Shown piece after piece: positions 1 through 64,000 of a stretch of 64,000 nt of DNA. The stretch's first letter is position 1; each line of letters opens with the position of its first letter. The notes beneath the pieces are model-generated. The model was not told where the DNA came from and searched no databases. It worked only from the letters and a program-made list of their open reading frames with translations. The position numbers were made by a program, and so were the translations under genes. Location of the stretch: positions 12,579-76,578 of IMG/VR virus record IMGVR_UViG_3300033066_002431; one strand, given 5' to 3'. This DNA is from a virus (taxonomy: Duplodnaviria > Caudoviricetes).

Positions 1-88
1 CGAGAACATCGGTGATGTCCGTGATCTCGCGAGCGTCCTCGCCGCGGACCAGAACGACCTCGACACCCGCGTTCGCTTCGAGGTCCAC

Positions 89-706
89 ATGTCGTGCGGC
101 GAGAAGCTCAACGGCGTGCGCATCGCAGCGAAGCGCGGTCGCCTCAGGTACGATCAGTGCGCCAACTGCCGGAGGCCGAGCGCGGTCTCTCCCTGTCGTG
201 GATGCACGATGAACGGCGTCCACCCGAGCTATGACGCGGCGGCGAACAAGAACAAGTTCGCCGAGCTTCACGACTTGCTCAAGAGCGGGAAGGTCGTGCT
301 CCGCGACGACTTCGTTGCCGATCTCGGCATGCCTTTGCCGAAGACCGTGCCGGTCCACAACGTGTCGCCCCCGTACAACGTGTGGAAGGACGCCATTCCC
401 AAGCAGGCCACCACGCTCCCTGCGGCCATCGCACAGGCCATCACGAACGCCCCTCCGGCGGTCGACGTTACCCGCTGGACGCGTGTGGTCAACGTGCTCG
501 CCGCCGACATCGTGGAGGACAAGAGCCCCCCGCAGCGCATCCCCATGACGCTCGCCGCCGTCACCGAGGCGATCGTCGCGTACGCCACGCTCCGCTTCGT
601 CCACAGGTACGACGCCAAGGAGGCGGCACGCCGCGCGACCGAGAAGGGGAACAGCTTCCCCCCGAAGAAGCTCGAACGGTTCTTCGCCGCCTACGAGGTT
701 GGGTGA
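89..706 (+). CDS. hypothetical protein with N-terminal CxxC...CxxC motif
   Basis: 205-aa ORF with GC-rich third positions; CANC...CRGC near the N-terminus; start uncertain. Confidence 0.55.
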   Translation: MSCGEKLNGVRIAAKRGRLRYDQCANCRRPSAVSPCRGCTMNGVHPSYDAAANKNKFAELHDLLKSGKVVLRDDFVADLGMPLPKTVPVHNVSPPYNVWKDAIPKQATTLPAAIAQAITNAPPAVDVTRWTRVVNVLAADIVEDKSPPQRIPMTLAAVTEAIVAYATLRFVHRYDAKEAARRATEKGNSFPPKKLERFFAAYEVG

Positions 707-751
707 CGCTCGTCGCCTGGTAACCGTCCCTCCTCGCCGCACCTTGGGGGC

Positions 752-1003
752 ATGCAGAAGCCCCCTCCCAACACCCTCACCTACTACCGTTCGCCCGCCT
801 TCGAGGACTACGTCCGCGCGGCTCGCCCGCGTGCGGCATGGCTCTTGGAACGCCTCGATTGGTGCGGCGACCTTGGTCTCCTCAACCTCGAAGCACTCTC
901 GACGGACGTCACGAAGTATCCAGGGGCTTATCCCACGGGGGCGCACGCCGAGATCATCTGGCTCACCAGTGAGTTCTCATGGGTGATCTGGCTTCGCCGA
1001 TGA
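752..1003 (+). CDS. small hypothetical protein
   Basis: 83-aa ORF with protein-like composition, directly before an AT-richer intergenic gap. Confidence 0.5.
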   Translation: MQKPPPNTLTYYRSPAFEDYVRAARPRAAWLLERLDWCGDLGLLNLEALSTDVTKYPGAYPTGAHAEIIWLTSEFSWVIWLRR

Positions 1004-1013
1004 GCGCCTCGCG

Positions 1014-1138
1014 TATCTGAACGGATAAGCGACAGTAGACGCGCGCCGCATAGTCAACTGGCAAATATGCGAAAAAGCTAGCAATTCCGACAACATGCGG
1101 CGCACAGGCGACAGCGATACGCTTTATCCGTTGAGATA
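1014..1138. repeat. imperfect 18-19 bp inverted repeat upstream of terL
   Basis: TATCTGAACGGATAAGCG (1014-1031) vs CGCTTTATCCGTTGAGATA (1120-1138; reverse complement TATCTCAACGGATAAAGCG): 1 mismatch, 1 indel. Confidence 0.7.
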
Positions 1139-1176
1139 GGCAGGTGAGACCGGCATCTTAGGTACGCTCCCGCTGG

Positions 1177-2958
1177 TTGAGCCGACCGCTCCCCGCGTTG
1201 CACCTGATGACTGCCAACCCGGCCCTCGCCGCGATCTCAGATCGTTTCGCCGCTCGGCGTACGGAGCGTCTTCGCAATCGCGACATGCAGCAAGAGGTGC
1301 AGACCATCTCCGCGGGCGCGTTCACGATGGAGCGCCTGATCTGCGATCCGCAGTTCGGCGACTTCCGGCAAATCTCCCCCGTGCAGCGCGCCATCGTGCG
1401 CGCCGCGGACGGCCTCCCGGTCGACCTCTCTCGCTGCGTCTCGGGCACGCACGAAGAGCGGATGAAGTTCCACTTCGGGTGTGCGGCGCTCCCGAACATC
1501 CGGCCTCGGATGATGGTCCTCGAGACCGGCGTCCGTGCGGGCAAGACGATGCTTGCTGCGGGGGGCATCGTTCGAAGCTCGCTCACCTGTCGCTTCCGCC
1601 GTCGCCCAGAAGGTGACGAGATCGCCGACGCAGACGGGCTCATCGGCGTGCGCCGCGGCGAGGTGGTGCGTACTCCCATCGTCGGCCCGACGCTCGACCA
1701 CTGCCGCAAGGCGTTCAGCGACGTCACGAACCTGATGATGCGCTCGCCGGTCCTCTCGGCGATGGTGCTGAAGCCGCTGATCAACAGCCTCTTGTTCCGG
1801 CGCCCCGACGGCTACGAGGTGCTGATCGAGAACGTCAGCACGGCGGCGGGCGGCGCGAACCTTCGCTCCACCTGGCTGGCCGGCGCCTTCTTCGATGAGG
1901 CCGACTTCCACGGTGCCGAAGACGCGGCCGAGAACCTCGAAGAACAGCTACAGGCGGTCCGGACCCGCATGCTCTCCGACGCCCAGATTTGGGTCGCGTC
2001 GTCGCCGTGGTCGGACAGTAGCCCCTTCCACACACTGCACTCGAAGGCGTTCGGCTTCCCCTCCGCGGACGTGCTCGCCTTCCACAGCGATTCGCGCAGC
2101 ATGAACCCGAGCTTGGACCGCCAGCTCGAAGCGGCCGAGCGCGAGAAGAATCCGACGAACGCCGCGCGCGAGTGGGACGCGATCCCGCTGCCCTCTGGCT
2201 CCTCTCGGTTCTTCCCCGAGGACTGCATCCTCAAGTGCGTCAACGCGAACCGGCCGGTCATCCTCCCGCCGACCGCAGCACGTCACTACGCGGGCGCGGA
2301 CTGGGGCTTCGAGAAGAACAGCAGCGCGCTCGGCATCGCACGGAATGAGTGGTGCGAGGGCACCCCTGCGCCGGCGGGATACAAGGCGCGCCTTGCGTAT
2401 CACGAGGAGCTTCTCCCCACGCGCGAAGAGTCGCTCCGCCCGAAGGTGGTCGTGCGCCAGTTCGCCACGATGGGGATGGCGTACGGGGTGAAGACCATCC
2501 GGGGCGACCACTACCTCGAAGGCATCCGCCTCACCGAGTTGAACGACTTCCGCGCCACCTTCCCCGACAGCCACGACAAGGGCCGCGTCCCTGGTCAAGA
2601 GGGCTGGGATCCGAACCGTGACGCGCAGACCGAGCTTTTTACCGAGCTTCGCCGTCGCATGCAGGATGGGCTCGTCGACCTCCCGAACGACATGCGGCTC
2701 CTGACGCAGCTTCGCGGGGTGACGAGCAAGCCTGTCCCGGGCGGCAGCGTGAAGATCGTCCTCCCGAACCAGGGCACCGCGCACGGGGACCTGATCATCG
2801 CCGTGGCCCTCGCGCTCGTCGCGGTGCCGCCTCTCGAGAGACCGGCACCCGAGCGTCGGCCAGCCCGTCGCGCGCCCGCGGCGAACCCCTACGGGGACTT
2901 CTGCGCAGACGACCGGGGCGGCACAGACGACCACGATAACTTCTTCCGGGGTGCATGA
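1177..2958 (+). CDS. terL: terminase large subunit
   Basis: Walker A GVRAGKT, Walker B AFFDEAD, RNase H-like nuclease motifs YAGADWG and HGDLIIAVALA; start uncertain (TTG 1177 or a later ATG). Confidence 0.9.
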   Translation: MSRPLPALHLMTANPALAAISDRFAARRTERLRNRDMQQEVQTISAGAFTMERLICDPQFGDFRQISPVQRAIVRAADGLPVDLSRCVSGTHEERMKFHFGCAALPNIRPRMMVLETGVRAGKTMLAAGGIVRSSLTCRFRRRPEGDEIADADGLIGVRRGEVVRTPIVGPTLDHCRKAFSDVTNLMMRSPVLSAMVLKPLINSLLFRRPDGYEVLIENVSTAAGGANLRSTWLAGAFFDEADFHGAEDAAENLEEQLQAVRTRMLSDAQIWVASSPWSDSSPFHTLHSKAFGFPSADVLAFHSDSRSMNPSLDRQLEAAEREKNPTNAAREWDAIPLPSGSSRFFPEDCILKCVNANRPVILPPTAARHYAGADWGFEKNSSALGIARNEWCEGTPAPAGYKARLAYHEELLPTREESLRPKVVVRQFATMGMAYGVKTIRGDHYLEGIRLTELNDFRATFPDSHDKGRVPGQEGWDPNRDAQTELFTELRRRMQDGLVDLPNDMRLLTQLRGVTSKPVPGGSVKIVLPNQGTAHGDLIIAVALALVAVPPLERPAPERRPARRAPAANPYGDFCADDRGGTDDHDNFFRGA

Positions 2959-4958
2959 TGGCCAGCAACATCCGAATCCCCACCCTGCGCGAGCTTGTGA
3001 CGCTCGGCTCCGAAGCGTGGGAAGCGGTGCGCGAGGCCTTCGTCACCATCAAGACGGAGATCGAGGCGCTCCAGGACGCGGGCGGTGGCGGCGGTGGCGC
3101 GGTCATCTACGGCTCGTCGGACCTTCTCCCCGCGGAGCCAACGGACGGCTTGCAGGCCTTCGTCACCACGCAGAAGGCGCTATACACGGCCATCAACGGC
3201 ACGTGGCAGCGCACGGCGACGGACACCGCGTGGGCCTCACAGGCGACGTGGTACCTCTCGAGTGAGGGCACCGCGGACGCCGCGGGCGGCGACAGCGGCC
3301 ACCCCGTCACGTACTCCGAGATGGTGGCACGCCTCGGGAGCACGCCTCTCGCCACGGGCGTCACCATCTACGTCCTCGACAGCCTCAACCTCGCCGACGC
3401 GACGTTCCTCGGGCAGAACGATCCAGACGGGACGCACTGGCTCTACTTCGAGGGTGTGCCGAGCGTCGTCGCGACGGGCACCATCGCCACGTCGACCGAC
3501 TGGGCACCGGCGACGAACACCGCCGCGGTGATCACGGGCTCCTCCTCGCTCGTGAGCCACGTCGGCAAGCTCGTGAGGATGACGAGCGGGACCAGCGCGG
3601 GCGCGCGCTTCTGGATCCTGAAGAACACCAGCGGCACCACCGTGCGGCTTTCACAGGTGATGGCAGGTCCGGACGCGCCCGAGACCACGACGCTCGCGCC
3701 GGGCGATGGCTACGAGGTGCTCTCCCTCCCCCACTTCGCCGACAAGGTGACGGTGACAGGCGGCCGAGACGTCGAGTTCGCGCTCCTCGGCATCGTCCCC
3801 ACCGGCGAGGCGCACGGGCTCTACGTCGCCGCCGGTTCGACCTCGCTCTTCGATGCCTGCTTGCTCGGCGGGCTCGACGTGGACAGCGGCGCCACGGTCA
3901 CGATGTACGGCACGCGCGTCGTGAACGGCATGCGCTGCTACGGCAAGTCGAACGTCATCGCCTACGGCTGCGTCGGCAACCCGAACCCGCGCATCGACGG
4001 CACGATGCGGCTCTACGATCACTGCGTCCAGGCGAACCAGATCGCCGTGGGGACGCAGGGCGCCGTCATTTGCGACGACGCGGCCCGCTTCATCGCCGCG
4101 TTCGACTGCCCCGGTGCGGGCGGCGTGGTGACGCTGGACGCGCGCTCGCTATTCCGCTGCGACGGCTACCTGATCGGCAGCGGCAACACGACGAGCCGAG
4201 CGCACATCCAGGTGTGCGATGGGGCGCTGTGCATGCTCGGGAATGCCCCTCTGCTCTCGGGCACGGGCCCCGAGCTCCAGGTGGGCGGCATCCTCGCCGG
4301 CACGGGCGGCCGGCTGCTCACGTACGCGGACATCCCGTGGACGCACCCGAGCGGCGCACGGATCTACCTCTCCGGAGCGGCCACCGAGCCGCGGCCCCGG
4401 CCGAACTACTTCGAGAGCTACCTCCCGACGTCCACCGAGCTTCTCGGAACGACGTCGAACACGACAAGCGTCCGCTCTCACACCCTCACGCTCGGTGGGG
4501 ACCACGCGCGCACCATCGCGCTCGTGCTGTCCGATACCGCGGGCTCCTTCGCGGGCCCCTGGACGGTCACCGGAACACGTAACGGCACGGCGCAATCGGA
4601 GAGCGTCAATGTCTCTCCCGATGGGGGCCAGACCGTGGAGACGGTCAAGACGTACGACCCTGGCACCGTCACCGTGTCGCGCCCCGCGCAGAACAACACC
4701 TTCGGGTCGTACACCATCAACGTCGGATCCGGATTCGGCCTCACGTTGAAGGCGTACGAGGGGGCGACCGGCGTGAGCTACGCGGGGCACGTGCTCTCCA
4801 TCACGACGGTGGGTCCGCTTCAGGTGCCGATCACCGCGGTGGCGTCGATCACCGGGCCGACCGCATCGCCGCCGTACGGGAAGTTCCAGCTCGCCACGGG
4901 ACAGCTCGACACCTTCACCGGCGATCCCTTCGAGGTCCTTTTCCTCGCCGTCGAGTGA
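2955..4958 (+). CDS. virion fibre/spike-like protein
   Basis: 667 aa, Gly/Thr/Ala-rich beta-type composition, poly-Gly hinge, LP..G..AFV...LY...GTW motif typical of fibre N-termini; ATGA-coupled to terL. Confidence 0.6.
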   Translation: MMASNIRIPTLRELVTLGSEAWEAVREAFVTIKTEIEALQDAGGGGGGAVIYGSSDLLPAEPTDGLQAFVTTQKALYTAINGTWQRTATDTAWASQATWYLSSEGTADAAGGDSGHPVTYSEMVARLGSTPLATGVTIYVLDSLNLADATFLGQNDPDGTHWLYFEGVPSVVATGTIATSTDWAPATNTAAVITGSSSLVSHVGKLVRMTSGTSAGARFWILKNTSGTTVRLSQVMAGPDAPETTTLAPGDGYEVLSLPHFADKVTVTGGRDVEFALLGIVPTGEAHGLYVAAGSTSLFDACLLGGLDVDSGATVTMYGTRVVNGMRCYGKSNVIAYGCVGNPNPRIDGTMRLYDHCVQANQIAVGTQGAVICDDAARFIAAFDCPGAGGVVTLDARSLFRCDGYLIGSGNTTSRAHIQVCDGALCMLGNAPLLSGTGPELQVGGILAGTGGRLLTYADIPWTHPSGARIYLSGAATEPRPRPNYFESYLPTSTELLGTTSNTTSVRSHTLTLGGDHARTIALVLSDTAGSFAGPWTVTGTRNGTAQSESVNVSPDGGQTVETVKTYDPGTVTVSRPAQNNTFGSYTINVGSGFGLTLKAYEGATGVSYAGHVLSITTVGPLQVPITAVASITGPTASPPYGKFQLATGQLDTFTGDPFEVLFLAVE

Positions 4959-4998
4959 CGGCTTCCTCACCACCTCTCTTCTTCCCCGGAGTCAGATC

Positions 4999-5940
4999 AT
5001 GCCCACTCAGTACGGTGACCTTCTCGCGCAGAAGATCGCGGCCATCATCCACATCCCCGTCGCGGCGGAGGCCAACATCGCCGACATCCCCGCGGACGAC
5101 CGCGTGAATGGGCAGACGGTCAAGGCCATCTCGGAGGGCACGTCGTGGACGTACGTCGCGGCCAGTTCGGCGAGCGGCTCGGCGACGTGCATCGTCCCCA
5201 CGGACGCGCCGAGCACGGGCCGCTGGCTGATCGATTTCTCGACCTTCGCCACGTCGGTGGCCGCGCTCGCCGCACAGGGCACTTACACCTGCCTCTCCGG
5301 CGATGCGGTCGGTGACTGGGTCTACATCTCGGCCGCGAGCGCCGTCGCCAAGGCGGACGCGGACGACGCGGCCAAGCTGCCCGTCATCGGCGTCATCGTG
5401 TCGAAGCCCACCACGACCTCGTGCGTCGTGCAGACGACCGGCCAGGTGACCCTCTCGGGCCTCACCGCGGGCGCCATCTACTACCTGTCGGGCACGGCCG
5501 GCGCGATCACCGCGACCCCCGTCACGGACAACGCGGTGCCGGTCGGCGTCGCCAAGAGCACCACCGTGCTCGTGCTGCTCAACAGCGCGTTCGGCGCGGG
5601 CGCCACCACGGTGCGCGGCAACCTGAACGTCGGCGGCACGGGCACTCTGAAGGTGGCCGGCGCCACGACCCTGTCGAGCACGCTCGACGTCACCGGCGCC
5701 ATCGTCGGTTCCAGCACGGGCCGGGTGACCGCGCTCGGCGTCGGCGTCGCGCCCCTGGCGACCGGCATCAAGAGCGCGGGCCCTGTCGTGATCCCGAGCT
5801 TCACCATCGCCACGCTGCCGAGCGCGAGCACGTACGCGCGGGGCCTCATTTGGATCTCGGACCAGAGCGGAGGGGCCACCTTCGCCATCTCCGACGGCAC
5901 CAACTGGAAGATCCTCACGCTCGGCGCGACGGCCTCCTGA
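4999..5940 (+). CDS. head decoration/fibre protein (DUF2190-like core, Mtd_N-like C-terminus)
   Basis: AVGDWVYISAASAVAKADAD...VIGVIV...GQVTLSGLTAGAIYYLS resembles capsid-cement domains; C-terminal TIATLPSA...GLIWISD..GG...SDGTNW. Confidence 0.6.
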   Translation: MPTQYGDLLAQKIAAIIHIPVAAEANIADIPADDRVNGQTVKAISEGTSWTYVAASSASGSATCIVPTDAPSTGRWLIDFSTFATSVAALAAQGTYTCLSGDAVGDWVYISAASAVAKADADDAAKLPVIGVIVSKPTTTSCVVQTTGQVTLSGLTAGAIYYLSGTAGAITATPVTDNAVPVGVAKSTTVLVLLNSAFGAGATTVRGNLNVGGTGTLKVAGATTLSSTLDVTGAIVGSSTGRVTALGVGVAPLATGIKSAGPVVIPSFTIATLPSASTYARGLIWISDQSGGATFAISDGTNWKILTLGATAS

Positions 5941-6404
5941 TGAGCCGGCCCGTCTCCCTCTTCACGAACGCGATCTCCGCCGTCCGCACCAAGACGAACG
6001 GCGGGAGCGCGGTCGCAGCCGACTCGGCCACGCTCTCCGATGCGAACTTCCCGTTGCTCGCTGACGCGACGACGGGCGGCACCATCGACTGCCGAGGCCT
6101 CTCCTCGCTGTGGGTGAGCGTCGAGTTCACCGGGGGGACAGGCCCGACGATCGACCTCGATCCGCTCATCCGTGACGAGGATGCTGCGGACGGCGCGCGG
6201 TGGAAGCGGCTCATGCCGGGGACGACTCCTGCGCTCTACCAGCCCACGCTCGACGGCACTGGATTCGTCGAGATCCGCTGTGACGGCGGCAAGGTGTTCC
6301 CGCGTATCAAGGCGGTCACCGGCTCCCCGACTGGCATCGTGATCCTCGCTCGCCCCGGCGCTGCCCTCAACACGGGCAAGGGCTTCACGTCCGGAACCAC
6401 CTGA
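5940..6404 (+). CDS. putative virion protein (beta-rich)
   Basis: ATG at 5940 overlaps the upstream TGA; 154 aa; its TGA overlaps the portal ATG. Confidence 0.6.
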   Translation: MSRPVSLFTNAISAVRTKTNGGSAVAADSATLSDANFPLLADATTGGTIDCRGLSSLWVSVEFTGGTGPTIDLDPLIRDEDAADGARWKRLMPGTTPALYQPTLDGTGFVEIRCDGGKVFPRIKAVTGSPTGIVILARPGAALNTGKGFTSGTT

Positions 6405-8032
6405 TGGCTCGCACCCCGAAGACGTCCACGCGCTCTGCGTCCGCATCCAAGGCGCAGAGCCGCGCGTCGAAGCCTTCGGGGCTCACCAAGGGCCCGGCCG
6501 AGAACGCGGGTGTCGACCGCAGGCCGCTCGCACAGCAGTACCTCTACACCGGCCCGCAGAACCCGGCCGGCGTCTCGTCGATCATTCGCCTCGCCGATAC
6601 CGGCTACATGTGGCGCCTGTGCGACCTCTTCGAGAAGTACCGGAACGAGGATAGCCACCTTCAGACGGTGGCCTCGCGCAGGGAGCGCGCTCTTGCGGAC
6701 GTCCCCTGGCAGATCATCCCCGCCTCCGAGAAGCGTCGCGACCTCAAGATCGCCGCGTGGCTCGAAGACGCCTTCAAGGCGATGGGGGACAAGAAAATCG
6801 GCGACGTCTCCACGCGAGGCTTGACCGACGCGATCACGCACCTCAACAGCGGCGTGATCTACGGCTACGGGATCGGCGAAGTCCCGTGGACGAAGGACGG
6901 GATCTACGTCAAGCCGGCGGGCTTTCTCCCCATGGGGGCGCGCCGCTTCGTCTACTCGCAGTTCGATGCCTCGCTCCGCTGGTACGACATGAACGGGGCG
7001 CTCACTGCCTACCCCGGCGTCGACCCCGTGAACGACTACCCGGAAGGGCGCTTCCTGGTTCACCGGCCCCGCATCAACGGCGCCATCGGGCCGCGCGAGG
7101 GTCTCATCCGCTGCCTGACGTGGGCCGCGATGTTCCGCCTGTGGACGGTCAAGGATTGGCACCGTGCGGGCGAGTTCTCGTGGAAGCCCTACCGGATCGG
7201 CTACTACAAGAAAGACGGCACGGTCGATGAGGACCGCACTGCCGTGGAAGAGGCCCTCCAATACCTCTCCACGAACGGCTTTGCGGCGCTCCCCGATACC
7301 GTCGAGATCGACATCCAGTTCGCCAAGAACCGCACGGCCGGCGATGGCGGCGTTCATGGTGGACTGGCCGCCTTCCTGGCGGGGGAGATGAGCAAGGTCA
7401 CGCTCGGCGCGACGCTCTCCGTCGAGCAGGGCCGGGTCGGCTCCAACGCCCTCGGCAACGTCCACAGGGACGTCGCGATGACGGTGCGGGACGCGGATGC
7501 CCGCGCGCTCGAAGACACCATCCAGCGCCAGCTCATCGCGCCGCTGGTCCGCTACAACTTCGGCGACGTCCCCATCCCGTCCTTCCGCTTCACCACGGAA
7601 GAGGGCGCGGACCTCGCCGCCCTCGCGAGCGCGCTTCAGAAGCTCGGACCGAGCCAGCAAGGAATGGGGCTCCACATCCCCGCGCGATGGGTCCGCACCA
7701 CCTTCGGGATTCCCGAGCCCGAGATCGGCGACGAGTTGATGGACGGCTCCGTGCGCCGCGACCCTGCCGAGGTGGCCGCCGAAGCCGCGCAGGCGAAGAA
7801 GGACATGGCCGCGCAGATGGCGGGGAAGGGCCCCCAGACGACGCCGGAAGCTCCCCAGCAAGGCGAGCCAGCCGGCAAGAAGACTCCCGCGGACGAGCCG
7901 GGCAACGACAACGGGCCTCCCGTGTCGGAGAAGGCCATCGAGCGCGCTTACCGCGCCTACGTGACGGACCGTGTTCTGACCATGGCTGGCTTCCGCAAGC
8001 GCAACTACGGCGCCTTCGAGAGGGCTGCGTGA
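6404..8032 (+). CDS. portal protein (DUF935 / Mu gp29 family)
   Basis: LFEKYRNEDSHLQTVASRRERALADVPW and EMSKVTLGATLS...GSNALGNVHRDV are typical DUF935 motifs. Confidence 0.9.
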   Translation: MARTPKTSTRSASASKAQSRASKPSGLTKGPAENAGVDRRPLAQQYLYTGPQNPAGVSSIIRLADTGYMWRLCDLFEKYRNEDSHLQTVASRRERALADVPWQIIPASEKRRDLKIAAWLEDAFKAMGDKKIGDVSTRGLTDAITHLNSGVIYGYGIGEVPWTKDGIYVKPAGFLPMGARRFVYSQFDASLRWYDMNGALTAYPGVDPVNDYPEGRFLVHRPRINGAIGPREGLIRCLTWAAMFRLWTVKDWHRAGEFSWKPYRIGYYKKDGTVDEDRTAVEEALQYLSTNGFAALPDTVEIDIQFAKNRTAGDGGVHGGLAAFLAGEMSKVTLGATLSVEQGRVGSNALGNVHRDVAMTVRDADARALEDTIQRQLIAPLVRYNFGDVPIPSFRFTTEEGADLAALASALQKLGPSQQGMGLHIPARWVRTTFGIPEPEIGDELMDGSVRRDPAEVAAEAAQAKKDMAAQMAGKGPQTTPEAPQQGEPAGKKTPADEPGNDNGPPVSEKAIERAYRAYVTDRVLTMAGFRKRNYGAFERAA

Positions 8033-8586
8033 AGGGCCTCCGACACCGCGACGGGCAGCCAGAGAGCACCCTGGAGCGCCACGGCCTCACCTTCGGTGTG
8101 GACCGTCACGACGGCACCGTGATGGACGGCACCGGTCCCGACGGCACCCCGTACCACGTCGTGCAGAAGGGCGATTACGGCTACGTGCGCGGCTTCATCG
8201 GCGAGGCCGACAGCGCGCCTCCCAACGGCGACGATGGCGAGGGTTGGGACGCGTATCTCGGCCCCCACGTCGCGAGCGAGCGCGTCTACGTGGTGACCCA
8301 GCGCAACGCGCTGAACGGCCACTACGACGAGCAGAAGGGCATGTTCGGCTTCACCGACGCGGCCGCTGCCGAAGAGCACTACCGCGCGCACACGCACCCC
8401 GCGATGTTCGGCCGGATCGGTGGGCTCGGGCTCGACGCCTTTCACGGCCAGCTTCGGGCGCATCGGGAGAGCGGCGCTCGCGTCTTCCGCGCGGAGACCG
8501 AAGAGGACGCCGCCGAGCTGGCCGATCTCGAGGCCATCGAAAAGGGCTTCACCGACGACGGCGACGACTCGCCGGATAGCGAGTGA
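8029..8586 (+). CDS. stand-alone phage inorganic-pyrophosphatase-like (InPase) domain protein
   Basis: GTG at 8029 overlaps the portal TGA; DYGYVRG...DGEGWDAYLGP...VYVVTQ...YDEQKGMFGF...AEEHY matches the phage InPase-type motif pattern. Confidence 0.7.
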   Translation: MKGLRHRDGQPESTLERHGLTFGVDRHDGTVMDGTGPDGTPYHVVQKGDYGYVRGFIGEADSAPPNGDDGEGWDAYLGPHVASERVYVVTQRNALNGHYDEQKGMFGFTDAAAAEEHYRAHTHPAMFGRIGGLGLDAFHGQLRAHRESGARVFRAETEEDAAELADLEAIEKGFTDDGDDSPDSE

Positions 8587-9074
8587 CCATGTTCCGATCC
8601 CCCTGCCCCCGTCCCGAGTCGATCCGCCTCGCCTTCTGTGAGGTGCTGAACGGGCTCGTCGCGAACGGGATGGCGCTCTACAACGCCGCCAACAAGGCGC
8701 ACTGGAACACGCGCGGCCCGCTCTTCGAGGAGCTTCACAAGCTCTTCGGCGAGGTGGTGAGCGGCGCGGCCGACTGGAACGACACCATCGCCGAACGCGT
8801 GGCCCGCCTCGGTGGCGTCGCCGTGGCCCTCTCGGAAGAGACGGCGCTCCTCGTGACGCTCCCCGCGTTCCCCGTGGGAGAGACGGACGGGCTGAAGCTC
8901 TGCGTCGCGCTGGCAGCCTGCGTGGACGCCTACAACGTCGCCCTCTACGAGGCGATCGACCGCGCCGACACGATGGGTCTGTGGGTCGACGTGAACGACC
9001 TCTCCGCCATCGCGAGCGACGTGGAGAAGCTCGGGTGGAAGCTCGCTGCGACTCTGGAGAAGGCGAGCGCGTGA
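8583..9074 (+). CDS. dps: Dps / ferritin-like protein
   Basis: AHWNTRGPLFEELHKLFGE...DTIAERVARLGG is the Dps signature (HWN..G..F..LH.LF...D.IAER...LGG). Confidence 0.85.
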   Translation: MTMFRSPCPRPESIRLAFCEVLNGLVANGMALYNAANKAHWNTRGPLFEELHKLFGEVVSGAADWNDTIAERVARLGGVAVALSEETALLVTLPAFPVGETDGLKLCVALAACVDAYNVALYEAIDRADTMGLWVDVNDLSAIASDVEKLGWKLAATLEKASA

Positions 9075-10801
9075 GCGTCACGGACTTCCCCAAGACCGGC
9101 GACAACAAGGCCCTGTCGCTCCGGAACAGCAGCTTCGCGCGCTTCGACGTCGCTCTCGCGGAGTCGATCTGCAAGACGATCCCCTCCGGCGCACAGCACG
9201 CGATCCTCTGTCGGGTCGCTCGTCACGGCGGCATGGCGCGAACACGCGCCGAAGAGAAGGCCCTCCGGCTGCGCGAGGCGTGGGCCGAGAAGCACTACCA
9301 GAACAGCGACCGCGACGGCGTGCTCGCTCAAATCTCGTGGCTCGTCGTCGGCGAGCAAGGCGAAGCGGCGATGAAAGACGCGATCAAGAAGGGACAGAAC
9401 GATGGACGAACGGCAGGCGGAACGCCTTCGGGAGCGAGCGGCAGCGGAGAAACGCGAGACGCAGGTGCCGGGCCGGAGCGACGTGGCGGGGATGCGAGCA
9501 CGGGTCCTGTGTACGTGCAACGAGCCGTCGTGCGCTCAGTGCGTCGAGAGGGCCGCCCGACTGGCGCGAATCCGGACCGCAAAGTCGTCGTCGTCCACTT
9601 CGTAGCTTCGACCGAAACCGAGGACTCGCACGAGACGATCATCCGGTCCAACTGGGACCTCACCCGCTACACGGCGAACCCCGTGCTCCTCTGGATGCAC
9701 GGCCGGATGAACGACTTCCCAGCGATCGGCAACGTCGAGAACCTGAAGCGCGCCGGCACCACGCACGAAGGTGATGCCGTGTTCGACGACACGACGCAGT
9801 TCGACCGCGACGTCGCCGAGAAGTTCGAGAAGGGGGTGTTGAAGGGATTCAGCATCGGCTTCTACCCCAACACCGTGTGCTTCGAGCGCATCGACGGTGA
9901 AGACGTCCTCGTGCTCGACGACATCGAGCTTCTCGAAATCTCATGCGTGAACGTCCCCTCCAACCCGGAGGCCCTCGCTCGCAGCCAGGGCGCCGGCTGG
10001 GACAGGACGATCGCGAGCATGAGCGCTGATCTCCGGGCCTACGAGGCGCTTCACGCGCGCGCCACTGCGGCTCTTCAACAGACGCGCGGAACACCGACCA
10101 CGAAACCTCACGGAGAGACCCAGATGAAGACCCTCGACATTCAGGAGCGCGACATCCGCGCGAGCGGCAAAGGCGTGCAGTGCGAGGCGGCGTGCCCCAA
10201 CTGCAAAGAGGCGATGATGGTCAAGATGGACCACGTCCCTCTCCCCACCGAGAAGGCCGCGGAGATCGAGGCGCTCGGCACCCGCGCCGTCACCGCCGAG
10301 AAGAACCTCACCGCCGAGCAGGCGCGAGCGGCCGAGATCACGGCCAAGCTCACCAGCGCCGAGACCCGCGCGGCCGCCTTCGAGACGCAGCTCGCCGAGA
10401 CCCGCACGCTCATCGTCCAGACCCGCGTGGACAACGCCAAGACGGCTCTCGAGGCGCGCAGCGGCAAGAAGGTGCTCCCCGCCGAGATCGAGAGCGAGAT
10501 GGAGCTGGCGCGCATGTACCTCGCCGACCTCACCCCCGACGCGGCCGACAAGACGCGCACGGTGGGAGAGGTGAAGTGGGCGAAGCGGCTCGCCGTGCTC
10601 GACGCGCGCCCCGAGATGCAGCTCCTCGCTCCGCCCGCGAGCACCGGCACGAACGCGGAGAAGCCGCGCGAGGACGACGCCACCGTGCGCGACGCGGCCG
10701 CGGGCACGCCCCCGGCCAAGGACAACAAGGCCGCGGAAGCCGTCGTCGAGATGCTGCGCGCGACGGCCGACAAGCGCCCCGTCGCGTCCGCGACGATCTG
10801 A
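9071..10801 (+). CDS. prohead protease (HK97/S78-type) fused to scaffold, with an N-terminal extension
   Basis: GTG at 9071; FVASTETEDSH...NPVLLWMHG...KGFSIGF...LLEISCVNVPSNPEAL; Ala/Glu-rich coiled-coil C-terminus. Confidence 0.85.
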   Translation: MSVTDFPKTGDNKALSLRNSSFARFDVALAESICKTIPSGAQHAILCRVARHGGMARTRAEEKALRLREAWAEKHYQNSDRDGVLAQISWLVVGEQGEAAMKDAIKKGQNDGRTAGGTPSGASGSGETRDAGAGPERRGGDASTGPVYVQRAVVRSVRREGRPTGANPDRKVVVVHFVASTETEDSHETIIRSNWDLTRYTANPVLLWMHGRMNDFPAIGNVENLKRAGTTHEGDAVFDDTTQFDRDVAEKFEKGVLKGFSIGFYPNTVCFERIDGEDVLVLDDIELLEISCVNVPSNPEALARSQGAGWDRTIASMSADLRAYEALHARATAALQQTRGTPTTKPHGETQMKTLDIQERDIRASGKGVQCEAACPNCKEAMMVKMDHVPLPTEKAAEIEALGTRAVTAEKNLTAEQARAAEITAKLTSAETRAAAFETQLAETRTLIVQTRVDNAKTALEARSGKKVLPAEIESEMELARMYLADLTPDAADKTRTVGEVKWAKRLAVLDARPEMQLLAPPASTGTNAEKPREDDATVRDAAAGTPPAKDNKAAEAVVEMLRATADKRPVASATI

Positions 10802-10861
10802 CCATCAACGGGCCGGTCCGCCGGCCCATCGACAACCACCCTTCACGAGAGATTCACCACC

Positions 10862-11284
10862 ATGACCAGCCCGCTCCGCGTTTCGGAACAGCTCGACCAT
10901 GCGCTCCTGCGCTCGTTCGAGCACGCCTCCATGCCCGCCTTCGCCAAGGGGGCGGAGGTCAAGTTCGGCTCCGACGATCAGCTTCTCGCTGCCGCCGGCA
11001 CCGGCGACATCCTCGCCATCGGCATCACGCACAAGGCGAATGCGGCGGGTCGTCCCGCGCACGTCATCATGTACGGCCACGCGGTCGTGACCGCGCTCGT
11101 CGGCACGGGCGGCGCGACCCGCGGCGTCTGCGCCAAGGGCGTCGCGGACGGCTTCACCGACGCGGCCACGAACGGCGGCGGCACGACCTCGCAGATCATC
11201 AAGGGCCAGTTCCTCCAGACGGGCGTCGCGGGGGACTACGTCGAGATGATGATCGGCGTGAACCCGCGCAGCGTCACCACCTGA
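10862..11284 (+). CDS. capsid cement/decoration protein (DUF2190-like)
   Basis: 140 aa, Gly/Ala-rich, lies between protease and capsid; FAKGAEVKFGSDDQL...AIGIT...GRPAHVIMYG. Confidence 0.75.
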   Translation: MTSPLRVSEQLDHALLRSFEHASMPAFAKGAEVKFGSDDQLLAAAGTGDILAIGITHKANAAGRPAHVIMYGHAVVTALVGTGGATRGVCAKGVADGFTDAATNGGGTTSQIIKGQFLQTGVAGDYVEMMIGVNPRSVTT

Positions 11285-11378
11285 TCCCACCTCCGCGCGG
11301 CCCCTTCGCGCGCGGCGAACCCAACACGAACGAACGCGGACGCGCAAGGGCGCGGGGCCGCATAGGAGAGCTTTACCC

Positions 11379-12500
11379 ATGTTCCAGAGCAACGAAGCCA
11401 TCATGCTCGAAGCGGCCAACTTCGAGTCCATCGCGCGCATGCAGCGCACCCAGCGGAGCATCGAGTTCGAGGCGTTCAAGAACGACTTCGCGCGCATGCT
11501 CCAGAGCAGCGACGAGAAGACCAAGGCGAAGGTCCGCGCGCTCAACGACTCCTACGTCCAGATGCGCGACGTGAGCGGCGCCGTCCACGTCGATGCGCTC
11601 ATGAGCGAGTTCTCCGTGCGCTTCACGAACGAGGCCTACATCGGCTCGCTCCTGATGCCGGAGATCCAGGTCGACAAGCAGTCGAACTTCTACGGCGTGT
11701 GGAACCTGCGGGACCAGCTCGCGTATCCCGACGACACCATCGGGCCGCGCGGTGACGTGAAGCAGCTCGCCAGCAACGTCGACCTGACGAACAGCTACTT
11801 CGCCGGGGAGTACGGTCTCGAGGAGTACGTGGATCTCTCCACGATCGACAACGCGGACGCGCCGCTTCAGCCCCTCATGCACGCCACGTTCAAGGCGAAC
11901 GACGGCATCCTGTGGAATCAGGAGCGCCGCATCATCGACGTGATGACGACGACGGGCAACTACGGCTCGAACTACCTGTCGATCCCGGTCGGCTCGGAGT
12001 GGAACAGCTCGGGCGGTGGCAACCCCGTCCTGAACATCCAGAACGCGGTGGCGAGCGTGCTGCCCGGCCCTGGCCCGACGCGCAAGCTCGGGTTCTGCTC
12101 GTTCCCCGTCTACCAGGCGCTCGCGCGCCATCCTCAGATCCGCGACCTGCACAAGTACACGGCGGCGGGCCTCATGCCGCCGACGTACCTCGCGCAGATC
12201 TTCGATCTGGACGCTCTGCTCGTCGGCAAGGCCTGGAAGGACAGCGCGAACCCGGGACAGACGCTCTCGCTCAACCGCCTGTGGCCCAACGTCTTCGGCG
12301 TCGTAAACGTCATGACCGCGCCGATGAAGGACTCGTACTCGTTCGGCGCCACCTTCCGCTGGGGGCCGAAGTTCAGCGAGGTCCGGTTCGAGAGGAACCG
12401 CGGCCGCCGTGGCGGGTACGTCACGAAGACGAGCGTCTCGTACGTGCCGAAGGTGACGGCGTCCTACGCCGGCTTCCTCCTCACGAACACCCTCGCGTGA
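11379..12500 (+). CDS. major capsid protein
   Basis: 373 aa, GGAGAG RBS, position after the cement gene; LMSEFSVRFTNEAYIGSLLMPEIQVDK resembles capsid E/gpT-like N-termini. Confidence 0.85.
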   Translation: MFQSNEAIMLEAANFESIARMQRTQRSIEFEAFKNDFARMLQSSDEKTKAKVRALNDSYVQMRDVSGAVHVDALMSEFSVRFTNEAYIGSLLMPEIQVDKQSNFYGVWNLRDQLAYPDDTIGPRGDVKQLASNVDLTNSYFAGEYGLEEYVDLSTIDNADAPLQPLMHATFKANDGILWNQERRIIDVMTTTGNYGSNYLSIPVGSEWNSSGGGNPVLNIQNAVASVLPGPGPTRKLGFCSFPVYQALARHPQIRDLHKYTAAGLMPPTYLAQIFDLDALLVGKAWKDSANPGQTLSLNRLWPNVFGVVNVMTAPMKDSYSFGATFRWGPKFSEVRFERNRGRRGGYVTKTSVSYVPKVTASYAGFLLTNTLA

Positions 12501-12535
12501 CGGCCTGACCGACAAGGTCACAGGAGAGGAACCAG

Positions 12536-13192
12536 ATGGCCCCGCGCAAGAAGGCCGCTGACGAAGCGGCCAACCCCACCCCGGCCCCGGACGCTCCCGG
12601 GGCTCCCGCCCTGCCCGACAACCCTCCCGAGGTCGCTTCGGCGATGCCCGCGGAGGGTGTCCCCGCCGACAGCGCTCCCGCGCTCGCCTCCGACGAAGCC
12701 GAGGAAGACGCCCACAAGGCCGCTCTCGAAGCTCTCGCCGCGGAAGACGACGTGGAGCCGGCCGCCGCTCCCGTGGAGCCCTCTGCGCCTCCCGAGGTGG
12801 TCTCGACCATCGACGCAGCGCCCGTCCTCACCGACGAGCAGATGGAGGTCATCCGTCTGAAGCGGGAGAAGGTCGCGCTCGAAGCCGAGGTCACCGCGCT
12901 CCAGGAACGGATCGGCGAGATCCGTGCTTCGGCGCAGACCGAGATCGAGTCGCTCCGGAGCCAGCTCGCGGGCATGTCCCACAAGCCGCCTCCCGCGCCC
13001 GTCTACGCGAAGGACCCGCTGCGGGAGGCGAAGAGCTTCGGCGTCCTCGCGACGTGGCTCGGTCCCGGCATCTACGGCGGACCGTACTACACGGTCGCTG
13101 GCGTGCGCATGCCGCAGGCGGTCGGCCTCACCACGGGCTACTTCCCGGCGGCGGACCTCCTCCGCTCGCCCGACGCCTTCAAGGCCACCTGA
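12536..13192 (+). CDS. acidic Ala/Pro-rich protein with a coiled coil
   Basis: 218 aa, GGAGAGG RBS, immediately after the capsid gene. Confidence 0.6.
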   Translation: MAPRKKAADEAANPTPAPDAPGAPALPDNPPEVASAMPAEGVPADSAPALASDEAEEDAHKAALEALAAEDDVEPAAAPVEPSAPPEVVSTIDAAPVLTDEQMEVIRLKREKVALEAEVTALQERIGEIRASAQTEIESLRSQLAGMSHKPPPAPVYAKDPLREAKSFGVLATWLGPGIYGGPYYTVAGVRMPQAVGLTTGYFPAADLLRSPDAFKAT

Positions 13193-13674
13193 TGCCCCGG
13201 CCGATCTATGCATCGCTCGATGACCTGAAGGGGCGCGTGCGGATCGAGACGCTGCTGAACTGTCTCGACTTCACGCGCGCCAAGACGGTCACCGACGCGA
13301 TCTTCCGCAGCGCGGTCGCAAACCCGTCGTGCGCGGACATCGATCGGCAACTCGGGGGGGTGTTCCCGGGCCGTGTGCCGTTCGCGGACATCGACGCGGA
13401 CCCGTCCACGCCAGAGGACATCAAAGAACTGGCGCTCGACTGGTACGTGTGGCGGCTCGCGAGCCTCTACCCGACCCACATGCAACTCGACGCCGTGATG
13501 CTGTGGACGAAGATCCAGAGCGACCTCAAGAGGCTGCGCGAGGGGAGGGACGTCATCAACCAGAGCCCGCCCGACCCAGCGCGCAACACGGGCGGCACGG
13601 TGGGCGCGATCGGCGACGATCCGCCCTGCTCTCCGCCCCCCGCGTACTTCGACAACATGGGGGATTACGGCTGA
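13192..13674 (+). CDS. head-tail adaptor (Mu gp36 / DUF1320-like)
   Basis: ATG at 13192 overlaps the upstream TGA; YASLDDLKGRV...CLDF...IKELALDWYVWRL. Confidence 0.8.
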   Translation: MPRPIYASLDDLKGRVRIETLLNCLDFTRAKTVTDAIFRSAVANPSCADIDRQLGGVFPGRVPFADIDADPSTPEDIKELALDWYVWRLASLYPTHMQLDAVMLWTKIQSDLKRLREGRDVINQSPPDPARNTGGTVGAIGDDPPCSPPPAYFDNMGDYG

Positions 13675-14111
13675 TGACGAAGCCCTTCTCGCAGATCATC
13701 CCCGACGCGAACAGCTTCGACATTGCGCTGGTGAAGGGCTTCCAGCGCGCCGTCACGCACACGATCACGGTCGTGACGATGGCGGCGCGAAACGAACACG
13801 ACTGGCGCGACCGCACCCGAGCCACGCGCGAGGGGATGGAGCCTGTCATCGACGACGCGGCGAACGGCGCCACGGCTTCCCTGAAGCTCGAAGGCAACGC
13901 TGTCCGGCTCGCGGACGGCACCGAGCCGCACGTGATCACCGCTCGGAACGCCAAGGCGCTCCGCTTCTCGATGGGCGGAGACATGCTCTTTCGCCGGAGC
14001 GTGTATCACCCCGGCACGAAACCGGACGCCTACCTCGACAACGCCGCCGAGAAGGCCGGTGAGGAGATCGCTGCGAGCGTGGAAGCGGCCATGGACGCGG
14101 TGTTCGGATGA
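13674..14111 (+). CDS. neck/tail-completion protein (HK97 gp10 / Mu gpG-like)
   Basis: ATG at 13674; W.DRT.ATR...HVI.ARNAKALRF...VYHPGTKPDAYL motif. Confidence 0.7.
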   Translation: MTKPFSQIIPDANSFDIALVKGFQRAVTHTITVVTMAARNEHDWRDRTRATREGMEPVIDDAANGATASLKLEGNAVRLADGTEPHVITARNAKALRFSMGGDMLFRRSVYHPGTKPDAYLDNAAEKAGEEIAASVEAAMDAVFG

Positions 14112-15208
14112 GCGAGGCCATCGGCCTTTCGTGGCTGCCGGCTATCGCGCCGACGCGGAACGCGGACAAGAGCATCGCCACCCGCGCCCCGGGCGACAAC
14201 GCGCTCGTGCCGCTCGGCAGCTACGTCGCCACCGTCATGCAGGCCCAGCTTGGCGCTGCGTGGACGGTGCTCGACTCGACGGCGGCCGTCACGCTCTCCG
14301 GCACCATCGACGGCACGCGGGACGGCGCCAACGTCGTGCGGCGGGTCTACTACCACAACCCCCGCAAGGGCACGTTCATCGGGGCGGACCTCCCCGGCCT
14401 CTTCGTCTACCGCTTCGACGCGCCCGAGAAAAACCAGCGCGTCGCGCAGGATGCGCACCGTCGACAGGGCACGATCGGGCTCCTCTGGATCCCCAACGAA
14501 GCGCCGACGGGGGACATCCGCACCGACGAGTGGACGACCTTCAAGAACAGCGTCAGCGGCTCGCTGCACAACGCGCTCACGTGGAAGCGACACCCCGCGT
14601 GGACGGTCACCGCCGATGACGCGATCCCTGCCGGCCTGAAGGCCAGCACGGCGACGAGCACGGCTGCGGTCGTCCTCACGAGCTTCACGGGGCCGACGCT
14701 CCCCGCGACCCCGAAGCGCTCGTTCTCGATCACGACGACGGCCGCAGCCGGCGCGTACAACATCACCGATCCGATCCTCGTCACCGGCACCGATGAGCGC
14801 GGCACCTTCACGGTGAAGCTCTACCTGACGGACGCGGACGGCGGAGAGACGGTGGCCACGGTGCTGCGCTTCACCGCCATCACGCGAGTGGAGCTCCCCG
14901 CGCAGCTCCTCACCACGGGCACGTACACGCTCGGGTGGTGGGAGAACTACGAGAAGACGCAGGGCTCGCTCGTGATGCGCGCGTGCGCGTTCAGCCGGAT
15001 GGACCTGCGCGAGATCCGGGACGTGGCCTTCGAGATCAAGCGCGAGGGGCTCCCCAGCATCCCTGTCACCGGCGTGGAGGCGATCGTCGACACGGCGGAA
15101 GATCCCTTCTGGGATCCCGACTTCCGCGCACAGACCCCCTACGTCATCGAAGCGCATGTGCGCCGGACCGATGGCACCGATTTCACCGATCTGGAGATCG
15201 ACCCATGA
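14108..15208 (+). CDS. tail terminator-like protein with an inserted beta-domain
   Basis: 366 aa; position between neck and sheath; ADLPGLFVYR motif; Thr-rich insertion at about 14700-14935. Confidence 0.55.
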   Translation: MSEAIGLSWLPAIAPTRNADKSIATRAPGDNALVPLGSYVATVMQAQLGAAWTVLDSTAAVTLSGTIDGTRDGANVVRRVYYHNPRKGTFIGADLPGLFVYRFDAPEKNQRVAQDAHRRQGTIGLLWIPNEAPTGDIRTDEWTTFKNSVSGSLHNALTWKRHPAWTVTADDAIPAGLKASTATSTAAVVLTSFTGPTLPATPKRSFSITTTAAAGAYNITDPILVTGTDERGTFTVKLYLTDADGGETVATVLRFTAITRVELPAQLLTTGTYTLGWWENYEKTQGSLVMRACAFSRMDLREIRDVAFEIKREGLPSIPVTGVEAIVDTAEDPFWDPDFRAQTPYVIEAHVRRTDGTDFTDLEIDP

Positions 15209-15774
15209 AGCTGCTCAAAGTCATCCCGAACCCCTTCACGCTGCTCGACGCGGACGGCATGCCTGCCGGCTTCACGTTCAGCGACCCCTTCCACTGGCCC
15301 TCTGGCCGTCCGTTCCAGGTGGTCGGAGGCCGGCTCACGAAGCGCGTCGAGCCCCACGGCGACGGGCCAGCAACCGCCGAAGACAGCCGTGAGTCGAAGG
15401 TGGTCGTGGGCGCGCTGGTCTCCCTGAAGGCGACCCCCGTCATCAACAGCGAGTATCACCGCGCGCGCATCCTCGGGGGCGAGATGATCGCCGCCGACAA
15501 GGAGACCGCGACCGAGTGCGGGATTCGGGAGTTCGTGGACGCCGCGACGCTCCTCCGTGACGAGCGCGATGCGCGGGCACGGGAGTGGATGGCCGAGCAC
15601 AACGGCGAGGCTCCTCCCTGCGCGCGGCTGGTCTTCGCCATGGACGGCGACGCCGTGAAGCTCACCGACCCAGGCCAGGCCCCTGCGCCGGCCAAGAAGA
15701 GCGTGCCTGTCGCGCCGTCCTCCGTCGCCGTCCTCTCGCCGCGCGCTGCCACCCCGGTGGCGCCGTCTCGCTGA
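15205..15774 (+). CDS. hypothetical structural-module protein
   Basis: ATG at 15205 overlaps the upstream stop; 189 aa. Confidence 0.55.
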   Translation: MKLLKVIPNPFTLLDADGMPAGFTFSDPFHWPSGRPFQVVGGRLTKRVEPHGDGPATAEDSRESKVVVGALVSLKATPVINSEYHRARILGGEMIAADKETATECGIREFVDAATLLRDERDARAREWMAEHNGEAPPCARLVFAMDGDAVKLTDPGQAPAPAKKSVPVAPSSVAVLSPRAATPVAPSR

Positions 15775-15814
15775 TCTCGCCCGCCGTCCCCTTCTTCATC
15801 CACCGGAGTAGTTC

Positions 15815-17368
15815 ATGTCCAATCTCCCCATCGGGAACGTCGCCGAGCTTACGCCCGACGACAAGTTCCCCGGCATCTACCTCAAGAGCACCGTCGAAAC
15901 CGGATCGAGCGACGGAATCCCCTACCTGCTTATCGTCGGCGCGGTCGCAGCGGACGCGAGCGGGGCGCTCACCCCCGACAGCGAGGTCGTGGACGTCCTC
16001 TCGGACGTGGACGCGCTCTACTACGCGGGCGCCAACAGCGAGGGGTACCGCATGCTCCTTCGCGCGCTCGGCGTGGGCGGGGTCAAGGTCAAGTTCGCAG
16101 CCGCCGCCATCACGAGCGGCGTGCAGGCGGAGGCCACCATCACGGTGGACGTCACCGGCACGATCGCGGAGACGGGCTCGATCTTCTTCCGGCTCGGTGG
16201 TCGTCCGGTGGGCCCCCTCGGCATCGGGCTCGCCGACACCCCGCAGACGATCGCGAACGCCATCGCGGCCTTCATCAACGCCGACCCGGCCATGTGCGCG
16301 GCGGCTGCGGTGACGGCGGGTTCCGGCACGACCTACGTGGTGACCCTCACGGCGGGATCGGACGGCGCGCGCGGCAACAGTCTGATCATCTGGAAGGACA
16401 CGGCGCTCACCCCCTCGGCGGTCACGGCCGTGCTCGCGGGTGGGTCGGCGGTCACGTCGGGCGGCATCCCCTTCCACAATGGCGCCGGCACGGAGAGCGT
16501 GGCGACGCTCCTCACCGCGCTCCAGAACGACGAGTATTACACGGTCGCGTTCGCGCAGCGGGACAGCACCAACCTCGGGCGCTGGGAGACGGCCACGAAC
16601 ACGAAGCTCGGGCCGCTCGTCGGGCTCCTCGAGAACCTCGTGTGCGGCACGGGCGGCACCCTCTCGGCCGCGGGCTCGCTCGCGCAGACGACGCTCAACC
16701 ACAGCAGCTTCGAGATGCTCTGGATGGAAGAGCCCGAGACGCCCCCCGAGGAGTTCGCCGCGCAGTGGGCTGCGATCCGCCACTCCACGGAGGTCGGCCC
16801 CAACCCGAACAACCGCTACGACCTCGTGCGGCTCGACGGCATCCAGCCGCAGGAAGCGCGCAGCAAGCAGCCCAGCCGAGCGACGCAGGTCGCCGCGCTG
16901 AACTACGGGCTCACGCCGCTGGGGACGACCGACAACCGCGTCATCCTCGCTCGCGCGGTCACCACGCGTACGCAGACGGACACCGGCGGTCAGGACGACG
17001 GCACGGTGGACGTCGCGCAGTGGCGCACGGCCCTCGAGTTCCGCCGCGCCCTGAAGAACATGCTGACCGACCACATGACGGTTCACCCGTACATCGTGGA
17101 CGACCCCGCCGAGGGGAACGAGCCCGACGTCCCGCAGGGCGTGACGTACCCGAAGAACATCGCCAACGCGACGTGGTCCCTCGAATACCAGAAGCAGAAC
17201 GACAAGTGGCTCGCGCACGTGAAGCTCAACCCGCCGCGGTGCGCGCTGCACCCGACGTCGGCCACGCCGCGCCCGATCCTCTACGCCCCGATCGAGGTGC
17301 TGCCGCTCCTTCACCAGATCGCGGGGACCGTCGCGCTCCGGAAATTCCAGGTCGCCGCGACCAACTGA
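15815..17368 (+). CDS. contractile tail sheath protein (Mu gpL-like)
   Basis: 517 aa; FPGIYL N-terminus, AGSDGARGN, QVAALNYGLTPL...ILARAVTT. Confidence 0.9.
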   Translation: MSNLPIGNVAELTPDDKFPGIYLKSTVETGSSDGIPYLLIVGAVAADASGALTPDSEVVDVLSDVDALYYAGANSEGYRMLLRALGVGGVKVKFAAAAITSGVQAEATITVDVTGTIAETGSIFFRLGGRPVGPLGIGLADTPQTIANAIAAFINADPAMCAAAAVTAGSGTTYVVTLTAGSDGARGNSLIIWKDTALTPSAVTAVLAGGSAVTSGGIPFHNGAGTESVATLLTALQNDEYYTVAFAQRDSTNLGRWETATNTKLGPLVGLLENLVCGTGGTLSAAGSLAQTTLNHSSFEMLWMEEPETPPEEFAAQWAAIRHSTEVGPNPNNRYDLVRLDGIQPQEARSKQPSRATQVAALNYGLTPLGTTDNRVILARAVTTRTQTDTGGQDDGTVDVAQWRTALEFRRALKNMLTDHMTVHPYIVDDPAEGNEPDVPQGVTYPKNIANATWSLEYQKQNDKWLAHVKLNPPRCALHPTSATPRPILYAPIEVLPLLHQIAGTVALRKFQVAATN

Positions 17369-17407
17369 GCGGCTCTCGCTCCGCTCCCCGTAACTCTCGA
17401 GGTTCCC

Positions 17408-17788
17408 ATGAGCGCTCCCACCCAAGTCTTCAAGGGCAACGCGGCCGTCGTCCGCGTGAACGGCGACAAGATCGCCACCTGCACGTCGAGCGACGTCGAC
17501 TACAACACGAACAAGTCCAACGTCCCGATGTCCGACGGACTCGGCATCTCGAAGGGCTTCCCCATCGGCACCGTGAACCTCTCGACCTTCGAGACGACGA
17601 GCGGTCTGTCGTCGGTCGCGATGGCCCAGCTCATCGCCGATCAGGACATCATCCAAATCGAGTTCACGCAGGGCGGCCAGACGATCCTCGTCACCGGCAC
17701 GGGCGAGAAGTTCAGCAAGAAGAGCCAGACGGACAAGGGCATGACCGACGGCACGTACTCCTTCAGCGGCGCCGTCCAGATCATCTGA
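17408..17788 (+). CDS. tail tube protein
   Basis: 126-aa beta-rich protein directly after the sheath; C-terminal YSFSG. Confidence 0.75.
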   Translation: MSAPTQVFKGNAAVVRVNGDKIATCTSSDVDYNTNKSNVPMSDGLGISKGFPIGTVNLSTFETTSGLSSVAMAQLIADQDIIQIEFTQGGQTILVTGTGEKFSKKSQTDKGMTDGTYSFSGAVQII

Positions 17789-17789
17789 C

Positions 17790-18476
17790 ATGGCCAAGCT
17801 GAAAGACGTTCTGTTCGGCAAGCCGCGCCGCGAGCCGTGCTCCGTTCCGTCACTCGACGGAACGAGCACGCTCGACTTCGCGCTGCGGCTGCTCACCGGC
17901 GAGGAGTCCCGCACGGTGGAGCTGCAAGCGCGCAAGGTCGCCGGCACGAACTCCCCGAAGCCGGAAGACGCGCTCTACCAGCACGCGCGCATGGTGGGGC
18001 GCCTCATGCTCGCGTGCATCGACAAGGACGTGGAGAACGCCGACGAGCCGTTCTTCGCGAACGAGAAAGAGGTGCTTCAGCATCTCGACGACGCGCGCAT
18101 TACCTACGTGTACTTCGAGCAGCTCGGCTTCCAGACGAAGCATGCCCCGCCGCTCGAAAGCGTCGACTACGAGGACTTCATTCGGCTCACGTGGGCCAGC
18201 GTGCAGGAGGCGCAGAAGGGCGGCGACCCTGAGCGCCCTTTCGTTGGTTTGCCCTATCGAAAGCTCACGAGTTTCGCAGCGAGGTCGGCCGCAGCCCTTA
18301 CGAGTCCAGCGCTTCCGCAATTGCTGTTTGGATCGCCGACAACGCCTGGCGCGGCCGGGTCGCCGAGTTCCGCGAGTTCGTCGGAAAGCTCGTCGAAGCC
18401 AAAGTCCTCGACCCCGACGCCCACCGAGTCGTCGAGTCCATCGACCCCTCCCGTGATCCCTCCCGGTGACTCGTGA
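17790..18476 (+). CDS. tail assembly chaperone (G-like), with a predicted -1 frameshift product ending at 18469
   Basis: Position after the tube; LDFALRLLTGEE...RLMLACID...PFF; Ser/Pro-rich C-terminus after the slippery site. Confidence 0.75.
   Translation: MAKLKDVLFGKPRREPCSVPSLDGTSTLDFALRLLTGEESRTVELQARKVAGTNSPKPEDALYQHARMVGRLMLACIDKDVENADEPFFANEKEVLQHLDDARITYVYFEQLGFQTKHAPPLESVDYEDFIRLTWASVQEAQKGGDPERPFVGLPYRKLTSFAARSAAALTSPALPQLLFGSPTTPGAAGSPSSASSSESSSKPKSSTPTPTESSSPSTPPVIPPGDS
18236..18242 (+). other. -1 ribosomal frameshift slippery heptamer C CCT TTC
   Basis: X XXY YYZ pattern in the correct phase; the -1 frame is open to TGA 18467-18469 with strongly GC-biased third positions (FRWFALSKAHEFRSEVGRSPYE...). 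Confidence 0.75.
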
Positions 18477-19177
18477 AGGCCGCTGACCACGTCGCCATCT
18501 CGGCCCCGCCGAAGGTCTTCGTGATGGGGCCGACGTGCTTCACCGACAAGTGGAACGCGCGGCCCATAAAGCCGCTCCACGTCGGGCTCCGTCGCATCCC
18601 CGCAGAAGACCGCGCGCGCTGCGACAGCGAGGCGATCAAGCGGGCGGACGCGCTCATGCCCGAGAGTCGCCGCATCCGCGAAGACCCGATGTGGCAGCGC
18701 ATCTACGAGGTGGTGTTCATTCACTACCTGATCGGGTTCGCGCTCTGCAATCCGGTCGACGCGAACAAGCCTCTCTGGCAGGCACAGAACGGACAGACGC
18801 TCATCAACGTGAAGTGGCTCGACTCCGGCGAGGTGCCCGAGACGAGCAAGATGGCGCGCTTCGCGGAGGAGTGCCCCGTGTCGAGCGCGCGCTTTTCGGA
18901 AGCTGGCATCGCACGACTACTCGACGAGATGGATCTGCTCGCGCAGGAAGACGCCGTCGCGCGCCGCATGGCCACTGACGAAGAGATGGTCGCTATCGGT
19001 GAGGCGTTCGCCGATGGGTCCTTCCTCGCTCGCCTGCGGGCAGCCGACAACGACGACGCGCGCGCCGTGGAAGCGCACCTGCGGATGTACGCGGGCGCGA
19101 TGCTGACGCTCATGGAGAACGGTCGCCAGGCTCCGATGCCGATCATCGGGAAAGAGGAAGAGCACAAGCGTGGCTGA
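18473..19177 (+). CDS. second tail-chaperone-like protein
   Basis: GTG start; blocks alignable by eye to 17790..18476 (VGLRRIPAEDRARC vs FALRLLTGEESRTV; EDPMWQ vs EDALYQ). Confidence 0.6.
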   Translation: MKAADHVAISAPPKVFVMGPTCFTDKWNARPIKPLHVGLRRIPAEDRARCDSEAIKRADALMPESRRIREDPMWQRIYEVVFIHYLIGFALCNPVDANKPLWQAQNGQTLINVKWLDSGEVPETSKMARFAEECPVSSARFSEAGIARLLDEMDLLAQEDAVARRMATDEEMVAIGEAFADGSFLARLRAADNDDARAVEAHLRMYAGAMLTLMENGRQAPMPIIGKEEEHKRG

Positions 19178-21437
19178 CACGGTCCGCACGTACGAGATCC
19201 GCGTCTCCGCGGTGCTCGATCGCAGCACGTCCGCGGCAGCCGCGGACTTCGTGCAGCAATTCGAGCGCGCGGGGAAAGCCTCGAACAAGCAGGCCAATGA
19301 AGGGCTCCGCGCCCAGCAGCGTGCGGCGGCCGAGCAGGCTCGGGCGGTCCAACACGTCGCCGGGATCAAGGACCGCTACTTTGCCTCCGAGCAGCGCGCT
19401 GAAGAGAAGAAGATCCGCGAACAGGTCTCCGCGCAGGAGAAGGCGACTCGCCACGTCGCCGGCATCAAAGACCGCTACTTCCGCGAGCAACAGCGGAACG
19501 AAGAGCGGGCCGAGCAGCAAGCCGCCCAGCGTGCGAAGAAGGCTCTCGACGAGCGCCGCGCGCAGGTGCGCCAGATCGCCAGCGACTCCATCTCGAACGT
19601 CGCGGCCGTCGCCAACAAGGCGATGGGCATCGGCAAAGAGATCGCCGGCGGACTCGGGGTCAACTTCGGGGTGGGCTCCGGCATCTCGAAGGCCGTCCAG
19701 CTCCAGAAGATGGCCGTCGCCATCGTCAACGCGGGCAACCGCGGCGCACAGGGAGAGGACCGCAACGGCCAAGTCCTCGCGCTCCAGGATCAGGCTCGGT
19801 CGATCGGCAACAAATACGCGTTCGACCCGACCAAGATGCTGGCCGGCTACGCGCAGTTCCAGGCAAAGACCGGCGACACGGCCACGGCGAGCGCTGGACT
19901 CGACAGGTTCGCGAAGCTCGCGAAGGGGATGAACGTCGAGCTCGACGACATGATCTCCATGGCCGGCGAGGTGTCTTCGAAGCTCGAAGACGGCTTCAAG
20001 CCAGGTGAGCAGCGGGCCGCGAAGGTCTACGAGGTGCTCAAGGCCATCACCGCGCAGGGGCAAGAAGGCGCGATCGAGATCAGCGACCTCGCGAAGGAAA
20101 CCGCCCGTATCGGTGGCGGCGCCGGGTTCTTCAAGGGCGATATCGGCAACACGATCGTCAAGCTCGGCACCCTCGCACAGCTTGCCCGCCAGACAGGCGG
20201 CGCGACCTCCGCAGCGGACGCTTCTCGCGCCGTGGCGGCGTTCGTCACGACCCTCAAGACGCCGGCTCGGCGCAAGGCGTTCGACGCCAACAACGTCGAG
20301 TACAAGAGCGCCGATGGGTCGTTCTTGGACCCGTTCACCATCATCAAAAACGCCCTGAAGGCGACCGGCGGCGACACCGAGAAGATGAACGAGATGTTCA
20401 AGTCTTCTCTCGGCACGAAGCCGGTCGACGCGCTCGCGAAGGAGTTCAAGGCTGGCGGTGGTGGGGATGCTGGCTTGGCGAAGGTGGACGCCTTGCTCGC
20501 CAAGTTCTCGGGCTCTGTCTCCGACAACGTCATCGACGAGAACGTGACCCGCGCGATGGGCACGATGGAGTCGAAGGCGCAGCTCTTCCAGAACAAGCTC
20601 GACGTCATCACGGCCAGCCTCGCAGACCGCGTGCTCCCCGCCTTTGAGCGTCTCGCGCCCACCGTCGAGAAGGCCGTCAAGGCGTTCGCCGATGTCGTCG
20701 CATGGGCCTCGGAGAACCCGGGCCGCGCCATCACGATGGCGATCGTGGGCAGCATCGGGAAGGCCACCATCGGCCCCATGGTGAGCAAGGCGCTCACCGA
20801 CATCATCGCGGGCCAGATGGGCGGCCCCGGTGCGCCAGGGGCCCCCTCCGCGGGCCGCACGATCGGTGGGATGCCAGTGGGGGCGAATGCGCTCGCGTCG
20901 GGCATGGCCATCGCCGCCATCGCGGTGACCACCTTCACGGTCGGCAGCATGATCGTGGACAAGCTTGTCGACTCCTCGAACAAGGCCGACACGGACCACC
21001 TGAACGACGACCTCAAGTCGATGGCCGGGGACAGCATCCTGAAGGGGATCCTGAAGACCGGACAAGCGACGGAGGCGGAGAAGGCCGCGGCGCAAGACTC
21101 CGTGGCTGCGCTCGAACGGCGCATCAAAGCGGCCAAGGCCGAAGACAACCAGATGATCGGCGGGACGTTCGGCGCGGCCCTGCGCGCGGGCGAGAACTAC
21201 GTCACCGGCAGCGGGCCGGATCTCTCGTCCATGCAGAAGGCCCAAGAGGACGCGAAGCCTGAAGTCATGGCGCGACTCGAAGAGGAGCTTGCGACGCAGA
21301 AGGCCGCTTTGGCGAAGATGAGCGATGGCCTGCTCAACGGCACGATCAAGATCGTCGGCAAGGTGGAAGTGACCAACGCGGGCGACTTCAGCGCAGGCGG
21401 CGGCGGGGGCACCACCGGCGTGCCGGATCACTCATGA
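19170..21437 (+). CDS. tape measure protein
   Basis: 755 aa, Ala-rich helical; QGQEGAIEISDLAK core; lies between the chaperones and the baseplate genes. Confidence 0.9.
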   Translation: MADTVRTYEIRVSAVLDRSTSAAAADFVQQFERAGKASNKQANEGLRAQQRAAAEQARAVQHVAGIKDRYFASEQRAEEKKIREQVSAQEKATRHVAGIKDRYFREQQRNEERAEQQAAQRAKKALDERRAQVRQIASDSISNVAAVANKAMGIGKEIAGGLGVNFGVGSGISKAVQLQKMAVAIVNAGNRGAQGEDRNGQVLALQDQARSIGNKYAFDPTKMLAGYAQFQAKTGDTATASAGLDRFAKLAKGMNVELDDMISMAGEVSSKLEDGFKPGEQRAAKVYEVLKAITAQGQEGAIEISDLAKETARIGGGAGFFKGDIGNTIVKLGTLAQLARQTGGATSAADASRAVAAFVTTLKTPARRKAFDANNVEYKSADGSFLDPFTIIKNALKATGGDTEKMNEMFKSSLGTKPVDALAKEFKAGGGGDAGLAKVDALLAKFSGSVSDNVIDENVTRAMGTMESKAQLFQNKLDVITASLADRVLPAFERLAPTVEKAVKAFADVVAWASENPGRAITMAIVGSIGKATIGPMVSKALTDIIAGQMGGPGAPGAPSAGRTIGGMPVGANALASGMAIAAIAVTTFTVGSMIVDKLVDSSNKADTDHLNDDLKSMAGDSILKGILKTGQATEAEKAAAQDSVAALERRIKAAKAEDNQMIGGTFGAALRAGENYVTGSGPDLSSMQKAQEDAKPEVMARLEEELATQKAALAKMSDGLLNGTIKIVGKVEVTNAGDFSAGGGGGTTGVPDHS

Positions 21438-22342
21438 CTGACGTCTTCGACAACTGGAAACAGCTCTCTTACGGGGGCATCGTCTTTCCGTTCACGGACA
21501 TCACGATCAAGGGCTCGCTCCGCCACTACCTGCACGAGTTCATCAAGCGGCCGGGGGGCGAGGTCGAGACCCTCGCTCGCAAGGCGTACGTGATCAGCGT
21601 GAAGTGCGAGATGATCGACACGGTCATCCCCGTGAACGGCTTCGCTCGATACATCGACCTCTACCCGTCGCGCCTCTCCGCGCTCATCTCCCTCTGCGAG
21701 CAGGGCGAGCCACAAGACCTCTTCCTGCCGAACCAGGGCAAGACGCTGCGCTGCAAGGCGACCGACTGGACGCGGAGCATCTCGGCGTCGCGGCGCTCCG
21801 GCGAGAGCGTCTCGTTCGAATTTCTCGAGGACAGCACCGAGGCCTTCACCACGCTCAACCTCATCGGTGCGACGTCGGCCTCGATCGTCCCGTTGATGGC
21901 CGTCGTCCAGCGCGAGGTGGAAGCGCTCAACGACCCGCGCACGAAGGACCCGCTGGCGAAGCTCATCGACGCCGTGAACAGCTACTTGGATGCGGTCGAC
22001 CGGGTGACCGGAGAGATCGACTACCAGACGGCGCGCATCGACATGGTCGTCACCCGCTGTGCGGCGCTAGCTGCGGTGCCCACGCTCGGCATGGCGACGG
22101 CTGCGAAGGCGCTCCGCTCCCTGACGCGCTTCTGGGCCACGACGGTGCGTGTGAGGGACGCCCACGCGTCGGCCTCGCGCCCGCTGCTCAACTTCGTGAC
22201 GGACCGGCCGATGAACATCATCGACGTGGCCATCGCGCTCGGCGACCCGACCAAGGCGATCGAGCTTCTCCGCCTGAACGACCTCAACGACGCGATGAAC
22301 ATCCCCCGCAACACCGAGCTTCGCTACCTGGCGGCCGCCTGA
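21434..22342 (+). CDS. Mu gpN-like tail protein (DNA circularisation N-domain family)
   Basis: WKQLSYGGIVFPF...RHYLHEFIKRPGGEVETLARK; LysM-like C-terminal segment. Confidence 0.8.
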   Translation: MTDVFDNWKQLSYGGIVFPFTDITIKGSLRHYLHEFIKRPGGEVETLARKAYVISVKCEMIDTVIPVNGFARYIDLYPSRLSALISLCEQGEPQDLFLPNQGKTLRCKATDWTRSISASRRSGESVSFEFLEDSTEAFTTLNLIGATSASIVPLMAVVQREVEALNDPRTKDPLAKLIDAVNSYLDAVDRVTGEIDYQTARIDMVVTRCAALAAVPTLGMATAAKALRSLTRFWATTVRVRDAHASASRPLLNFVTDRPMNIIDVAIALGDPTKAIELLRLNDLNDAMNIPRNTELRYLAAA

Positions 22343-23691
22343 TGGAAGACATTGTCGAGCTGATCCTCGCCGGTGAGACGCTGGTGACGGCGAAGGAGTA
22401 CGTCATCACGCTCGGCGTGATGATGGTGCCGAACAACTTCTCCATCGTCATCGGCACGGGGACCAGCGCGCTCGCGCTCATGCGCAAGTACCCCGCGGGC
22501 ACGCCGTTCGTGCTGAAGATCAACGGCGTCGTCCAGTTCATGGGGTGGACCGACGGCTACGAGCGGCCGAAGGGCGAGCACACCGAGATCCACATCACGG
22601 GGCGCGACCGCATGGCGCAACTGCTCGACGATTGCGTGGAGCACGATCGCACGTTCACGAACGCCACCTTCGAAGACCTCGCGCGGGCGATGATCACGGG
22701 CTCCGGCATCACGAGCTACCAACTCAACTTCGACGCTCGCGCGCAGGCGAAGGCCATCACGGGGACGCCCATCGTCGAAGAAACCAAGGTCTACGAGAAG
22801 CAGCTCCTCGACTTCAACCAAATCTTCGCGATCGACTCGTCGGGCTTCCCACCCGGCACCGACCTCAACTTCGCGCCGTACGACGTGCGGAAGAAGGAGG
22901 ACATCACGGTCGACGTCGAGAAGGTCGTCAAGAAGATCAAGGGGTACAAGGCCGAGAAGCCGATCGAGTGGAAGGCGGGTACGACCTTCTACGCCGCCGG
23001 CAAGAAGGAGTTCGACCGCGGGGGCCTGTTCTTCCGAGGCGGCGTCGATCCGCTCGGCAAGCAGCCCAACACCTTCTTGCTCGCCGAGCCGAACGCGGCC
23101 CAAGAGCCGCTCTTCGGACTGGTCTGCACGCGCGAGCCGAACCCAGCCGACAACCTGATCAACGTCATGCCCCCGCACATCACCGACAGCGTCGTGGGGC
23201 GGCACGCGAAGTACATCGTGCGGGGGCGCACCGGCGGCGGCAAGAAGGGCCGCGAGCCCGTCGAAGGCGTCTACATCGATCAGCAGATGGTCGACCTCGG
23301 CTTCACCACGCGCCGAGTTGTGGTGGACGACCACGCGAAGACGAACGCGCAGGCGCTCTACCTCGCTCGGAAGCTCTGCACCGAAGCGAGGCGCATGCAC
23401 CGCGTCTTCACGTACCACATGCCCCGCCAGCACACGGGGCCGATGCTTCGCGACCCATCGCGGCGCGCCATTCTCGCTCCCGACATCTGCGTTTCGCTGA
23501 AGGACGACGAGAACGGCATGGAGGGGGTGTTCTACAGCGAACGCGTCCGGCACATGGCGAGCGCGAACGGGCCCACCGGTACGGACATCACGATCATGGT
23601 GCCGGAAGACCTCGTGTACGGAGACGCCGAGTTCCTGGCGAACGCCACTCGCAAGGTGAGCGGCCGACACTGGGGAAAGAAGAAGCGATAA
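22342..23691 (+). CDS. baseplate hub (Mu gpP/gp44-like)
   Basis: ATG at 22342; NNFSIVIG...FVLKINGVVQFMGWTD...ITGRDRMAQLLD. Confidence 0.8.
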   Translation: MEDIVELILAGETLVTAKEYVITLGVMMVPNNFSIVIGTGTSALALMRKYPAGTPFVLKINGVVQFMGWTDGYERPKGEHTEIHITGRDRMAQLLDDCVEHDRTFTNATFEDLARAMITGSGITSYQLNFDARAQAKAITGTPIVEETKVYEKQLLDFNQIFAIDSSGFPPGTDLNFAPYDVRKKEDITVDVEKVVKKIKGYKAEKPIEWKAGTTFYAAGKKEFDRGGLFFRGGVDPLGKQPNTFLLAEPNAAQEPLFGLVCTREPNPADNLINVMPPHITDSVVGRHAKYIVRGRTGGGKKGREPVEGVYIDQQMVDLGFTTRRVVVDDHAKTNAQALYLARKLCTEARRMHRVFTYHMPRQHTGPMLRDPSRRAILAPDICVSLKDDENGMEGVFYSERVRHMASANGPTGTDITIMVPEDLVYGDAEFLANATRKVSGRHWGKKKR

Positions 23692-24314
23692 TGGACTTCG
23701 ACCTCTCCCGGCACACCGTTGCACTTCGCGATGAGGACGGCTTCGTGCGCGTCCAGCCGGAGGCTACCAGCACCGAGGGCACGCGCGACAACTACGAGGC
23801 GCTGCTTCACGCGGGCGTCATCGCGCGGCCGAAGGACCCCACCGACGGCACTGGCGCCAATCTGCTCGTGATGCGCCAGGGCGACGACGGGCGCGTGTTC
23901 ATCGGACACGACCCGCGCTGGATGGGAGTCCTCCCCGACTTCGGAGACGGCGGCACCGCGCTCTACGCCACCACCGAGATGAGCGGCGCGAAGAAGACCC
24001 CGTTCATTGGCTTCTTCGGCTCGGGCGGCGCGGAGGACGAAGGCACCTTCAAGATCGATGTCCCGACCGCCGCGGGGACGGCGACGGTCGTCATCAACGC
24101 CGAGACGGGCGACCTCACCATCACGCACCCGAGCGGTACCGTCGCCATCGTGAAGAGCACCGGCGTAGAGCTCGGCGCGGCCGGCGGCATGGCCCTCGTG
24201 AAAGAGCCGATCATGGTCGCGGCGTGGTCGACCTTGCAGGGCGTGATCACGAGCCTCGGAAAGACGCTTCCGCCCCTCACCGGCGCGGGCACCACCCTGG
24301 TGAAGGGCACGTGA
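23691..24314 (+). CDS. baseplate spike (Mu gp45-like)
   Basis: ATG overlaps the upstream TAA; LHAGVIARP...GDDGRVFIGHDPR...GGTALY. Confidence 0.75.
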   Translation: MDFDLSRHTVALRDEDGFVRVQPEATSTEGTRDNYEALLHAGVIARPKDPTDGTGANLLVMRQGDDGRVFIGHDPRWMGVLPDFGDGGTALYATTEMSGAKKTPFIGFFGSGGAEDEGTFKIDVPTAAGTATVVINAETGDLTITHPSGTVAIVKSTGVELGAAGGMALVKEPIMVAAWSTLQGVITSLGKTLPPLTGAGTTLVKGT

Positions 24315-24742
24315 GCGGCGCGGGCGACTCTGGCGCGGGCTACTACGGCGCCGGCAACAACCCTCCGACGGGGAGCGAAGCGGCGAACGCTGCGCGCGTG
24401 CCGACGGGCCTCTACCTCGACTTGTCTGTGATGGACTTCCCGCTCGACGAGAACGGTCGGTACGTCGTGATCCACAACGTGGATCACCTCGCGCTGATGC
24501 TCATCGGGCCGGCGAACCCGCTTTGGAAAGAGCTTCCCGTCTCGGACGAAGACGACATGACGAGGCGCGCGGAAGAGATCGTCCGCGCGCGCTGGGTGAA
24601 GCTCATCGCGAACGGGGACATCAAGGACATCGTGGTGCGGGCGACACCTCGCGCGAACGGTGGGGCGACGGTCTACGTACAGTTCTTCAACACGCGTGAT
24701 CCGGCCGCGAAGGCGAACAGCAAATACAAGGTGAACCTCTGA
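24311..24742 (+). CDS. baseplate wedge protein (gp46/gp25-like)
   Basis: GTG at 24311; EIVRARWVKLIANGDIKDI...VYVQFFN. Confidence 0.6.
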   Translation: MSGAGDSGAGYYGAGNNPPTGSEAANAARVPTGLYLDLSVMDFPLDENGRYVVIHNVDHLALMLIGPANPLWKELPVSDEDDMTRRAEEIVRARWVKLIANGDIKDIVVRATPRANGGATVYVQFFNTRDPAAKANSKYKVNL

Positions 24743-26280
24743 TGGCCGAGATCGATATCATCCTGCCGGAGCTGGACGACATCGCCGCGGACTTCCGCGA
24801 CGCGTGGCAGGTGCGCGGCGAAGCGGCCAATCCTCCGCGCATCATCGACGTGAGCGAGGGCACGTTGCCCCACAAGGCCTCGCTCGCCACGGCGACGGTG
24901 ACACTACCGTTCTACTACAACCACAACACCATCGCGCGCAGCTTCATCGTGCGCGGCATGACGGGGGACCGGCTCGAGGCCTACGCGCGCGAGAGGCTCC
25001 TCCCGAACGATGACGGCACGATCCGTCTCCCGGCAACGGGCGGCAGCGGCTACTTCGAAGCCACGAAGATCGCCGCAGGCGGCGCCTCCATCCTGCAAGG
25101 CACGGTGGTGCTTCACCGTGCGTCGAGCACCCGGTATCAGGTGGTAGTCTCCGCCACGTATTACGACGGCGACCCCATCCCGATTCAGGGCATCTCGACG
25201 GGGGCGAGTACCAACCTGGATGCGGACGAGCCGCTCGTCTTCGACTCTCCGCCGGCGGGCTGCTCGCAAGGCGGGCTCGTGCTTGCGCAGAACGACGGCA
25301 CGGGCGTCTTGGTGGGCCTCACGGGCGGCCGAGAGGCGGAGACGGACCCCGAACTGCAAGACCGCGTCATCGAAGCGCAGAGCGAGCCTCCGGCCGCCGG
25401 CAACAGCGCGGAGATCGTCCAGAAGGCGCAGAAGACCGGCGGCGTCCCTGTCCAGAAGGCCTTCGCGATTCCCGCGTGGTTTGGCCCCGGAGCGACGAGC
25501 GTCCCGTTCATCCTGCGGCCCGATTCGTCGATCACGCGCATCCCGAACAGCACGCAGATCGGGCTCGTCGAAACGAACCTCCGTGCGAGCTTCCCCACCG
25601 ACTACTCGATCACGGTTCCGATCGTGTTGCCGCAGAACTTCACGATCGCGATCGGCGTGACTTGGCTGAACGCGGCGCGCGGCTTCACGGACCTCGTTCC
25701 CTGGCCGGAGTACATCCCCGGCGATCCGGTCGTGGTGGACGCGGGGGTGACGCCGTCTTCGTACGCGCTGCGCGCCACCACGGGGACCGACACGACCGCT
25801 CCCCAGGTGGGGCAGACCGTCGCGCTCTACGACCTCACCGCGCGCCGCTTCCGCCGCAAACGCATCGCGACGGTCACCGAGGTGGTGGCCGATCGAAGCT
25901 GGGATCTGACTTTCTCGACGACGCTCGGCGCGTCGGAGGTGTTCGTCCCCTCGGAGAACGCGCTCCTCTCGCCCTTCTCGTCGAGCATGCAGCGGCTCGT
26001 CGCTCCGATCGTCGACTACACGCGCACGCTCGGCCCCGGCGAGCAATTCGCCTCGCTGCCCGACCCTGGAGGCCGCAGGCGGCGTTGGCCGTTCTCCCCT
26101 GATGCGTGGCCCAGCACCGTGACGAACGAGGGCCTGGTGAACGCGGCGAAGCTCGGCGGGGCCATCTCGGACAGCGAGGTGCTCCTGCCGGCCGTGCCGT
26201 TCGCCACCACGGTGGGGACGCCCGGCGTGAGCGTGTACCTCCTCCAACTCGCCGATCTCGGCATCTTCAAGCAGACGTGA
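24742..26280 (+). CDS. baseplate J-like protein (Mu gp47)
   Basis: MTGDRLEAYA, GGREAETDPELQDRV, PPAAGN motifs. Confidence 0.85.
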   Translation: MAEIDIILPELDDIAADFRDAWQVRGEAANPPRIIDVSEGTLPHKASLATATVTLPFYYNHNTIARSFIVRGMTGDRLEAYARERLLPNDDGTIRLPATGGSGYFEATKIAAGGASILQGTVVLHRASSTRYQVVVSATYYDGDPIPIQGISTGASTNLDADEPLVFDSPPAGCSQGGLVLAQNDGTGVLVGLTGGREAETDPELQDRVIEAQSEPPAAGNSAEIVQKAQKTGGVPVQKAFAIPAWFGPGATSVPFILRPDSSITRIPNSTQIGLVETNLRASFPTDYSITVPIVLPQNFTIAIGVTWLNAARGFTDLVPWPEYIPGDPVVVDAGVTPSSYALRATTGTDTTAPQVGQTVALYDLTARRFRRKRIATVTEVVADRSWDLTFSTTLGASEVFVPSENALLSPFSSSMQRLVAPIVDYTRTLGPGEQFASLPDPGGRRRRWPFSPDAWPSTVTNEGLVNAAKLGGAISDSEVLLPAVPFATTVGTPGVSVYLLQLADLGIFKQT

Positions 26281-26286
26281 GGCACC

Positions 26287-26790
26287 ATGGGCGCGCCCGA
26301 TAACAAGTACACCTACGAGCTCGAGATCGCCGATGGCGGTCCGCACCGCCCGGACCTCGCCGACCTCGGAGGAGCGGACTTCCAAGACCGCGTGGGGAGC
26401 CCTCCGAAGAAGGGGCGCGACCCGTACGCCGGCCTCTACTGCGAGACGGCGCGCAACCTCGCCGGACTCAACCGCGTGGGGTGGGTCTGCGGCTTGTGGA
26501 TCGAGTGGGATAGCGGCCTGAGCGAGTGGAGCGTCATCCATGCCGCGGCGATGGCGAGCGAGACGTGGCTCACCGAGGAGAGCTTCACCGTCACCCCCGG
26601 CCCGACCGGCACCGTCACGGTGTCGTGGGACGCGGGGCTCCTCCCCGCGCTGGCGCGCAAGCCCATCGTCGAGATGACGGACGGCTTCGAGCGCGGCTAC
26701 GGCACGATCGATGGGACCAGCGTGATCGTGCGCATTCACGACGAAGCGGGCAGCAACGCGAACGCGAACTTCGTGCTCTGGATCGGATAA
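26287..26790 (+). CDS. baseplate-associated hypothetical protein
   Basis: 167-aa ORF in the operon after baseplate J. Confidence 0.6.
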   Translation: MGAPDNKYTYELEIADGGPHRPDLADLGGADFQDRVGSPPKKGRDPYAGLYCETARNLAGLNRVGWVCGLWIEWDSGLSEWSVIHAAAMASETWLTEESFTVTPGPTGTVTVSWDAGLLPALARKPIVEMTDGFERGYGTIDGTSVIVRIHDEAGSNANANFVLWIG

Positions 26791-27783
26791 GTGCAGCCCT
26801 CCCTCTTCACTTCCGGCGGCCTGCTTCTCCTGAGCGGCGAGAAGCCCAGCGCGGAGATGCTCCACGAGACGATCGTGCGGTTGCTCTCCACGGGCGAGCC
26901 TGGCGATCTGTCCACCGAGGTGGGGTCGTGGGTGGACTGCTTCGCGTTCGCGCTGGCGACGGTGCTCGCGCGCGTTCAGGTGCGGCAGCGCCAGCTCAAC
27001 GAAGAGCGGCTCGCCGTCGGGGCGTACGAGCTTCTCGCGGCGTTGGAGGAGGAGTTCGGTCTCAGTTCAGGGCCGGAGGACACCATCGCGCAGCGGCAAG
27101 CGGCGCTCCTCGCAGCCGGCAAGGCCGCGCTCGGCAGCCGGCGTCCCGCGCTCGAACAGGCGCTTGCCGATCTGCTCGGCGACGACTTCATCGGGATCCA
27201 CGTGCCCGACCCGGCGAGCGAGGTCGACATCTGGCCGGCGGACCTCGGGGACGACCCGCAGCTTCTTGCGGAGGCCGACATCCCCCGCAAGCTCGTGGAG
27301 CTGCCAAACAGCATCTCGACGGGCCTCGGGGCGGCGCAGTACGTGGCCTACGTGCCGCTCGCGCCCACGACGACGGACGGATCGCACACGCTGCTCGTGG
27401 GTGACCAGATCGTGGTGGGGGTCGACAACCTTGGACTCGCCGAGACGGTCACCATCACGGCACTTGCGACCGATGGCGACACCCTCCTTTTCGAGGCGGT
27501 GCTGAACAACGCGCACGACAGCGGATCGCTGGCCGTGGCGATGCCCTTCCCGGCGTGGGGGAGCGCGCAACGGCACATCTTCGTGGTGCTCACCGAGGCG
27601 GCTGCGCTGGACGCGGAAAAGCGCCGCAAGACGCACGTGCTCATGGCCAAGACCGTGACGGGGATCACCACGTGGTCGATCTCCCCGGAGAGCGCGGCGG
27701 GGCAGGCGGGACCGTGGACGCTGGATGACCCCGTGCTCGGGGCGCTCGACTTCAACCCGATGGACGTCATCACCGTCCCGTAA
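26791..27783 (+). CDS. baseplate wedge/tail protein I-like (Mu gp48 / DUF2313-like)
   Basis: ELLAALEEEFGL...TIAQRQAALLA motif; position before the tail fibre. Confidence 0.7.
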   Translation: MQPSLFTSGGLLLLSGEKPSAEMLHETIVRLLSTGEPGDLSTEVGSWVDCFAFALATVLARVQVRQRQLNEERLAVGAYELLAALEEEFGLSSGPEDTIAQRQAALLAAGKAALGSRRPALEQALADLLGDDFIGIHVPDPASEVDIWPADLGDDPQLLAEADIPRKLVELPNSISTGLGAAQYVAYVPLAPTTTDGSHTLLVGDQIVVGVDNLGLAETVTITALATDGDTLLFEAVLNNAHDSGSLAVAMPFPAWGSAQRHIFVVLTEAAALDAEKRRKTHVLMAKTVTGITTWSISPESAAGQAGPWTLDDPVLGALDFNPMDVITVP

Positions 27784-27789
27784 GGACCT

Positions 27790-29115
27790 ATGGGCCACTT
27801 CACCTATCCCGCCGGCACGCCGCTCGGCACCGTCCCCTTCGGTTACGTCGTGCCGTCTGCCGAGTGGCAGTCGACCATCCGGCAAATTTTCAAGGCCATC
27901 AACGGCGACGAGGGCGGCACGTGGGCGCCGTCCAGCTTCATCGTGGTGGGTGGGTCCGGCTTCTCCCTCACGGGGACCGGACATCAGATCGCAGCGAGCG
28001 CGCGGCTCACCGTCCAGAGCACCGGCGAGATCCGCGTGGCCAACGGTGGCCTGATGCGGCTCGACGGCTCGGGCGGCGACATCCTGATGAAGGTGGCGTC
28101 CAACATCGCCACGATCGAGGTGGAGAGCGGCGCCGTCGTGCAGGTGAACGCGGGCGGTGCGCTCGACGTGTACGGCTCGGCCACCTTCAAGTCGGGCGGC
28201 ACCGGGCAGTGGGAGAGCGGCTCCAACGCCACCTTCCTCTCGGGCTCCACGTTCACCCTGGCGAGCGGGGCGACGGCCAACCTGACCGGCAGCACGCTCG
28301 TGCGTGGCACGTTGACGATCAAGGCCAGCGGCGGCCCTGGCAGCCTCGTGATCGAGGCCGGCACCACCAACCCGTTCGCCGGCCTCATTCAACTGCTGTC
28401 GACGTCGGAGTTGCGGTTCACCGCGGGCTCAGCGCTCACCGGCACGATCGAGGTGAGCGGCGACACGTCGTCGATCACGCTCAAAGACGGCATGACCCTC
28501 ACCGCAGAAGCGGGCGCCGATGGCGACTGGGATGGGACGTGGGTCTTCCGGGGGACGTCGATGACGCTCGCCGAAGGGCTCGACGTCACGCTGTCACCGG
28601 CCCGCTCGTGGACGCGGCGCGGGTATCGGGTGGCAGCGACGACCTATAACGCGAGCCTTGCGGCCGCAATCGGCGATGCCTTCTCGAGCGTCTACACGAG
28701 CACGCCAACCATCCTTCTGAATGGGAGTATTTCGTCCATCACTCAGAAGGCGATCATCGAGATCGAGACTCCACCAGATGGCGCTACTGCGGTGAGCGTC
28801 AGCGTGAAGTGCCAGGGACTCACGTCCGAAGCGATCACGGCCACGCCGACATACCGGCTGATTCGATGGCAGGGCAGTCTCACCGGCGCGACCTCGAACA
28901 TGTCCGCCATCGCGACGGACGTTCACGACGGCACGGCGCCCAACTGGGTCACGACCGAAACAACGACGTTCGTCGTCACCGCAAACGCCACCATCGACAG
29001 GACGTATCGCTATGGCGTGCTCGTCACGTTCCCGGTCAACTCGACGGGTGACACGTCGATGGCAGAACTCGACATCGAGTTGACCGGAACGACGACAACG
29101 ATCACGGGGAGGTAA
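27790..29115 (+). CDS. tail fibre protein
   Basis: 441 aa, Gly/Ser/Thr-rich; KAINGDEGGTWAPSS N-terminal motif. Confidence 0.75.
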   Translation: MGHFTYPAGTPLGTVPFGYVVPSAEWQSTIRQIFKAINGDEGGTWAPSSFIVVGGSGFSLTGTGHQIAASARLTVQSTGEIRVANGGLMRLDGSGGDILMKVASNIATIEVESGAVVQVNAGGALDVYGSATFKSGGTGQWESGSNATFLSGSTFTLASGATANLTGSTLVRGTLTIKASGGPGSLVIEAGTTNPFAGLIQLLSTSELRFTAGSALTGTIEVSGDTSSITLKDGMTLTAEAGADGDWDGTWVFRGTSMTLAEGLDVTLSPARSWTRRGYRVAATTYNASLAAAIGDAFSSVYTSTPTILLNGSISSITQKAIIEIETPPDGATAVSVSVKCQGLTSEAITATPTYRLIRWQGSLTGATSNMSAIATDVHDGTAPNWVTTETTTFVVTANATIDRTYRYGVLVTFPVNSTGDTSMAELDIELTGTTTTITGR

Positions 29116-29350
29116 GCGCGCAAACTTGCGGTACGCAGACGCCGGATGAACACCATCCGATGGCGACACCGGCGCTACCGCTCTCGCCCGGGATGCAGCA
29201 CATCCCCCCGAAGCGTTTTTGACACCAGTCCTTCGGCTGTTCGCACGTGCAAGCCCCCTCGCACGTCACCAGCGTCGGCTTCCCCTCGCATTCCTGCGGA
29301 ACCGTACACCCAGCCAGCCCAGCGAACACCAGCACGAGCATGAGTCGCAT
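29102..29350 (-). CDS. small Cys-rich lipoprotein
   Basis: MRLMLVLVFAGLAGC lipobox; multiple Cys; ATG overlaps the upstream TGA. Confidence 0.7.
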   Translation of the reverse strand: MRLMLVLVFAGLAGCTVPQECEGKPTLVTCEGACTCEQPKDWCQKRFGGMCCIPGESGSAGVAIGWCSSGVCVPQVCALTSP

Positions 29351-30051
29351 CACAGACCTCCGCAGTCGGCGAGCCCGAAGTACAGAGCCCCGTCCGTGCC
29401 CGGCTCGTCGGGGAGATCCTCGGAGAGCAAGTGCCACCCCTTCCCTTCCGGCACCGGCCGGTACCGCATCGCTCGGGCCGGGTCGCACGACGGCATCACC
29501 GCCGGACAGAAATTCTCCCGCACGATGGCTCCGACGAACGGGTAAAGCTCGGGCGTGTGCTCGGAGTGGACAGGCAATCGGACCTCGAAAATCGCGGGGT
29601 CGGACGTGGGGAAGAGCGGTCCAGAGACCGGCACGGTGGTGATGCCCGCCACCCCATCAGGGATCAGCGGCAACAGGGTGTCGAACGTCACCACGTCGAT
29701 CGCGCTCGGCACCTCGCACGGCGCGGGGCCAACAGCGAGGCCGACGATCACGGTTTCGCACGCCGTGGGCGTGCTGAAGGGCGGCAGGACACTGGCCACG
29801 ATGCCGTCGATCTCCACAGGGAGCGGGACCAGTGGGCCGAACGGATTGCTCGCGGGGTCATACCCGAGGAGCGGATCGGAGCAGTCCGGAGCGAGGCCGA
29901 GCATTCCCCCCGTGTCACCACCGCCGGGCGCTGTCCCCCCTTCGCCGCCGGTCCCGCCCCCACCGCAGTGAGCGAAGAATGGGATGTAGACTTGCGGCTG
30001 GTAACAGCCAGCCACGGTCATGAAGCACAAGAACGCCAAGATGGTTCGCAT
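29350..30051 (-). CDS. lipoprotein with Gly-rich linker
   Basis: MRTILAFLCFMTVAGC lipobox, AGGAGA RBS, GGGGTGGEGG linker typical of myxobacterial lipoproteins. Confidence 0.75.
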   Translation of the reverse strand: MRTILAFLCFMTVAGCYQPQVYIPFFAHCGGGGTGGEGGTAPGGGDTGGMLGLAPDCSDPLLGYDPASNPFGPLVPLPVEIDGIVASVLPPFSTPTACETVIVGLAVGPAPCEVPSAIDVVTFDTLLPLIPDGVAGITTVPVSGPLFPTSDPAIFEVRLPVHSEHTPELYPFVGAIVRENFCPAVMPSCDPARAMRYRPVPEGKGWHLLSEDLPDEPGTDGALYFGLADCGGL

Positions 30052-30236
30052 AACGTTGTCTCCTATTGGAAGTGCCGCGTGTACAGCACGAGCTTGCGTA
30101 AAATTGAAGCACAATCGCATACGTGCGTGACGTTTGCGCCCTCTTCATGCGCACGGTCGACACCATTGTCGATACTGGGCGCGTGTCCAGCGAAGTCCCC
30201 CGCATCGCGCTTTCACCTCTCTGACTTGAGGTCTTC

Positions 30237-33062
30237 ATGGCTAGTGCAATTCTGAGGTTCCGGCTCGACGGCGGCGCGGTCCACACGACTAGTGTCTCGG
30301 ACACTCCCGTCAATCTGGCGGAGAAGACCGTCTCTCTCTCGGCGTCCAGCTACGCCGGGTGGCGCTCGGCCGTTTGGATGATCGCCGAGTTCCCCGACGG
30401 CTTCGCCTGCCCAGCCGGGTGGACCACGAACGCAACAGGCATCTACGTCTACGCGGCCGACCCCATCACGGGCACCACGCCACCGGACTTCGACCTTCCG
30501 AGCACGGCCGACATCGATGCCGGACAGTGGGGCAAATTCGAGTTCCGGCTGCTCGTAAACGCCACCACCTACTCGCAGAAGCTCGGGGTCGAGATCCTCT
30601 CGAACAACGGCGTCCACGACCTCGCGTACGGCGAAGAAGACGAGTTCGGGGGCGCGCAGCGCCAGTGGGTGGGAGACCAGAAGACGAACCTGCGCACCTT
30701 CGACGGCGCGCTCGCCGGTGGGGCTCCCGTCGGTGCGAAGTACCTGATCAAGGAAGCGAACGTGTCGCTCCCGCTCGCCACCGTGTGGACGTCGATCACG
30801 ACCACCGTGGACTTCACGAGCACGTCGACCATCCCCTGCTCGTTCGTTCGGCAGCAAGCGACGACGAACACCGCGGTCGACGCGATGCGGGTCGAGTCGT
30901 CCAGCTCGACGACGGCCGCGAACAACTTCGGCGTGGCGTGCCTCTACCGTGCAGCGAACAAAGACGCTGGACGGCTCGCGTTCATCTTCACGGACATCAC
31001 CGGAGCCAGCGAAGACTCCCAAGTCGTGATCCAGCTTCGCACGGCGGGCGCGGCGCTCGCGGATGCCTTCCTCCTCTCGGGGACCACGTGGCAGGTTCCG
31101 CAGCTCGGCGGCAACGGTACGGGCATCCTCGCCGTCGACAACAGCGGCAACATCACGTGGGCGGCTGGCGGCTCGGGTGCGCCATCGGACGCGCCGTACC
31201 TCACCGTGGGTGCCGTGTCGGGCCTCTCCGCAGAGGTCGACATCACCGCGGTGACGAGCACCGTGGCGTTCGCGTCGAGCACGGTGGTGCCGCTCTCGGT
31301 CACCCGAGCGGACACGGTCACGAACACCATGGTCGACGTGCTCACCAGCTCGGCGACGACGTCGAGCACGGCGACGACAAACTTCGGCGTCGGCCACCTC
31401 TACAAGGCCGAGAACGCGGACGGCTTCAACGTCGACATCGGCCGACACGGCTACCGCTGGGTCGACGCTGGATCGCTCTCCGCCGTGTCGGAGTACATCA
31501 TCCAGCTTCGGCTTGCTGGCGATGGCCTTGCGACGAAGCTTACCCTCTCGGGGACGGGCCTCCTCACCGTCGCGAATCTCACCCTCTCGGGACTTGCTAC
31601 CGGCTACCTCTACGCGACGTCGGGCGCCGTCTCGATCGGTGCGACGCAGCCAGCGCCGAGTGATGCCCCCTTCCTGACGGTGGGGGCCGTGTCGGGCCTC
31701 TCCGCGGAGGTGAACGTCAACGCCATCAGCACGACGGTGGTCTTCGGATCAACGTCGACCGAGCCGTGCGACTTCCGGCGGACCGACAACAGTACGAACA
31801 GCGCGATCAACGTCTGCACGTTCCGGCGCGCGGTGAACGGCACCGCGGCGGCCAACAGCGGCGGCCTGCTCACCTTCGAAGCGCAGGATGCTTCCGGCGG
31901 CTTCCCCGTAGCCGGCTACCTGTCGTGGATCCTCACCACGGCAACGGCCGGCGGCGAGGTGAGCGAGCTCGGGCTGTGGACGCGCACGGGAGGCGGCGCC
32001 CTCGCGAAGAACGCCTACCTCACCGGCGCCGGCAACTGGGTCGTGGTCGGCACCGTTTCGGGTGCAAACGTCACCACAGACGGCCGCTTCGATCGCTCGA
32101 CATCGGGCACTGCCCTCTTCGGAACGAGCACGGCGACGGCGGTCACCGTTGGAAAGACGGGCATCACCGTCACCGTCCCCGGCGCCTTCGCGGTGACCCA
32201 GACGTCCGTCTTCTCGGACGCCGTCACCATCAACAAGGACAACATCACGACGACGCAGACCAGCGCGCTCGTGATCGCGAACGACACGAACAGCGGCACG
32301 CAGTACACGGGGCAGCTCGGTTTCCGGGCGTACGGCAGCGGCACCATCATCCAGATGGGCATGCGGCTCGAACCGCAGAGCGCGAGCCGCGGCAAGCTCG
32401 TCGTGTACTACGGCACGGGGAGCGGCGTGCCGGCGAACACCGCGACCTACTTCGACAACAACGACCCGAACTTCGGGACGTGCGTCGTCGCCGACTGCTT
32501 CGTGATCCGGAGCACGAGCACCACGGGCTTCCGCTACGACGTGTCCGCCAACCGCGGAGGGTTCGACCAGAACGGTTCGAACTGGATGCGGATCAAGAGC
32601 TACAACACGAAGGGCATCGTCCTCGAGACGGGCGCGGACAGCGGCGGGTCCGGCGGCGTCGAGCGCTTCTTCATCGACGGCAGCGGCAAGGGCCGCGCGA
32701 TCTTCGTCCCCCACGTCGTCACCAGCTCGTCCGGGGCGGTCACCTTCCCGCTCGCCACGTGCTGCAACATCCGGCACACGACGACGGAGAGCACGACCGT
32801 CACGATCTCGGGCGCGACCCCCGGCATGCACGGCTTCCTGGACGTCATTCAGGGAGCGAGCGGCAAGGTGGTCACTTTGCCGATCAACGGTTCTGGCATC
32901 GAGTACAGCGCGGAGATCATGGCGCTCAACGGCGGCGTGAACCCTGAGCAATACGCGATTGACCAGACGGCGAACACTCGCACGGTGCTCGAGTACTACG
33001 TGACGGACAGCCCTGCGACACGGCTCGTGATCACGTCGCGCTTCGTTCACGTCCTCCCCTGA
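30237..33062 (+). CDS. long tail fibre / receptor-binding protein with three internal repeats
   Basis: 941 aa, Thr/Gly/Ser-rich; APSDAP(Y/F)LTVGAVSGLSAEV occurs twice, plus a diverged first copy. Confidence 0.75.
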   Translation: MASAILRFRLDGGAVHTTSVSDTPVNLAEKTVSLSASSYAGWRSAVWMIAEFPDGFACPAGWTTNATGIYVYAADPITGTTPPDFDLPSTADIDAGQWGKFEFRLLVNATTYSQKLGVEILSNNGVHDLAYGEEDEFGGAQRQWVGDQKTNLRTFDGALAGGAPVGAKYLIKEANVSLPLATVWTSITTTVDFTSTSTIPCSFVRQQATTNTAVDAMRVESSSSTTAANNFGVACLYRAANKDAGRLAFIFTDITGASEDSQVVIQLRTAGAALADAFLLSGTTWQVPQLGGNGTGILAVDNSGNITWAAGGSGAPSDAPYLTVGAVSGLSAEVDITAVTSTVAFASSTVVPLSVTRADTVTNTMVDVLTSSATTSSTATTNFGVGHLYKAENADGFNVDIGRHGYRWVDAGSLSAVSEYIIQLRLAGDGLATKLTLSGTGLLTVANLTLSGLATGYLYATSGAVSIGATQPAPSDAPFLTVGAVSGLSAEVNVNAISTTVVFGSTSTEPCDFRRTDNSTNSAINVCTFRRAVNGTAAANSGGLLTFEAQDASGGFPVAGYLSWILTTATAGGEVSELGLWTRTGGGALAKNAYLTGAGNWVVVGTVSGANVTTDGRFDRSTSGTALFGTSTATAVTVGKTGITVTVPGAFAVTQTSVFSDAVTINKDNITTTQTSALVIANDTNSGTQYTGQLGFRAYGSGTIIQMGMRLEPQSASRGKLVVYYGTGSGVPANTATYFDNNDPNFGTCVVADCFVIRSTSTTGFRYDVSANRGGFDQNGSNWMRIKSYNTKGIVLETGADSGGSGGVERFFIDGSGKGRAIFVPHVVTSSSGAVTFPLATCCNIRHTTTESTTVTISGATPGMHGFLDVIQGASGKVVTLPINGSGIEYSAEIMALNGGVNPEQYAIDQTANTRTVLEYYVTDSPATRLVITSRFVHVLP

Positions 33063-33071
33063 AAGAACACC

Positions 33072-33338
33072 ATGGCAGCCAAAGAAACCTTCCTCGCCGC
33101 GTGCGACGCGCTCGGCTGGACGATCGCCGACGACTCGCCCGCTCTCGGCGACCTCGCGGAACACCTCTTCGATCACGCGGGGCGCGGGTCCGACCCGTGG
33201 TCCCTCGTGATGACGCGCGTACGGGACGCGGCGCGCGAAGCGGCGGTCGGTGCCGACATCGCGATCGTGAAGAGCTTCCTCATCGAAGCAGCGGATCGTG
33301 CGACCGCGCGCGGCATTGCCCTGCCGGGTGCCTCGTGA
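33072..33338 (+). CDS. hypothetical helical protein
   Basis: 88-aa ORF directly after the fibre gene. Confidence 0.6.
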   Translation: MAAKETFLAACDALGWTIADDSPALGDLAEHLFDHAGRGSDPWSLVMTRVRDAAREAAVGADIAIVKSFLIEAADRATARGIALPGAS

Positions 33339-33571
33339 GGCGCGCGCTCGTCATTGCGGTGCTGCTGTTCTTCGCGCCGGTCTTCGTGGCCGCGTGCGCC
33401 ACCGAGACGACCGACACGAACGGCGCTGGCGGCGGCGCTGCCGCGACGGACAAGTACACGAGCGCCTCGGCGTGCGTGGACGACTGCCAGGGCAGTGACC
33501 ACCCGAACTGCGTCTCCATTTGCAACAGCACGGCGACGCTGTGCGCCGTCTCCAACCCAGGACTTCGATGA
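33335..33571 (+). CDS. small Cys-rich lipoprotein
   Basis: GTG at 33335; hydrophobic signal ending VAAC; CVDDC...CVSIC. Confidence 0.65.
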   Translation: MRRALVIAVLLFFAPVFVAACATETTDTNGAGGGAAATDKYTSASACVDDCQGSDHPNCVSICNSTATLCAVSNPGLR

Positions 33572-34551
33572 AACCCATTCTCCTCTTCCCCATCATGGGC
33601 GGACTGCTGATCGCTGCTTCATGCGGCGGCACCTCGCCGGACTGCTTCTGTAACGGCGAGGTCGCTTCGGGCTGCGCGGAGGAATGCGCTTCCCACGACT
33701 CGCCCGAGCACGTCAGTGAAGCTGCAAGCGCACTGACCCTGTCGGCGTCGGCCTTCTACTCGATCGCCTACGCGGCCGGCTACGGGCCTTCGGACGGCTC
33801 GTACTGCAACAACCCAAGCATCAGCACGTGGTGCGAGTGCAACGTCGACTACACGGATGCGGCGGCACGTTGCAACGAACCGACGGCGACGGTGGTATGG
33901 GCGTTCCCCGCGCCTGCCTGCACGGTCGCCAGCGCGTCGCTCACCTACCAGGCGATGGAAGGGGCTGCGGGGCGCACCGTCTCGATCCGGCGCATCCTCC
34001 GGCCCGTGGCGACCCCTCCGATGGGGCTCGCGGGATCGTGCGTGACGGCGTCTGTGGCGTCGTGGTGGCGCTCCGGCCCCGAGGCGTGGACGGTCCCCGG
34101 TGCGAAGGGGGACGGCACCGATCGCACCGCGACGGGCCCCTCCCGCACCCTCACGGCGACGTCGCTCCACACGGAGAGCTTCGACGTCACGGCCCTCGTG
34201 CAAGGGTGCCCGGCGTCGGGCGCGTGCGTGCTCGCGCAGTACGCTGACGCGCATGTGAGCGTGTACCCCGGTGCCGTGCTCGACATCGCGTGTGGCGCGG
34301 CGACGATCTGCGGGGACGGCACCATCGAAGGCTCGGAGGCCTGCGACGACGGCAACACGGCCGGCGGCGACGGGTGTTCGGCCGCGTGCGCCGTGGAGAC
34401 CGGCTGGACGTGCGCGGGCGCACCGAGCGAGTGCCTCACCACGTGCGGCGATGGCATCGTGGCGGGCACCGAGGCCTGCGATGACGGCAACACCACAAGC
34501 CTGGACGGCTGCTCGGAGGCATGCGCCCCCGAGGTCTGCGCCTGGCAGTAG
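33568..34551 (+). CDS. lipoprotein with two Myxococcus Cys-rich (DUF4215-type) repeats
   Basis: MKPILLFPIMGGLLIAASC lipobox; CGDGTIEGSEACDDGNTAGGDGCSAAC and CGDGIVAGTEACDDGNTTSLDGCSEAC. Confidence 0.85.
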   Translation: MKPILLFPIMGGLLIAASCGGTSPDCFCNGEVASGCAEECASHDSPEHVSEAASALTLSASAFYSIAYAAGYGPSDGSYCNNPSISTWCECNVDYTDAAARCNEPTATVVWAFPAPACTVASASLTYQAMEGAAGRTVSIRRILRPVATPPMGLAGSCVTASVASWWRSGPEAWTVPGAKGDGTDRTATGPSRTLTATSLHTESFDVTALVQGCPASGACVLAQYADAHVSVYPGAVLDIACGAATICGDGTIEGSEACDDGNTAGGDGCSAACAVETGWTCAGAPSECLTTCGDGIVAGTEACDDGNTTSLDGCSEACAPEVCAWQ

Positions 34552-34555
34552 AGCT

Positions 34556-34609
34556 TCAGCAGCACGGGGGCCGGTCATCCCTCCGCTGGCCCCCGTGCTG
34601 CTGATTTTT
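34556..34609 (+). terminator. intrinsic terminator
   Basis: 17-bp perfect stem TCAGCAGCACGGGGGCC / GGCCCCCGTGCTGCTGA followed by TTTTT. Confidence 0.8.
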
Positions 34610-34618
34610 GGAGACCCC

Positions 34619-35020
34619 ATGAACGACTCCCCTCCCATGACCATTCTTTCGGCTCGCGCCCTGTGCGTGACGGTGCTCCTCGCCATCTTCCTCTCGGGGT
34701 GCGGCGCACCGCTGGCGAATGCCACCATCGCCGTGAACGACACGCGGTCGTTCCTCACCGTCGCGCACGAGAGCATCGACGAGCGGTGTGTCCCCGCCTA
34801 CCAGGCGGCCAAGACGCCCGACGACATCGCGGCCGCGGACAAGGTCTGTCTGCCGGCGCGAACGGTTTACCTCACCACGCGCGCGGCCTGGATGTCGGCG
34901 GGCGCCGTCGTGCTGGCGGTGCGCTCGGGTGGTGACCCGAGATTGCTGGGCCCGGTGATGCTTCGAATGGCAGAAGGCGTCACGGCGCTCGTGAACGCCA
35001 TCCACGAGGTGTCGAAGTGA
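34619..35020 (+). CDS. lipoprotein (possible spanin/lysis accessory)
   Basis: VLLAIFLSGC lipobox followed by a helical domain. Confidence 0.6.
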   Translation: MNDSPPMTILSARALCVTVLLAIFLSGCGAPLANATIAVNDTRSFLTVAHESIDERCVPAYQAAKTPDDIAAADKVCLPARTVYLTTRAAWMSAGAVVLAVRSGGDPRLLGPVMLRMAEGVTALVNAIHEVSK

Positions 35021-35202
35021 TCCCCGCGAACGCCGTGAAGGGCGTGATCGAGCTTCTGACCGTGCTCGATCCGCTGTTCGAGCTTGGCGGGAAGCTCATC
35101 GAAGAAGCGATGAAGCAGGCGCCCGAGCTGAACCAGGCGCCCGTGCCCGCTCTCGAGGAGATGGACGCCGCGCGGGCGGGCGCGCTGAAGCGCGTAGGCT
35201 AG
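35017..35202 (+). CDS. small helical protein
   Basis: 61 aa, GTG overlaps the upstream TGA. Confidence 0.55.
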   Translation: MIPANAVKGVIELLTVLDPLFELGGKLIEEAMKQAPELNQAPVPALEEMDAARAGALKRVG

Positions 35203-35534
35203 TCGTCGATCTGCGACTTGTAGAGCTCGCGAATGTCGTCCAGCGCCTTCGCCCACAACGCGTTGGAGTCGCACTGCATGTGCGTGGGCCACATGACGGA
35301 CATCGTCCACATGTACCAGTCGAGCGCGATCTCTCGCAGCACGTGAGGCGGAGGCATGGCCCTCAGGCCTTTCATGCGGATCTCGAGAGCGATCATCGTC
35401 GGCTCCGCGACGGCCGACAAGAAAGCTGCCTCGTCGGGGACGCTGTCCCGATTCCAATCGAGGCACGACGTGATGGTCGTCATCGGCAGGCGACCTTTGA
35501 GGTCTTCGAACGAGGCATAGAGGTTGTTGGTCAT
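35199..35534 (-). CDS. inverted paralog of the head-tail adaptor at 13192..13674
   Basis: YASFEDLKGR, CLDW, FLSAVAEP, EIALDWYMW, WPTHMQCD, LWAK match YASLDDLKGR, CLDF, FRSAVANP, ELALDWYVW, YPTHMQLD, LWTK. Confidence 0.75.
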   Translation of the reverse strand: MTNNLYASFEDLKGRLPMTTITSCLDWNRDSVPDEAAFLSAVAEPTMIALEIRMKGLRAMPPPHVLREIALDWYMWTMSVMWPTHMQCDSNALWAKALDDIRELYKSQIDD

Positions 35535-35567
35535 GCCGTTCACGTAGTCACGAACCACAGGAGATCC

Positions 35568-35762
35568 ATGAGTCGCTTCATCACCTTCGCGCTGGCGCTC
35601 TTCTGCCTCTGCACGCCTTCCAACCCGGAGCCGGCCTGCGCGCTCACCCCAACGTGCGTGCTCGACGCTCCCGGCCAGCCTCCCGCGCCGGCGGGCACCC
35701 CCTGTGGTGATGGCACCTGCGATGGTGCCGGTCTCTGCTGTCCCGCCTCGAACCAGCCTTGA
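35568..35762 (+). CDS. small secreted Cys-rich protein
   Basis: AGGAGA RBS; MSRFITFALALFCLC signal; PAGTPCGDGTCDGAGLCC. Confidence 0.65.
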   Translation: MSRFITFALALFCLCTPSNPEPACALTPTCVLDAPGQPPAPAGTPCGDGTCDGAGLCCPASNQP

Positions 35763-35801
35763 GCTTCGCGCTCCCCCGCCGGCTGGCTCTTCCTCCCTCC
35801 G

Positions 35802-36311
35802 CTACTCGCTCGTCCCGTTCAGCGCCCGCACGAGGTCACCGATCGTCCACGGGCCAGCCTTCAGAAGCTCCGTGGCACGCTCGACGATCTCCTTGTTGAG
35901 GTCGTCGTCCGCGTCGAACGTGATGGTGACATGCTCGTCGTCCTTGTCGATGGACCGTGGCTCGCTCGCGTTCATCTCGCTCCGCAGCGCCTCGAAGCAC
36001 GCCTTGGCGGCATCCTCGCCCCCTTGCTCGGCGCCACGGTAGCGCGCCTCGAGACTCCGCATCGCGTCCACGAACGGGACTGAATGGTCCCGGATCGCCC
36101 GGTAGCAGCCGATCAGTCGTGGGTTCGCGTCGGCCATCACAACGCGGCGCCCCTCCTTCAGCCAGTGGATCGCGAGCGCGCCGGCCCCCGTGAAGACGTC
36201 GAATGCGCGCCCCCTCGGCGATGGTGATGGGATCCGTTCGGAGTAGAGGACGGGGAGCCAGCGCTTCGAGCCGGGCCACCGTCCGAGCGAGTCGACGTCA
36301 GCGGGCAGCAC
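35802..36311 (-). pseudogene. truncated Dam-family adenine methyltransferase fused to an unrelated tail
   Basis: RWPGSKRWL...AFDVFTGAGAL...MADANPRLIGCY is the Dam N-half; no DPPY; sequence diverges after MNASEP. Confidence 0.7.
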
Positions 36312-36999
36312 GGGCCGCCACAGCTTGCCTGCGCGCGACCTCGATCACCTGGCGGATCAACGTCTGCGTGGTCTCGCCCCGCTTGGCGGCGTCCACGCGC
36401 AGCCGTGCCGCGTCCACCGCCCTCACGGAAAAGGTGGTCTGCGTCTTCGGCTCGGTAGTGTCGGAGGCCTCGGGGAAGGTCTCGGCCGCGGCGAGGAGCT
36501 TCGCGACCGTCCCGTCCGGTTGCGACCGGATCCACGCGAGCTGTTTCGCGGTGAGGCTCGTGTTCATCGTCTCGCGCGGGTCCTCGGAGCGTCCGCTACC
36601 GATCGGGGGGAGCAAGTCCTCGAACGCCTGCGACAGCGCGGTCGACCCGCGGATCTCCGTCATCACGTCGCGCTCGCTCCGGCCGGTGATGGTCGTGAGC
36701 TTCTCGATCACCAGCTCGCGCGCAGCGGCTCGCGTGGAAAGGCTCTTCTCGGTCGCGTACCTGGCGACCTCGCCGTCCAGGAAGCTCACCTTGCGGAGCA
36801 CCCGCGCGAGCGGCTTGCGCTTGCGTGCGATGTCCGCGCGGGTCTTCTCGAGGGCCGCCGCGATCACCGGGTTCGTTTCGATATGGTGGTAGATGGCCTG
36901 CCGCGAGACGTTCAGCTCGGTCGCGGCCGCGGACACGCTGCCTCCGTGCTGTTGGAGTGCGCTGACGATCTTCTCGGTGGTGGTGTTCGCGGTGGTCAT
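36298..36999 (-). CDS. multi-domain DNA-binding protein (N-terminal HTH, C-terminal RHH-like)
   Basis: GSVSAAATELNVSRQAIYHHI HTH; TQTTFSVR...LRVDAAKRGETTQTLIRQVI is ribbon-helix-helix-like. Confidence 0.7.
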   Translation of the reverse strand: MTTANTTTEKIVSALQQHGGSVSAAATELNVSRQAIYHHIETNPVIAAALEKTRADIARKRKPLARVLRKVSFLDGEVARYATEKSLSTRAAARELVIEKLTTITGRSERDVMTEIRGSTALSQAFEDLLPPIGSGRSEDPRETMNTSLTAKQLAWIRSQPDGTVAKLLAAAETFPEASDTTEPKTQTTFSVRAVDAARLRVDAAKRGETTQTLIRQVIEVARRQAVAARAAR

Positions 37000-37051
37000 G
37001 GGATCCCCCGCACCATAGGTGCGCTGGACAGTGCTGCAACACGGGGATGGT

Positions 37052-40000
37052 TCACCCGTCGGTGAGGCGGTTGTAGAGCGCGCGGCCAAGGTCGGTCTCG
37101 AAGGCGGCCGACTCGCCGACGCCGGCCACCTCGAAGGCGGCGCTCGCGTCGATCCCGTCCGTTGCTTCGGCGACGACGCGCTTCTTCTGCAAGAGGTCGT
37201 TCGCGTCGGCCTGGATGGTGCCGCCGTAGACGAAGATCAGGAAGTCCACCTCTTCCGTCTGGCCGATGCGGACGAAGCGGCCGCGGAACTGCCGGAGCAA
37301 TGTCGGATCGTTGTTCGGATCATCGTAGATGCAGACCGTCGAGAAGTGCCCCACCAAGACGTTGAGGCCCTCGGGCAGGGCGGCCGGGTTGCACACGAGG
37401 ATCCGCGCGCCGTTCTCCTTGGCGTCGATCACCCATTCACGGCGGTTCTTGGCCGACACCTTCTTCGCGTCGAGATGCGCGATGGTGACGCCGGTCGCCT
37501 TCAGGATGCGCGCGAGCCGCTGTCCGAGCGCCGTGCGCACCGTCGCGACCACCACGTTGCGACCGCGCTCCAGAGCGGCACGGACCTCGCGCACGAGAGC
37601 CTCTTCCTTGGGGAGGAGCACCTTCGGGTCCATGCCGGGCTCGACGTGCAGCACGTGCGACTCACCGGCCATGTCCGTGTCTTCGGGGTAGGCGATCGTC
37701 CAGTCTCCGCCTGCGGTGTTGCCGAGGTCCGCCGTCGCGTGGTCGTAGTACCGGGGGAGGTGTCCGAGCGCCCCGAAGAGCTTGCCCGCTCGCCCTGCCT
37801 TGAAGCGGTCTTTCCCGATCGCCTCGCAGATTTTCCGCTGCATGAGGTCGGCGGCCTTCTTCATGGGCTCGCTCGGCGCGCACGACACGAGGCGCTCGTG
37901 AACGGGCGGGAGCGCGATCTCAAGGTCCGCGAGCTGCACGACCACGGAGATCGGCAGCAAGAAGCGCATGACCGCGGTGGGGAGCACGCCAGGGGCCGCG
38001 CCAGTCGTGCGCTCGCGGGTCGTCACGCGGTCGCTGTGCGTCCCGAAGACGACGCGCTTCTTGTTCTCGTCGACTTGCTCGACAACCTGCACGAGGAAGC
38101 CGTAGCGCCGCTCGAACTCGCCAACGTCGCCGTGCTCGAACTCCTGACGGAAGCGGCTCGACAAGTGCCAGAGCAGCACGAAGAGCGTGCGCGCGTAGCC
38201 GTTCATCACCGATCCGGTGAGGGCGATTACGGGGATTTTGCGGCGCGATCGAAGGCTCAAGAGCCTTGATGCCGCGCGGCTTTGTGCGCTGTCGCCGTTC
38301 TGGAACTTATGGAATTCGTCGATGATCATGAAGTCGAACAGGTGGGGTGCTCGCTTCAGGATGTACTTCGCAAGGGACACGCGCCGTGGGTTTGGGACCG
38401 CCTGGTAGAGCAACTCTCCGCACGTCTCTTCCTCCCACGCAGCGACCGTGGCGAGCCGCTCGATCGCGAACTTCAGGGCGTCGTCCGAGCCGCGCTTCCT
38501 GCCATCCAAGAGAGGCTCGTCGCCGTCGCAGCCGAAGCCGCGGAGGTCGTACGGGAAGGGGTCGCCGTTCTTCCACTCGGCTTTCCACTTCCCATCTCGG
38601 CGGAGCTTGTTCGCGGTGAGGATCTCGCTCCCGTTGAACAGCCGGTGAGGCTTGTTCCAGGCGTCGTGCCCCTCGTAGCGGCGCATCTCGCCGAGCGTGG
38701 ACGCGATGAGGGGCGACGACGGCGGCAGCAAGAGCAGCGTCTTTGCGGCGACGTCACGCACGCCCGCATCGTCACCGCCCCCGTAGCCGGCGCTCCGGCT
38801 TTCGAGCGTCGAACGGAAGAGCCGCATCGCCTCGCGCACGATCAAGGCGTCATCGCCGAGCGCGTGCAGCACGTTCCAGTATGCGAGCCGGAGGGTGGTC
38901 CCGCGCTCGTCGTACTTCGTGGTCTTCTCCACAAGACGCCGGAGAGGCTTCACGATGCCCCGCACCACGCCTGCAAGGTCGCGCCAGTCGGCGTCCTCCC
39001 GTCGCCACGCGCGCCGGAGGATGCGACCGCCCACGCGCCGGCATGCGTCTCGAAGCTGCGCGTCGTCGAGCTTGCCGCCGAGCACCGTCAGGCGAGCCAA
39101 GATGCGCGCCGGCCCGTTCGCGGGGGTCGTGATCGTGGTGCCGCACGACAGCCGTTGCTCGGCGAGCTTCTCGCGGCTCTCCGCCTGGAGAGCACCGCAC
39201 GCCCCGCACCGTGCGACGCCCTCCCACGCATGGCCGAGCTTCGCGGGCTCCTTCGAGAGCACGGCGATCTCCATGCCCTCCGCGCGCATCTCGGCGAAGG
39301 CGTCGATGTCGTTCACGCTCTCCAGGAACGTCACGCGCGCGTCCGGGAGCACCTTCGCCACCTCGCTCTTCCACTCGGGCAAAAGCGACGTCGGACAGAG
39401 CACGAGGACCTTCCCGACGCCCCCGAGGTAGTAGTACGCGGCGAGCAAGCTCATCCGGGTCTTGCCGACACCGATCTGTCCGAGCAACACGGCCGCCCGG
39501 TCCGGTTCCTCGAGTAGCCGTAGAAGCGCGCGAACACCGTCCTCCTGTCCGCCGAGGAGCGGATCCGGCGACACGGGGAAGAGCAGCCGATCCTTGTCCT
39601 CCTCGCGCGTCGGGTCGTAGAGAAGCTCGCACCGCGCGCGAAGGGCATCGAGCATGCTGCCGCTGTAGCGCGCGAGGAGATCGCCCACGGACCACTGCGC
39701 GGGATCCTCGTGACCGGACGGCTCCACGCTGGACACAAGCCGGTGATACCGACCCCGCGAGAGGTCCAAGATCGACAGTTGAAGCTCGGGATGGTGTTGC
39801 CGCTCTTCCGCGACGCGCTCCCCCTTCGCTTCCTTCCACCGGAGGTGCCGGAACGTGCGCCGGTGAACGCCCTTCAGGAGAAGCTCCGGTCCGCGCTGGC
39901 CCGCGTCGGGGGTGAGGCGCGCCCCAGAGAGGATGCCCGCACCGGCGGCCATGGCGATGTGCGCCGGCCGTGGTGGGCACGCCAGACGCAGCCGCGGGGC

Positions 40001-40897
40001 CATGATCTCCGTGTACGGGTCTTCGGGCTCCACGTTCGCGACGGCTTGCCGCTGCCCGGCGCGATCGGTGATCGTCCACGGCTGGTAGGCGGCGAGGATG
40101 GAGAGCAAGTCGACCTCACCCATCTTCCACGAAGGGGCCGCGGTCTCCGTCACCTTCACGGTGAGGTGTGCCCGGTGAAGGCCCTTCACGGGAAGCTCCG
40201 GGATGCTGGCGGCGTCCGCGCTCCACGCGCGCACCTGAGCAGCGATCGACGGCTCCGGCGTCGCCAAGGTCATCCGGCGCCGGCCGACGAGCACGACCTG
40301 CTTGAAGGCCTCGAAGTGGGGCGCGGGGACACGCCAGCACGCCACGTCCTCGAAGTGCCGTGCGATGGTGTCCGCGCTGTCGGCGAGCGTGTAGAACGGC
40401 ACGAAGTGAAGGATCGCGCCCCCCACCGTCACGAGCGGGGCGAAGCGGCGAAGCCAGCGCTCTTCGAGCCGGCGGTACTGGCGATCGAAGTCGTACGGGC
40501 AGTTGTGCCAGAGGATGTGGACGCCCTCGTTCGGGCTGTTGGCCAAGAGGAACGAGTCGCCGTGCGCGATCTCGTGCGAGAAGCCCGAGAACTGCCCGCT
40601 GTAGAGCGCGTTCCGAAGGCTGTGCCCGCGGGTCTCTTCCATCTCGCAGGCGAACACCTTCGCGTGCTGGCCCCATTGGGCTTCGCGACTGTCCTTCGGG
40701 CCGGAGAGCATGCCGGCCATCTGGATCCACTCGCGAGCGAGACCGACGACGGCATCGCCGGTGCCCGCGCACGGGTCCGCTACGAAGAGCTTCTCGCCGG
40801 CCTTCATGCTCACGCGCACGGTGGACGCGAGCGCGCGGTAAAGCTCGGGTGGTGCGGGGTAGAAGCCCCCCAGTGCAGTGCTCTCCGGTCTCGCCAT
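37052..40897 (-). CDS. methyltransferase (DUF6094-like)-SF2/SNF2 helicase fusion
   Basis: MARPES..GGFYP, DPCAGTG, WHNCPY; helicase motifs GQIGVGKT, DEFH, ALTGS, EGLNV, QFRGRFVRIGQ. Confidence 0.85.
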   Translation of the reverse strand: MARPESTALGGFYPAPPELYRALASTVRVSMKAGEKLFVADPCAGTGDAVVGLAREWIQMAGMLSGPKDSREAQWGQHAKVFACEMEETRGHSLRNALYSGQFSGFSHEIAHGDSFLLANSPNEGVHILWHNCPYDFDRQYRRLEERWLRRFAPLVTVGGAILHFVPFYTLADSADTIARHFEDVACWRVPAPHFEAFKQVVLVGRRRMTLATPEPSIAAQVRAWSADAASIPELPVKGLHRAHLTVKVTETAAPSWKMGEVDLLSILAAYQPWTITDRAGQRQAVANVEPEDPYTEIMAPRLRLACPPRPAHIAMAAGAGILSGARLTPDAGQRGPELLLKGVHRRTFRHLRWKEAKGERVAEERQHHPELQLSILDLSRGRYHRLVSSVEPSGHEDPAQWSVGDLLARYSGSMLDALRARCELLYDPTREEDKDRLLFPVSPDPLLGGQEDGVRALLRLLEEPDRAAVLLGQIGVGKTRMSLLAAYYYLGGVGKVLVLCPTSLLPEWKSEVAKVLPDARVTFLESVNDIDAFAEMRAEGMEIAVLSKEPAKLGHAWEGVARCGACGALQAESREKLAEQRLSCGTTITTPANGPARILARLTVLGGKLDDAQLRDACRRVGGRILRRAWRREDADWRDLAGVVRGIVKPLRRLVEKTTKYDERGTTLRLAYWNVLHALGDDALIVREAMRLFRSTLESRSAGYGGGDDAGVRDVAAKTLLLLPPSSPLIASTLGEMRRYEGHDAWNKPHRLFNGSEILTANKLRRDGKWKAEWKNGDPFPYDLRGFGCDGDEPLLDGRKRGSDDALKFAIERLATVAAWEEETCGELLYQAVPNPRRVSLAKYILKRAPHLFDFMIIDEFHKFQNGDSAQSRAASRLLSLRSRRKIPVIALTGSVMNGYARTLFVLLWHLSSRFRQEFEHGDVGEFERRYGFLVQVVEQVDENKKRVVFGTHSDRVTTRERTTGAAPGVLPTAVMRFLLPISVVVQLADLEIALPPVHERLVSCAPSEPMKKAADLMQRKICEAIGKDRFKAGRAGKLFGALGHLPRYYDHATADLGNTAGGDWTIAYPEDTDMAGESHVLHVEPGMDPKVLLPKEEALVREVRAALERGRNVVVATVRTALGQRLARILKATGVTIAHLDAKKVSAKNRREWVIDAKENGARILVCNPAALPEGLNVLVGHFSTVCIYDDPNNDPTLLRQFRGRFVRIGQTEEVDFLIFVYGGTIQADANDLLQKKRVVAEATDGIDASAAFEVAGVGESAAFETDLGRALYNRLTDG

Positions 40898-40929
40898 GTC
40901 GCGCTCTCCCTGTAAAGGTGAAGAGCGCG

Positions 40930-40958
40930 AAGATAAGAACGCGCGCGCAGTCTGTCAA
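40930..40958 (-). promoter_or_regulatory. sigma70-type promoter TTGACA-N17-TATCTT
   Basis: Read on the minus strand; the -35 box overlaps the TGA of the upstream gene. Confidence 0.7.
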
Positions 40959-41848
40959 AACTTCTCGTGCGCCATCACTTCGCGCGCGAGCCATTCCGCG
41001 ACGTCGGTCTGAGACATCTTGAAGGCGAGCCCCGGCGCACGGCGCGCGAGCCCCATCCCCGTCTCGGCGAAGTGGACGTCGTGATCGGTGAGGGAGAAGC
41101 CCCACCGCTTGCGCTGGCTCCGCTTCACCTGTCCTCCCCGAAGCGCAGCGAGGAGAAGCCGCGTGCAGAACATCGGGTCCGGGGGGATCGGTAGCTCGCT
41201 CCGCTCGTTCAGCGAGGCGGCGAACCGCACGCTCTCCGCGATGATGGTGCGGCGGTCGACCGTGAACGGGTTCACCGCGAAGGTGTAGTCGTCGCGGCTG
41301 TCTTTCTCCGGCCGCTGGTAGAGCGCGATCAGCCGTTCGAGCGCTCGCAGGTTCGCAGGCGTGTTGAAGCGCGCTGCCTCTTCCTCAAGTCGCTCCGCCG
41401 GGAGGGAGAGCACGAACACGATCTCGTCGCTGCTCATGCCCGGCTTGAACTCGAAGAGCGGCCGGAGGAAGGCTTCGATCAACGCCATCGGCTGCGGCTC
41501 GCCCGCGTGCTCGACGGTGACGTGCTGGACGGCGAACTCGTAGCCGGCGCTCTTCAGGAAGACGAGCGGGTGACCCTCGCTGCGAGAGGACGACCCCATC
41601 CCCATCGCCCGGAGCTTCCGGCCCGCCCGCACGTTCGCCAGGAAGGCGCTCGCAGCCGCGCGCGAGCACGTGAAGAGCGCGAACGTGGGCCGGAGCGGGT
41701 CCTTCTCCGAAAGCTCCCAATACCCCTGCGCGTACTGGATAGCGACGAGCATCGCGCCGAAGCTCCGGCCCTTCGGTTCGGAGCGGTACCGACGCCGGCC
41801 GGTCGCCTCGCCGGTCTCGACGAGCACGGGGTAGGGTCCGTCGCTCAC
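40955..41848 (-). CDS. hypothetical protein upstream of the MTase-helicase
   Basis: GTG at 41848 overlaps the upstream TGA; 297 aa; FALFTCSRAAASAFLANVRAGR. Confidence 0.7.
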   Translation of the reverse strand: MSDGPYPVLVETGEATGRRRYRSEPKGRSFGAMLVAIQYAQGYWELSEKDPLRPTFALFTCSRAAASAFLANVRAGRKLRAMGMGSSSRSEGHPLVFLKSAGYEFAVQHVTVEHAGEPQPMALIEAFLRPLFEFKPGMSSDEIVFVLSLPAERLEEEAARFNTPANLRALERLIALYQRPEKDSRDDYTFAVNPFTVDRRTIIAESVRFAASLNERSELPIPPDPMFCTRLLLAALRGGQVKRSQRKRWGFSLTDHDVHFAETGMGLARRAPGLAFKMSQTDVAEWLAREVMAHEKF

Positions 41849-42885
41849 TTCTTCGGCGCCTTCTTCTTCGACGTCGTGACCTCGGCGAGCAGCGGCTTGA
41901 ACTCGTCGGGGATCTCGCCACCGAGCCCCCCGGCGATACGAAGCCCGGCCTCGAACGCCCCCATGCGCAGGTTCGTCTTCGCCTGGCGAGCGGCCGCGAG
42001 AACCAGCTCCGTCAGCGCGCGCCGCTCGAGCTTCTTCGGGGCCACCCCTTTCTCGACCGACTTCTTCGCCTTGTCCTTGTTCGTGGCCCGCGTTGCGGCC
42101 GCCGTCGTGGTGGCGCCGCTGGCCATGAGCATCTCGGCGGTCTCGATCTGCTTCTCGGGCATGGCGTCGAGCACCTTGGGGAGGAGCGCGAGCGGGATCT
42201 CGCCCGAGTCGAACCGCGGCCGGAGCGCCGGCACGAGGTTCCCCCAGCGCGACAGAGCCTCCATCTCGGCGGGGGACACGCGCGGGCGCATGCTGCGGAA
42301 GACGACGTCCATGTCCGCACCGCAGCGCTTTGCAGCCGCGATGGAGGCGGCGAGGACGGACGCCGAGTCGGGCAGGTTGCGCGGGTTGTTCGCCTGCAAG
42401 CGGGCGATCCAAAGCTCCGCGTCCGTCCCGGCGAAGGTCTTCAGCTCGACCCAGAGGTGCCAGGGCGCGTCGGCATCCGCCTTCGGATCGGGCGCGAGGG
42501 GCGCCGCGCGAGGGGCCGTGCGCCGGAGGTACGCCTGCACGAGCAGCGCGTTCTTGAGGCGCCGTGCGCCGTCGATCACTTCGAGCACGAGCGTCTCATC
42601 GCCGGGGAGCGTGGTCCAGCTTGCCACGACCTCGCCGGTCTTCTCGTTCACGGTGAAGGTCGGGCGCCCCTCCCTCACGCCGCGCTCGCGCACCGTGAAG
42701 TCCTCGGGGATGCCGTGCTTCTGGATCACCTCCTGAAGCTCCGCGTCGGGCGGGAGCATCCAGCGTGGGTGGGCCGTGTCCCCCTCGGTGATGATCGACA
42801 AGCTGTCGATCGTCGCCTTGGTGATGGAGCCCTTCTTGGTTGGGATGCCCTTCGAGCGGAGACGATCGGATTCGCTGAGACCCAT
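41845..42885 (-). CDS. ParB/Srx-fold-like protein
   Basis: LQEVIQKHGI...LEVIDGARRLKNA ParB-like motif followed by a helical domain. Confidence 0.65.
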   Translation of the reverse strand: MGLSESDRLRSKGIPTKKGSITKATIDSLSIITEGDTAHPRWMLPPDAELQEVIQKHGIPEDFTVRERGVREGRPTFTVNEKTGEVVASWTTLPGDETLVLEVIDGARRLKNALLVQAYLRRTAPRAAPLAPDPKADADAPWHLWVELKTFAGTDAELWIARLQANNPRNLPDSASVLAASIAAAKRCGADMDVVFRSMRPRVSPAEMEALSRWGNLVPALRPRFDSGEIPLALLPKVLDAMPEKQIETAEMLMASGATTTAAATRATNKDKAKKSVEKGVAPKKLERRALTELVLAAARQAKTNLRMGAFEAGLRIAGGLGGEIPDEFKPLLAEVTTSKKKAPKK

Positions 42886-42910
42886 GGTAGTCCTCTTCTG
42901 TAGAACGTAC

Positions 42911-42939
42911 GTGATAAGAGCGCGATTGCGGATTGTCTA
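42911..42939 (-). promoter_or_regulatory. promoter TAGACA-N17-TATCAC
   Basis: The -35 box overlaps the TAG stop of 42937..43368. Confidence 0.65.
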
Positions 42940-43368
42940 TCCGTTCGGCGGCGGCGGGAGGTCGTCCGTGCTGGGGATGGCGCCGCCCGTGCCGACGAGC
43001 CGAGCGGCGAGGTCATCGGCGACGCGCCCATACCAGATCGCTCCACGCTCGCCGCGCGGCCACGTCTCCGATCGCACCTTCGCGACCGGATCGATACCGA
43101 ACGCGATGAAGGCGGCGTAGGCGTGCGAAAGAGCGGACGCCGCCCCCTGAAGATCCAGCCAGCCACGCGACAGGGGAGCCCCGGCATCCATCGCGCACAT
43201 GTTGTCGGCGAGGACGAGCACGTGCGCCCGGCTGTAGTCGTCGACCGCGCGCAAGAGGCGGTCCGCCGTGGGAGAGGCGCGGCGACGGGCGCGCTCGTTT
43301 TCCTTCTCGGAGTTTTCCTTCTCGGAGGTGCGGTCGATGGGAGCGGTGAGCGGGTTCACGTGGTCCAT
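42937..43368 (-). CDS. hypothetical protein
   Basis: ATG with GAAAGGA RBS; 143 aa. Confidence 0.6.
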   Translation of the reverse strand: MDHVNPLTAPIDRTSEKENSEKENERARRRASPTADRLLRAVDDYSRAHVLVLADNMCAMDAGAPLSRGWLDLQGAASALSHAYAAFIAFGIDPVAKVRSETWPRGERGAIWYGRVADDLAARLVGTGGAIPSTDDLPPPPNG

Positions 43369-43378
43369 GGTGGTCCTT

Positions 43379-43759
43379 TCAGGGAGCGAGCATGCGGTAG
43401 ACGGTGTCGGCGAGGTCGCGCACGGAGTCGCACGCCTTCTCGTCGCTGTAGCGGGCCGCCATCCGGTAGCAGAGCGCCATGCGCCGCAGGGCACCAGACA
43501 GCGGGATGAGCGTGGCGACGTCCATCGCCTCGCCCTCCGCGGGGAGGAGCTTCAAGAAGCTTTCCGTGGCGAAGACGGCCATCTCGTGACCGTCGGGGAG
43601 AGGCAGCTTGCGAGCACGACGCACCACCTCGGCGATGCGTGCCGCGGGGTCGACTTCGGCGACGGCCGACACGGGGACCGGCGTCACGTCCGCCGGGGCG
43701 TGCGCCTTCATGTGAGCGGCGAAATCGCGGGGGTTCATGCGGCACGTTCGGAACGACAT
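43379..43759 (-). CDS. hypothetical protein (probably leaderless)
   Basis: ATG lies 6 nt downstream of the -10 box. Confidence 0.6.
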   Translation of the reverse strand: MSFRTCRMNPRDFAAHMKAHAPADVTPVPVSAVAEVDPAARIAEVVRRARKLPLPDGHEMAVFATESFLKLLPAEGEAMDVATLIPLSGALRRMALCYRMAARYSDEKACDSVRDLADTVYRMLAP

Positions 43760-43765
43760 GGGTAA

Positions 43766-43794
43766 GTGATAAGACAGCGAGCGCACGTTGTCAA
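43766..43794 (-). promoter_or_regulatory. promoter TTGACA-N17-TATCAC
   Basis: Exact -35 consensus with a 17-nt spacer. Confidence 0.75.
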
Positions 43795-43865
43795 GAAAAA
43801 CGACCGGGCCTCTCGACAGGGATCGCGCTCGGCCGCACTCTCTCGCTCACCAAAGGAGCCTTCCC

Positions 43866-44486
43866 ATGCCCACCGTCCCCCTCTCGCTCTTCGTAGACTT
43901 CATGCTGATGGCCGGCACCGGCCGGATCGAGCACGCGCGCACTTTCAAGAAGACCGGCGCCGTGGAGAGCTTCTACAAGCCGCTCGTCGACTTGTTGGTG
44001 GGCGCGCACAGCGCGGGCCTTCCCATCAGGGAGACGATCGACGCCTTCATCTCGACTCGCATCGAAGAGCGCGAGCGGCGCATGTTCACCATCGTCGAGC
44101 GCGGCTACCTGAAGTTCCTCGAGACGCACCTGGATGTGGCCGGCGAGGAGCCGAGGTGGTTCGAGCCGCCCCTGCGGGACTACCCGATCGGCCAGCTCAC
44201 CGTGCGCGTCGCCCCCGAGCTTGGCCTGCTCATCCAGGGCCGCCCGCACGTGATCAAGCTCTACCTCCGTGCGAACCCCATCAACCCACAGCAGATCGCC
44301 CTCACCACCACGCTGCTCACGAACGCGCTCCAGACGACGTGGCCGGGGACGAACTTCGGTGTGCTCGACGTGCGGCGAGGTCGGCTCTTCACGCACCGCA
44401 GCGACAAGGGCGACCTCCCCACGCTGGTGAAGGCCGAAGCGGCGACCTTCGCGGCCCTCTATGACGGCGTGACGGTGGGCCGATGA
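43866..44486 (+). CDS. hypothetical protein
   Basis: AAGGAG RBS; 206 aa with globular composition. Confidence 0.7.
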   Translation: MPTVPLSLFVDFMLMAGTGRIEHARTFKKTGAVESFYKPLVDLLVGAHSAGLPIRETIDAFISTRIEERERRMFTIVERGYLKFLETHLDVAGEEPRWFEPPLRDYPIGQLTVRVAPELGLLIQGRPHVIKLYLRANPINPQQIALTTTLLTNALQTTWPGTNFGVLDVRRGRLFTHRSDKGDLPTLVKAEAATFAALYDGVTVGR

Positions 44487-44588
44487 AGCCCGGCGTGGAC
44501 GACTACCCGCCTGGAGTCCCTCTGCGCGGCTGCGGCGTCTTGCTGGTCATCGTCATCATGACGGCGATCGTTTACCCGCTTCTTCAGA

Positions 44589-45206
44589 TCATCCCAGGTG
44601 AGCCGCCCACGACCCGAGGATCCGATCGGGCGTCACGAGCCACGGCGCGATCCTCGGGTGCTCGATCCTGAGCTTCTCCACCGCGCTCCACGCTGCGGTG
44701 ACCGCGCCCCACCTCTCCTCGCCCTCCCCTCTCGACTTCAGCAAAGCCGTGGCGACCGCCTGCCCGGCGTGCGTGATGTCGTCGCGCAGCTCGGGGCACG
44801 CTCGCAGAAGCGACAGCAGCGCCAGCCGTGTGTTCGAGAGGTCGTCTACGAGATCATCGCTCCGGCCGATCGGGTCCACGCGGTCTGCCAGCGAGCCGGT
44901 GAGGCCTCTCCGCGCGCGCACGGTGGTGACGGGCACCTTCGCCCGGATGCACAGCACGCCGGCTGCCAGCGCCTTGTGGGTGAGCCGCATCGGGTCTGTC
45001 CCGACGGCGAACACGAGGCCCACGTCCGCGCGCAGCGCTCTGTCGCGCCGAAGCTCCAAGGTGAAGCGCTGAACGCGGTCATCCCAGCCAGCGAGCACGC
45101 TGGTGCTCTCGACGATGACGGTGGTGGGAGAGACTTGGGCGACGAGCTCGACGGGCGTTGCGTCCGTGTCGGGCCAGTCCGCGTCGACGTGGAGGAAGAG
45201 GCGCAT
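44589..45206 (-). CDS. hypothetical protein
   Basis: 205-aa ORF with GC-rich third positions. Confidence 0.55.
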   Translation of the reverse strand: MRLFLHVDADWPDTDATPVELVAQVSPTTVIVESTSVLAGWDDRVQRFTLELRRDRALRADVGLVFAVGTDPMRLTHKALAAGVLCIRAKVPVTTVRARRGLTGSLADRVDPIGRSDDLVDDLSNTRLALLSLLRACPELRDDITHAGQAVATALLKSRGEGEERWGAVTAAWSAVEKLRIEHPRIAPWLVTPDRILGSWAAHLG

Positions 45207-45233
45207 CGCCTGACCGTAAGGCCGGGCCCAGCA

Positions 45234-45950
45234 TCAGCCAGCGGGCTTACGGCGGACCACGGTTACCTCGACTTCCACCGCGGCCTTCTTGCCCTTCTGG
45301 TAGGGGCTCTTCCCCTTGCTCTTGCCGCCCTTGCCCTTCTTCGGCTCGCGCGGCGGGCGTACGGGCTTCGGCTTCGGGGGCAGGATGAACCGCTTCGGCA
45401 CGTGCCTCCCTTCGGCGGTGAGCCGCTTCACGATCCGCCTGTACTTCTTCCTGCGCGCGTCGGCGATCTCGGGGAGCGGCACCGGGGACGGCGCCGGCAT
45501 GAAGAGCATCCGCGGCTGCGGGCGCTGCCAGTGGTCGCGATCGAAGATCCACAGGTAGCCGCGTCTGGAAAGCTCCTCTTGCCGGCGGCTCTTGAGGGCG
45601 CGGCTACGGACCACCGCGAAGAAGCGAGCGCCGAGCGTGCGCGGCTTGCCGTCGCTCTTGCGGGTGGTGACCCACGGCAGCGTGCTGGTGTTCGCCGTGC
45701 GCTCCGCGTCGAGCATCCAGGCCTTGCCGAAGAAGGCGTTGAGCCGTGCGAGCTGCAAGAGGGGGCGCGGGTTCGTCTCCCCGAGGCGCTGCGCGAGAAG
45801 CGCGAGCTGCTTGTCGGTGAGGACGGGCGCGCCGGTGCTCTGCGGGAGCGCTCCGGTCTTGCGAGCTTGGAGGTAGACGGTGTGCGCGTCGGGCTCGCCC
45901 TTCGGAGGGCGGACGCGCGGCGTGTGCTGCACGCGAGGGTGGCGATACAT
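45234..45950 (-). CDS. PHAX RNA-binding-domain-like protein with a basic tail
   Basis: LAQRLGETNPRPLLQLARL...DGKPRTLGARFFAVVR resembles the PHAX RBD motif (L.E......I......G...RT.GG.FF). Confidence 0.55.
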   Translation of the reverse strand: MYRHPRVQHTPRVRPPKGEPDAHTVYLQARKTGALPQSTGAPVLTDKQLALLAQRLGETNPRPLLQLARLNAFFGKAWMLDAERTANTSTLPWVTTRKSDGKPRTLGARFFAVVRSRALKSRRQEELSRRGYLWIFDRDHWQRPQPRMLFMPAPSPVPLPEIADARRKKYRRIVKRLTAEGRHVPKRFILPPKPKPVRPPREPKKGKGGKSKGKSPYQKGKKAAVEVEVTVVRRKPAG

Positions 45951-45980
45951 GCGGAGAGAGTAGGTCGCGCGGGCGAAGTG

Positions 45981-46733
45981 TCAGGTGTTCGCGAGCGTCT
46001 GAAGTGAGCGCGCGAGCACGCGGCGCTGCGCGTGAGACATGGTCGCGAAGTTGTCGCGGTTCGACCGGATCTCGGGGCCGGCGTCGAGCGACTCGACCTC
46101 GATCAGGTTGTCGAACGCGGGGCCGATGCGATCGAAGAAGAGCGACTGAGACACCACCGCGCTGGGAGCCTCTTCGCAGGCAGTCACGAACGCGTTGATC
46201 AAGATCGCGAGCGCCCGACGCTTCTCCCGCAGCACCTTCCCCCGGTGCGCCGCGCCACCGGCCGCCGGTTCGCCCGCGACCTCGGCAAAGACGTCCGTCG
46301 ACACGGCGTCTTGCACGGCGTTCGTCGGGACCACCTTCACGAAGTCGACGAGCATCGCGCTGCTGTCCTGAAGCATCCCGTCCACGACCTCGATCAACAC
46401 GGCTCGCGTATCGTCGCGCGGCTCGCGCTTCACGGCGTCGAGCACCATGCGCGCCGCCATGTTCCACAGGCCTGCCCCGAAGAAGAGGTAGGTCTCGGCG
46501 TCGATCGGCGTGACCTTCATGCTCGCGCACAGAGCCAACGCAGCACGCGCGCGAGTCGCCGTGGCCTCGTTCCGTGAGAGCGCATCGAACAGCCCGACGA
46601 GCACGCCGGCCGGCAGCGACCGGAAGGCATCCGCGGCGATGGTCTTGAGCGCGCCGTAGCGCAGCACGTCGGGGAGGCGCCCCGCAGCCATCGCGCGCTC
46701 GGTCATCTCGGTGAGCATCTCGGCGGCGGTCAC
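45981..46733 (-). CDS. hypothetical all-alpha protein
   Basis: GTG at 46733 overlaps the upstream TGA; 250 aa. Confidence 0.65.
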   Translation of the reverse strand: MTAAEMLTEMTERAMAAGRLPDVLRYGALKTIAADAFRSLPAGVLVGLFDALSRNEATATRARAALALCASMKVTPIDAETYLFFGAGLWNMAARMVLDAVKREPRDDTRAVLIEVVDGMLQDSSAMLVDFVKVVPTNAVQDAVSTDVFAEVAGEPAAGGAAHRGKVLREKRRALAILINAFVTACEEAPSAVVSQSLFFDRIGPAFDNLIEVESLDAGPEIRSNRDNFATMSHAQRRVLARSLQTLANT

Positions 46734-47317
46734 GAGTCGTCCTCCGCGCTGGTGAACGACAACGACACCTGCGCGGCCGCTCGGCCGGTGACGCCGACCT
46801 TGCGGCGCAGCTCGGGGTGTTCGGCGACGAGCGCGCGCACCTCCAACAGCGGCGACCGCACGCCCGACGTGGCGCGCTCCTCGGTGGCCTGGAGAAGGAT
46901 CGCGAGGTCGAGCCCCGCCTGCGTCACGAAAGCGGCGTAGGCTGCCGCGCGCTGCCGCAAGGCGGGGTCCGTGAGGAAGCCCCGGTACATCGCCGCCCCG
47001 CGCGCGACGAGCGTCCCCCAGACGCCCACGGCGGTCGCGATATCGTCCGGCTCCATGCGGTGACACTCGCTCTCGAGGGTCTGGCTGACGTTGAGCATGA
47101 GGAGCCGCCGCGTCGGGTCGCCCGCGAGCCCCTTCTCTCGGGCGGTCGCCATCGGGGCGAGACCGATCATCGCGTAGGCGGCGGTGAGGACTTGCGTGGG
47201 AAGCTCGACGAGCCCCTGACCGGCTGCGAGGAGAATGTGGTGCGTGGTGCGGAAGTCGGACGCGAGCGCTGGAAAGCGGGTGGCCAGCGCTGGGAGCGCC
47301 GTGTGGATGTTGCGCAT
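46730..47317 (-). CDS. hypothetical all-alpha protein
   Basis: GGAGG RBS; 195 aa. Confidence 0.65.
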   Translation of the reverse strand: MRNIHTALPALATRFPALASDFRTTHHILLAAGQGLVELPTQVLTAAYAMIGLAPMATAREKGLAGDPTRRLLMLNVSQTLESECHRMEPDDIATAVGVWGTLVARGAAMYRGFLTDPALRQRAAAYAAFVTQAGLDLAILLQATEERATSGVRSPLLEVRALVAEHPELRRKVGVTGRAAAQVSLSFTSAEDDS

Positions 47318-47331
47318 GAGGTTCCTCCAAT

Positions 47332-47375
47332 GCAGCGAGCCCCGGCCCTTTCGGGTGCGGGGCCTGGCTCGCTGC
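47332..47375 (-). promoter_or_regulatory. conserved intergenic hairpin, copy A
   Basis: GCAGCGAGCCAGGCCCCGCACCCGAAAGGGCCGGGGCTCGCTGC on the minus strand; near-identical to copy B at 52629. Confidence 0.7.
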
Positions 47376-47384
47376 GGAAGGACG

Positions 47385-47699
47385 TCAGGAGCCGGTCACC
47401 GTGGGGAGCGGACCGTCCTTCGGTGGTGCGACCACGCGATATCCGGACGCCTGCCAATTTTTCAGCGTGTCGCTGGCGATGTACGCAAGGGCCACCGCGG
47501 CGCGCCCGACATCTGTGTCGCCGACGTGCAGGAACACATCCCACGCAAGCAGCCCGAAGTTCCCAGCCACCTCCGGCGGCTGAAACAAGAGGCTTGCATA
47601 CACGCCCAACAGACGACGGACGTCTTCGTCCCTCTCTGCGCCGACGAAGTGCGCGTCCACAGCCATCTTCCACGCTGTGATCCAATCGATCGCTTTCAC
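47385..47699 (-). CDS. hypothetical protein
   Basis: GTG start overlapping the upstream TGA; 104 aa. Confidence 0.55.
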   Translation of the reverse strand: MKAIDWITAWKMAVDAHFVGAERDEDVRRLLGVYASLLFQPPEVAGNFGLLAWDVFLHVGDTDVGRAAVALAYIASDTLKNWQASGYRVVAPPKDGPLPTVTGS

Positions 47700-47950
47700 G
47701 TCTCCCGTCCTTCCTTCGTGGCGCCGAGCGCCGCCATCTCTGCCACCGTCGCGGGCCTCGCCTGAAACTCCACGACCCAACCTCGATCCTCCGCGTACCC
47801 TTGCGCGACGCCGTTCTCGTGAACGAAGAAGCTCGTCTGGGTCATCACGACGAGGTACTTGCCGTCCCGCTTCATGCAGCGACCGACGTAGGACCCGTAC
47901 GCGGGGCGCTTCTCCCCCACCATCACCTGCCACTTCGCCGCGATCCTCAC
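47696..47950 (-). CDS. hypothetical protein
   Basis: 84-aa coupled ORF. Confidence 0.55.
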   Translation of the reverse strand: MRIAAKWQVMVGEKRPAYGSYVGRCMKRDGKYLVVMTQTSFFVHENGVAQGYAEDRGWVVEFQARPATVAEMAALGATKEGRET

Positions 47951-48138
47951 GATCGCACAGCTTCGAAGGTGGCCAGCCCCCGCGCGAGCTTGCGCAGCAC
48001 GGCAGCCGGGAGCGGCTCATCGGCGAGCACGGCCATCACGTCGATCGGGGGCACCTTCGCCGCCTGCGCGAGCGCGCCCACGGTCAGCCCGGCGCCCACA
48101 AGCCGAACCACGCGACGGAGGATGGTGTCCTGTTCCAT
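47947..48138 (-). CDS. small Cro/XRE-like HTH protein
   Basis: AGGAGG RBS; GLTVGALAQAAKVPPIDVMAVL...LRKLARGL. Confidence 0.55.
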   Translation of the reverse strand: MEQDTILRRVVRLVGAGLTVGALAQAAKVPPIDVMAVLADEPLPAAVLRKLARGLATFEAVRS

Positions 48139-48160
48139 GCCCTCGAGCCTCCTAACCGAG

Positions 48161-48190
48161 ATGATAACGGTACCGTGCGCATCGTGTCAA
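48161..48190 (-). promoter_or_regulatory. promoter TTGACA-N18-TATCAT containing the operator core ACGGTACCGT
   Basis: The core at 48167-48176 equals the centre of the 22-bp palindrome. Confidence 0.65.
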
Positions 48191-48194
48191 ACGA

Positions 48195-48473
48195 TCAATC
48201 GTGCGTGCCGTGGTGGCGCTCCCCGTGCTCGGGGCACCGCGTCACGTGACCGCACGTACATTCGTGCGAGACCACCGCGCGACGGCAGCACACCGCGCGC
48301 GGCATGATTGGTGGGAGCGCCGGCCCCTCGGCAAGCTCGGCCGCCTCAACCTCGGCAAGCTTGGCAGCACGCGCTTTCATCGGGGCCCCCGTCATCCGAA
48401 GGTCCCAGAGCTGCGCGCGGAGAGCTGCCACCGAGAGAGGAGCCGTGGGGACCAGAATGCGCGCGGCGTTCAT
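48195..48473 (-). CDS. small protein with Cys/His-rich C-terminus (probably leaderless)
   Basis: ATG 6 nt from the -10 box; CC...CTCGH...CPEHG. Confidence 0.6.
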   Translation of the reverse strand: MNAARILVPTAPLSVAALRAQLWDLRMTGAPMKARAAKLAEVEAAELAEGPALPPIMPRAVCCRRAVVSHECTCGHVTRCPEHGERHHGTHD

Positions 48474-48479
48474 AGTTGA

Positions 48480-48508
48480 TTGATAAGGCCACGCGCTCAC
48501 GTTGTCAA
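48480..48508 (-). promoter_or_regulatory. promoter TTGACA-N17-TATCAA
   Basis: Exact -35 consensus with a 17-nt spacer. Confidence 0.75.
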
Positions 48509-48826
48509 AACATTATTTCGACTTTCCTCGAAACGCGCATCCTGTCGCGCCCGCTCGGCCATGCGCGCTCGAAGGTCCGCCGCGAGGGACCGTACCTGCT
48601 CGGTCCGGCCGGTCAATGTCGCCTGTCGGGCGGTCGTTGTGAGCACGTACGTGTCCCCCTGGAAGCCGCCCACGCTCACCAAGCGCACCCTGTTCTTCTC
48701 GGCGCTCGCGGACGCGACGATCGTCCCCTCCGCGGTGCTCAGGAGGTGGGGCTCCTGGAAGTAGACCTCGTGCCCGTGAATCGCGAGGTCCGAAGCGAGG
48801 AAGACGAGAGCAGCAAGCGCGTCCAT
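48497..48826 (-). CDS. hypothetical protein
   Basis: 109 aa; ATG 8 nt from the -10 box. Confidence 0.55.
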   Translation of the reverse strand: MDALAALVFLASDLAIHGHEVYFQEPHLLSTAEGTIVASASAEKNRVRLVSVGGFQGDTYVLTTTARQATLTGRTEQVRSLAADLRARMAERARQDARFEESRNNVLTT

Positions 48827-48834
48827 GGTCGAGA

Positions 48835-48878
48835 GTGATAAGATATTTATTGCACTCTGTCAAGCGTCGCCTTACCCT
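48835..48878. promoter_or_regulatory. overlapping divergent promoters
   Basis: Minus: TTGACA-N17-TATCAC (48863-48835). Plus: TTGCAC-N17-TACCCT (48850-48878). Marks the strand switch. Confidence 0.65.
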
Positions 48879-48887
48879 GGATTGACC

Positions 48888-49514
48888 ATGAGCTACGCAA
48901 CATCGCCCTCCGCTCTTCTCGTCGCCGCGCACTGCGCATGCTGCGGCAAGGTCCTGTCGAACGCTCCGTCTGTCGAGAGCGGCATGGGCGACACGTGCCG
49001 CAGAAAGCACGGCTACGCGACGCCGGAGGGGACGGCGGACCTCTCGGCCGCTCTCGAGGCGGTGAAGCCGTACATGACCGCTCTGGCGCTCCCCGTGGAC
49101 GCCACGTCGGACGCGCGCCGGCTGGCGAACCTGTTGGTGCATCGCATCGCGGTGCTTCAGGACGGCGAGGTTGCGGCCGCGTGCGTGGACGGGATCCGGG
49201 CCCTCGGGTTTGAGACGCTCGGTGGCCGCTGCGCGAAGCGCATGACGAAGATCGTGGTCCGGGTGGAAGACGACGAGAAGACCGGCGACACCACGATCGT
49301 GGTGAAGGCTCCCTACTCCGACGGTGGGGCGCTCCGCTCCCTTCCTGGCCGGCGCTGGGATGCCGCTACGAAGACGACGCGCATTCGGGTGTACCGGAGC
49401 ATGGAGGGGGCCAAGACGTCGCTCCTGTCCGCCCTCGCGGCCGACTTCCCCGGAGCTTGGGTCGACGGGCCGACCGGGTTGTTCCTTCTCCCCCGCGGCG
49501 AGGTGGCAGCGTGA
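48888..49514 (+). CDS. zinc-finger protein (DUF6011-like)
   Basis: HCACCGKVLSNAPSVESGMGDTCRRKHG matches the C..CG..L....S...G.G..C pattern. Confidence 0.7.
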   Translation: MSYATSPSALLVAAHCACCGKVLSNAPSVESGMGDTCRRKHGYATPEGTADLSAALEAVKPYMTALALPVDATSDARRLANLLVHRIAVLQDGEVAAACVDGIRALGFETLGGRCAKRMTKIVVRVEDDEKTGDTTIVVKAPYSDGGALRSLPGRRWDAATKTTRIRVYRSMEGAKTSLLSALAADFPGAWVDGPTGLFLLPRGEVAA

Positions 49515-49738
49515 GCGCCTCGAAGCCGCCCTCCGGTCGCAGCCGGACCACCGTGCTCGCTCAGGTGCTCGGCTCGTTCGCGGGCATCAAGGGCAACCTG
49601 AGCGAAGCCGACTTCGAGTGGGGGTGCGCGTGGATCGAGCGCGAGCACGGGAGCGACCTCGAAGCCGCAAAGGTGGCCCTCGGGGGCGAGCTGGCAGAGC
49701 AACAGCGGGCGGTCGCGCTCGTCGTCCGGGTGCTCTGA
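49511..49738 (+). CDS. hypothetical protein
   Basis: GTG overlaps the upstream TGA; 75 aa. Confidence 0.5.
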   Translation: MSASKPPSGRSRTTVLAQVLGSFAGIKGNLSEADFEWGCAWIEREHGSDLEAAKVALGGELAEQQRAVALVVRVL

Positions 49739-50058
49739 TGGACGACGACTTCGACGCCAAGATGGACCGCGCCCGTGCAGAGAGGCGCCTCGCGCGGGTC
49801 TGTCTGCTCCGGGCGATGGGAGGGGCGCCGGTGCCCTTCTGCGCCCCGTGCGCGGCGCCCTACGCGGACACCGTCGTCGTGGTCCACCGCGACACCTACC
49901 AGGCGACCTTGGGGCAGTGGCGCGCGACTCGATTCGAGGGAGAGGAGCCGGTCGGACACACCACACACCGGACCTTCTGTGAAGCGCTCGACGAGATCGC
50001 GGTGTGGCGTGCGGTGCTCCCCCTCGCACGGTCCCTCGCGAGCCTCGCCGCGGAGTGA
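49738..50058 (+). CDS. hypothetical protein
   Basis: ATG overlaps the upstream TGA; 106 aa. Confidence 0.55.
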   Translation: MDDDFDAKMDRARAERRLARVCLLRAMGGAPVPFCAPCAAPYADTVVVVHRDTYQATLGQWRATRFEGEEPVGHTTHRTFCEALDEIAVWRAVLPLARSLASLAAE

Positions 50059-50104
50059 CGCCGAGAGGGGGCCAGCAACTATCTTGGGGGGCGGTCGCAA
50101 AAAG

Positions 50105-50135
50105 CGTTGACGGTATCGTCAACGTGAATTAAGAA
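50105..50135 (+). promoter_or_regulatory. palindromic promoter/operator P1
   Basis: CGTTGACGGTATCGTCAACG (1 mismatch from perfect); TTGACG-N17-TAAGAA. Confidence 0.85.
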
Positions 50136-50184
50136 GAGGGGGCCGGCGACACGAAGGAAGTGTCCTGGCAGGAAGAAGACGACC

Positions 50185-50424
50185 ATGGCCATGCTCCGTA
50201 CCCTCCGCACCGATGGCACCCGCTCGATCAAGCCCCTCGGCATCCTGACGAAGGGCGAGCGGGACGCGCTCCGCTTCGCGATGGACCGCGACGAGATGGT
50301 CATTCTGTACGAGGTGCTCCCCTCGAACGGGGAGGCGTGGGGCCGCTGCAAGCCGGCCGACTTCGAGGCGACTTGGCAGCGGCTCTGTGAGGGGGCGCGC
50401 TCCCCCGACGTCGAGATGAACTAG
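50185..50424 (+). CDS. small hypothetical protein
   Basis: 79 aa, first gene after P1. Confidence 0.65.
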   Translation: MAMLRTLRTDGTRSIKPLGILTKGERDALRFAMDRDEMVILYEVLPSNGEAWGRCKPADFEATWQRLCEGARSPDVEMN

Positions 50425-50443
50425 TCGACCCGTCCGAAGGTCT

Positions 50444-50470
50444 GGCCCGCACCCCGAGAGGGGCCGGGCC
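50444..50470 (+). promoter_or_regulatory. intergenic hairpin, copy C (short)
   Basis: GGCCC-GCA-CCCC-GAGA-GGGG-CC-GGGCC, 10 nt before the GTG at 50481. Confidence 0.5.
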
Positions 50471-50480
50471 TTCGGGCGTT

Positions 50481-51068
50481 GTGAGCCTCTCCACGACCCC
50501 CGCGAACGACACGGCCGCCGTCACCCTCACCATCGGCGCGACCTACCAGGCCGGCGCGTGGCGCGTCCAGCGGTGGACGGGCCGTGTCGAGGTGACCGCC
50601 CTCGAGAACGCCGGCCGCCGGGGCAAGGCGTGCCCGGTCTTCTCGGTGGACACGCCCTACACCACCATGGATACGCAGCTCGACGCGGTGGCGCACGTGG
50701 CGGTCGCTGCCGCGCGGGACGGCGTTCACGTCGAGACGATGAGGGCGACCCTCATGGCCGAAGCCGTGGAGAAGCTCGCCTTCAGGGCGAGCGAGAAGCG
50801 CGGCGTGAACGTGCCGCGTCACCCCGAGATCAAGGTGGACGCGCCCCTCGTCCGGTGCCGCTTCACCGAGGTGGAAGCTCTGTGCTGCTTCTCGTTCTGG
50901 CTCGGGAAGCCAGGCGGCATGAAGCACGACGAGCTTCTAGCCGCCGTGTCGCGGCTGGACGCGGCCAAGGCCTACGCGTGGGCCAAGGACCGCCAAGAGG
51001 AGATCGTCGGTATGAACGTGCAGGCCTTCCGCGTCGCTATGATCAGGATCGGTGCTCGCTTCCGGTGA
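50481..51068 (+). CDS. hypothetical protein
   Basis: 195 aa with GC-rich third positions. Confidence 0.65.
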   Translation: MSLSTTPANDTAAVTLTIGATYQAGAWRVQRWTGRVEVTALENAGRRGKACPVFSVDTPYTTMDTQLDAVAHVAVAAARDGVHVETMRATLMAEAVEKLAFRASEKRGVNVPRHPEIKVDAPLVRCRFTEVEALCCFSFWLGKPGGMKHDELLAAVSRLDAAKAYAWAKDRQEEIVGMNVQAFRVAMIRIGARFR

Positions 51069-51126
51069 GGGGAGAAGACCTCTTCTGAGGGGAGAAAAAA
51101 CTTTCTTGAGGGTGGGTGAAGAAAAA

Positions 51127-51158
51127 ACGTTGACGGTACCGTCAACGTGAATTAAGGT
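51127..51158 (+). promoter_or_regulatory. palindromic promoter/operator P2
   Basis: Perfect 22-bp ACGTTGACGGTACCGTCAACGT; TTGACG-N17-TAAGGT; upstream A-tract. Confidence 0.9.
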
Positions 51159-51205
51159 CAGGGAGTCGACGGCGAGGACAGCCGAGACGAAGAAGGACGG
51201 ACCCC

Positions 51206-51394
51206 ATGATCAAGCTCACCAAGAAGATGATGCAGGCGGCGAAGGCGATGACGACCGAGCGCCGTGCCCTGATGGATGAGCTGCTGAACGAGGCGCGCGC
51301 GACGCGCCCCGGCATGACGGCCGAGGAGACGGTCCGCTGGATGCCGGTGAGCTACCAGCCCGACGTGGCGGCCATCCTCACTCTCGGGTTGTGA
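51206..51394 (+). CDS. small hypothetical protein
   Basis: 62 aa after P2. Confidence 0.6.
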   Translation: MIKLTKKMMQAAKAMTTERRALMDELLNEARATRPGMTAEETVRWMPVSYQPDVAAILTLGL

Positions 51395-51448
51395 GAGGGG
51401 CCGGGGGGCTCGTCCGGGGGGACGGTTTCAGCTTCAGCGGAGGATACC

Positions 51449-51676
51449 ATGGCGACTTTCCAGTTTTCGAACACGGCCGACTCCACCATGACCAGCGCGC
51501 TCGACGCCATCACCCTCGGGGACGCGCTCGACAAGCTCGCGCTCGACGCGGGCTACCTGACGTGGAGCCTCGCGGTGGACGCGGGGGCCTTCGACCCGAG
51601 CGAGATGGCCGTGAGGAAGGACGAGACGGTGTGGCTGTTCAAGGGCGGGCGGTGGGTCGTCTCAGCCACGCTGTAG
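51449..51676 (+). CDS. small hypothetical protein
   Basis: GGAGG RBS; 75 aa. Confidence 0.6.
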   Translation: MATFQFSNTADSTMTSALDAITLGDALDKLALDAGYLTWSLAVDAGAFDPSEMAVRKDETVWLFKGGRWVVSATL

Positions 51677-51729
51677 AGGCTGCGGGGGGGAGTGGTTCTG
51701 GTCGGGGGGCCATGCTTCTGGAGGTTCAC

Positions 51730-52011
51730 ATGAATGTCATCGTGGTTGGCGTTGGGCGGACGGACATCTCGGTGCTGGCGAACGCGGGTAGCAGCGAGGA
51801 AGACTGGGCAGCGTTCAGCCGCTCGACGAACGCAGCCGGGCGCCACATCGCCGACGTGGCCCGCCGTGAGGGCGAGTCGTGGTGCGTGACCGTCCGCGAC
51901 AGCGACGTCACCGAGGCCGAGCTGGACGCGGACGATGGGGTGCGCGCCTACTGCCGCGAGGTGCCGGCGGACGACCGGCGCGAGGTGGATCCCGCCCTCT
52001 CCGGGGAGTGA
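51730..52011 (+). CDS. small acidic hypothetical protein
   Basis: GGAGG RBS, ATG at 51730; 93 aa. Confidence 0.6.
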   Translation: MNVIVVGVGRTDISVLANAGSSEEDWAAFSRSTNAAGRHIADVARREGESWCVTVRDSDVTEAELDADDGVRAYCREVPADDRREVDPALSGE

Positions 52012-52014
52012 GCG

Positions 52015-52278
52015 ATGGACGTGAAGAGCCCGCTTTTCGAGACCGTACAGGCGTGCGCCGTGGCCCTTCTCGGGGGCGCCGTGCTCCACGCGAGCGACGT
52101 CACAGCCGGCAACGGCGTGGTCATCGACTGGCGTGTGGTGAAGAGCGGGGAGACCATCCAGAACGACGGCGACGCCTTCGACACGGCGTACCTGTTCGTG
52201 ATTGTCGCTGGGGTGGAAGCTGCCCACCGTGCGGCGACGGAAGCTCGCGCGGACAATCGACCGGGAGGCGCGAGTTAA
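52015..52278 (+). CDS. small hypothetical protein
   Basis: 87 aa; TAA abuts P3. Confidence 0.55.
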   Translation: MDVKSPLFETVQACAVALLGGAVLHASDVTAGNGVVIDWRVVKSGETIQNDGDAFDTAYLFVIVAGVEAAHRAATEARADNRPGGAS

Positions 52279-52310
52279 ACGTTGACGGTACCGTCAACGT
52301 GAATTATCAA
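52279..52310 (+). promoter_or_regulatory. palindromic promoter/operator P3
   Basis: Perfect 22-bp ACGTTGACGGTACCGTCAACGT; TTGACG-N17-TATCAA. Confidence 0.9.
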
Positions 52311-52356
52311 GATGGAGTCGGTGGCGCGAAGGAAGCGGCCCGACAGGAGAGAGACC

Positions 52357-52617
52357 ATGGCGACGATCATCGCAAAGTTCCCCGGCACCTGTGCTTCATG
52401 CCGCTGCGCGATCAAGGCCGGCGACAAGATCGAGTGGCAGAAGGGCGGGCCCTCCCGGCACGTTGTCTGCCCCGCGGGCGGCCAGCCGGCGGTGAACGCG
52501 AACCGCACCGCGCCCCCGTCGCCTACTCGCCGTGGTCGTCCCTGGCGCCCCTGCGGTTACCCCGGGTGCAATCCGAGCTACTGCGACGAGTGCGACGGCG
52601 AAGGGTACGGCCACTGA
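52357..52617 (+). CDS. double zinc-finger mini-protein
   Basis: AKFPGTCASC...GDKIEW...HVVC and CGYPGC...CDEC; AGGAGAG RBS. Confidence 0.7.
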   Translation: MATIIAKFPGTCASCRCAIKAGDKIEWQKGGPSRHVVCPAGGQPAVNANRTAPPSPTRRGRPWRPCGYPGCNPSYCDECDGEGYGH

Positions 52618-52628
52618 AAAGGCCTCGC

Positions 52629-52666
52629 GCGAGCCCCGCCCCGCACCCGAAAGGGGCGGGGCTCGC
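52629..52666 (+). promoter_or_regulatory. conserved intergenic hairpin, copy B
   Basis: GCGAGCCCCGCCCC-GCACCCGAAA-GGGGCGGGGCTCGC, followed by TTGGAGG and the ATG at 52682. Confidence 0.75.
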
Positions 52667-52681
52667 TGCGTTGGAGGCACC

Positions 52682-52951
52682 ATGCTCAGGCTCGACAACA
52701 TCGCTCCCATCCTGCCCGTTCTTCAGACCATGAAGGCGGGGAACAACCACCTCGGGATCCTCCGCGGCATCGCGGACGTGCTCGAAGACGCCGACCTCTC
52801 GCGCTCGATCCAAATCCTCGAGAAGCTCGCGCAGCACGGCATCACCAAAGACCTCCGGCCGCTCCGCGACTTGCTCTACCGGGTGACGATGGATCAGGCT
52901 CGCGCGAAGATGACCGCGGACGCCTTCCACGCCGTCTGGATGGCGAGCTAA
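52682..52951 (+). CDS. hypothetical protein
   Basis: GGAGG RBS; 89 aa. Confidence 0.6.
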   Translation: MLRLDNIAPILPVLQTMKAGNNHLGILRGIADVLEDADLSRSIQILEKLAQHGITKDLRPLRDLLYRVTMDQARAKMTADAFHAVWMAS

Positions 52952-52962
52952 GGAGCACGACC

Positions 52963-53226
52963 ATGCCCGGCAAAGCCCCCAGCAAGGAAGCTCAGGAAGC
53001 CCGCCGCGACAGCCCGGACAGGGCCCTCGTTCGCGAGCGCATCGCGCTCATCGGACAGGACAAGGTCGGGCGGCTCGTCGCGGCCGACTGGGACGTGAAG
53101 AACCCACGCGACGCGAGCACGATGATCTCCAAGTACATCTCGGGTGAGCGCACCATCAACGCGACCGCCTACGTGCAGCTCCTCGGCGTCCTCGGGTTCG
53201 GAGTCACCCGGACCGCCCCGGAGTGA
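52963..53226 (+). CDS. possible XRE-like HTH protein
   Basis: AAGGAG RBS; GQDKVGRLV...ASTMISKYISGERTI...YVQLLGVLG. Confidence 0.55.
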   Translation: MPGKAPSKEAQEARRDSPDRALVRERIALIGQDKVGRLVAADWDVKNPRDASTMISKYISGERTINATAYVQLLGVLGFGVTRTAPE

Positions 53227-53251
53227 CAATCGACAGGAGGGAGGAGAAAAA

Positions 53252-53283
53252 GCGTTGACGGTACCGTCAACGCGAATTAAGAA
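53252..53283 (+). promoter_or_regulatory. palindromic promoter/operator P4
   Basis: Perfect 22-bp GCGTTGACGGTACCGTCAACGC; TTGACG-N17-TAAGAA. Confidence 0.9.
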
Positions 53284-53289
53284 AGGGGT

Positions 53290-53544
53290 GTGAGCAAGAC
53301 GAACAACGAGACGGGCGAGACGGTCACCATCAACGGCACGGCGTTCACCGTCACCAAGCGGGAGAGCGCCGTGGAGCCCTACCTGCTGACGAAGGTTGGC
53401 GGGCGGGGCCTCGCGTACACCGCGATGCGGAACGCCAAGCGGCCGCACCTGCTGTTCCTGGTGAACGCGAACCAGCGGGGGTCCAGCGCGGTCACGAACG
53501 TCTGGATCACCGATGAGGGCGGCACGATCCGCCAAGCGCAGTAA
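53290..53544 (+). CDS. small beta-rich protein (probably leaderless)
   Basis: GTG lies 6 nt after the P4 -10 box. Confidence 0.6.
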   Translation: MSKTNNETGETVTINGTAFTVTKRESAVEPYLLTKVGGRGLAYTAMRNAKRPHLLFLVNANQRGSSAVTNVWITDEGGTIRQAQ

Positions 53545-53603
53545 ACCGGAGCGGGGGGCGGTGCCCGGCCGTACCGGGCTTCCACCGATTGAGGAGATCG
53601 ACC

Positions 53604-54227
53604 ATGTTCAAGAACCCCGTCCCTGTCGCCCCGACTTCGCCTTCCGCCCGCACGCACACCGCCTATCTCGACGAGCACATGGAGCGCCCCTCGGTGCCCG
53701 CCGTCGGATTGTGGTGTTCCTACGTGGGGGATGGCGCCCCCTCGAACGCTGCGGGCGCACGAACGGGCCTCGGCACCACGCAGGAAGAGGCGCACGCAGC
53801 CGCCGGCCACTGGGCCAACCAGGCGGCCTATGCGCGGTGCCGGCGCATCGTGCTCGCAGATCGGGCGCTGCCCGTCTTCGAAGACGCCGTCGCGCGGAGG
53901 TACTTCACGAACGCGCTCAGTAACCCCGAGCCGACCCCCAGCGAGATCGAGGCCGCTCGCATCTTGAAGGCGAACGACTGGGCCGGCGGCTGGGCTTCAG
54001 CGTGGCGCGCGCTGCATGCGCCGGTCGTGGTTCCTCGCTGGGATGAGAGTGCCACGTTCCCCGACATCGCTGCTACGCACGACCCGGACGGCACCCCGCG
54101 TTATCTGACGTACCCCTCGCGCAAGCCCCGCCCCTCACCCCTTCCGGGGCAGGGGTTTGCCGCGTTGAAGGAGCTTCACCATGTCGACGACTCGTATCCA
54201 CGGAGAGACCCCCGAGCAGCGTGCTGA
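53604..54227 (+). CDS. hypothetical protein
   Basis: GAGGAG RBS, ATG at 53604. Confidence 0.55.
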   Translation: MFKNPVPVAPTSPSARTHTAYLDEHMERPSVPAVGLWCSYVGDGAPSNAAGARTGLGTTQEEAHAAAGHWANQAAYARCRRIVLADRALPVFEDAVARRYFTNALSNPEPTPSEIEAARILKANDWAGGWASAWRALHAPVVVPRWDESATFPDIAATHDPDGTPRYLTYPSRKPRPSPLPGQGFAALKELHHVDDSYPRRDPRAAC

Positions 54228-54354
54228 GAGGCTCGCCATCTCCCGACAGAACGCCGCCTTTTGGGAGGACGTGCTGCGCTCCCTCCCGCTGGTCCCGACC
54301 GAGCCCGCCAGCAAGCCGGCGACGCCTCCCGCGACCTCGCCAGAGGCACCGTGA
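54181..54354 (+). CDS. small hypothetical protein (57 aa; below the ORF-track cut-off)
   Basis: AAGGAG RBS; MSTTRIHGETPEQRAERLAISRQNAAFWEDVL... Confidence 0.5.
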   Translation: MSTTRIHGETPEQRAERLAISRQNAAFWEDVLRSLPLVPTEPASKPATPPATSPEAP

Positions 54355-54596
54355 CCCGCGTCGAGACGAGCGAGGCCGGGGGCTCTTCTCGGTGGTGGTC
54401 GGAAGCCTTCCTGCGTCGCGCCACGTGCCCGCTGGCGTGCCGCTCGCTCATCCTCGGGATGCTGCGGGACTGGGATGCGACGGTCACCGAGGAAGAGGCC
54501 GAAGCCTTCCGCGCGTGGGGCGCGCAGCTCCCTCACTGGGATGGCCCAGCGGGCCAGCCGTTCACCTTCACGCCGGTGGAGCCGTCCGCCTCGTAG
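54351..54596 (+). CDS. small hypothetical protein
   Basis: GTG overlaps the upstream TGA; 81 aa. Confidence 0.5.
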   Translation: MTRVETSEAGGSSRWWSEAFLRRATCPLACRSLILGMLRDWDATVTEEEAEAFRAWGAQLPHWDGPAGQPFTFTPVEPSAS

Positions 54597-55245
54597 AGGT
54601 CCACAACGGGCACTTCTTGGCGTTCTGCCGGTGCCCTTGCTCTCCGCACTTCCCACACCTCTTCAGCGCCTTTGGCATGGGCGATCGGCGCTTGTCGACC
54701 GGCACCCGGCGTCCTCGCCGGCACGAGCTGCATGCGCGTCGCGGGTCCTTCTTCGGGGCTGGACGCTTCCCGCAGCGATAGCAGCGGCCGGCGGCGATCC
54801 GCTCTTCGGCCCGCTGCTTCTGCTTGTCGGCCATCACCTTGCGGCAGCCCTTGCAGCGCGTCTTCGTGAAGCACGGAGCAACACCGCAGTCGCGGCACAT
54901 GCCATCCGCGGCACGCCGCTCAACGGTGGCGTTCGTGCCGTACGAGGGTGCGGTCGTCCGCCTCTCCTCGCAGCCAGCGCACAGCCGGTCTCGCACGGTC
55001 GCAGGAACGAGCCCGCACCTCATGCATAGGCCCGCGGCCTTCCGCGCCAGCATGCGGCGGCGTTCCTGGCGGCTGTGCTTCTTCGTGCAGACGGCACAGA
55101 CCGTCTTGCCGGGCGACACCGGCCGCCGGAAGCACGACTGGCACTTCCATCGCTTCTTGGCGAGCTTGCGCTTCCGCTGCATGTACCCGCGGCGCTGGAC
55201 GCGACTCGCAGCGGTCCGCGGGTAGCTCTTCCGGCGACGCTTCAT
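54568..55245 (-). CDS. tandem Cys4 zinc-finger protein with Arg-rich N-terminus and C-terminal knuckle
   Basis: Four CxxC-x(9-13)-CxxC units plus CGKCGEQGHRQNAKKC; ATG overlaps the TGA of the cysH-like gene. Confidence 0.75.
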   Translation of the reverse strand: MKRRRKSYPRTAASRVQRRGYMQRKRKLAKKRWKCQSCFRRPVSPGKTVCAVCTKKHSRQERRRMLARKAAGLCMRCGLVPATVRDRLCAGCEERRTTAPSYGTNATVERRAADGMCRDCGVAPCFTKTRCKGCRKVMADKQKQRAEERIAAGRCYRCGKRPAPKKDPRRACSSCRRGRRVPVDKRRSPMPKALKRCGKCGEQGHRQNAKKCPLWTSTRRTAPPA

Positions 55246-56066
55246 GCGTAGCAGGCTGCGTCCGGGGCGAGGCCTCGCAAGACTTCGAAGAGGCTCGGGT
55301 AGTACCGCTTGAGCCATGCCGCTGCCCCCTTCGCCGCGTGCGCACCGGGGATCCACCACGACTTGCGGATGAGCCACGGCTTCTGGCGGTGCTCGGGAAG
55401 CCAGCCGCAACAGCGGTACACGTGGAGCGGCTCCACGTCGTGCGCTTGCAGGTAGGCGAACACGTCGATCCCCGTCCAGCCGGCCAGCGGCGCACAGCGC
55501 ACCTGACCGCTCTTGAGCTGGTAGGTGGCCCCCTTCGCGGTGAGGAGCCTCTCGCGCCGGCCGCTCTCCTCGGCGCGGAGCCCCCAGAGCATGAGGTCGC
55601 GCCCCTCGTTCGCGCGCTCCATCACGCCGTAGAAGCATGCCTTCGAGAGGCCGGCACTCCGGCTGTGCATGTCCTCGCCCGCGGAGAGGGCACCACGGCG
55701 CTCCAGAAGCCACGCGAGCGGCGACGTCTCCGGCCGGAGGATCTCAAGGTCGACGGCGAAGCGGGACGCGAGGTCGCGCACGTAGGCTTCCTCGCCGGGG
55801 TAGTCGAGATCGTCCTTCTCCGAGATGGTGTGGACGTTCGCTTGGAGCTCGACGCGCACGAGATGGACGAGCGCCGTCGAGTCCTTCCCACCGGACCACG
55901 ACAGGACCGGCGTTGCCGCGTTGCCGAGCGCACGGCCGACGATCCGCTTCGCCGTGTCGACGGCTCGACGGTGCGAGAGGGACCGCGCGTGCATGGCAAA
56001 GGTGATGCGCCAGCGGTCCCACACGCGGACGTCTTCGGGGGAGAGAACGGGCTCGACGTGTTCCAT
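55242..56066 (-). CDS. cysH: CysH-like PAPS-reductase-family protein (type IV-B-associated style)
   Basis: VLSWSGGKDSTAL, LWGLRAEESGRR, CAPLAGWTGIDVFAYL. Confidence 0.8.
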   Translation of the reverse strand: MEHVEPVLSPEDVRVWDRWRITFAMHARSLSHRRAVDTAKRIVGRALGNAATPVLSWSGGKDSTALVHLVRVELQANVHTISEKDDLDYPGEEAYVRDLASRFAVDLEILRPETSPLAWLLERRGALSAGEDMHSRSAGLSKACFYGVMERANEGRDLMLWGLRAEESGRRERLLTAKGATYQLKSGQVRCAPLAGWTGIDVFAYLQAHDVEPLHVYRCCGWLPEHRQKPWLIRKSWWIPGAHAAKGAAAWLKRYYPSLFEVLRGLAPDAACYA

Positions 56067-57157
56067 CAGAACAGGGTGCGCCAACGCGCGAACCTGTCGA
56101 CGGGCTTCGTCTTCGACCTGGGGACGGGGATGCTGTTCTCGTAGTCGTTCACGAGGAGCTGCTTGCACTGCGCGTGATGCACGGGCTCCGTCGCCGGCTG
56201 GCCTGCAAAGCGCTTCTCGAAGCGGGCTCGCTTCTTCGCGTCGATCGGCATCGTCGCGAGAAGATGCTCTCGGTACGCGAGCCACGTCGCGAACCCGGTA
56301 GGGAGCTTCTGCACGTCGTAGAGGTGCGCGCCCTGCGCATGGTGGGCGGCGCAGTGGACGCCCTTCAACCGCTTCACCAGACGCGCGTACGTGTCGGGCT
56401 CCAGAGCGGCGAGGTCGGGGAGGCACCTGAAGCTCATCTCGTGAATCAGGTTGCTCACCCGGTTGTCGTTGTAGACGCCGCCGTTCATGGCCCAGCGGAG
56501 ATCGTAGATCCGGTTGTACGGCGCGCGCGTGTCGGCGACGAACCGCCAGACGTCGCCCATCCCCCAGTCATAGAGCGGGTACGCCTTGAAGCTCGTCGCG
56601 TTGCCAGTGCGCGAGGTCCACGGCACGCCATCGACGCCGGCGTTCTTCACCACCGCGCGGAAGCGGTTGATGCCTTCCTCCGCGCGCAGGCCCACCAAGA
56701 AGGTGGTGTCCGGCGTCTTCTCTTCGAGCCACTCGAAGAAGGGGTAGAAGCGGGCGGGGTAGTCGCCGTCGATGTAGTGGATCGAGCCTGGCTCCTTCTC
56801 GCGCATCCACGGCTCGCCCGGCCCCCACGCGTAGAGATGGTCTTCCGCGTAGCTCGTCGCGTTCGTCATGCGGATCGGCACCTGATACCAGGCGGGGATC
56901 ACGGCCGGGTGCGCCATCATCGTGCGCATGAGGGCGATGGTCCCCTCGTACTCCGCTTCCTGATCCAGGAAGAAGAGCGTCACCTTGCGGCCCCGTCGCC
57001 CGGCTTCGTCCACGGCAAGGTGGAAGAGCACTGTGCTGTCCTTGCCGCCCGAGACCGACACGTTCACGCGCTCGAATCGGTCGAACACCCATGCGACTCG
57101 GGCGCGGGCGGCGTCGAGCACGCTCTCCGGCAGGTACGTCTTGACGATCTGCCTCAC
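56066..57157 (-). CDS. ibrA: IbrA-like PAPS-reductase-family protein
   Basis: VSVSGGKDSTVL, FFLDQEAEYEGT, GLRAEEGINR, YPLYDWGMGDVW. Confidence 0.8.
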   Translation of the reverse strand: MRQIVKTYLPESVLDAARARVAWVFDRFERVNVSVSGGKDSTVLFHLAVDEAGRRGRKVTLFFLDQEAEYEGTIALMRTMMAHPAVIPAWYQVPIRMTNATSYAEDHLYAWGPGEPWMREKEPGSIHYIDGDYPARFYPFFEWLEEKTPDTTFLVGLRAEEGINRFRAVVKNAGVDGVPWTSRTGNATSFKAYPLYDWGMGDVWRFVADTRAPYNRIYDLRWAMNGGVYNDNRVSNLIHEMSFRCLPDLAALEPDTYARLVKRLKGVHCAAHHAQGAHLYDVQKLPTGFATWLAYREHLLATMPIDAKKRARFEKRFAGQPATEPVHHAQCKQLLVNDYENSIPVPRSKTKPVDRFARWRTLF

Positions 57158-58062
57158 GGTTCCCCCGCCTTGCTCTGGTGTCTCAGGTAGGCGTCGAGCA
57201 GCCGGTTCGTGTGCGTCACGAGGCTGTCGACCTCAAGAGAGAGCCATTCGTCGAACGGGAGGTCCGTGCGCACGAAGCGGTGTTCCGCCCGGCCGTAGAG
57301 GTGCCGCATGTCGTGGGGGATGGTGCGCCCCGGGTAGCGCTCAGTGATCCACCGCGCGAGCTTCGTCTTCACGCTGGTGATGCTCTTCTCGCTCGCGAAG
57401 AGGCCGTCGCGGAACGCCGCGTACTCCGCATGGTGTTCGGCGCTCACGAGGAGCATCTTCGCGAAGAACGTCGGGAGGCCTCGGATCTGCCGGTCGACGA
57501 TCGCGCCCTTCCACGTGAGGCTGGCGATGCGCTCGGCGTCGCACGGGTTCTGCGGGAGACCGCCGTCCAGCCAGCGATCGTAGTCTTGCTCGATCGCGTA
57601 GCTGTGGTGGTAGCCGAGCAAGCTCCGATCGAAGAACGCGAATGGGAAGTAGACGCGCCACGGTGCGACCTCGTAGGGCAGCACGTCGACCACGATGCGC
57701 TTCCGCGCGGCCTTCCGACGCATGTACCCCCGGCGCACGTCGAGCCTGTTGCCGATGGTGCGGCGCTGGTCTGCGAGGATGATCGCCAGGCTGTCGGACG
57801 GGAGCGCGGCGACGGAGGCCACATTCGCGGGCGTCCCGTACGTCTCCCACGGCGACACGCTCACGATGAGGTTGTGGGCGCGCGCGAGACGCTCGATCGC
57901 GTCGGTCGTCTGCACGTGCGTCGCCGCGTTCGGGACGTAGAGCACGTGCGAGATGCTCGGGTCCGCCCGGAAGTAGGCGTCGAGCGTCTCGAAGGTGAAC
58001 GTCGGCCGCTGCGTGAAGATGGCGAAGCCGGAGCCCGCGAGCATGCGATCCACGCGGGTCAC
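57154..58062 (-). CDS. hypothetical protein between ibrB and ibrA
   Basis: GTG at 58062 overlaps the ibrB TGA; 302 aa; IVVDVLPYEVAPWRVYFPF. Confidence 0.7.
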   Translation of the reverse strand: MTRVDRMLAGSGFAIFTQRPTFTFETLDAYFRADPSISHVLYVPNAATHVQTTDAIERLARAHNLIVSVSPWETYGTPANVASVAALPSDSLAIILADQRRTIGNRLDVRRGYMRRKAARKRIVVDVLPYEVAPWRVYFPFAFFDRSLLGYHHSYAIEQDYDRWLDGGLPQNPCDAERIASLTWKGAIVDRQIRGLPTFFAKMLLVSAEHHAEYAAFRDGLFASEKSITSVKTKLARWITERYPGRTIPHDMRHLYGRAEHRFVRTDLPFDEWLSLEVDSLVTHTNRLLDAYLRHQSKAGEP

Positions 58063-58763
58063 TTCGTCGACCCCTTCTCGAACGACCACGCGCGCCCATA
58101 GCTGCCGCTCGCGAGGTTCTGCGCAGCCCCGCCAAGCTGGCGCATGCGAATCAGTTCTTCATCGGACTTCACCAGCCCGACACCCACGTGCTCGTCGGTC
58201 CATCCGGCCTTGTCCAGCGCGGCGACGATGGCGACCTCGCGCTCGACGCTGTGCGTGCCGCGCGCCTGGTTGTGGAGCACCGTCGCCGACATCTGGTCCG
58301 CTTCGCTCATGGTCCCCTGCAAGAGCGAGAACGGCAGGTAGCCGTGGACGCGCGCGGAGACCTCGGGATCCGACCCGCAGACGACGTGCCGGTGGAAGCC
58401 GTCCGTGATGCGCACGGGACCGGCTTCAAGCCGCGCGCCGACGATGGGCATCGTGATCCCGTAGGTCTTCATGCTGTGCGCGAGCGACACCATCTCGGGC
58501 GGCGGCACGGCGTTCGGGTTCCAGGTGTTCGGCTCGCTCTCGGCGCGAGGGATCCAGAGGACGCAGTCGACGGGCTCGCTCGCGAACGGAGAGACCGCGT
58601 GGAGCGCCGTGCGCGCGCGGTTGAGGGCTTCCACCTTGGCGGCGAGGCCGAGTCCATCGATGGCCCGCACAAGCTCGTCGATCGCCCCTTCTACGCGGGC
58701 TTCCGCCTCGGACCGGAGCGGCCCCCTGTCCCGGTCAAACAAGCTCGTCTGCGCGGGCTTCAT
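58059..58763 (-). CDS. ibrB: IbrB-like ParB/Srx protein
   Basis: SPFASEPVDCVLW...NTWNPNAVPPPEM...MPIV...ITDGFHR. Confidence 0.85.
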   Translation of the reverse strand: MKPAQTSLFDRDRGPLRSEAEARVEGAIDELVRAIDGLGLAAKVEALNRARTALHAVSPFASEPVDCVLWIPRAESEPNTWNPNAVPPPEMVSLAHSMKTYGITMPIVGARLEAGPVRITDGFHRHVVCGSDPEVSARVHGYLPFSLLQGTMSEADQMSATVLHNQARGTHSVEREVAIVAALDKAGWTDEHVGVGLVKSDEELIRMRQLGGAAQNLASGSYGRAWSFEKGSTK

Positions 58764-59119
58764 GTTGCCCACCGGACCCACGTCCAGCCGCCCTTGCTCG
58801 CGCGCAGTTTCACGAAGCCTGCGGCCACGTGTGCCTTCTCGCTACCGACGTTGCCGTGGTGGATGTACGCGACGCAGTGAAGGCCCTTCGCGTGCTCCTC
58901 GTAGGCGGCGCGCGTGAGGCCCCGGCCGCGGTACGCCGGCAGCACGAAGATCGGTCCGAGCCGGTAGCCGTGCGGGGTGTCGTGCGGGTGGCAGAAGCCG
59001 ACCACGCGCCCCTCGCAGACGATGGGGCGCCGGAGGTGCGCGTCCTTCCCGCGCAGGTGGATGTGCGGTTCCTTGCGGGCCGCTGCGACGACGTCGTCCG
59101 GGATCTCAAGGTCCATCAC
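58760..59119 (-). CDS. GNAT acetyltransferase
   Basis: LGPIFVLPAYRGRGL (acetyl-CoA motif A) and NVGS...AAGF. Confidence 0.8.
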   Translation of the reverse strand: MMDLEIPDDVVAAARKEPHIHLRGKDAHLRRPIVCEGRVVGFCHPHDTPHGYRLGPIFVLPAYRGRGLTRAAYEEHAKGLHCVAYIHHGNVGSEKAHVAAGFVKLRASKGGWTWVRWAT

Positions 59120-59739
59120 GACACCTCACCGAAGGTGTGCCGGTAGCTCTCCGACTGCCGAGCGCCACGGTGCCCGGGGAGCGTGGACGGCCCCGGGCGG
59201 TGCTGCACGAGCGAGGGGAGGCGCACGTACACCTTCGCGCCCTTGCTCGACAGGTAGCCGCCGAGGAGCAGATCGGCCGCGCGGTTGTGCTGGGGGTGCC
59301 GCGCGTACCAGCCCGGGGCGTAGGCCTCGACTCCGGCAGCAAGCTCGCTCCGGATGATGAACCCCTGCGACATGGAGAAGCTGCTCGGCGCGAGCGACCG
59401 ATGCGCGTACCCGTTCCGCAGCATCTCGAGGTCGCGGCGAGCGCGCGAGAACAGCGTCACCACGTCGGCGCCATCGGGGACGTTCAGCGCGCGGGTGCCG
59501 AAGCCTGGACAGAGGACCACGTCGTCTTCGAGCTGGAGAACCCACGGCCGACCCACCTTCGCGGCGTCTGCGAGCGCGCGGGGGAAGTCGACCCGTGCGG
59601 GCGTCCCCTCTTCGTGAGCGCAGATCAGCAGCACGGCGCCGGGGCACTCGCTCTTGATCTGGGTCATGAGCGCTTCCACGAACGCCGCTCGGCGGGGAAG
59701 CATCGCGGGGATGGTGATCGTGACGTCGTTCCACTTCAT
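59116..59739 (-). CDS. GT-A fold glycosyltransferase
   Basis: WVLQLEDDVVLC (xDD motif), QGFII, ADLLLG, PSLVQH. Confidence 0.75.
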   Translation of the reverse strand: MKWNDVTITIPAMLPRRAAFVEALMTQIKSECPGAVLLICAHEEGTPARVDFPRALADAAKVGRPWVLQLEDDVVLCPGFGTRALNVPDGADVVTLFSRARRDLEMLRNGYAHRSLAPSSFSMSQGFIIRSELAAGVEAYAPGWYARHPQHNRAADLLLGGYLSSKGAKVYVRLPSLVQHRPGPSTLPGHRGARQSESYRHTFGEVS

Positions 59740-60041
59740 GAGAACCTCTTCCGCAGCGTGGCCACGCCCTCTGCGAGCGCCACGTCCGGATCCCTCTTGA
59801 TCTGCTTCAGAAACGCGGGTCGCACGAGCGCTTCCCACGCGCGCGTGATGGTGGCTTCGTCCTCCCCGAGGCTCGAAAGCTCCTTGGCGAGACGGAGCGC
59901 CGCGTGCCAATCCTCGGCAGCGACGGCGGCACGCACTTTCTCCAGCTTCGAGTCGGGCTGACCAGGGGCCTTCGCGGTGATGGGAGTAGGCTTCGACGGT
60001 CGGGGCTTGCCGAAGAGGGGCCGACGGTCGCGACGAGCCAT
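59736..60041 (-). CDS. hypothetical protein with a basic N-terminus
   Basis: 101 aa; stop overlaps the GT start (ATGA). Confidence 0.6.
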   Translation of the reverse strand: MARRDRRPLFGKPRPSKPTPITAKAPGQPDSKLEKVRAAVAAEDWHAALRLAKELSSLGEDEATITRAWEALVRPAFLKQIKRDPDVALAEGVATLRKRFS

Positions 60042-60043
60042 GG

Positions 60044-60880
60044 TCAGGTGGCAACGTCGGTCAAGGTCGACAGGTACCACCTGCGCCAGTCGGTACCGAC
60101 GCAGTGCTGATATTTCGAGAGGAAGTCGCGAGCTTTCTCCGGAGTTTCCCCGTAGCGCTCGACGAGCTTCGCCCACGACGCTTCCACGACCGGACGCGGC
60201 GCATACAGCACGGTGCGGTCGTCATCGTAGTCGTGGGCGTGCATCACGTACACGACCTCGCCGGAGACAGCGCGGCGCTCGTCCACCCGGACGTAGTGCG
60301 AGGCGCCCTCCGTCCACGTCGCGACGGTGACGCTCGGTGCCGTCGCCAGCACGCTGGAATCGAAACTGTCGGTTCGAACAAGCCCCGTGGTGAGCTGCTC
60401 GACCTTCGCCTTCTCGGCCTCGATCGCCGCCTTCGCGGCTTCCTTTGCGGCTCGCGCGTCATCCTGCTTGGCCTGCTCGGCAGCTTCTTCCGCTTCGAGC
60501 TTCGCTGTCTCCTCGGCGGTCGCCAAGCGGCATCCGAGGTGGGCGTGCCAGCCGCCGCCCCGCATGTCGCCCATGTCTTCGTTGTCCTCTTCGCTCTGGT
60601 AGGACGCTCGCTGCGTCAGCACGGTCGCCACCTTCCCTTTGTTCGGGCCGCTGGCGATGCGGAAGGTGCGTCCCACCTCGGAGTCGGTGCCCGGCTTGCC
60701 GTAGCCGCGAAAGTCAAGCGAGACGCTGAACTCCACGCCCTGCGCAGCCGCGAGCCGCTTCTCCGGGCACTTCACGTGCTTCGATCCGGTGGCCTTGCTC
60801 CACTCGATCTGTGCTCCCGCGGGAAAGGAACCCCCGCACGCTTTGCACTGCTCGGGAAACTTCGAGGTAATCACGGCCAT
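60044..60880 (-). CDS. protein with an N-terminal zinc finger (paralog of 52357..52617), probably leaderless
   Basis: MAVITSKFPEQCKAC...GAQIEW...HVKC; ATG 6 nt from the -10 box. Confidence 0.7.
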   Translation of the reverse strand: MAVITSKFPEQCKACGGSFPAGAQIEWSKATGSKHVKCPEKRLAAAQGVEFSVSLDFRGYGKPGTDSEVGRTFRIASGPNKGKVATVLTQRASYQSEEDNEDMGDMRGGGWHAHLGCRLATAEETAKLEAEEAAEQAKQDDARAAKEAAKAAIEAEKAKVEQLTTGLVRTDSFDSSVLATAPSVTVATWTEGASHYVRVDERRAVSGEVVYVMHAHDYDDDRTVLYAPRPVVEASWAKLVERYGETPEKARDFLSKYQHCVGTDWRRWYLSTLTDVAT

Positions 60881-60886
60881 GCGCGT

Positions 60887-60915
60887 TTGATAAGACAACT
60901 CGCGCGCTATGTCAA
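60887..60915 (-). promoter_or_regulatory. promoter TTGACA-N17-TATCAA
   Basis: The -35 box overlaps the TGA of csf3. Confidence 0.75.
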
Positions 60916-61646
60916 GCGACCGTGCCGAGCGCGACGCGAGGAACCGCGCACACGCAGACGTTCTTGTTGGCCCAGTACGGCGCGCGCGTGGCCTTCTCCC
61001 CGCAGATTGGATCGTTCAACTTCGGGCAGCCTTTGCCGAGGGGTAGCGAGCGCATGGGCTCGCCCTTCCACGCAAGCGAGCGCTCCTCCGGGTCCGGCAT
61101 GTACTCCACGCCGAGGATGGTCCCGAGGCCCGACGAGTAGCCACGTCCGATGGCGGTGGCGTCGCCGAGGAGATCCCGCACGAGAGCCGCGTCCCCTGCG
61201 AGGTGGAAGTCGAGCCACGGGGTGGTGAGCGCCTGCACGGGGATGTTCGTGCTCTTGAACGCTCCGCCCGCGATGGTGAGCCGCCCGCCGCTCATGGCTT
61301 CGAGACGTGCGCGCTTGCGTCGCCATCGGAGCGACTCGACGGCGATCGGGGGCGGCCACCCCCACGACGCGCACGCGATCGGCAGCCCCATGATCTCAAC
61401 GTCCGCGACGGGGATCGGGATCTCTGGGTTGAGGCCTCGGGGGCACTCGGCGAAGACGTCGTCGGAAAGGCGGCTCGTCTCGCGCTCCACGACGAGCCGC
61501 TGAAGCAGCCCGTCGATCTGGACGCCGTTGTCGCTCCACGCGACGGGCGAGGAGAACCACACGCGCACGGTGAAGCTCTTGCTCTTCGAGGCGCGCCATC
61601 GCTCCGCCCGCGCGAGCCACGCCGTGTTGTCGTCGAGCCAGCTCAC
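60912..61646 (-). CDS. csf3: Csf3 (Cas5-like) type IV subunit
   Basis: GTG at 61646; FTVRVWFSSPV...IDGLL, Gly-rich AIGRGYSSGLG, C-terminal RAPYW. Confidence 0.75.
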   Translation of the reverse strand: MSWLDDNTAWLARAERWRASKSKSFTVRVWFSSPVAWSDNGVQIDGLLQRLVVERETSRLSDDVFAECPRGLNPEIPIPVADVEIMGLPIACASWGWPPPIAVESLRWRRKRARLEAMSGGRLTIAGGAFKSTNIPVQALTTPWLDFHLAGDAALVRDLLGDATAIGRGYSSGLGTILGVEYMPDPEERSLAWKGEPMRSLPLGKGCPKLNDPICGEKATRAPYWANKNVCVCAVPRVALGTVA

Positions 61647-63112
61647 GCCGTCGCCTCGCGCGCCTTGCGGCCCTTCTTGGGCGCCGGCTCGGTGGTGCCG
61701 GCGAGCCACTCGAGGATCGGCTCCCGGTGCGTCGACAGGTAGTCGAGGTACTCCGCGCCGCTGGGGAGGGGCTCCGCCTTCTCGGCGGGCTTGTACCCGA
61801 GCGTGGAGACCTGGCCGTAGCCGCGGCTGGTCTGCGCGCCAAGCAGGCCCACGTCCGCGAAGTCTTCGAGCAAGTCGGCGAGGCAGCTCTGCGCGAGCGT
61901 GGAGACCGTCGACAGGCTCACCACGCTGAACGTGTGGAAGAGCCGTGCGCCGGGCTTGATGGCCTCCGTGTTCCAGATCATCTGCGCGCCGCCCTCGTCA
62001 GCCGAGAGGTCGCCGCCGGGAAGGTCCCGGTGCGCGTGACGCACGCCAAGCCGCAAGAGCGTCCAGTCGTCGGAGGGAAGGAGGCTCGCCGCGAAGTCCT
62101 CGTAGTCGAGCGGTCGGCCAAGCACGTCGGTGGGCTCCATCATCCGGTAGAGCTTCCACGCATTCTCTCGGCACAACAGCGTGCAGTCGTGGACGCGGAG
62201 CAGACCGCTCATGATCTGCTGTTCGATGCAGCCGCCGAGCAAGTCGATCGCGGGGATGGTGCTTCGCGCACGCATGCGGACGTCGAGCCGCGCGGTGGCT
62301 CCGTCGGCCCCCTTCTCGATGGTGCCGCCCGAGAACAGCTCTTGCGCGCGACGCTGCGAGAGGTCGGTCTCGGGCTTCACCTTCAACGCGCGGAGCATCC
62401 TGGCGAAGAAGAGGTCGCGCCACTGCCCCTTGATGGCGTTGCCCGTGTAGATCGGCACGAGCGCCTGCTCTCCGGTGAAGGGGTCGACCTGGGGTTGCCG
62501 GCGGAAGAGGCAGACGTTGCCTGCCTTCTCGTCGTGGCCGTGCGCGAGCGGAGAGACAACCTGGAACCACGCGCGGTGCTGCTTGGGGCTCTGCATGGCC
62601 TCGCCGGGGAGGACGCCCGTCCAGCGCGGGCCGTCGTGGTCGATGCTCTTCGGCAGGTAGGCGATGTCCTGTTCGCTCGGCGGCGTCTGCGCGAAGGTGA
62701 TGAAGAAGTCGCTGCCCTCGTTCACGACGATGCGCACGGCTTCGAGGCTCGTGTGCTGCGCGATGATGGCCCACGGCACGACGCGCTTGCCCTCGTGAAC
62801 GATGCCGGGAAGGTCGCCCGCGATCTCGTCGGGGATAAACGCCGCGACCGACCGAAAGTCGCGCGTCTCGCCATCGGCGATCTCGGCGCTGCCCGCGTTC
62901 AGCTCGATCTCGAAGCGCTTCGCGAGCGCCTGCACGAACGCCATGGTCGAGCGCGCGGCGATGGTGCCCGCGCGCAGGTAGTCGCTCATCTCGCTGGGGA
63001 GGTTGCGGTGACGAGCGGCACCGATCCGCCGCTTGTCGACGCGGCGGAACATGGCGCGGAGCAGATACGCGAAGCGCACGCGCGCCTCGTAGACTTCGGT
63101 CTTGGTGGCCAT
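61643..63112 (-). CDS. csf2: Csf2 (Cas7-like) with a fused N-terminal Cas11-like helical domain
   Basis: VVSPLAHG...LFRR...VPIYTGNAIKGQWRD...LFSGG...IDLLGG...GLLRV...CREN and GAQTSRGYG; about 165-aa helical N-terminus. Confidence 0.8.
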   Translation of the reverse strand: MATKTEVYEARVRFAYLLRAMFRRVDKRRIGAARHRNLPSEMSDYLRAGTIAARSTMAFVQALAKRFEIELNAGSAEIADGETRDFRSVAAFIPDEIAGDLPGIVHEGKRVVPWAIIAQHTSLEAVRIVVNEGSDFFITFAQTPPSEQDIAYLPKSIDHDGPRWTGVLPGEAMQSPKQHRAWFQVVSPLAHGHDEKAGNVCLFRRQPQVDPFTGEQALVPIYTGNAIKGQWRDLFFARMLRALKVKPETDLSQRRAQELFSGGTIEKGADGATARLDVRMRARSTIPAIDLLGGCIEQQIMSGLLRVHDCTLLCRENAWKLYRMMEPTDVLGRPLDYEDFAASLLPSDDWTLLRLGVRHAHRDLPGGDLSADEGGAQMIWNTEAIKPGARLFHTFSVVSLSTVSTLAQSCLADLLEDFADVGLLGAQTSRGYGQVSTLGYKPAEKAEPLPSGAEYLDYLSTHREPILEWLAGTTEPAPKKGRKAREATA

Positions 63113-64000
63113 TCAGGATCTCCGGGTGAGAGGGGGCATGCGAAGGAGGGGAACGAAGAAGGCCCACCATCGGGCCGCGACGTGCGGACGAAGGGGCGCG
63201 ACGCGGGCGGACCACCTGTCGGGCGCAGCGACGGCGAGAGGCGCACCACGGGGCGCCCGCAGGGTCGTGATGGCCTCGCGCGCGTCGTCGGAGCCAACCC
63301 CGCCGGCGCGAAGGTCGGCAAGCAGCGGCTCGCAGAGAACGCGCAACGTGGTCCAGAGCGCGACGTCGACCACGATGTTCGTGTCGTCCACGGCGAGGTC
63401 GTACCGGCGCGCGTCGTACGAGACTTTCGCAAAGGGCAGGGTGTGCTTCGTCTGGAGCTTCCACAGCGGGTCCGCCGGGTGATGCACGCCGCCCGCGCCG
63501 TCCGGACAGAACGTCCGGTGACAGTTGGCCTCCCCGCCGTGGTCGATGCCGTAGAGGGGGCACCACGCGACGAAGGGCGGGGCCGGCGGGTTGAGGAGCG
63601 CCGTCAGGGCGTCAGGCCGGACGAAGGGCCACTCGCGGGCCGCCGGCCAGTCTGCGGGCTTGGGGATCGGTCGCAGGGCGACGGGGTAGACGCCGCCAGG
63701 ACCGACCGCATCCGAACAGCGCGCGAAGCACAGGCCGGTCTTCACGTAGAGCGAGCGGAACGACCACACGCAGCCGGCGCACAGCCGCTCGGTGCCGTGC
63801 GGCCAGAGGATCGCCGCGTTGCGGATCGTAGTGAACTTGTCGCTGATCGCCTGATCGACGCGGTAGCGGGAGTCGAGCGCCCCGCAGTGCGCGCAGGCGT
63901 CGCCAGTGCCGCCGAGGGGCAGGATGGGGGTGCCGTCGCTCTCCACGGGGGAAGGGCGGCCGGCGGCTTCCCACACGAACGAGGTGGCGCGGGTAGTCAC
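63113..64000 (-). CDS. csf1: Csf1 (Cas8-like) type IV large subunit (start at the window edge)
   Basis: CAHCG...ISDKFT...LCAGC zinc finger; LLNPPAPPF and KH motifs. Confidence 0.75.
   Translation of the reverse strand: MTTRATSFVWEAAGRPSPVESDGTPILPLGGTGDACAHCGALDSRYRVDQAISDKFTTIRNAAILWPHGTERLCAGCVWSFRSLYVKTGLCFARCSDAVGPGGVYPVALRPIPKPADWPAAREWPFVRPDALTALLNPPAPPFVAWCPLYGIDHGGEANCHRTFCPDGAGGVHHPADPLWKLQTKHTLPFAKVSYDARRYDLAVDDTNIVVDVALWTTLRVLCEPLLADLRAGGVGSDDAREAITTLRAPRGAPLAVAAPDRWSARVAPLRPHVAARWWAFFVPLLRMPPLTRRS

What the first reader, a model, noticed from the sequence alone, without database searches (positions are those of the whole stretch)
54568..60041. Coupled operon with two PAPS-reductase-family enzymes, ParB/IbrB, GNAT and glycosyltransferase downstream of the type IV-B genes
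Eight genes are joined by 1-4 nt overlaps: ORF, GT-A, GNAT, IbrB-like, unknown, IbrA-like, CysH-like, zinc finger. A single cysH-like gene is the known partner of type IV-B loci, and IbrAB pairs are known from prophages (established). Finding both PP-loop enzymes with an acetyltransferase and a glycosyltransferase in one unit suggests a multi-step chemical pathway (adenylation or sulfur transfer, acylation, glycosylation) that modifies phage DNA, RNA or a nucleotide. It may be guided or scaffolded by the Csf complex. This is a candidate undescribed Cas-linked modification or anti-defence system.
Basis: partly seen in the sequence, partly recalled or inferred. Interest (0 to 1): 0.85.

Follow-up and report, generated by a model that had tools for sequence, protein, structure and literature searches.

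The report
Phage type IV-B Cas with IbrAB enzymes
A provirus carries a guide-less type IV-B CRISPR-Cas gene set followed by a run of predicted ATP-using, DNA-binding and group-transfer enzymes, and the same combination recurs in unrelated phages and an archaeal plasmid, which gives a testable lead to a Cas type of unknown function.

Summary
Eight minus-strand genes (54568-60041) are joined by 1-4 nt overlaps, downstream of csf1-csf2-csf3 and one further gene.

Gene identities hold:
- GT-A-like transferase
- GNAT
- IbrB-like ParB/Srx protein
- IbrA-like PP-loop enzyme with DUF3440
- CasCysH-like PP-loop enzyme
- zinc-ribbon protein

The "unknown" gene folds as a shrunken Snf2-type ATPase core without ATPase motifs. 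Cultured phages such as Flavobacterium phage FCL-2 carry Snf2-IbrB-IbrA. So this is the usual phage IbrAB cassette with a dead motor.

The set recurs with type IV-B genes on about 16 distinct contigs, in eight linked gene orders, in otherwise dissimilar genomes. One is a haloarchaeal plasmid. The cassette also occurs without csf. csf plus CysH also occurs without it, as in the reference Mycobacterium sp. JS623 plasmid.

It is therefore a recurrent composite, not an obligate unit. The zinc-ribbon gene and gene g0 are lineage-specific.

Neither PP-loop enzyme keeps a conserved cysteine, so sulfur chemistry is unlikely. Nucleic-acid modification is inferred, not shown.

I found no paper describing this link. 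This scan has noted the same pairing on other DNA several times.

The parts
63113..64000 (-). csf1 (type IV Cas8-like large subunit). The ORF reaches the last base of the record.
   Evidence: PADLOC typeIV_Cas8 1.6e-10. Homologues align from residue 1.
61643..63112 (-). csf2 (Cas7), 489 aa, with about 180 extra N-terminal residues where type IV-B loci have a separate cas11.
   Evidence: PADLOC typeIV_Cas7 4.6e-44 over residues 182-473. Relative L032 has a separate cas11 (124 aa) and csf2 (333 aa).
60912..61646 (-). csf3 (Cas5), GTGA overlap with csf2.
   Evidence: PADLOC typeIV_Cas5 1e-28; TIGR03116 4.4e-6, below its cut-off.
60881..60915 (-). Promoter-like TTGACA-N17-TATCAA-N6 directly before the g0 ATG. 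The -35 box overlaps the csf3 stop codon.
   Evidence: Read from the sequence. The consensus scanner did not call it because the -10 box ends in A. Function is inferred.
60044..60880 (-). g0, 278 aa, N-terminal CxxC...C zinc ribbon and an acidic/basic coiled-coil region. Loosely associated and lineage-specific.
   Evidence: No Pfam hit. Homologues appear in L015, L016, L017, L028, L031 and L032 at varying positions.
59736..60041 (-). g1, 101 aa, basic N-terminus and helical C-terminus. Conserved directly upstream of the GT gene in the near clade.
   Evidence: phrog_18237 1.3e-12. Present in 13 related loci.
59116..59739 (-). g2, GT-A-fold (nucleotide-diphospho-sugar transferase-like) protein with conserved E71-D72-D73 (D73 invariant, E71 and D72 in at least 90% of homologues) and invariant H180.
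   Evidence: phrog_854 glucosyltransferase 5e-5. 67 homologues. Conserved columns. Atlas features 0.98 and TM 0.77-0.82 to clusters that include glycosyltransferase families. No Pfam hit and no significant PDB sequence hit.
58760..59119 (-). g3, minimal GNAT acyltransferase (119 aa) with a conserved RGRG acyl-CoA loop.
   Evidence: Pfam Acetyltransf_1 7.1e-6, above its cut-off. Conserved R64 and R66.
58059..58763 (-). g4, IbrB-like ParB/Srx-fold protein with DGxHR and NxARGxH motifs.
   Evidence: phrog_2159 9.8e-44. Conserved D121 G122 H124 R125. Weak PDB ParB hit 0.0099. No Pfam hit at E up to 0.1.
57154..58062 (-). g5, shrunken Snf2-like two-lobe core without Walker A or DExH motifs (pseudo-ATPase). 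Always lies next to IbrA.
   Evidence: AF2 model pLDDT 93.8. Foldseek ZorD 7.8e-7 and SsoRad54 1.5e-6. VIA-align to CSB: Z 16.9, 282 residues aligned, rmsd 4.3. Atlas TM 0.73 to phage SNF2 clusters. No ATPase motifs in 27 family members. 132 clusters in 1.84 billion representatives.
56066..57157 (-). g6, IbrA-like PP-loop (SxSGGKDS) adenine-nucleotide alpha-hydrolase domain plus a helical DUF3440.
   Evidence: Pfam PAPS_reduct 2.4e-13 and DUF3440 2.7e-8; phrog_2302 2.4e-78. AF2 model pLDDT 79. Foldseek to PAPS reductase, FAD synthase, CysD, TilS and TtuA. No cysteine conserved at 90% or more.
55242..56066 (-). g7, CasCysH-like PP-loop enzyme (SGGKDS) with no conserved cysteine.
   Evidence: Pfam PAPS_reduct 2.5e-14. 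tblastn hits only actinobacterial type IV-B plasmids, including Mycobacterium sp. JS623. The local HMM scores the JS623 CysH at 6.9e-39. Conserved columns.
54568..55245 (-). g8, very basic protein with four CxxC...CxxC zinc ribbons and a C-terminal CCHC knuckle. Last gene of the string, not conserved in related loci.
   Evidence: Translation. No family hit. No homologue in any fetched locus. Atlas double-zinc-ribbon leads score below 0.9.

Best explanation
[quoted passage not shown] Its accessory region has taken in the mobile phage IbrAB cassette.

Shown:
- The cassette here is IbrB (ParB/Srx fold), a motif-dead Snf2-like protein and IbrA (PP-loop ATP-using enzyme with DUF3440), together with a GT-A-fold transferase.
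- A small GNAT travels with the Csf/CasCysH side. It occurs with csf and CysH where IbrAB is absent, and it is missing from csf-less cassettes.
- The components recur together in many gene orders and in dissimilar genomes.

Inferred, step 1: IbrB and the dead Snf2-like protein hold double-stranded DNA. ParB-like partners do this for DNA-modifying enzymes in the Dnd and Dpd systems, and Snf2 cores grip duplex DNA.

Inferred, step 2: IbrA and CasCysH use ATP to adenylate a target group. This is the common chemistry of PP-loop and PAPS-reductase-fold enzymes. Neither enzyme has a conserved cysteine, so the chemistry is not sulfur transfer.

Inferred, step 3: the activated or neighbouring position is then decorated by interchangeable transferases. 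Here these are GT-A and GNAT. In relatives the same slot holds DNA methyltransferases.

Inferred, step 4: the RNA-loaded Csf filament supplies localisation or scaffolding.

The net effect would be covalent marking of nucleic acid, most likely DNA. That could serve counter-defence, competition between mobile elements, or control of gene expression.
For: - Gene calls and domains.
- Seven of seven g5-anchored contexts with enough upstream flank carry csf3 and both PP-loop genes.
- CysH-anchored viral contigs: 5 of 8 distinct loci carry IbrA within 10 kb. The baseline is 223 of 50,697 phage records.
- Eight different gene orders keep the set linked to csf.
- Flanks share 0-4 ORFs with the rest of this genome.
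- A haloarchaeal plasmid has csf2-csf3-CysH-(methylase-like)-ParB-g5-IbrA on one strand.
- In the IbrA tree, csf-linked rows fall in four separate lineages, with csf-less rows among them.
- g5 has an Snf2-like fold without ATPase motifs.
- FCL-2 has SNF2-ParB-IbrA.
- DNA methyltransferases sit in the same slot in L016, L029 and L038.
- PP-loops are conserved and cysteines are not.
- The function of type IV-B is unknown and the complex binds RNA (PMC7937560, PMC8175902).
Against: - No chemistry, substrate or protein contact was tested.
- The cassette stands alone in L013 and L019, and in cultured phages.
- Type IV-B with CysH stands without the cassette in Skermania phage SPI1, L003, L008, L010 and the reference JS623 plasmid.
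- A promoter-like site between csf3 and g0 suggests a separate transcript.
- Accessory genes of phages tend to cluster regardless of function.
- The sample of loci is small and partly related by descent.
- The only published phenotype of IbrAB is activation of prophage gene expression. I state this from my own knowledge (Sandt et al. 2002, not read here) and from the product names.
Confidence: 0.5

Rival explanations
1. Two independent modules sit side by side by accident of phage genome organisation. Type IV-B with CasCysH and the IbrAB cassette each do their own job. They collect in the same accessory-gene hotspot without working together.
For: Each module occurs without the other. A promoter-like site separates csf3 from g0. 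IbrAB in FCL-2 sits between terminase and portal, far from any Cas gene.
Against: In most linked loci the cassette lies between csf3 and CasCysH, inside the type IV-B unit, on one strand and with overlapping stop and start codons. Eight gene orders keep the link. The flanks are otherwise dissimilar. The same link is found in an archaeal plasmid.
Confidence: 0.25
2. The module is a gene-expression or life-cycle regulator that does not covalently modify nucleic acid. IbrAB-type proteins would act as co-activators of prophage genes, and the RNA-binding Csf filament would act as a post-transcriptional partner.
For: The IbrA and IbrB names come from activation of prophage eib genes. The product name 'co-activator of prophage gene expression' appears in phage records. 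The record is a provirus.
Against: Two conserved PP-loop catalytic sites, a GNAT with an intact acyl-CoA loop and a GT-A protein with a conserved EDD (DxD-type) motif and an invariant His argue for enzymatic chemistry. Methyltransferases occupy the same slot in relatives.
Confidence: 0.1
3. The enzymes make or alter a small molecule rather than polymer DNA or RNA. Candidates are a nucleotide, a nucleotide-sugar or a signal.
For: PP-loop, GT-A and GNAT enzymes are typical of nucleotide-sugar and cofactor pathways. The closest solved folds to IbrA include FAD synthase and CysD.
Against: The constant partners all bind nucleic acid: ParB/Srx, the Snf2-like core, the Csf complex and the zinc-ribbon proteins. 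DNA methyltransferases replace the transferases in relatives.
Confidence: 0.08
4. The module is a Dnd- or Ssp-like DNA phosphorothioation system.
For: IbrB/IbrA resemble DndB/DndC in fold. There are weak DndC hits (PADLOC 9.5e-5; TIGR03183 0.004).
Against: Scores are far below the family cut-off (16 bits against 290). Neither PP-loop family has a cysteine conserved at 90% or more. The record has no cysteine desulfurase. No DndD or DndE hits appeared in the PADLOC scans of the locus genes.
Confidence: 0.03

Closest known systems
Subtype IV-B CRISPR-Cas (csf1-cas11-csf2-csf3 plus cysH-like), reference locus on Mycobacterium sp. JS623 plasmid pMYCSM03 (PMC7937560, PMC8175902)
   Same: csf1, csf2 and csf3 are present. 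A CasCysH-clade PP-loop gene lacks the catalytic cysteine. No CRISPR array, cas6, dinG or adaptation genes were seen. The locus is carried by a mobile element.
   Different: There is no separate cas11; Csf2 instead carries about 180 extra N-terminal residues. Seven further genes lie between csf3 and cysH, including IbrB, a dead Snf2-like protein, IbrA, GT-A and GNAT. The JS623 locus has none of these.
Phage IbrA/IbrB cassette (E. coli IbrAB and YbdN/YbdM; phrog_2302 plus phrog_2159), for example Flavobacterium phage FCL-2 gp07-gp09
   Same: IbrA has PAPS_reduct plus DUF3440 and is 42% identical to FCL-2 gp09. It is adjacent to a ParB/Srx protein with DGxHR. An Snf2-type third partner is present.
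   Different: The Snf2 partner is only 302 aa, has no ATPase motifs and lies between IbrB and IbrA. A GT-A gene is part of the cassette. The cassette is embedded in a type IV-B locus.
DndB/DndC of DNA phosphorothioation and DpdB of 7-deazaguanine DNA modification
   Same: A ParB-fold protein is paired with a DNA-modifying enzyme. The PP-loop/PAPS-reductase fold is shared with DndC.
   Different: There are no conserved cysteines, no cysteine desulfurase, no DndD or DndE, and no TGT/DpdA. Family scores are far below the cut-offs.
Snf2-family ATPases (CSB, ISWI, SsoRad54, Zorya ZorD)
   Same: The two-lobe core fold matches: Z 16.9 over 282 residues, TM 0.73 to phage SNF2 clusters.
   Different: It is about 60% of the size. 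No Walker A or DExH motif is present in any of 27 family members. HMMER finds no sequence-level link to long Snf2 proteins.

Membership tests
Subtype IV-B CRISPR-Cas | csf1, csf2 (Cas7) and csf3 (Cas5) together | tested here: met
   PADLOC 1.6e-10, 4.6e-44 and 1e-28. The genes are contiguous and translationally coupled.
Subtype IV-B CRISPR-Cas | cas11-like small subunit | tested here: inconclusive
   There is no separate gene. The 180-aa N-terminal extension of Csf2 has no Cas11 HMM hit and no similarity to the Cas11 of L032 (E 1.5). Position alone suggests a fusion.
Subtype IV-B CRISPR-Cas | cysH-like accessory gene of the Cas-associated clade, lacking the catalytic cysteine | tested here: met
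   g7 hits only type IV-B plasmids in PLSDB, including JS623. The local HMM scores 6.9e-39 on the JS623 CysH. No cysteine is conserved.
Subtype IV-B CRISPR-Cas | no CRISPR array, cas6, dinG or adaptation genes | tested here: met
   No short-range direct repeats resembling an array in 44000-64000. No Rfam hit. No such Cas hits in the PADLOC scans. Caveat: the record is a fragment, 54% complete by CheckV.
IbrA/IbrB phage cassette | IbrA: PAPS_reduct domain with PP-loop plus DUF3440 | tested here: met
   Pfam 2.4e-13 and 2.7e-8, both above their cut-offs. SxSGGKDS is conserved.
IbrA/IbrB phage cassette | adjacent ParB/Srx-fold IbrB with a DGxHR-type motif | tested here: met
   phrog_2159 9.8e-44. 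D121 G122 H124 R125 are conserved. Pfam ParB models gave no hit at E up to 0.1.
IbrA/IbrB phage cassette | Snf2-type third partner | tested here: met
   Met at the level of fold only. FCL-2 gp07 next to ParB-IbrA is PF00176 at 4.1e-9.
Snf2 ATPases (as an active enzyme) | Walker A GxGK[ST] and DExH motifs | tested here: not met
   Neither motif is conserved in the 27 family members.
Dnd DNA phosphorothioation | DndC with conserved cysteines; DndA cysteine desulfurase; DndD and DndE | tested here: not met
   TIGR03183 scores 16 bits against a cut-off of 290. No cysteine is conserved. PF00266 is absent from the record. No DndD or DndE hit among the ten locus proteins scanned against PADLOC; g1 and g3 were not in that scan.
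Dpd 7-deazaguanine DNA modification | DpdA (TGT-family) transglycosylase | tested here: not met
   PF01702 is absent from the record. The record is incomplete.
GNAT acyltransferases | Pfam GNAT domain and acyl-CoA loop R/Q-x-x-G-x-G/A | tested here: met
   Acetyltransf_1 scores 26.7 bits against a cut-off of 20.7. The RGRG loop has R64 and R66 in at least 90% of homologues.
GT-A glycosyltransferases | GT-A fold with DxD motif | tested here: inconclusive
   E71-D72-D73 and H180 are conserved (D73 and H180 invariant). Atlas TM is 0.77-0.82 to clusters that include Glyco_transf_25 and Mannosyl_trans3. PHROG glucosyltransferase scores 5e-5. There is no Pfam hit and I made no model of my own.

The most novel reading that the evidence does not exclude
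The type IV-B Csf filament is a platform that brings a DNA-marking machine to nucleic acid chosen by its bound RNA. The machine would be IbrB, a dead Snf2 grip and IbrA/CasCysH adenylation, with swappable GT-A, GNAT or methyltransferase decorators. That would be RNA-directed epigenetic marking by mobile elements of bacteria and archaea, and it would explain why type IV-B has no nuclease.
Probability: 0.18. Interest if true: 0.95.

Novelty: new variant of a known kind. Interest (0 to 1): 0.72.

Why it matters
Type IV-B is the one widespread CRISPR-Cas subtype with no known function. The reviews I read name its cysH-like partner as the only clue. I found no paper in the searchable library that mentions a link to ParB or IbrAB.

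A recurrent, cross-domain link to a defined enzyme cassette narrows the hypotheses to ATP-dependent marking of nucleic acid. It also names concrete proteins to purify. The IbrAB family itself is present in hundreds of cultured phages and plasmids and has no known chemistry.

There are tractable entry points. One is Flavobacterium phage FCL-2, which has the cassette without Cas. Another is the plasmid of the cultured haloarchaeon Actinarchaeum halophilum, which has Cas plus the cassette.

Tried and rejected
- Near-identity DNA searches of the 5.5-kb region in the phage and plasmid collections found nothing.
- tRNA scan, Rfam at gathering threshold, and a direct-repeat scan for arrays found nothing.
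- The consensus promoter/terminator scan found no promoter, and terminator-like sites were not above the shuffles.
- The g2 profile against PDB sequences gave only weak, unrelated hits, the best at E 0.011.
- The g5 protein against cultured phages by tblastn gave no match.
- The genome-contig scan with the g5 profile gave one short archaeal MAG contig only. The metagenome scan gave five loci.
- The look-up of the window's own g5 protein in the assembly index found no record.
- The Csf2 N-terminus against the Cas11 of L032 showed no similarity.
- Complex prediction (IbrA + IbrB + g5) was unreachable, then declared unavailable. Nothing was folded.
- The look-up of sequencing runs listed no RNA holder.
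- A literature search on DUF3440, YbdN and YbdM returned nothing relevant.
- Phosphorothioation and 7-deazaguanine readings were considered and rejected on missing signature genes and residues.


Full report
**What the window is.** The window is the right 64 kb of a 76,578-bp IMG/VR provirus record. It has 68% G+C and CheckV rates it 54% complete. It carries terminase, portal, tail-sheath and tape-measure genes. At this G+C content the ORF lists are full of spurious frames. I therefore called genes from third-position G+C and from translations.

**The observation.** From 64000 down to 54568, all on the minus strand, lie:
- csf1 (63113-64000)
- csf2 (61643-63112)
- csf3 (60912-61646)
- g0 (60044-60880)

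The seven junctions from g1 to g8 are ATGA or GTGA overlaps, or a 1-nt overlap. g0 and g1 are 2 nt apart.

Between csf3 and g0 the sequence reads TTGACA-N17-TATCAA-N6-ATG. The -35 box overlaps the csf3 stop codon. The accessory string may therefore also be transcribed on its own.

Plus-strand genes converge on the end of g8, so g8 closes the unit. Overlapping genes are normal in phages and carry no weight by themselves.

**Identities.**
- PADLOC models identify Csf1, Csf2 (residues 182-473) and Csf3.
- g6 is PAPS_reduct plus DUF3440 (Pfam, above cut-offs) and phrog_2302 at 2.4e-78.
- g4 is phrog_2159 ParB-like at 9.8e-44.
- g7 is PAPS_reduct.
- g3 is a GNAT.
- g2 matches a PHROG glucosyltransferase at 5e-5.
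- g7 belongs to the Cas-associated CysH clade. Its only plasmid matches are 27 actinobacterial plasmids, among them the reference type IV-B plasmids of Mycobacterium sp. JS623. An HMM built from g7-like proteins scores the JS623 CysH at 6.9e-39.
- g2 has no Pfam hit. It has 67 homologues with E71-D72-D73 and H180 conserved (D73 and H180 invariant). The Atlas places it among viral nucleotide-diphospho-sugar-transferase-like clusters, with TM 0.77-0.82.
- g8 is a very basic protein with four zinc ribbons and a CCHC knuckle.
- g0 has an N-terminal zinc ribbon.

**The unknown gene g5.**
- It has 25 close homologues and no Pfam domain.
- With an alignment of 27 sequences, AlphaFold2 gives pLDDT 93.8 and pTM 0.90.
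- The top Foldseek hits are Snf2-family ATPase cores: ZorD 7.8e-7 and SsoRad54 1.5e-6.
- VIA-align gives Z 16.9 over 282 residues at rmsd 4.3 to CSB, spanning both lobes.
- The Atlas shape search gives TM 0.73 to phage SNF2 clusters.
- None of the 27 family members has a conserved Walker A or DExH motif.
- HMMER over 1.84 billion representatives finds only 132 clusters, all of 409 aa or fewer.

So g5 is a miniaturised Snf2-like core that cannot burn ATP. In Flavobacterium phage FCL-2 the gene just before ParB-IbrA is an SNF2-domain protein (PF00176, 4.1e-9). The window's IbrB-g5-IbrA triad is therefore the usual phage Snf2/IbrB/IbrA cassette with a dead motor.

**Catalytic residues.**
- Both PP-loops (SGGKDS) are conserved.
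- Neither family keeps a cysteine in 90% or more of its members. This agrees with the published remark that CasCysH lacks the CysH catalytic cysteine (PMC8175902).
- IbrB keeps DGxHR and NxARGxH.
- The GNAT keeps its RGRG loop.
- The IbrA model (pLDDT 79) matches PAPS reductase, FAD synthase, CysD, TilS and TtuA only through the N-terminal domain.
- No IbrA or IbrB structure has been solved.

**Recurrence.** I anchored searches on three different genes.
- CysH-anchored, IMG/VR: 10 loci, 8 distinct. All 8 have csf genes and 5 have IbrA.
- g5-anchored, public assemblies: all seven contexts with enough upstream flank have csf3 and both PP-loop genes.
- IbrA-anchored: one locus with csf and one without.

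Local HMMs over all loci show eight csf-linked orders and one csf-less order:
- csf-[variable]-g1-GT-GNAT-ParB-g5-IbrA-CysH, as in the window and eight further loci
- csf-CysH-ParB-g5-IbrA-GT-GNAT
- csf-ParB-g5-IbrA-GT-GNAT-CysH
- csf-ParB-g5-IbrA-GNAT-CysH
- csf-...-IbrA-ParB-CysH
- csf-ParB-g5-IbrA-GT-CysH
- csf-...-CysH-...-GT-GNAT-ParB-g5-IbrA
- a spread-out form (L015, L028)
- ParB-GT-g5-IbrA with no csf or CysH (L013 and L019; the short contigs L034 and L035 show the same order, but their flanks are too short to test for csf)

The 10-kb flanks of these loci share only 0-4 ORFs with the rest of this genome.

A complete plasmid of the cultured haloarchaeon Actinarchaeum halophilum carries csf2-csf3-CysH-(methylase-like)-ParB-g5-IbrA on one strand. 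Its IbrA is 51% identical to g6.

In an IbrA tree the csf-linked rows fall in four separated lineages, with csf-less rows among them. For example, L012 (linked) is sister to L019 (not linked), with support 89/87. The backbone is unresolved, so events cannot be counted exactly.

**Limits of the link.**
- IbrA-like genes occur in 223 cultured phage records and 723 plasmid records.
- Only Skermania phage SPI1 in the phage collection has a Csf2 relative. It has CysH but no IbrAB.
- The reference JS623 locus also lacks the cassette.

The two modules are therefore separable. Within the composite, the GT-A gene travels with the IbrAB side and is present in the csf-less cassettes. The GNAT travels with the Csf/CysH side: L003 has csf, GNAT and CysH without IbrAB, and no csf-less cassette has it. 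The sample behind this split is small.

g8 has no counterpart anywhere. In the nearest relatives (L016, L029) a C5 DNA methyltransferase follows CysH instead. g0 is loosely associated.

**Mechanism.** Shown: a recurrent composite of an RNA-binding Cas complex, two PP-loop enzymes without sulfur-chemistry residues, two DNA-binding-type proteins (ParB/Srx fold and a dead Snf2 fold), and swappable transferases (GT-A, GNAT, or DNA methyltransferases in relatives).

Inferred: ATP-dependent adenylation of a group on nucleic acid, followed by group transfer. DNA would be held by IbrB and g5, and the Csf filament would provide localisation. I put this at about 0.5 for 'functionally linked nucleic-acid-marking module'. 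I put it much lower, about 0.18, for true RNA-directed targeting.

Rivals, in descending order of likelihood:
- hotspot adjacency
- a non-covalent regulator
- small-molecule synthesis
- Dnd-like phosphorothioation

The last is disfavoured by the missing cysteines, the missing desulfurase and sub-threshold family scores. No TGT is present, which argues against a Dpd-like path.

**Literature.** The reviews and surveys I read describe type IV-B as array-less and of unknown function. They describe it as nearly always linked to cysH-like, and sometimes to an ADP-ribosyltransferase. They do not mention ParB or IbrAB (PMC8175902, 10.1101/780106, 10.1101/270033, PMC7937560, PMC10848311). Targeted searches found no paper on the link.

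**Earlier notes of this scan.** The scan reported type IV-B with IbrAB on other DNA several times. I treated those notes as leads. My own searches agree with the recurrence. They also agree that Snf2/IbrA/IbrB is a common phage module.

They disagree with one note, which said the Cas-linked versions always lack the Snf2 partner. Here, and in at least 14 related loci, a dead Snf2-like protein sits between IbrB and IbrA.

**Verdict.** It is a new variant of a known kind: type IV-B with an expanded, recurrent enzyme cassette. Its value lies in making the function of type IV-B testable.

Noticed in passing
window 61643-63112 (-); L032:5003-6375: Csf2 is 489 aa with about 180 extra N-terminal residues and no separate cas11. 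Relative L032 has a separate Cas11 (124 aa, PADLOC 2.8e-6) and a 333-aa Csf2. Csf2 of 470-520 aa recurs in L002, L004, L006, L007, L008 and L009. Sequence comparison of the extension with Cas11 found nothing (E 1.5).
   Followed up: partly
window 60881-60915 (-): TTGACA-N17-TATCAA-N6-ATG lies before g0, with the -35 box overlapping the csf3 stop codon. This implies a leaderless or near-leaderless transcript for the accessory genes.
   Followed up: partly
L030:6319-7761, L031:2066-3475, L017:1036-2397: Relatives carry a 450-480 aa protein with a Cas6-like domain directly after csf3 (PADLOC Cas6 2.4e-7; Pfam CRISPR_Cas6 weak). Type IV-B is said to lack Cas6. The window has g0 at that position.
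   Followed up: partly
L038 (NZ_CP071309.1 70722-76523): A complete plasmid of the cultured haloarchaeon Actinarchaeum halophilum YIM 93972 has csf2-csf3-CysH-(N6/N4 methylase-like, weak)-ParB-g5-IbrA on one strand. This is a cultivable system in which to test the link.
   Followed up: partly
L016:12848-14797, L029:12848-14551: In the closest relatives a C5 DNA methyltransferase (PF00145) follows CysH, where the window has the zinc-ribbon gene g8.
   Followed up: no
L033 (Flavobacterium phage FCL-2, NC_027125.1 4145-7009): SNF2-domain gp07, ParB gp08 and IbrA gp09 lie between the large terminase and portal genes. Mycobacteriophage homologues are also genes 4-5 at the left end, which hints at a link to DNA packaging.
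   Followed up: no
window 37052-40954 (-): A 1300-aa helicase with an SNF2-related domain (PF00176, 34 bits with neighbours; phrog_62) lies about 16 kb from the module. It is a possible active motor elsewhere in the same genome.
   Followed up: no
G000:C1:5680-7428 (outside the window); L031:3506-5167: A 583-aa gene near the left end of this provirus is 46% identical (E 3e-140) to a DUF8224 protein that sits inside the Cas-IbrAB module of L031.
   Followed up: no
window 63113-64000 and record ends: The csf1 ORF runs to the very last base of the record, and an ORF is open at the first base. The record is a provirus fragment, so genes upstream of csf1 are unseen.
   Followed up: no
L015:3830-4915: A third PAPS-reductase-family protein (361 aa; PADLOC BrxP 7.4e-13, DndC 3.9e-8) lies upstream in the spread-out version of the module on a 118-kb contig.
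   Followed up: no

What the first reader, a model, noticed from the sequence alone, without database searches (positions are those of the whole stretch)
60912..64000. Array-less type IV-B-like Cas effector encoded by a myxobacterial myovirus
csf1, (cas11-)csf2 and csf3 are tightly coupled, with no cas6, cas1/2, dinG or repeat array visible in the window. Type IV-B loci are known from plasmids and other mobile elements, typically lack arrays, and have an unresolved function (established). Here the locus sits in a genome with a full virion module and is linked to a richer enzyme cluster than usual. It could sponge host crRNAs as an anti-CRISPR or use non-canonical guide RNAs.
Basis: partly seen in the sequence, partly recalled or inferred. 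Interest (0 to 1): 0.85.

Follow-up and report, generated by a model that had tools for sequence, protein, structure and literature searches.

The report
Phage type IV-B module, Cas11–Cas7 fused
A tailed-phage fragment carries a real type IV-B CRISPR-Cas effector operon with no CRISPR array; this kind of system is already known from plasmids and phages and its job is still unknown, but here the small subunit Cas11 is fused to the Cas7 backbone protein and the operon runs on into a conserved set of partner enzymes that can be tested.

Summary
On the minus strand, csf1 (63113-64000), csf2 (61643-63112) and csf3 (60912-61646) are real, abutting or overlapping type IV genes.

- **Cas11 fusion.** The extra 179 N-terminal residues of Csf2 fold like the type IV-B Cas11 of PDB 7JHY (Z 8.2; next hit 3.9). 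Cas11 is therefore fused to Cas7.
- **No array or adaptation genes.** I found no CRISPR array, Cas6, Cas1 or DinG in the 76.5-kb record, and no array within 10 kb of csf2 in the related loci. At least 10 kb of the source contig beyond base 64000 could not be read.
- **Longer operon.** It runs on for eight more genes to 55242. These include a ParB/IbrB-like protein, an unknown ~300-aa family, a GNAT, a weakly GT-A-like protein, an IbrA-like PAPS-reductase+DUF3440 enzyme and the canonical CasCysH orthologue.
- **Linkage of the enzymes.** This set recurs with shuffled gene order in phage contigs whose Csf2 is only 35-40% identical, and in an unfused IV-B locus.
- **Setting.** The virion module is real and myovirus-like. 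A myxobacterial host is not established.

Phage-borne IV-B is already published, and this scan has noted it before on other DNA. Verdict: a new variant of a known kind. The function is inferred only; my best guess is an RNA-bound Csf filament working with nucleic-acid-modifying enzymes. Nothing here supports the crRNA-sponge idea.

The parts
63113..64000 (-). csf1 (Cas8-like large subunit), 295 aa. It is complete, and its GTG start is the last codon of the record.
   Evidence: PADLOC typeIV_Cas8 at E 1.6e-10. Same length as the 76%-identical orthologue in L004. Invariant CxxC...CxxC in 6 orthologues.
62576..63112 (-). Cas11-like N-terminal domain of Csf2 (residues 1-179): a helical bundle with a beta-meander insert at about residues 74-113.
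   Evidence: AF2 model with pLDDT 88.5 and pTM 0.80. An exhaustive PDB search gave 7jhy_h (type IV-B complex, 143-aa chain) as top hit: Z 8.2, rmsd 3.6 over 110 residues, next hit Z 3.9. No sequence-level Cas11 hit.
61643..62575 (-). Csf2 (type IV Cas7) domain of the same 489-aa protein.
   Evidence: PADLOC typeIV_Cas7 at E 4.6e-44. 7JHY Csf2 at E 7.5e-12. Foldseek top hits are type IV-A and IV-B Cas7 chains.
60912..61646 (-). csf3 (Cas5), 244 aa. Its start overlaps the csf2 stop (GTGA).
   Evidence: PADLOC Csf3_0_IV at E 1.4e-28; TIGR03116 at E 6e-6, below its cut-off. Start set.
60044..60898 (-). orfA, 284 aa: N-terminal CxxC followed by an Ala/Glu/Lys-rich stretch. Variable; shared only with L003.
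   Evidence: Frame plot, tblastn, no family hit.
59736..60041 (-). orfB, 101 aa, unknown. Conserved in several related loci.
59116..59739 (-). orfC, 207 aa, possibly a GT-A-type glycosyltransferase (weak). Has a conserved LEDDV motif.
   Evidence: Alignment A4. The only family hit is GT2 at E 0.1, in the L008 orthologue. No PDB sequence hit.
58760..59119 (-). GNAT acetyltransferase, 119 aa.
   Evidence: Pfam Acetyltransf_1 at E 7.1e-6, above its cut-off.
58059..58706 (-). orfD, about 215 aa: ParB/Srx-superfamily (IbrB/DndB-like) protein with an invariant DG.HR motif (DGFHR in most).
   Evidence: Alignment A2. The profile hits ParB and Noc chains at E 0.03-0.06. Pfam ParB_N at E 3.5e-4 in the L008 orthologue. 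Weak ParB, Noc, SerK and SbnI hits in NCBIfam. All are below the curated cut-offs.
57154..58062 (-). orfE, 302 aa: member of an unannotated family of about 300 aa that sits next to the IbrA-like gene.
   Evidence: At least 212 clusters, none with a Pfam or PDB match. No Walker A motif.
56066..57157 (-). cysH1, 363 aa: IbrA-like PP-loop enzyme (PAPS_reduct + DUF3440) with an intact SGGKDS motif.
   Evidence: Pfam PAPS_reduct at E 2.4e-13 and DUF3440 at E 2.7e-8. Motif.
55242..56066 (-). cysH2, 274 aa: orthologue of the canonical type IV-B CasCysH, with an intact SGGKDS motif. Last gene of the operon.
   Evidence: Pfam PAPS_reduct at E 5.7e-14. 30% identical (E 2e-18) to the cysH-like gene of the canonical IV-B operon of Skermania phage SPI1. 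26% identical to the gene beside csf2 in Nocardia.

Best explanation
SHOWN: this is a phage-borne, array-less type IV-B CRISPR-Cas variant.
- The operon has 11 genes. It encodes Csf1, a Cas11-Csf2 fusion and Csf3, then eight further genes ending in two PP-loop ATP pyrophosphatases.
- One of these is IbrA-like; the other is the CasCysH orthologue.

INFERRED mechanism:
1. The Cas11-Csf2 fusion polymerises on an RNA, as Csf2 and Cas11 do in 7JHY. The fusion fixes the two at 1:1.
2. Csf3 and Csf1 cap the filament.
3. The filament works together with the operon's enzymes to modify a nucleic acid covalently.
4. The two PP-loop enzymes would adenylate a substrate. The ParB/Srx-like protein, the GNAT and the possible glycosyltransferase would complete the modification.
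5. The likely benefit is help for the phage against host defences or competing elements.

Whether the complex chooses sites through a guide RNA is open. The lack of an array and of Cas6 argues against a conventional guide.
For: Identity: PADLOC, NCBIfam and PDB hits for Csf1, Csf2 and Csf3.

Cas11 fold of the N-domain: Z 8.2 against 3.9 for the next hit.

The fusion is the rule in this clade:
- 33 full-length relatives are 483-525 aa, apart from one 401-aa partial.
- The N-domain profile finds 40 clusters among 1.84 billion representatives, nearly all 450-580 aa with the domain at the N-terminus.
- The fused sequences form one clade, support 98/96.

Enzyme linkage:
- CasCysH is present in 13 of the 15 distinct related loci with a fused csf2. 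The IbrA-like gene is present in 9 of them, the ParB-like gene in 8 and the GNAT in 6.
- Gene order is shuffled in lineages whose Csf2 is only 35-40% identical to this one.
- Two distant orfE homologues, picked only for long contigs, both lie beside an IbrA-like gene and a second PAPS-reductase in loci that have Csf3.
- One of those loci, L025, has unfused cas11, csf2 and csf3 together with the same enzymes.

Both PP-loop motifs (SGGKDS) are intact.

The idea that IV-B recruits CasCysH to modify a bound nucleic acid is already in print (PMC8175902).
Against: - No experiment or binding prediction links the enzymes to the Csf complex.
- The IbrA-like and ParB-like pair also occurs on its own. 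136 cultured phage records have an IbrA-like homologue, while a csf2 search of the same collection matched only one record. Flavobacterium phage FCV-1 has the pair between its terminase and portal genes.
- Four or five related lineages carry only the Csf genes plus CasCysH.
- orfC's glycosyltransferase assignment and orfD's ParB assignment rest on sub-threshold hits.
- orfE has no known fold.
- The published IV-B complex bound heterogeneous RNA (PMC7937560), so site selection is doubtful.
Confidence: 0.45

Rival explanations
1. Two independent modules lie side by side. Csf plus CasCysH is the type IV-B system proper. The IbrA-like, ParB-like, orfE, GNAT and orfC genes are a separate phage module for DNA modification or anti-restriction, sharing only an operon and an expression time.
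For: - IbrA-like homologues are found in 136 cultured phage records, whereas a csf2 search of the same collection matched only one record.
- FCV-1 has a ParB-like gene next to a PAPS reductase, away from any Csf gene.
- Several related loci carry only Csf and CasCysH.
- The region is rich in DNA methyltransferases, both in the window and in relatives.
Against: - The set stays inside the Csf operon with shuffled order in about 7 lineages at 35-60% identity.
- It also occurs in an unfused IV-B locus.
- Two of two distant orfE homologues sampled blind are in Csf loci.
- About 0.3% of cultured phage records have an IbrA-like gene, against 9 of 15 loci here.
Confidence: 0.27
2. Guide sponge or anti-CRISPR. 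The complex soaks up host crRNAs or other small guide RNAs and disables host immunity.
For: The system has no array, no Cas6 and no nuclease, and it is carried by a phage. The hypothesis is discussed in PMC8175902 and PMC7038947.
Against: - The JS623 IV-B complex took up few co-expressed type I-E crRNAs (PMC7937560).
- A sponge does not explain the near-invariant PP-loop partner or the conserved enzyme set.
- The authors of PMC7038947 judged so complex an anti-CRISPR unlikely.
Confidence: 0.1
3. A guide-dependent silencer that borrows crRNAs made elsewhere. The source would be a host array, or an array in the unread flank or the missing half of the phage. It would block transcription as type IV-A does.
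For: - At least 10 kb beyond csf1, and about half of the phage, are unseen.
- Some virus-borne IV-B loci have mini-arrays (PMC10848311).
- One distant locus of the orfE family has Cas6 fragments.
Against: - No array within 10 kb of csf2 in 8 related loci tested by seed scan.
- No array in the 76.5-kb record.
- No Cas6 or helicase partner.
Confidence: 0.1
4. A decaying, non-functional remnant.
For: None specific.
Against: - All reading frames are open, with a strong third-position GC signal.
- Zinc-binding and PP-loop motifs are invariant.
- Orthologues are conserved across many phage lineages.
Confidence: 0.03

Closest known systems
Type IV-B CRISPR-Cas of the Mycobacterium sp. JS623 megaplasmid (Csf complex, PDB 7JHY; PMC7937560)
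   Same: It has Csf1, Cas11, Csf2 and Csf3, a CysH-like partner, and no array, Cas6 or helicase. It gives the best PDB sequence hit for the Cas7 part and the best structural hit for the N-domain.
   Different: Here Cas11 is fused to the N-terminus of Csf2 and carries a beta insert. Csf2 identity to canonical IV-B is at most about 31%. The carrier is a phage, not a plasmid. Seven further genes lie between csf3 and cysH.
Virus-borne type IV-B: the archaeal 'Fuxiviridae' (PMC10848311) and Skermania phage SPI1, KR011061.1, where the operon is unannotated
   Same: An array-poor IV-B operon with a cysH-like gene on a tailed virus. I confirmed the SPI1 operon.
   Different: Those have a separate cas11 and a single cysH-like gene. 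Fuxivirus has a mini-array.
IbrA/IbrB of E. coli prophages and the DndC/DndB pair (PAPS-reductase-family PP-loop enzyme plus a ParB-like protein)
   Same: cysH1 has PAPS_reduct + DUF3440. orfD has a ParB/Srx-type DG.HR motif. The same pairing is seen in phage FCV-1. The comparison with DndB and DndC rests on my own knowledge.
   Different: Here the pair sits inside a Csf operon, with orfE between the two genes. No Fe-S or sulfur-transfer partner was seen. The function of IbrAB itself is not established.
Type III-E Cas7-11 (gRAMP)
   Same: It is a precedent, from my own knowledge, for Cas11 being fused to Cas7 domains in one polypeptide.
   Different: That protein is a single multi-Cas7 effector that uses crRNA. 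Here each polypeptide has one Cas11 and one Cas7 and presumably still polymerises.

Membership tests
Type IV-B CRISPR-Cas | Csf2 (type IV Cas7) | tested here: met
   PADLOC at E 4.6e-44; 7JHY Csf2 at E 7.5e-12; Foldseek top hits are type IV Cas7 chains.
Type IV-B CRISPR-Cas | Csf3 (Cas5) | tested here: met
   PADLOC Csf3_0_IV at E 1.4e-28. TIGR03116 at E 6e-6, but 26 bits against a cut-off of 140.
Type IV-B CRISPR-Cas | Csf1 (small Cas8-like large subunit) | tested here: met
   PADLOC typeIV_Cas8/Csf1 at E 1.6e-10; conserved four-Cys motif.
Type IV-B CRISPR-Cas | Cas11 small subunit | tested here: met
   Present as a fused domain, shown by structure only: Z 8.2 to 7jhy_h, next hit 3.9. There was no sequence hit to Cas11 models. 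That chain h is Cas11 is inferred from its 143-aa length and the paper's description of the complex.
Type IV-B CRISPR-Cas | Associated cysH-like (CasCysH) gene | tested here: met
   cysH2 has PAPS_reduct at E 5.7e-14. It is 30% identical to the SPI1 IV-B cysH-like gene and 26% identical to the Nocardia one.
Type IV-B CRISPR-Cas | No CRISPR array | tested here: inconclusive
   None in the 76.5-kb record or in 8 related loci. At least 10 kb beyond csf1, and roughly half of the phage, are unread.
Type IV-B CRISPR-Cas | No DinG/RecD helicase, Cas6/Csf5 or adaptation genes | tested here: met
   No Csf4, Cas6 or Cas1 in a six-frame search of the record. The 1300-aa helicase at 37052-40954 is a methyltransferase-SNF2 fusion, not DinG. 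Cas2 was not searched for separately.
Type IV-A CRISPR-Cas | DinG helicase, Csf5/Cas6 and a CRISPR array; no Cas11 | tested here: not met
   None of the three was found, and a Cas11 domain is present.
IbrA/IbrB-like pair | PAPS_reduct + DUF3440 protein together with a ParB-like protein | tested here: inconclusive
   cysH1 meets the Pfam cut-offs for both domains. orfD has only sub-threshold ParB_N hits plus the DG.HR motif.

The most novel reading that the evidence does not exclude
In this widespread phage lineage, type IV-B has become the RNA-bound platform of a multi-enzyme pathway. The pathway would install a complex covalent modification on DNA or RNA: adenylation by two PP-loop enzymes, then acyl and/or sugar transfer. 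That would make it a CRISPR-derived nucleic-acid modification machine used for counter-defence.
Probability: 0.2. Interest if true: 0.85.

Novelty: new variant of a known kind. Interest (0 to 1): 0.55.

Why it matters
Type IV-B was still described in 2026 as having an unclear biological function (PMC13676074). Its one constant clue is the CysH-like partner.

This lineage adds two handles. The first is a Cas11-Cas7 fusion, which fixes the stoichiometry of the two filaments and should make reconstitution simpler. The second is a conserved, order-shuffled set of partner enzymes: an IbrA-like PP-loop enzyme, a ParB/Srx-like protein, an unknown ~300-aa family, a GNAT and a possible glycosyltransferase.

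Together these point to covalent modification rather than cleavage or sponging. They also give several mutable active sites and a nucleoside mass-spectrometry read-out to test. In addition, the work ties the poorly understood phage IbrA/IbrB-type pair to a defined partner system.

Tried and rejected
- **Complex prediction.** Complex prediction (Csf1 + Csf3 with CasCysH as partner) was not available: four busy errors, then withdrawn. Nothing was folded.
- **Unread flank.** The window's own Csf2 is recorded on a 91,099-bp contig, but that contig could not be fetched. The flank beyond base 64000 stays unread.
- **Expression.** No RNA holder is listed among the sequencing runs. Only contigs of one metagenome run were laid on the window.
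- **Close relatives.** Megablast of 56000-64000 against cultured phages gave no match.
- **Host.**
  - The major capsid search in 401 genomes of the Sorangium MAG's phylum gave at best 35% identity.
  - Portal hits are Mu-like at about 30% and spread over many hosts.
  - The host was left open.
- **N-domain.**
  - Foldseek against PDB found nothing.
  - PADLOC Cas11 models found nothing.
  - The protein atlas gave no useful match.
  - Only the exhaustive structural search found Cas11.
- **orfE.** A language-model lead to ResIII/SNF2 helicase N-domains was rejected: there is no Walker A motif, and a 38-sequence alignment gave no PDB profile hit, with no credible Pfam hit for any member.
- **Unfused relatives.** A search for shorter, unfused relatives of the Cas7 part gave one probable fragment. 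The 140-aa N-domain hit P0042 could not be placed on a contig.
- **RNA genes.** No Rfam family and no tRNA gene.
Full report
**What is there**

The window is bases 12579-76578 of a single 76,578-bp virus record. The window end is the record end. IMG/VR classes the record as a provirus, and CheckV estimates it at 54% complete.

G+C is about 68%, so raw ORF lists are noisy. Third-position GC shows unbroken minus-strand coding from 64000 down to about 55240.

The three genes of the finding are real:
- **csf1**, 63113-64000: PADLOC typeIV_Cas8/Csf1 at E 1.6e-10.
- **csf2**, 61643-63112: typeIV_Cas7 at E 4.6e-44, on residues 182-473 only.
- **csf3**: Csf3_0_IV at E 1.4e-28, and TIGR03116 at E 6e-6.

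The csf1 stop is followed at once by the csf2 ATG. The true csf3 start is the GTG at 61646, which overlaps the csf2 stop. That gives 244 aa, as in the orthologues. Csf1 is complete: it has the same 295 aa as its 76%-identical orthologue in L004. The record was therefore cut exactly at its start codon.

**Cas11 is fused to Csf2**

A profile of 24 full-length relatives hits the Csf2 chain of the type IV-B structure 7JHY at E 7.5e-12. It gives no hit for the first ~180 residues. The full model's Foldseek hits are type IV-A and IV-B Cas7 chains.

Folded alone, residues 1-179 give a confident model (pLDDT 88.5, pTM 0.80).
- Foldseek found nothing for it.
- An exhaustive alignment against 48,161 PDB representatives put 7jhy_h first: Z 8.2, rmsd 3.6 Å, 110 of 143 residues. 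The next hit was Z 3.9.
- 7jhy_h is the 143-aa chain of the type IV-B complex.

The 7JHY paper describes only Csf2, Cas11 and RNA in the model, and calls the type IV Cas11 fold distinct from other small subunits (PMC7937560). I therefore read chain h as Cas11 and the match as specific. The tool warns that helical bundles often score this high by chance, so the gap to the second hit carries the argument. The domain has an extra beta-meander at about residues 74-113.

The fusion is not an assembly artefact:
- 33 relatives are 483-525 aa, apart from one 401-aa partial.
- A profile of the N-domain finds only 40 clusters among 1.84 billion representatives. Nearly all are 450-580 aa with the domain at the N-terminus.
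- In a Cas7-domain tree, the 14 fused sequences are separated from 3 unfused ones by a long branch with 98/96 support. With so few outgroups and long branches, a single origin is only provisional.
- PLSDB plasmids match only the Cas7 part, at 26-31% identity.
- I found no Cas11-Csf2 fusion in the open-access papers searched.

**Array-less, as far as can be seen**

- No CRISPR-like repeats in the record and no Rfam family.
- No Csf4/DinG, Cas6 or Cas1 in six-frame searches.
- The 1300-aa helicase at 37052-40954 is a DUF6094 methyltransferase fused to SNF2, not DinG.
- Eight related loci, with up to 10 kb on each side, have no array either.

A contig of the source metagenome run extends at least 10 kb beyond base 64000, and I could not read it. 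In the closest relative, L004, that side holds RecO_N and Toprim genes and a 247-nt spacer.

**The operon is longer than the finding**

Comparison with L004, whose Csf2 is 87% identical, resolves eight more minus-strand genes:

| Gene | Size | Best reading | Key evidence |
|---|---|---|---|
| orfA | 284 aa | unknown, variable | |
| orfB | 101 aa | unknown | |
| orfC | 207 aa | possible GT-A glycosyltransferase (weak) | invariant LEDDV; GT2 at E 0.1 in one orthologue |
| GNAT | 119 aa | acetyltransferase | Pfam E 7.1e-6 |
| orfD | ~215 aa | ParB/Srx-like | invariant DG.HR motif; only sub-threshold ParB_N, ParB, Noc, SerK and SbnI hits |
| orfE | 302 aa | unknown family | |
| cysH1 | 363 aa | IbrA-like | PAPS_reduct + DUF3440 |
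| cysH2 | 274 aa | CasCysH orthologue | PAPS_reduct |

Both PP-loop enzymes keep the SGGKDS motif.

cysH2 is the orthologue of the canonical IV-B partner. It is 30% identical (E 2e-18) to the gene that follows csf3 in Skermania phage SPI1. It also matches the gene beside csf2 in Nocardia. A convergent plus-strand gene ends the operon near 55225.

**Is the enzyme set linked to Csf?**

I compared 15 distinct related loci that carry a fused csf2. Nine of the related contigs are IMG/VR viral contigs of 11-198 kb.

| Gene | Loci with it (of 15) |
|---|---|
| CasCysH | 13 |
| IbrA-like | 9 |
| ParB-like | 8 |
| GNAT | 6 |
| orfC | 4 |
| orfE | 5 |

- The two loci without CasCysH are a contig that ends early and L015, which has two radical-SAM genes instead.
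- Gene order differs between lineages whose Csf2 is only 35-40% identical to the window's.

The orfE family has at least 212 clusters and no Pfam or PDB match. I picked two distant members only for their long contigs. Both lie directly upstream of an IbrA-like gene, in loci that also have Csf3 and a second PAPS-reductase. One of them, L025, has an unfused cas11 (120 aa), csf2 and csf3, with the same ParB-like, orfE, IbrA-like and CasCysH genes. The enzyme set is therefore not tied to the fused architecture.

Against a strict dependence:
- IbrA-like homologues occur in 136 cultured phage records, whereas a csf2 search of that collection matched only one record.
- Phage FCV-1 has a ParB-like gene next to a PAPS reductase, between its terminase and portal genes.
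- Several related loci are minimal, with only Csf and CasCysH.

**Setting**

Terminase, portal, major head protein, tail sheath, tape measure and baseplate are present. The portal is Mu-like at about 30% identity. The element is therefore a contractile-tailed phage.

The host is not established. Only three species-representative genomes carry a relative: a Pseudomonadota MAG, a Sorangium MAG and a Nocardia. Capsid matches in the Sorangium MAG's phylum reach only 35% identity.

**Mechanism**

*Shown:* the identity and architecture described above.

*Inferred:*
1. By analogy with 7JHY, the fusion protein forms the RNA-bound backbone, with its Cas11 domains as the minor filament.
2. Csf3 and Csf1 cap that filament.
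3. The conserved PP-loop enzymes and their partners act on a nucleic acid held by, or near, the complex.

Taylor and co-authors already proposed that IV-B recruits CasCysH to modify a bound nucleic acid (PMC8175902). What this locus adds is a larger, conserved enzyme set.

I give the joint-machine reading about 0.45 and the two-adjacent-modules reading about 0.27. The sponge and the borrowed-guide readings get about 0.1 each.

The sponge idea is weak for two reasons. It does not explain the enzymes, and the JS623 complex did not take up co-expressed type I-E crRNAs (PMC7937560).

**Novelty**

IV-B on plasmids, and sometimes on prophages, is published (PMC7038947). So is IV-B on an archaeal virus, with a mention of lytic phages (PMC10848311). 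SPI1 shows that an isolated phage in GenBank carries an unannotated one.

Earlier notes of this scan report many phage-borne IV-B cassettes with other partner enzymes. I treat those notes as leads only.

The Cas11-Csf2 fusion clade, and the recurrent set of IbrA-like, ParB-like and orfE genes (with the GNAT), are the new elements. Verdict: a new variant of a known kind, of moderate interest.

Noticed in passing
L014 (KR011061.1, Skermania phage SPI1) 3807-7440: An isolated actinophage carries a complete canonical type IV-B operon, annotated only as hypothetical proteins. It comprises csf1, cas11 (PADLOC E 5.9e-15), csf2 (E 1.2e-66), csf3 and a cysH-like gene.
   Followed up: yes
L015 344-9533: A distant fused Cas11-Csf2 (561 aa) is followed by a csf3-like gene and two radical-SAM enzymes (505 and 493 aa) where cysH would be. 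This suggests the core can pair with a different enzyme class.
   Followed up: partly
L006 / L023 (198-kb IMG/VR contig) 8506-12318: In this relative the fused csf2 and csf3 have no detectable csf1. The CasCysH gene is divergently transcribed just upstream.
   Followed up: partly
Locus of P0185 (no DNA held): A distant orfE homologue lies in a locus with Csf3, Csf1, two Cas6 (PF09559) fragments, a GNAT, an IbrA-like gene and a second PAPS reductase. A 300-aa gene there is tagged AcrVA2-like by Pfam.
   Followed up: no
window 35802-36344 and 37052-40954 (minus strand): A Dam-type (D12) DNA methyltransferase fragment and a 1300-aa DUF6094 methyltransferase-SNF2 helicase fusion lie in the same arm. 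Relatives carry Mom, N6_N4 and C5 methyltransferases near the Csf operon. The neighbourhood is rich in DNA-modification genes.
   Followed up: partly
window 64000 (record end): The record is cut exactly at the csf1 start codon, although the source contig continues at least 10 kb. In the closest relative that side holds phage-type replication genes (RecO_N, Toprim). The provirus boundary may therefore be a trimming artefact rather than a true host junction.
   Followed up: partly
window 60044-60898 (minus strand): orfA (284 aa; CxxC motif, then an Ala/Glu/Lys-rich stretch) lies between csf3 and orfB. It is shared only with L003. L004 has an unrelated 140-aa gene in that position.
   Followed up: partly
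L024 (NC_041845.1, Flavobacterium phage FCV-1) 2938-4607: A ParB-like gene and an IbrA-like PAPS reductase overlap and lie between the terminase and portal genes. This shows the pair as a free-standing phage module.
   Followed up: partly

Follow-up and report, generated by a model that had tools for sequence, protein, structure and literature searches.

Gene content of the locus

The window analysed here is a 64,000-nucleotide stretch of viral DNA (positions 12,579 to 76,578 of IMG/VR record IMGVR_UViG_3300033066_002431), and at one end it carries the genes of a CRISPR effector, all on the minus strand. The first, csf1 (63113..64000, minus strand), encodes a Cas8-like large subunit of 295 aa (PADLOC typeIV_Cas8/Csf1_0_IV, E 1.6e-10). 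Although window position 64000 is also the end of the record, csf1 is essentially complete: homologues of 275-304 aa lying upstream of other fused genes can be aligned with it over the full length, and the four cysteines of its zinc motif (C36, C39, C74 and C77) are invariant in the homologue alignment. The second gene (P0002), a fused cas11-csf2 ORF of 489 aa, runs from 63112 to 61643 on the minus strand, stop codon included, and has full-length homologues. Both the ORF and the peptide stretches quoted from it in the initial annotation are found as described there; the strand had been left unstated. A GGAG Shine-Dalgarno motif read from the sequence (63120..63123, minus strand) precedes the ATG at 63112 by 7 nt. 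This ATG adjoins the csf1 stop codon TGA (63115-63113), and translation of the fused gene is predicted to start there, given the good Shine-Dalgarno motif and the apparent translational coupling to the csf1 stop. The third gene, csf3 (60912..61646, minus strand), encodes the Cas5 subunit (PADLOC Csf3_0_IV, E 1.4e-28; TIGR03116, E 6e-6, below cut-off). It probably specifies a protein of 244 aa, from a GTG start that overlaps the csf2 stop (GTGA) and follows a GAGG motif 7 nt upstream; its homologues measure 243-249 aa.

Two genes of the PAPS-reductase family lie 4.5-6 kb downstream of the effector genes, on the same strand and in the same gene string. One encodes a 363-aa protein that combines PAPS-reductase and DUF3440 domains (56066..57157, minus strand; Pfam PF01507, E 2.4e-13, and PF11922, E 2.7e-8), and the other a shorter protein of ~275 aa (55242..56069, minus strand; PF01507, E 2.5e-14) whose size matches that of the cysH-like protein accompanying type IV-B systems. 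The same pair is present in four related loci (L003, L050, L051 and L052). The type IV-B gene set is represented by csf1, csf2 and csf3, with cas11 present as a domain and the record ending at csf1, and the companion gene typical of this subtype, cysH-like and of the PAPS-reductase family, is found as well. A repeat search detected no CRISPR array in the window, and no neighbouring ORF matched a cas6 or helicase profile in Pfam, NCBIfam or PADLOC. The locus is a phage-borne, array-less, type IV-B-like CRISPR effector.

Domain architecture of the fused protein

The C-terminal part of the fused protein, residues ~178-473 (61694..62581, minus strand), is a type IV Cas7 (Csf2) RAMP domain. PADLOC assigns it to typeIV_Cas7 with an E value of 4.6e-44, an alignment to the 300-aa Csf2 in PDB entry 7JHY pairs residues 199-463 with Csf2 residues 43-289 (E 1.3e-6), and Foldseek matches the Cas7 part, at E 6.8e-9, to chain 7xg0_E from a type IV-A Csf complex; the Pfam RAMPs family is also detected, below its gathering score (E 0.0013). 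A Foldseek search with the full-length model returns Cas7 chains only. Beyond the Cas7 domain lies a basic, disordered tail (residues 474-489). Ahead of the domain are ~155 extra residues, the subtraction of which from 489 leaves a protein of normal Csf2 length.

These extra residues had initially been described as a helical region of ~165 residues. An additional domain is indeed present, but it ends near residue 152 and contains β-strands. A domain-only AlphaFold2 model of residues 1-152 (62657..63112, minus strand; pLDDT 92.8) shows helices at residues 4-22, 27-36, 38-52, 56-66, 114-119, 123-142 and 147-152, forming a bundle that is broken by a β-sheet insertion (residues ~70-113; 62774..62905, minus strand) with DSSP strands at 74-77, 83-86, 90-94, 104-106 and 109-113. 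The insertion differs in length among homologues, as seen from indels in two alignments; within it P94 is nearly invariant, and W114 at its end is invariant. Residues 1-69 are rich in basic side chains (15 K/R versus 6 D/E), whereas the whole domain is near neutral, both figures being sequence counts rather than surface calculations; invariant arginines of the domain include R19, R34 and R66.

The identification of residues 1-152 as a type IV Cas11 is supported by three independent lines of evidence, namely structure, sequence profiles and gene order. In an exhaustive VIA-align search of 48,161 PDB chains, the model ranks chain 7jhy_h, 'Csf4 (Cas11)', first with a Z score of 8.3, followed by a runner-up at 4.0 and, further down the list, by other small-subunit-like chains. 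The alignment has an r.m.s.d. value of 3.5 Å over 110 of 143 residues and covers residues 3-148 of the model, ~36 of which have no aligned counterpart. A Z score of 8.3 is moderate for a largely helical domain, as helical bundles can reach such values through a common arrangement alone. The 7JHY entry models only Csf2 and Cas11 (PMC7937560).

Profile comparison with Cas11, proposed in the initial annotation as a check, yields a match. Aligned by hhalign to a family of stand-alone viral IV-B cas11 proteins (family A), the domain profile gives a probability of 83-86 % and E values of 4.9e-6 to 9.2e-6, with an observed score of 40 against a maximum of 24 in 60 column shuffles. The confident similarity is limited to residues ~6-74, the C-terminal helices aligning at low confidence. 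In the same comparison no similarity is seen to two other viral cas11 families, B and C; family A itself matches the 7JHY Cas11 (E 0.0068). PDB sequence searches with the domain or its profile give chance-level matches only. An HMM of the domain was also run over a set of 6,494 six-frame ORFs; leaving aside the fused genes, its six top matches are all cas11 genes located directly upstream of csf2, the best being the cas11 ORF of locus L042 (E 2.3e-5).

Gene order leads to the same assignment. Canonical viral loci are arranged as csf1 (215-300 aa), cas11 (113-180 aa), csf2 (280-335 aa) and csf3, and fused loci as csf1, a ~490-aa gene and csf3, with no separate cas11. The coding region of the N-terminal domain thereby sits between csf1 and the Cas7 coding region, the slot of cas11 in canonical loci. 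Structure, profiles and synteny agree with the earlier proposal that a Cas11-like domain joined to the N terminus of Csf2 replaces a separate cas11 gene.

A different reading would make the domain an unrelated helical/β accessory module, for instance one that binds RNA or a partner protein, in a lineage that has lost cas11; type IV-A does function without Cas11 (PMC7937560), and no known Cas11 protein has an equivalent of the β-sheet at residues 74-113. Several searches would also fit this reading. The N-terminal domain alone has no match in Pfam, NCBIfam, PADLOC or PHROGs. Foldseek of the domain model against the PDB finds nothing at E <= 0.001, its top rows being chains from type I-A Cascade, 131-133 aa long, at E ~0.6, and an ESM Atlas shape search gives TM scores below 0.4 and nothing usable. 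We nevertheless consider an unrelated domain improbable, because the best structural neighbour among all 48,161 chains is precisely a type IV-B Cas11, 4 Z units above the rest, the profiles independently pick stand-alone cas11 genes and nothing else, and both the length arithmetic and the gene position fit Cas11.

Conservation, origin and assembly of the fusion

The N-terminal extension is present at full length in 33 homologue clusters (90 % identity clustering; 35-87 % identity), and fused proteins form 47 clusters at 50 % identity among 1.84 billion representatives, nearly all members being 450-580 aa long. This conservation places the fusion far beyond chance and excludes an assembly error. 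The window has a G+C content of ~69 %, at which spurious long ORFs are common, and a sequencing or assembly artefact, or an over-extended start that merges two genes, was therefore considered. That explanation is effectively refuted: dozens of independent contigs, drawn from different samples, keep the N-terminal region in frame with Cas7 and conserved at the protein level, and the start codon has its own Shine-Dalgarno motif and is coupled to the csf1 stop.

The fused proteins form a single long-branched clade (100/100 support), and the fusion most likely arose once. Fused effectors are carried mostly by tailed-phage-like contigs. Among species-representative genomes there are only two partial matches, both in Myxococcota MAGs; GenBank phages contain no fused homologue and one weak Cas7-only match, in Skermania phage SPI1. 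Free genes for the domain bearing the β insertion were also sought: eight matches shorter than 330 aa from the search of 1.84 billion proteins look like pieces cut off at contig ends or calls broken by frameshifts, rather than free genes.

The two domains are connected by a linker (residues 153-177; 62582..62656, minus strand) modelled with pLDDT values of 63-73, in which F153 is conserved. Judging from the alignment register, in which residue 199 corresponds to residue 43 of the 7JHY Csf2 chain, the linker roughly corresponds to the N-terminal tail of canonical Csf2. It also contains an in-frame ATG (M173, 'MQSPK'; 62594..62596, minus strand), which the initial annotation had put forward as a second start for free Cas7. 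Type I cas8 genes also give Cas11 by internal translation, and by analogy the fused ORF could yield separate functional products, either through internal initiation at such a codon or through cleavage of the linker, releasing free Cas7 and/or Cas11 in the usual two-subunit stoichiometry. The position of the ATG at the domain boundary and the low model confidence of the linker would be in keeping with such a scheme, as would the ratio of 6 Csf2 to 5 Cas11 in 7JHY, which is not exactly 1:1 (PMC7937560). The codon itself is poorly equipped for this role, however: the sole Shine-Dalgarno-like motif, GAGG, lies only 2 nt from ATG 62596, as weak as first noted, and homologues at 35-44 % identity have L or I in place of M173 while still keeping the fusion, so that production of free Cas7 from this ATG finds no support. 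Invariant P169 and P176, together with the nearly invariant W164, suggest a packed linker rather than a processing site, and nearly all of the 47 clusters are full length, the short ones resembling fragments or frameshifted contig ends. Separate products are accordingly unlikely, if somewhat less so than a domain unrelated to Cas11.

The best explanation, to which we assign a probability of roughly 80 %, is that the protein acts as a single polypeptide made of a Cas11 domain (residues 1-152) with a β insertion specific to this lineage, a conserved linker of ~25 residues and a Csf2/Cas7 backbone, with the following origin and mode of assembly. The fusion would have originated when neighbouring cas11 and csf2 genes in a IV-B-like operon lost the stop/start junction that separated them, and would then have been retained in a clade of effectors residing mostly on tailed-phage-like contigs. 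Protomers would polymerize along RNA like ordinary Cas7 backbones, and the Cas11 domain of each protomer may dock on the Cas7-Cas7 interface to form a 'belly' filament. Cas11 supply would thereby be tied 1:1 to Cas7, and this fixed stoichiometry and a changed filament geometry, both anticipated in the initial annotation, would be logical consequences of the fusion. Csf3 (Cas5) and Csf1 would cap the complex, and the downstream PAPS-reductase-family enzymes are, by analogy with type IV-B, likely effector partners.

A broader view can be offered only tentatively. The fused effectors may constitute a phage-borne type IV lineage of their own, ranking as a subtype or a variant, in which a two-domain protomer repeats and the β insertion supplies a novel interface that could serve, for instance, the pair of PAPS-reductase-family proteins or target nucleic acid; such a lineage might represent a natural intermediate between multi-subunit and fused class 1 effectors, independent of types III-E and III-Dv.

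Comparison with known class 1 effectors

Among known structures, the N-terminal domain comes closest to the type IV-B Cas11 (Csf4) from Mycobacterium sp. JS623 in PDB 7JHY (PMC7937560), the best structural neighbour of residues 3-148. The two are also linked through the profile of viral cas11 family A, and both are encoded between csf1 and the Cas7 gene or region. However, the 7JHY Cas11 is a free, all-helical subunit with a 162-aa sequence, whereas the fused domain is joined to Cas7 and bears an insertion of ~40 residues in β conformation; structure-based sequence identity between them is only ~13 %. Residues 178-473, for their part, match type IV Cas7 profiles and the structures of type IV Csf2 (7JHY, and the type IV-A Csf complexes 7XG0 and 8RC3), and the gene has csf1 before it and csf3 after it. 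Canonical Csf2 proteins, in contrast, measure 280-335 aa, lack the N-terminal domain and fall outside the long-branched clade formed by the fused proteins.

Among the class 1 CRISPR subtypes, type IV-B is understood least; the RNA bound by its complex is heterogeneous, and what the complex does biologically is an open question (PMC7937560, PMC8175902). The conserved fusion suggests that Cas11 and Cas7 act as an obligate pair in this lineage, and it offers a simpler three-gene system (csf1, cas11-csf2 and csf3) for reconstitution and cryo-EM. Carriage of the module by tailed-phage-like contigs, together with the two adjacent PP-loop enzymes, points to a use that is phage-side and non-adaptive.

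A literature search, whose scope did not include the type IV classification of Moya-Beltran et al. 2021, returned no earlier description of a Cas11-Cas7 fusion for type IV. Within type IV, the Csf1-Csf3 fusion of type IV-E (PMC7038947) likewise joins neighbouring subunits and has been rationalized by their proximity in the complex, but its partners are the large subunit and Cas5, and the subtype is associated with DinG and with CRISPR arrays. Outside type IV, Cas7-11 (gRAMP) of type III-E and the type III-Dv effectors are class 1 proteins in which Cas11-like and Cas7-like domains are likewise covalently fused in nature. Those effectors combine several Cas7 domains, and sometimes Cas5, in a single large chain or a few such chains, which form no polymer, whereas the fused type IV protein comprises a single Cas11-Cas7 unit that presumably still serves as a repeating protomer, in a locus without a CRISPR array. 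The type IV protein is a further case of class 1 subunit fusion, independent of those in types III-E and III-Dv, and bears on the evolution of single-chain effectors.

A single reading frame with a Cas7 body

The interval 61643–63112 encodes a single 489-residue open reading frame (ORF), the fused cas11–csf2 product P0002; the coordinates and length given in the initial annotation hold, and the strand, which it left unstated, is minus. Of the source IMG/VR provirus record, 76.6 kb long, the window takes up the terminal 64 kb, so that the record ends at window position 64000. Since the G+C content of the window DNA is ~69%, open frames by themselves constitute weak evidence and protein-level evidence is required. 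Residues 182–473 match the PADLOC type IV Cas7 models (E 4.6e-44); the Pfam RAMPs model scores under threshold. Residues 43–289 of Csf2 (300 residues) from the type IV-B complex structure 7JHY align with P0002 residues 199–463 (E 1.3e-6), a register that would place the canonical Csf2 start at approximately residue 157 and leaves ~155 residues extra. In a structure search, the best matches to the full-length AlphaFold2 model (pLDDT 79.8) are chains from complexes of types IV-A and IV-B. Residues 474–489 (61646–61693, minus strand) form a disordered, Lys/Arg-rich C-terminal tail; homologues carry tails of this sort, differing in length and sequence.

The N-terminal extension is conserved together with the Cas7 part. 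A word-indexed search yields 33 homologous clusters (35–87% identity), all but one of which are 483–525 residues long with a match that begins at query residue 1, the exception (401 residues) covering 76% of the query. Invariant N-terminal positions comprise L18, R19, R34, E41, R66, F67, P94, W114 and R127. When compared with 1.84 billion representative proteins, the N-terminal-domain profile retrieves 47 clusters with E ≤ 0.001. In nearly every one the protein is 450–580 residues long and has the domain at its N terminus; eight examined matches shorter than 330 residues look like fragments or frameshifted calls. The recurrence of the fused ORF in these homologues and on contigs that come from different samples and several sources (IMG/VR, JGI, Logan and NCBI MAGs) excludes a sequencing artefact. 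No fused homologue is found in GenBank phages, and species-representative genomes give just two partial matches, both in Myxococcota MAGs.

Identity of the N-terminal domain

A domain-only model built from 15 sequences of the fetched loci (pLDDT 92.8) shows helices at residues 4–66, five short strands at 74–113 and helices at 114–152. The region had been described as helical over about 165 residues; it is largely so, but not purely, and its boundary lies at ~152. In an exhaustive structural alignment against 48,161 PDB representatives, 7jhy_h, the 7JHY chain named ‘Csf4 (Cas11)’, ranks first (Z 8.3, r.m.s.d. 3.5 Å, with an alignment that takes in 110 of 143 residues and spans model positions 3–148), the second-ranked structure reaching Z 4.0. 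The β insert, whose length differs among homologues, has no counterpart in 7JHY Cas11. A Foldseek search with the same model did not recover the 7JHY Cas11 match, and for a helical domain a Z of 8.3 counts as moderate; structure by itself would not be conclusive.

Family libraries (Pfam, NCBIfam, PADLOC and PHROGs) give no match to the domain. As presumed cas11 we took the ORF immediately 5′ of csf2 from 22 of 32 viral loci with an ordinary short csf2; the products split into three sequence families, A, B and C. The domain profile matches family A over residues 11–73 (hhalign probability 86%, E 4.9e-6; on repeat 82.9%, E 9.2e-6), with a score of 40 against a maximum of 24 for 60 column shuffles and 10 for the reversed template, and has no hhalign match to families B and C. 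With the domain as a plain HMM query against every six-frame ORF of all loci retrieved (6,494 ORFs), the 17 fused genes rank first and six family A cas11 ORFs come next (best E 2.3e-5). Family A itself matches 7JHY Cas11 (E 0.0068) and is the only family with detectable similarity to it; in loci L019–L046, the ORFs directly 5′ of csf2 fall into at least three cas11 families mutually unrecognisable by sequence. Gene order follows the same pattern: canonical loci read csf1 (215–300 residues), cas11 (113–180), csf2 (280–335) and csf3, and fused loci read csf1, a gene of ~490 residues and csf3, with no small gene in between. Structure, sequence, synteny and length arithmetic thus agree on a Cas11 identity, supporting the proposal of a Cas11-like domain fused to Csf2, with corrections to strand, domain boundary and β insert.

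Free Cas7 had also been proposed to arise from an internal ATG at 62596 (M173). We find no support for this: GAGG lies just 2 nt upstream, and M173 is replaced by L or I in more distant homologues. In the linker (residues 153–177), P169 and P176 are invariant and F153 and W164 nearly so, a conservation that suggests a packed segment. A second product from the fused gene finds no support in the sequence and is unlikely.

The surrounding locus

Directly upstream lies csf1 (295 residues; PADLOC E 1.6e-10), whose TGA adjoins the fused-gene ATG at 63112 without a gap; this ATG is preceded by GGAG at a distance of 7 nt. Csf1 can be aligned with its homologues over the full length and contains four invariant Cys. 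Downstream, csf3/Cas5 (E 1.4e-28) probably starts at a GTG overlapping the csf2 stop. Four ORFs without assignment and two PAPS-reductase-family genes, one with DUF3440, follow on the same strand. This pair (55242–57157, minus strand) also lies downstream of the fused effector in the related loci L003 (17394–19303), L050 (11801–14583), L051 (12066–14633) and L052 (8672–10582); one member has ~365–380 residues with DUF3440 (an IbrA-like architecture), the other ~255–278, and a conserved gene of ~300 residues without a family match sits just upstream of the longer one. The 64-kb window contains no CRISPR-like repeat array, and phage genes elsewhere in it encode a Mu-type portal, a prohead protease and a baseplate-J protein. 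The locus is an array-less, cysH-associated IV-B-like module inside a tailed-phage genome. A 1,281-residue protein combining a DUF6094-type methyltransferase region with a SNF2/ResIII helicase core is encoded at 37052–40897 (minus strand).

Other loci vary in layout. On one 198-kb contig (L004/L016, 8506–12318), no csf1-like ORF occurs in the 10 kb flanking the fused gene to the left or to the right, and a divergently oriented PAPS-reductase gene lies upstream instead; the locus may represent a further-reduced two-gene effector, cas11–csf2 plus csf3. In L049 (1828–6257), csf1 is displaced to ~1.9 kb upstream of the fused gene, a 5′–3′ exonuclease gene and two small ORFs lying in between.

Origin, assembly and comparison with known systems

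In a Cas7-domain tree of 11 fused and 22 canonical viral proteins, all fused proteins fall on one side of a long branch (support 100/100), a topology compatible with a single fusion event, and Csf2 clades track the cas11 families. Overlaps of a few bases between cas11 and csf2 are common in canonical loci, and a small indel at such a junction would suffice to produce the fusion. In 7JHY, six Csf2 form the backbone and each of five Cas11 sits on one Csf2–Csf2 interface (PMC7937560); in a type IV-C complex, the guide is lined by Cas7–Cas11 pairs (PMC13676074). A tethered Cas11 would provide every backbone subunit with a belly subunit of its own and would render Cas11 and Cas7 assembly interdependent.

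The papers searched do not mention a Cas11–Csf2 fusion in type IV. In types IV-B and IV-C, cas11 is described as a separate gene, unlike the fused gene here, whereas the fusion described in type IV-E joins Csf1 and Csf3 (PMC7038947), partners different from those in P0002. Within those papers, the sole Cas7/Cas11 fusions described are those of types III-E and III-Dv.
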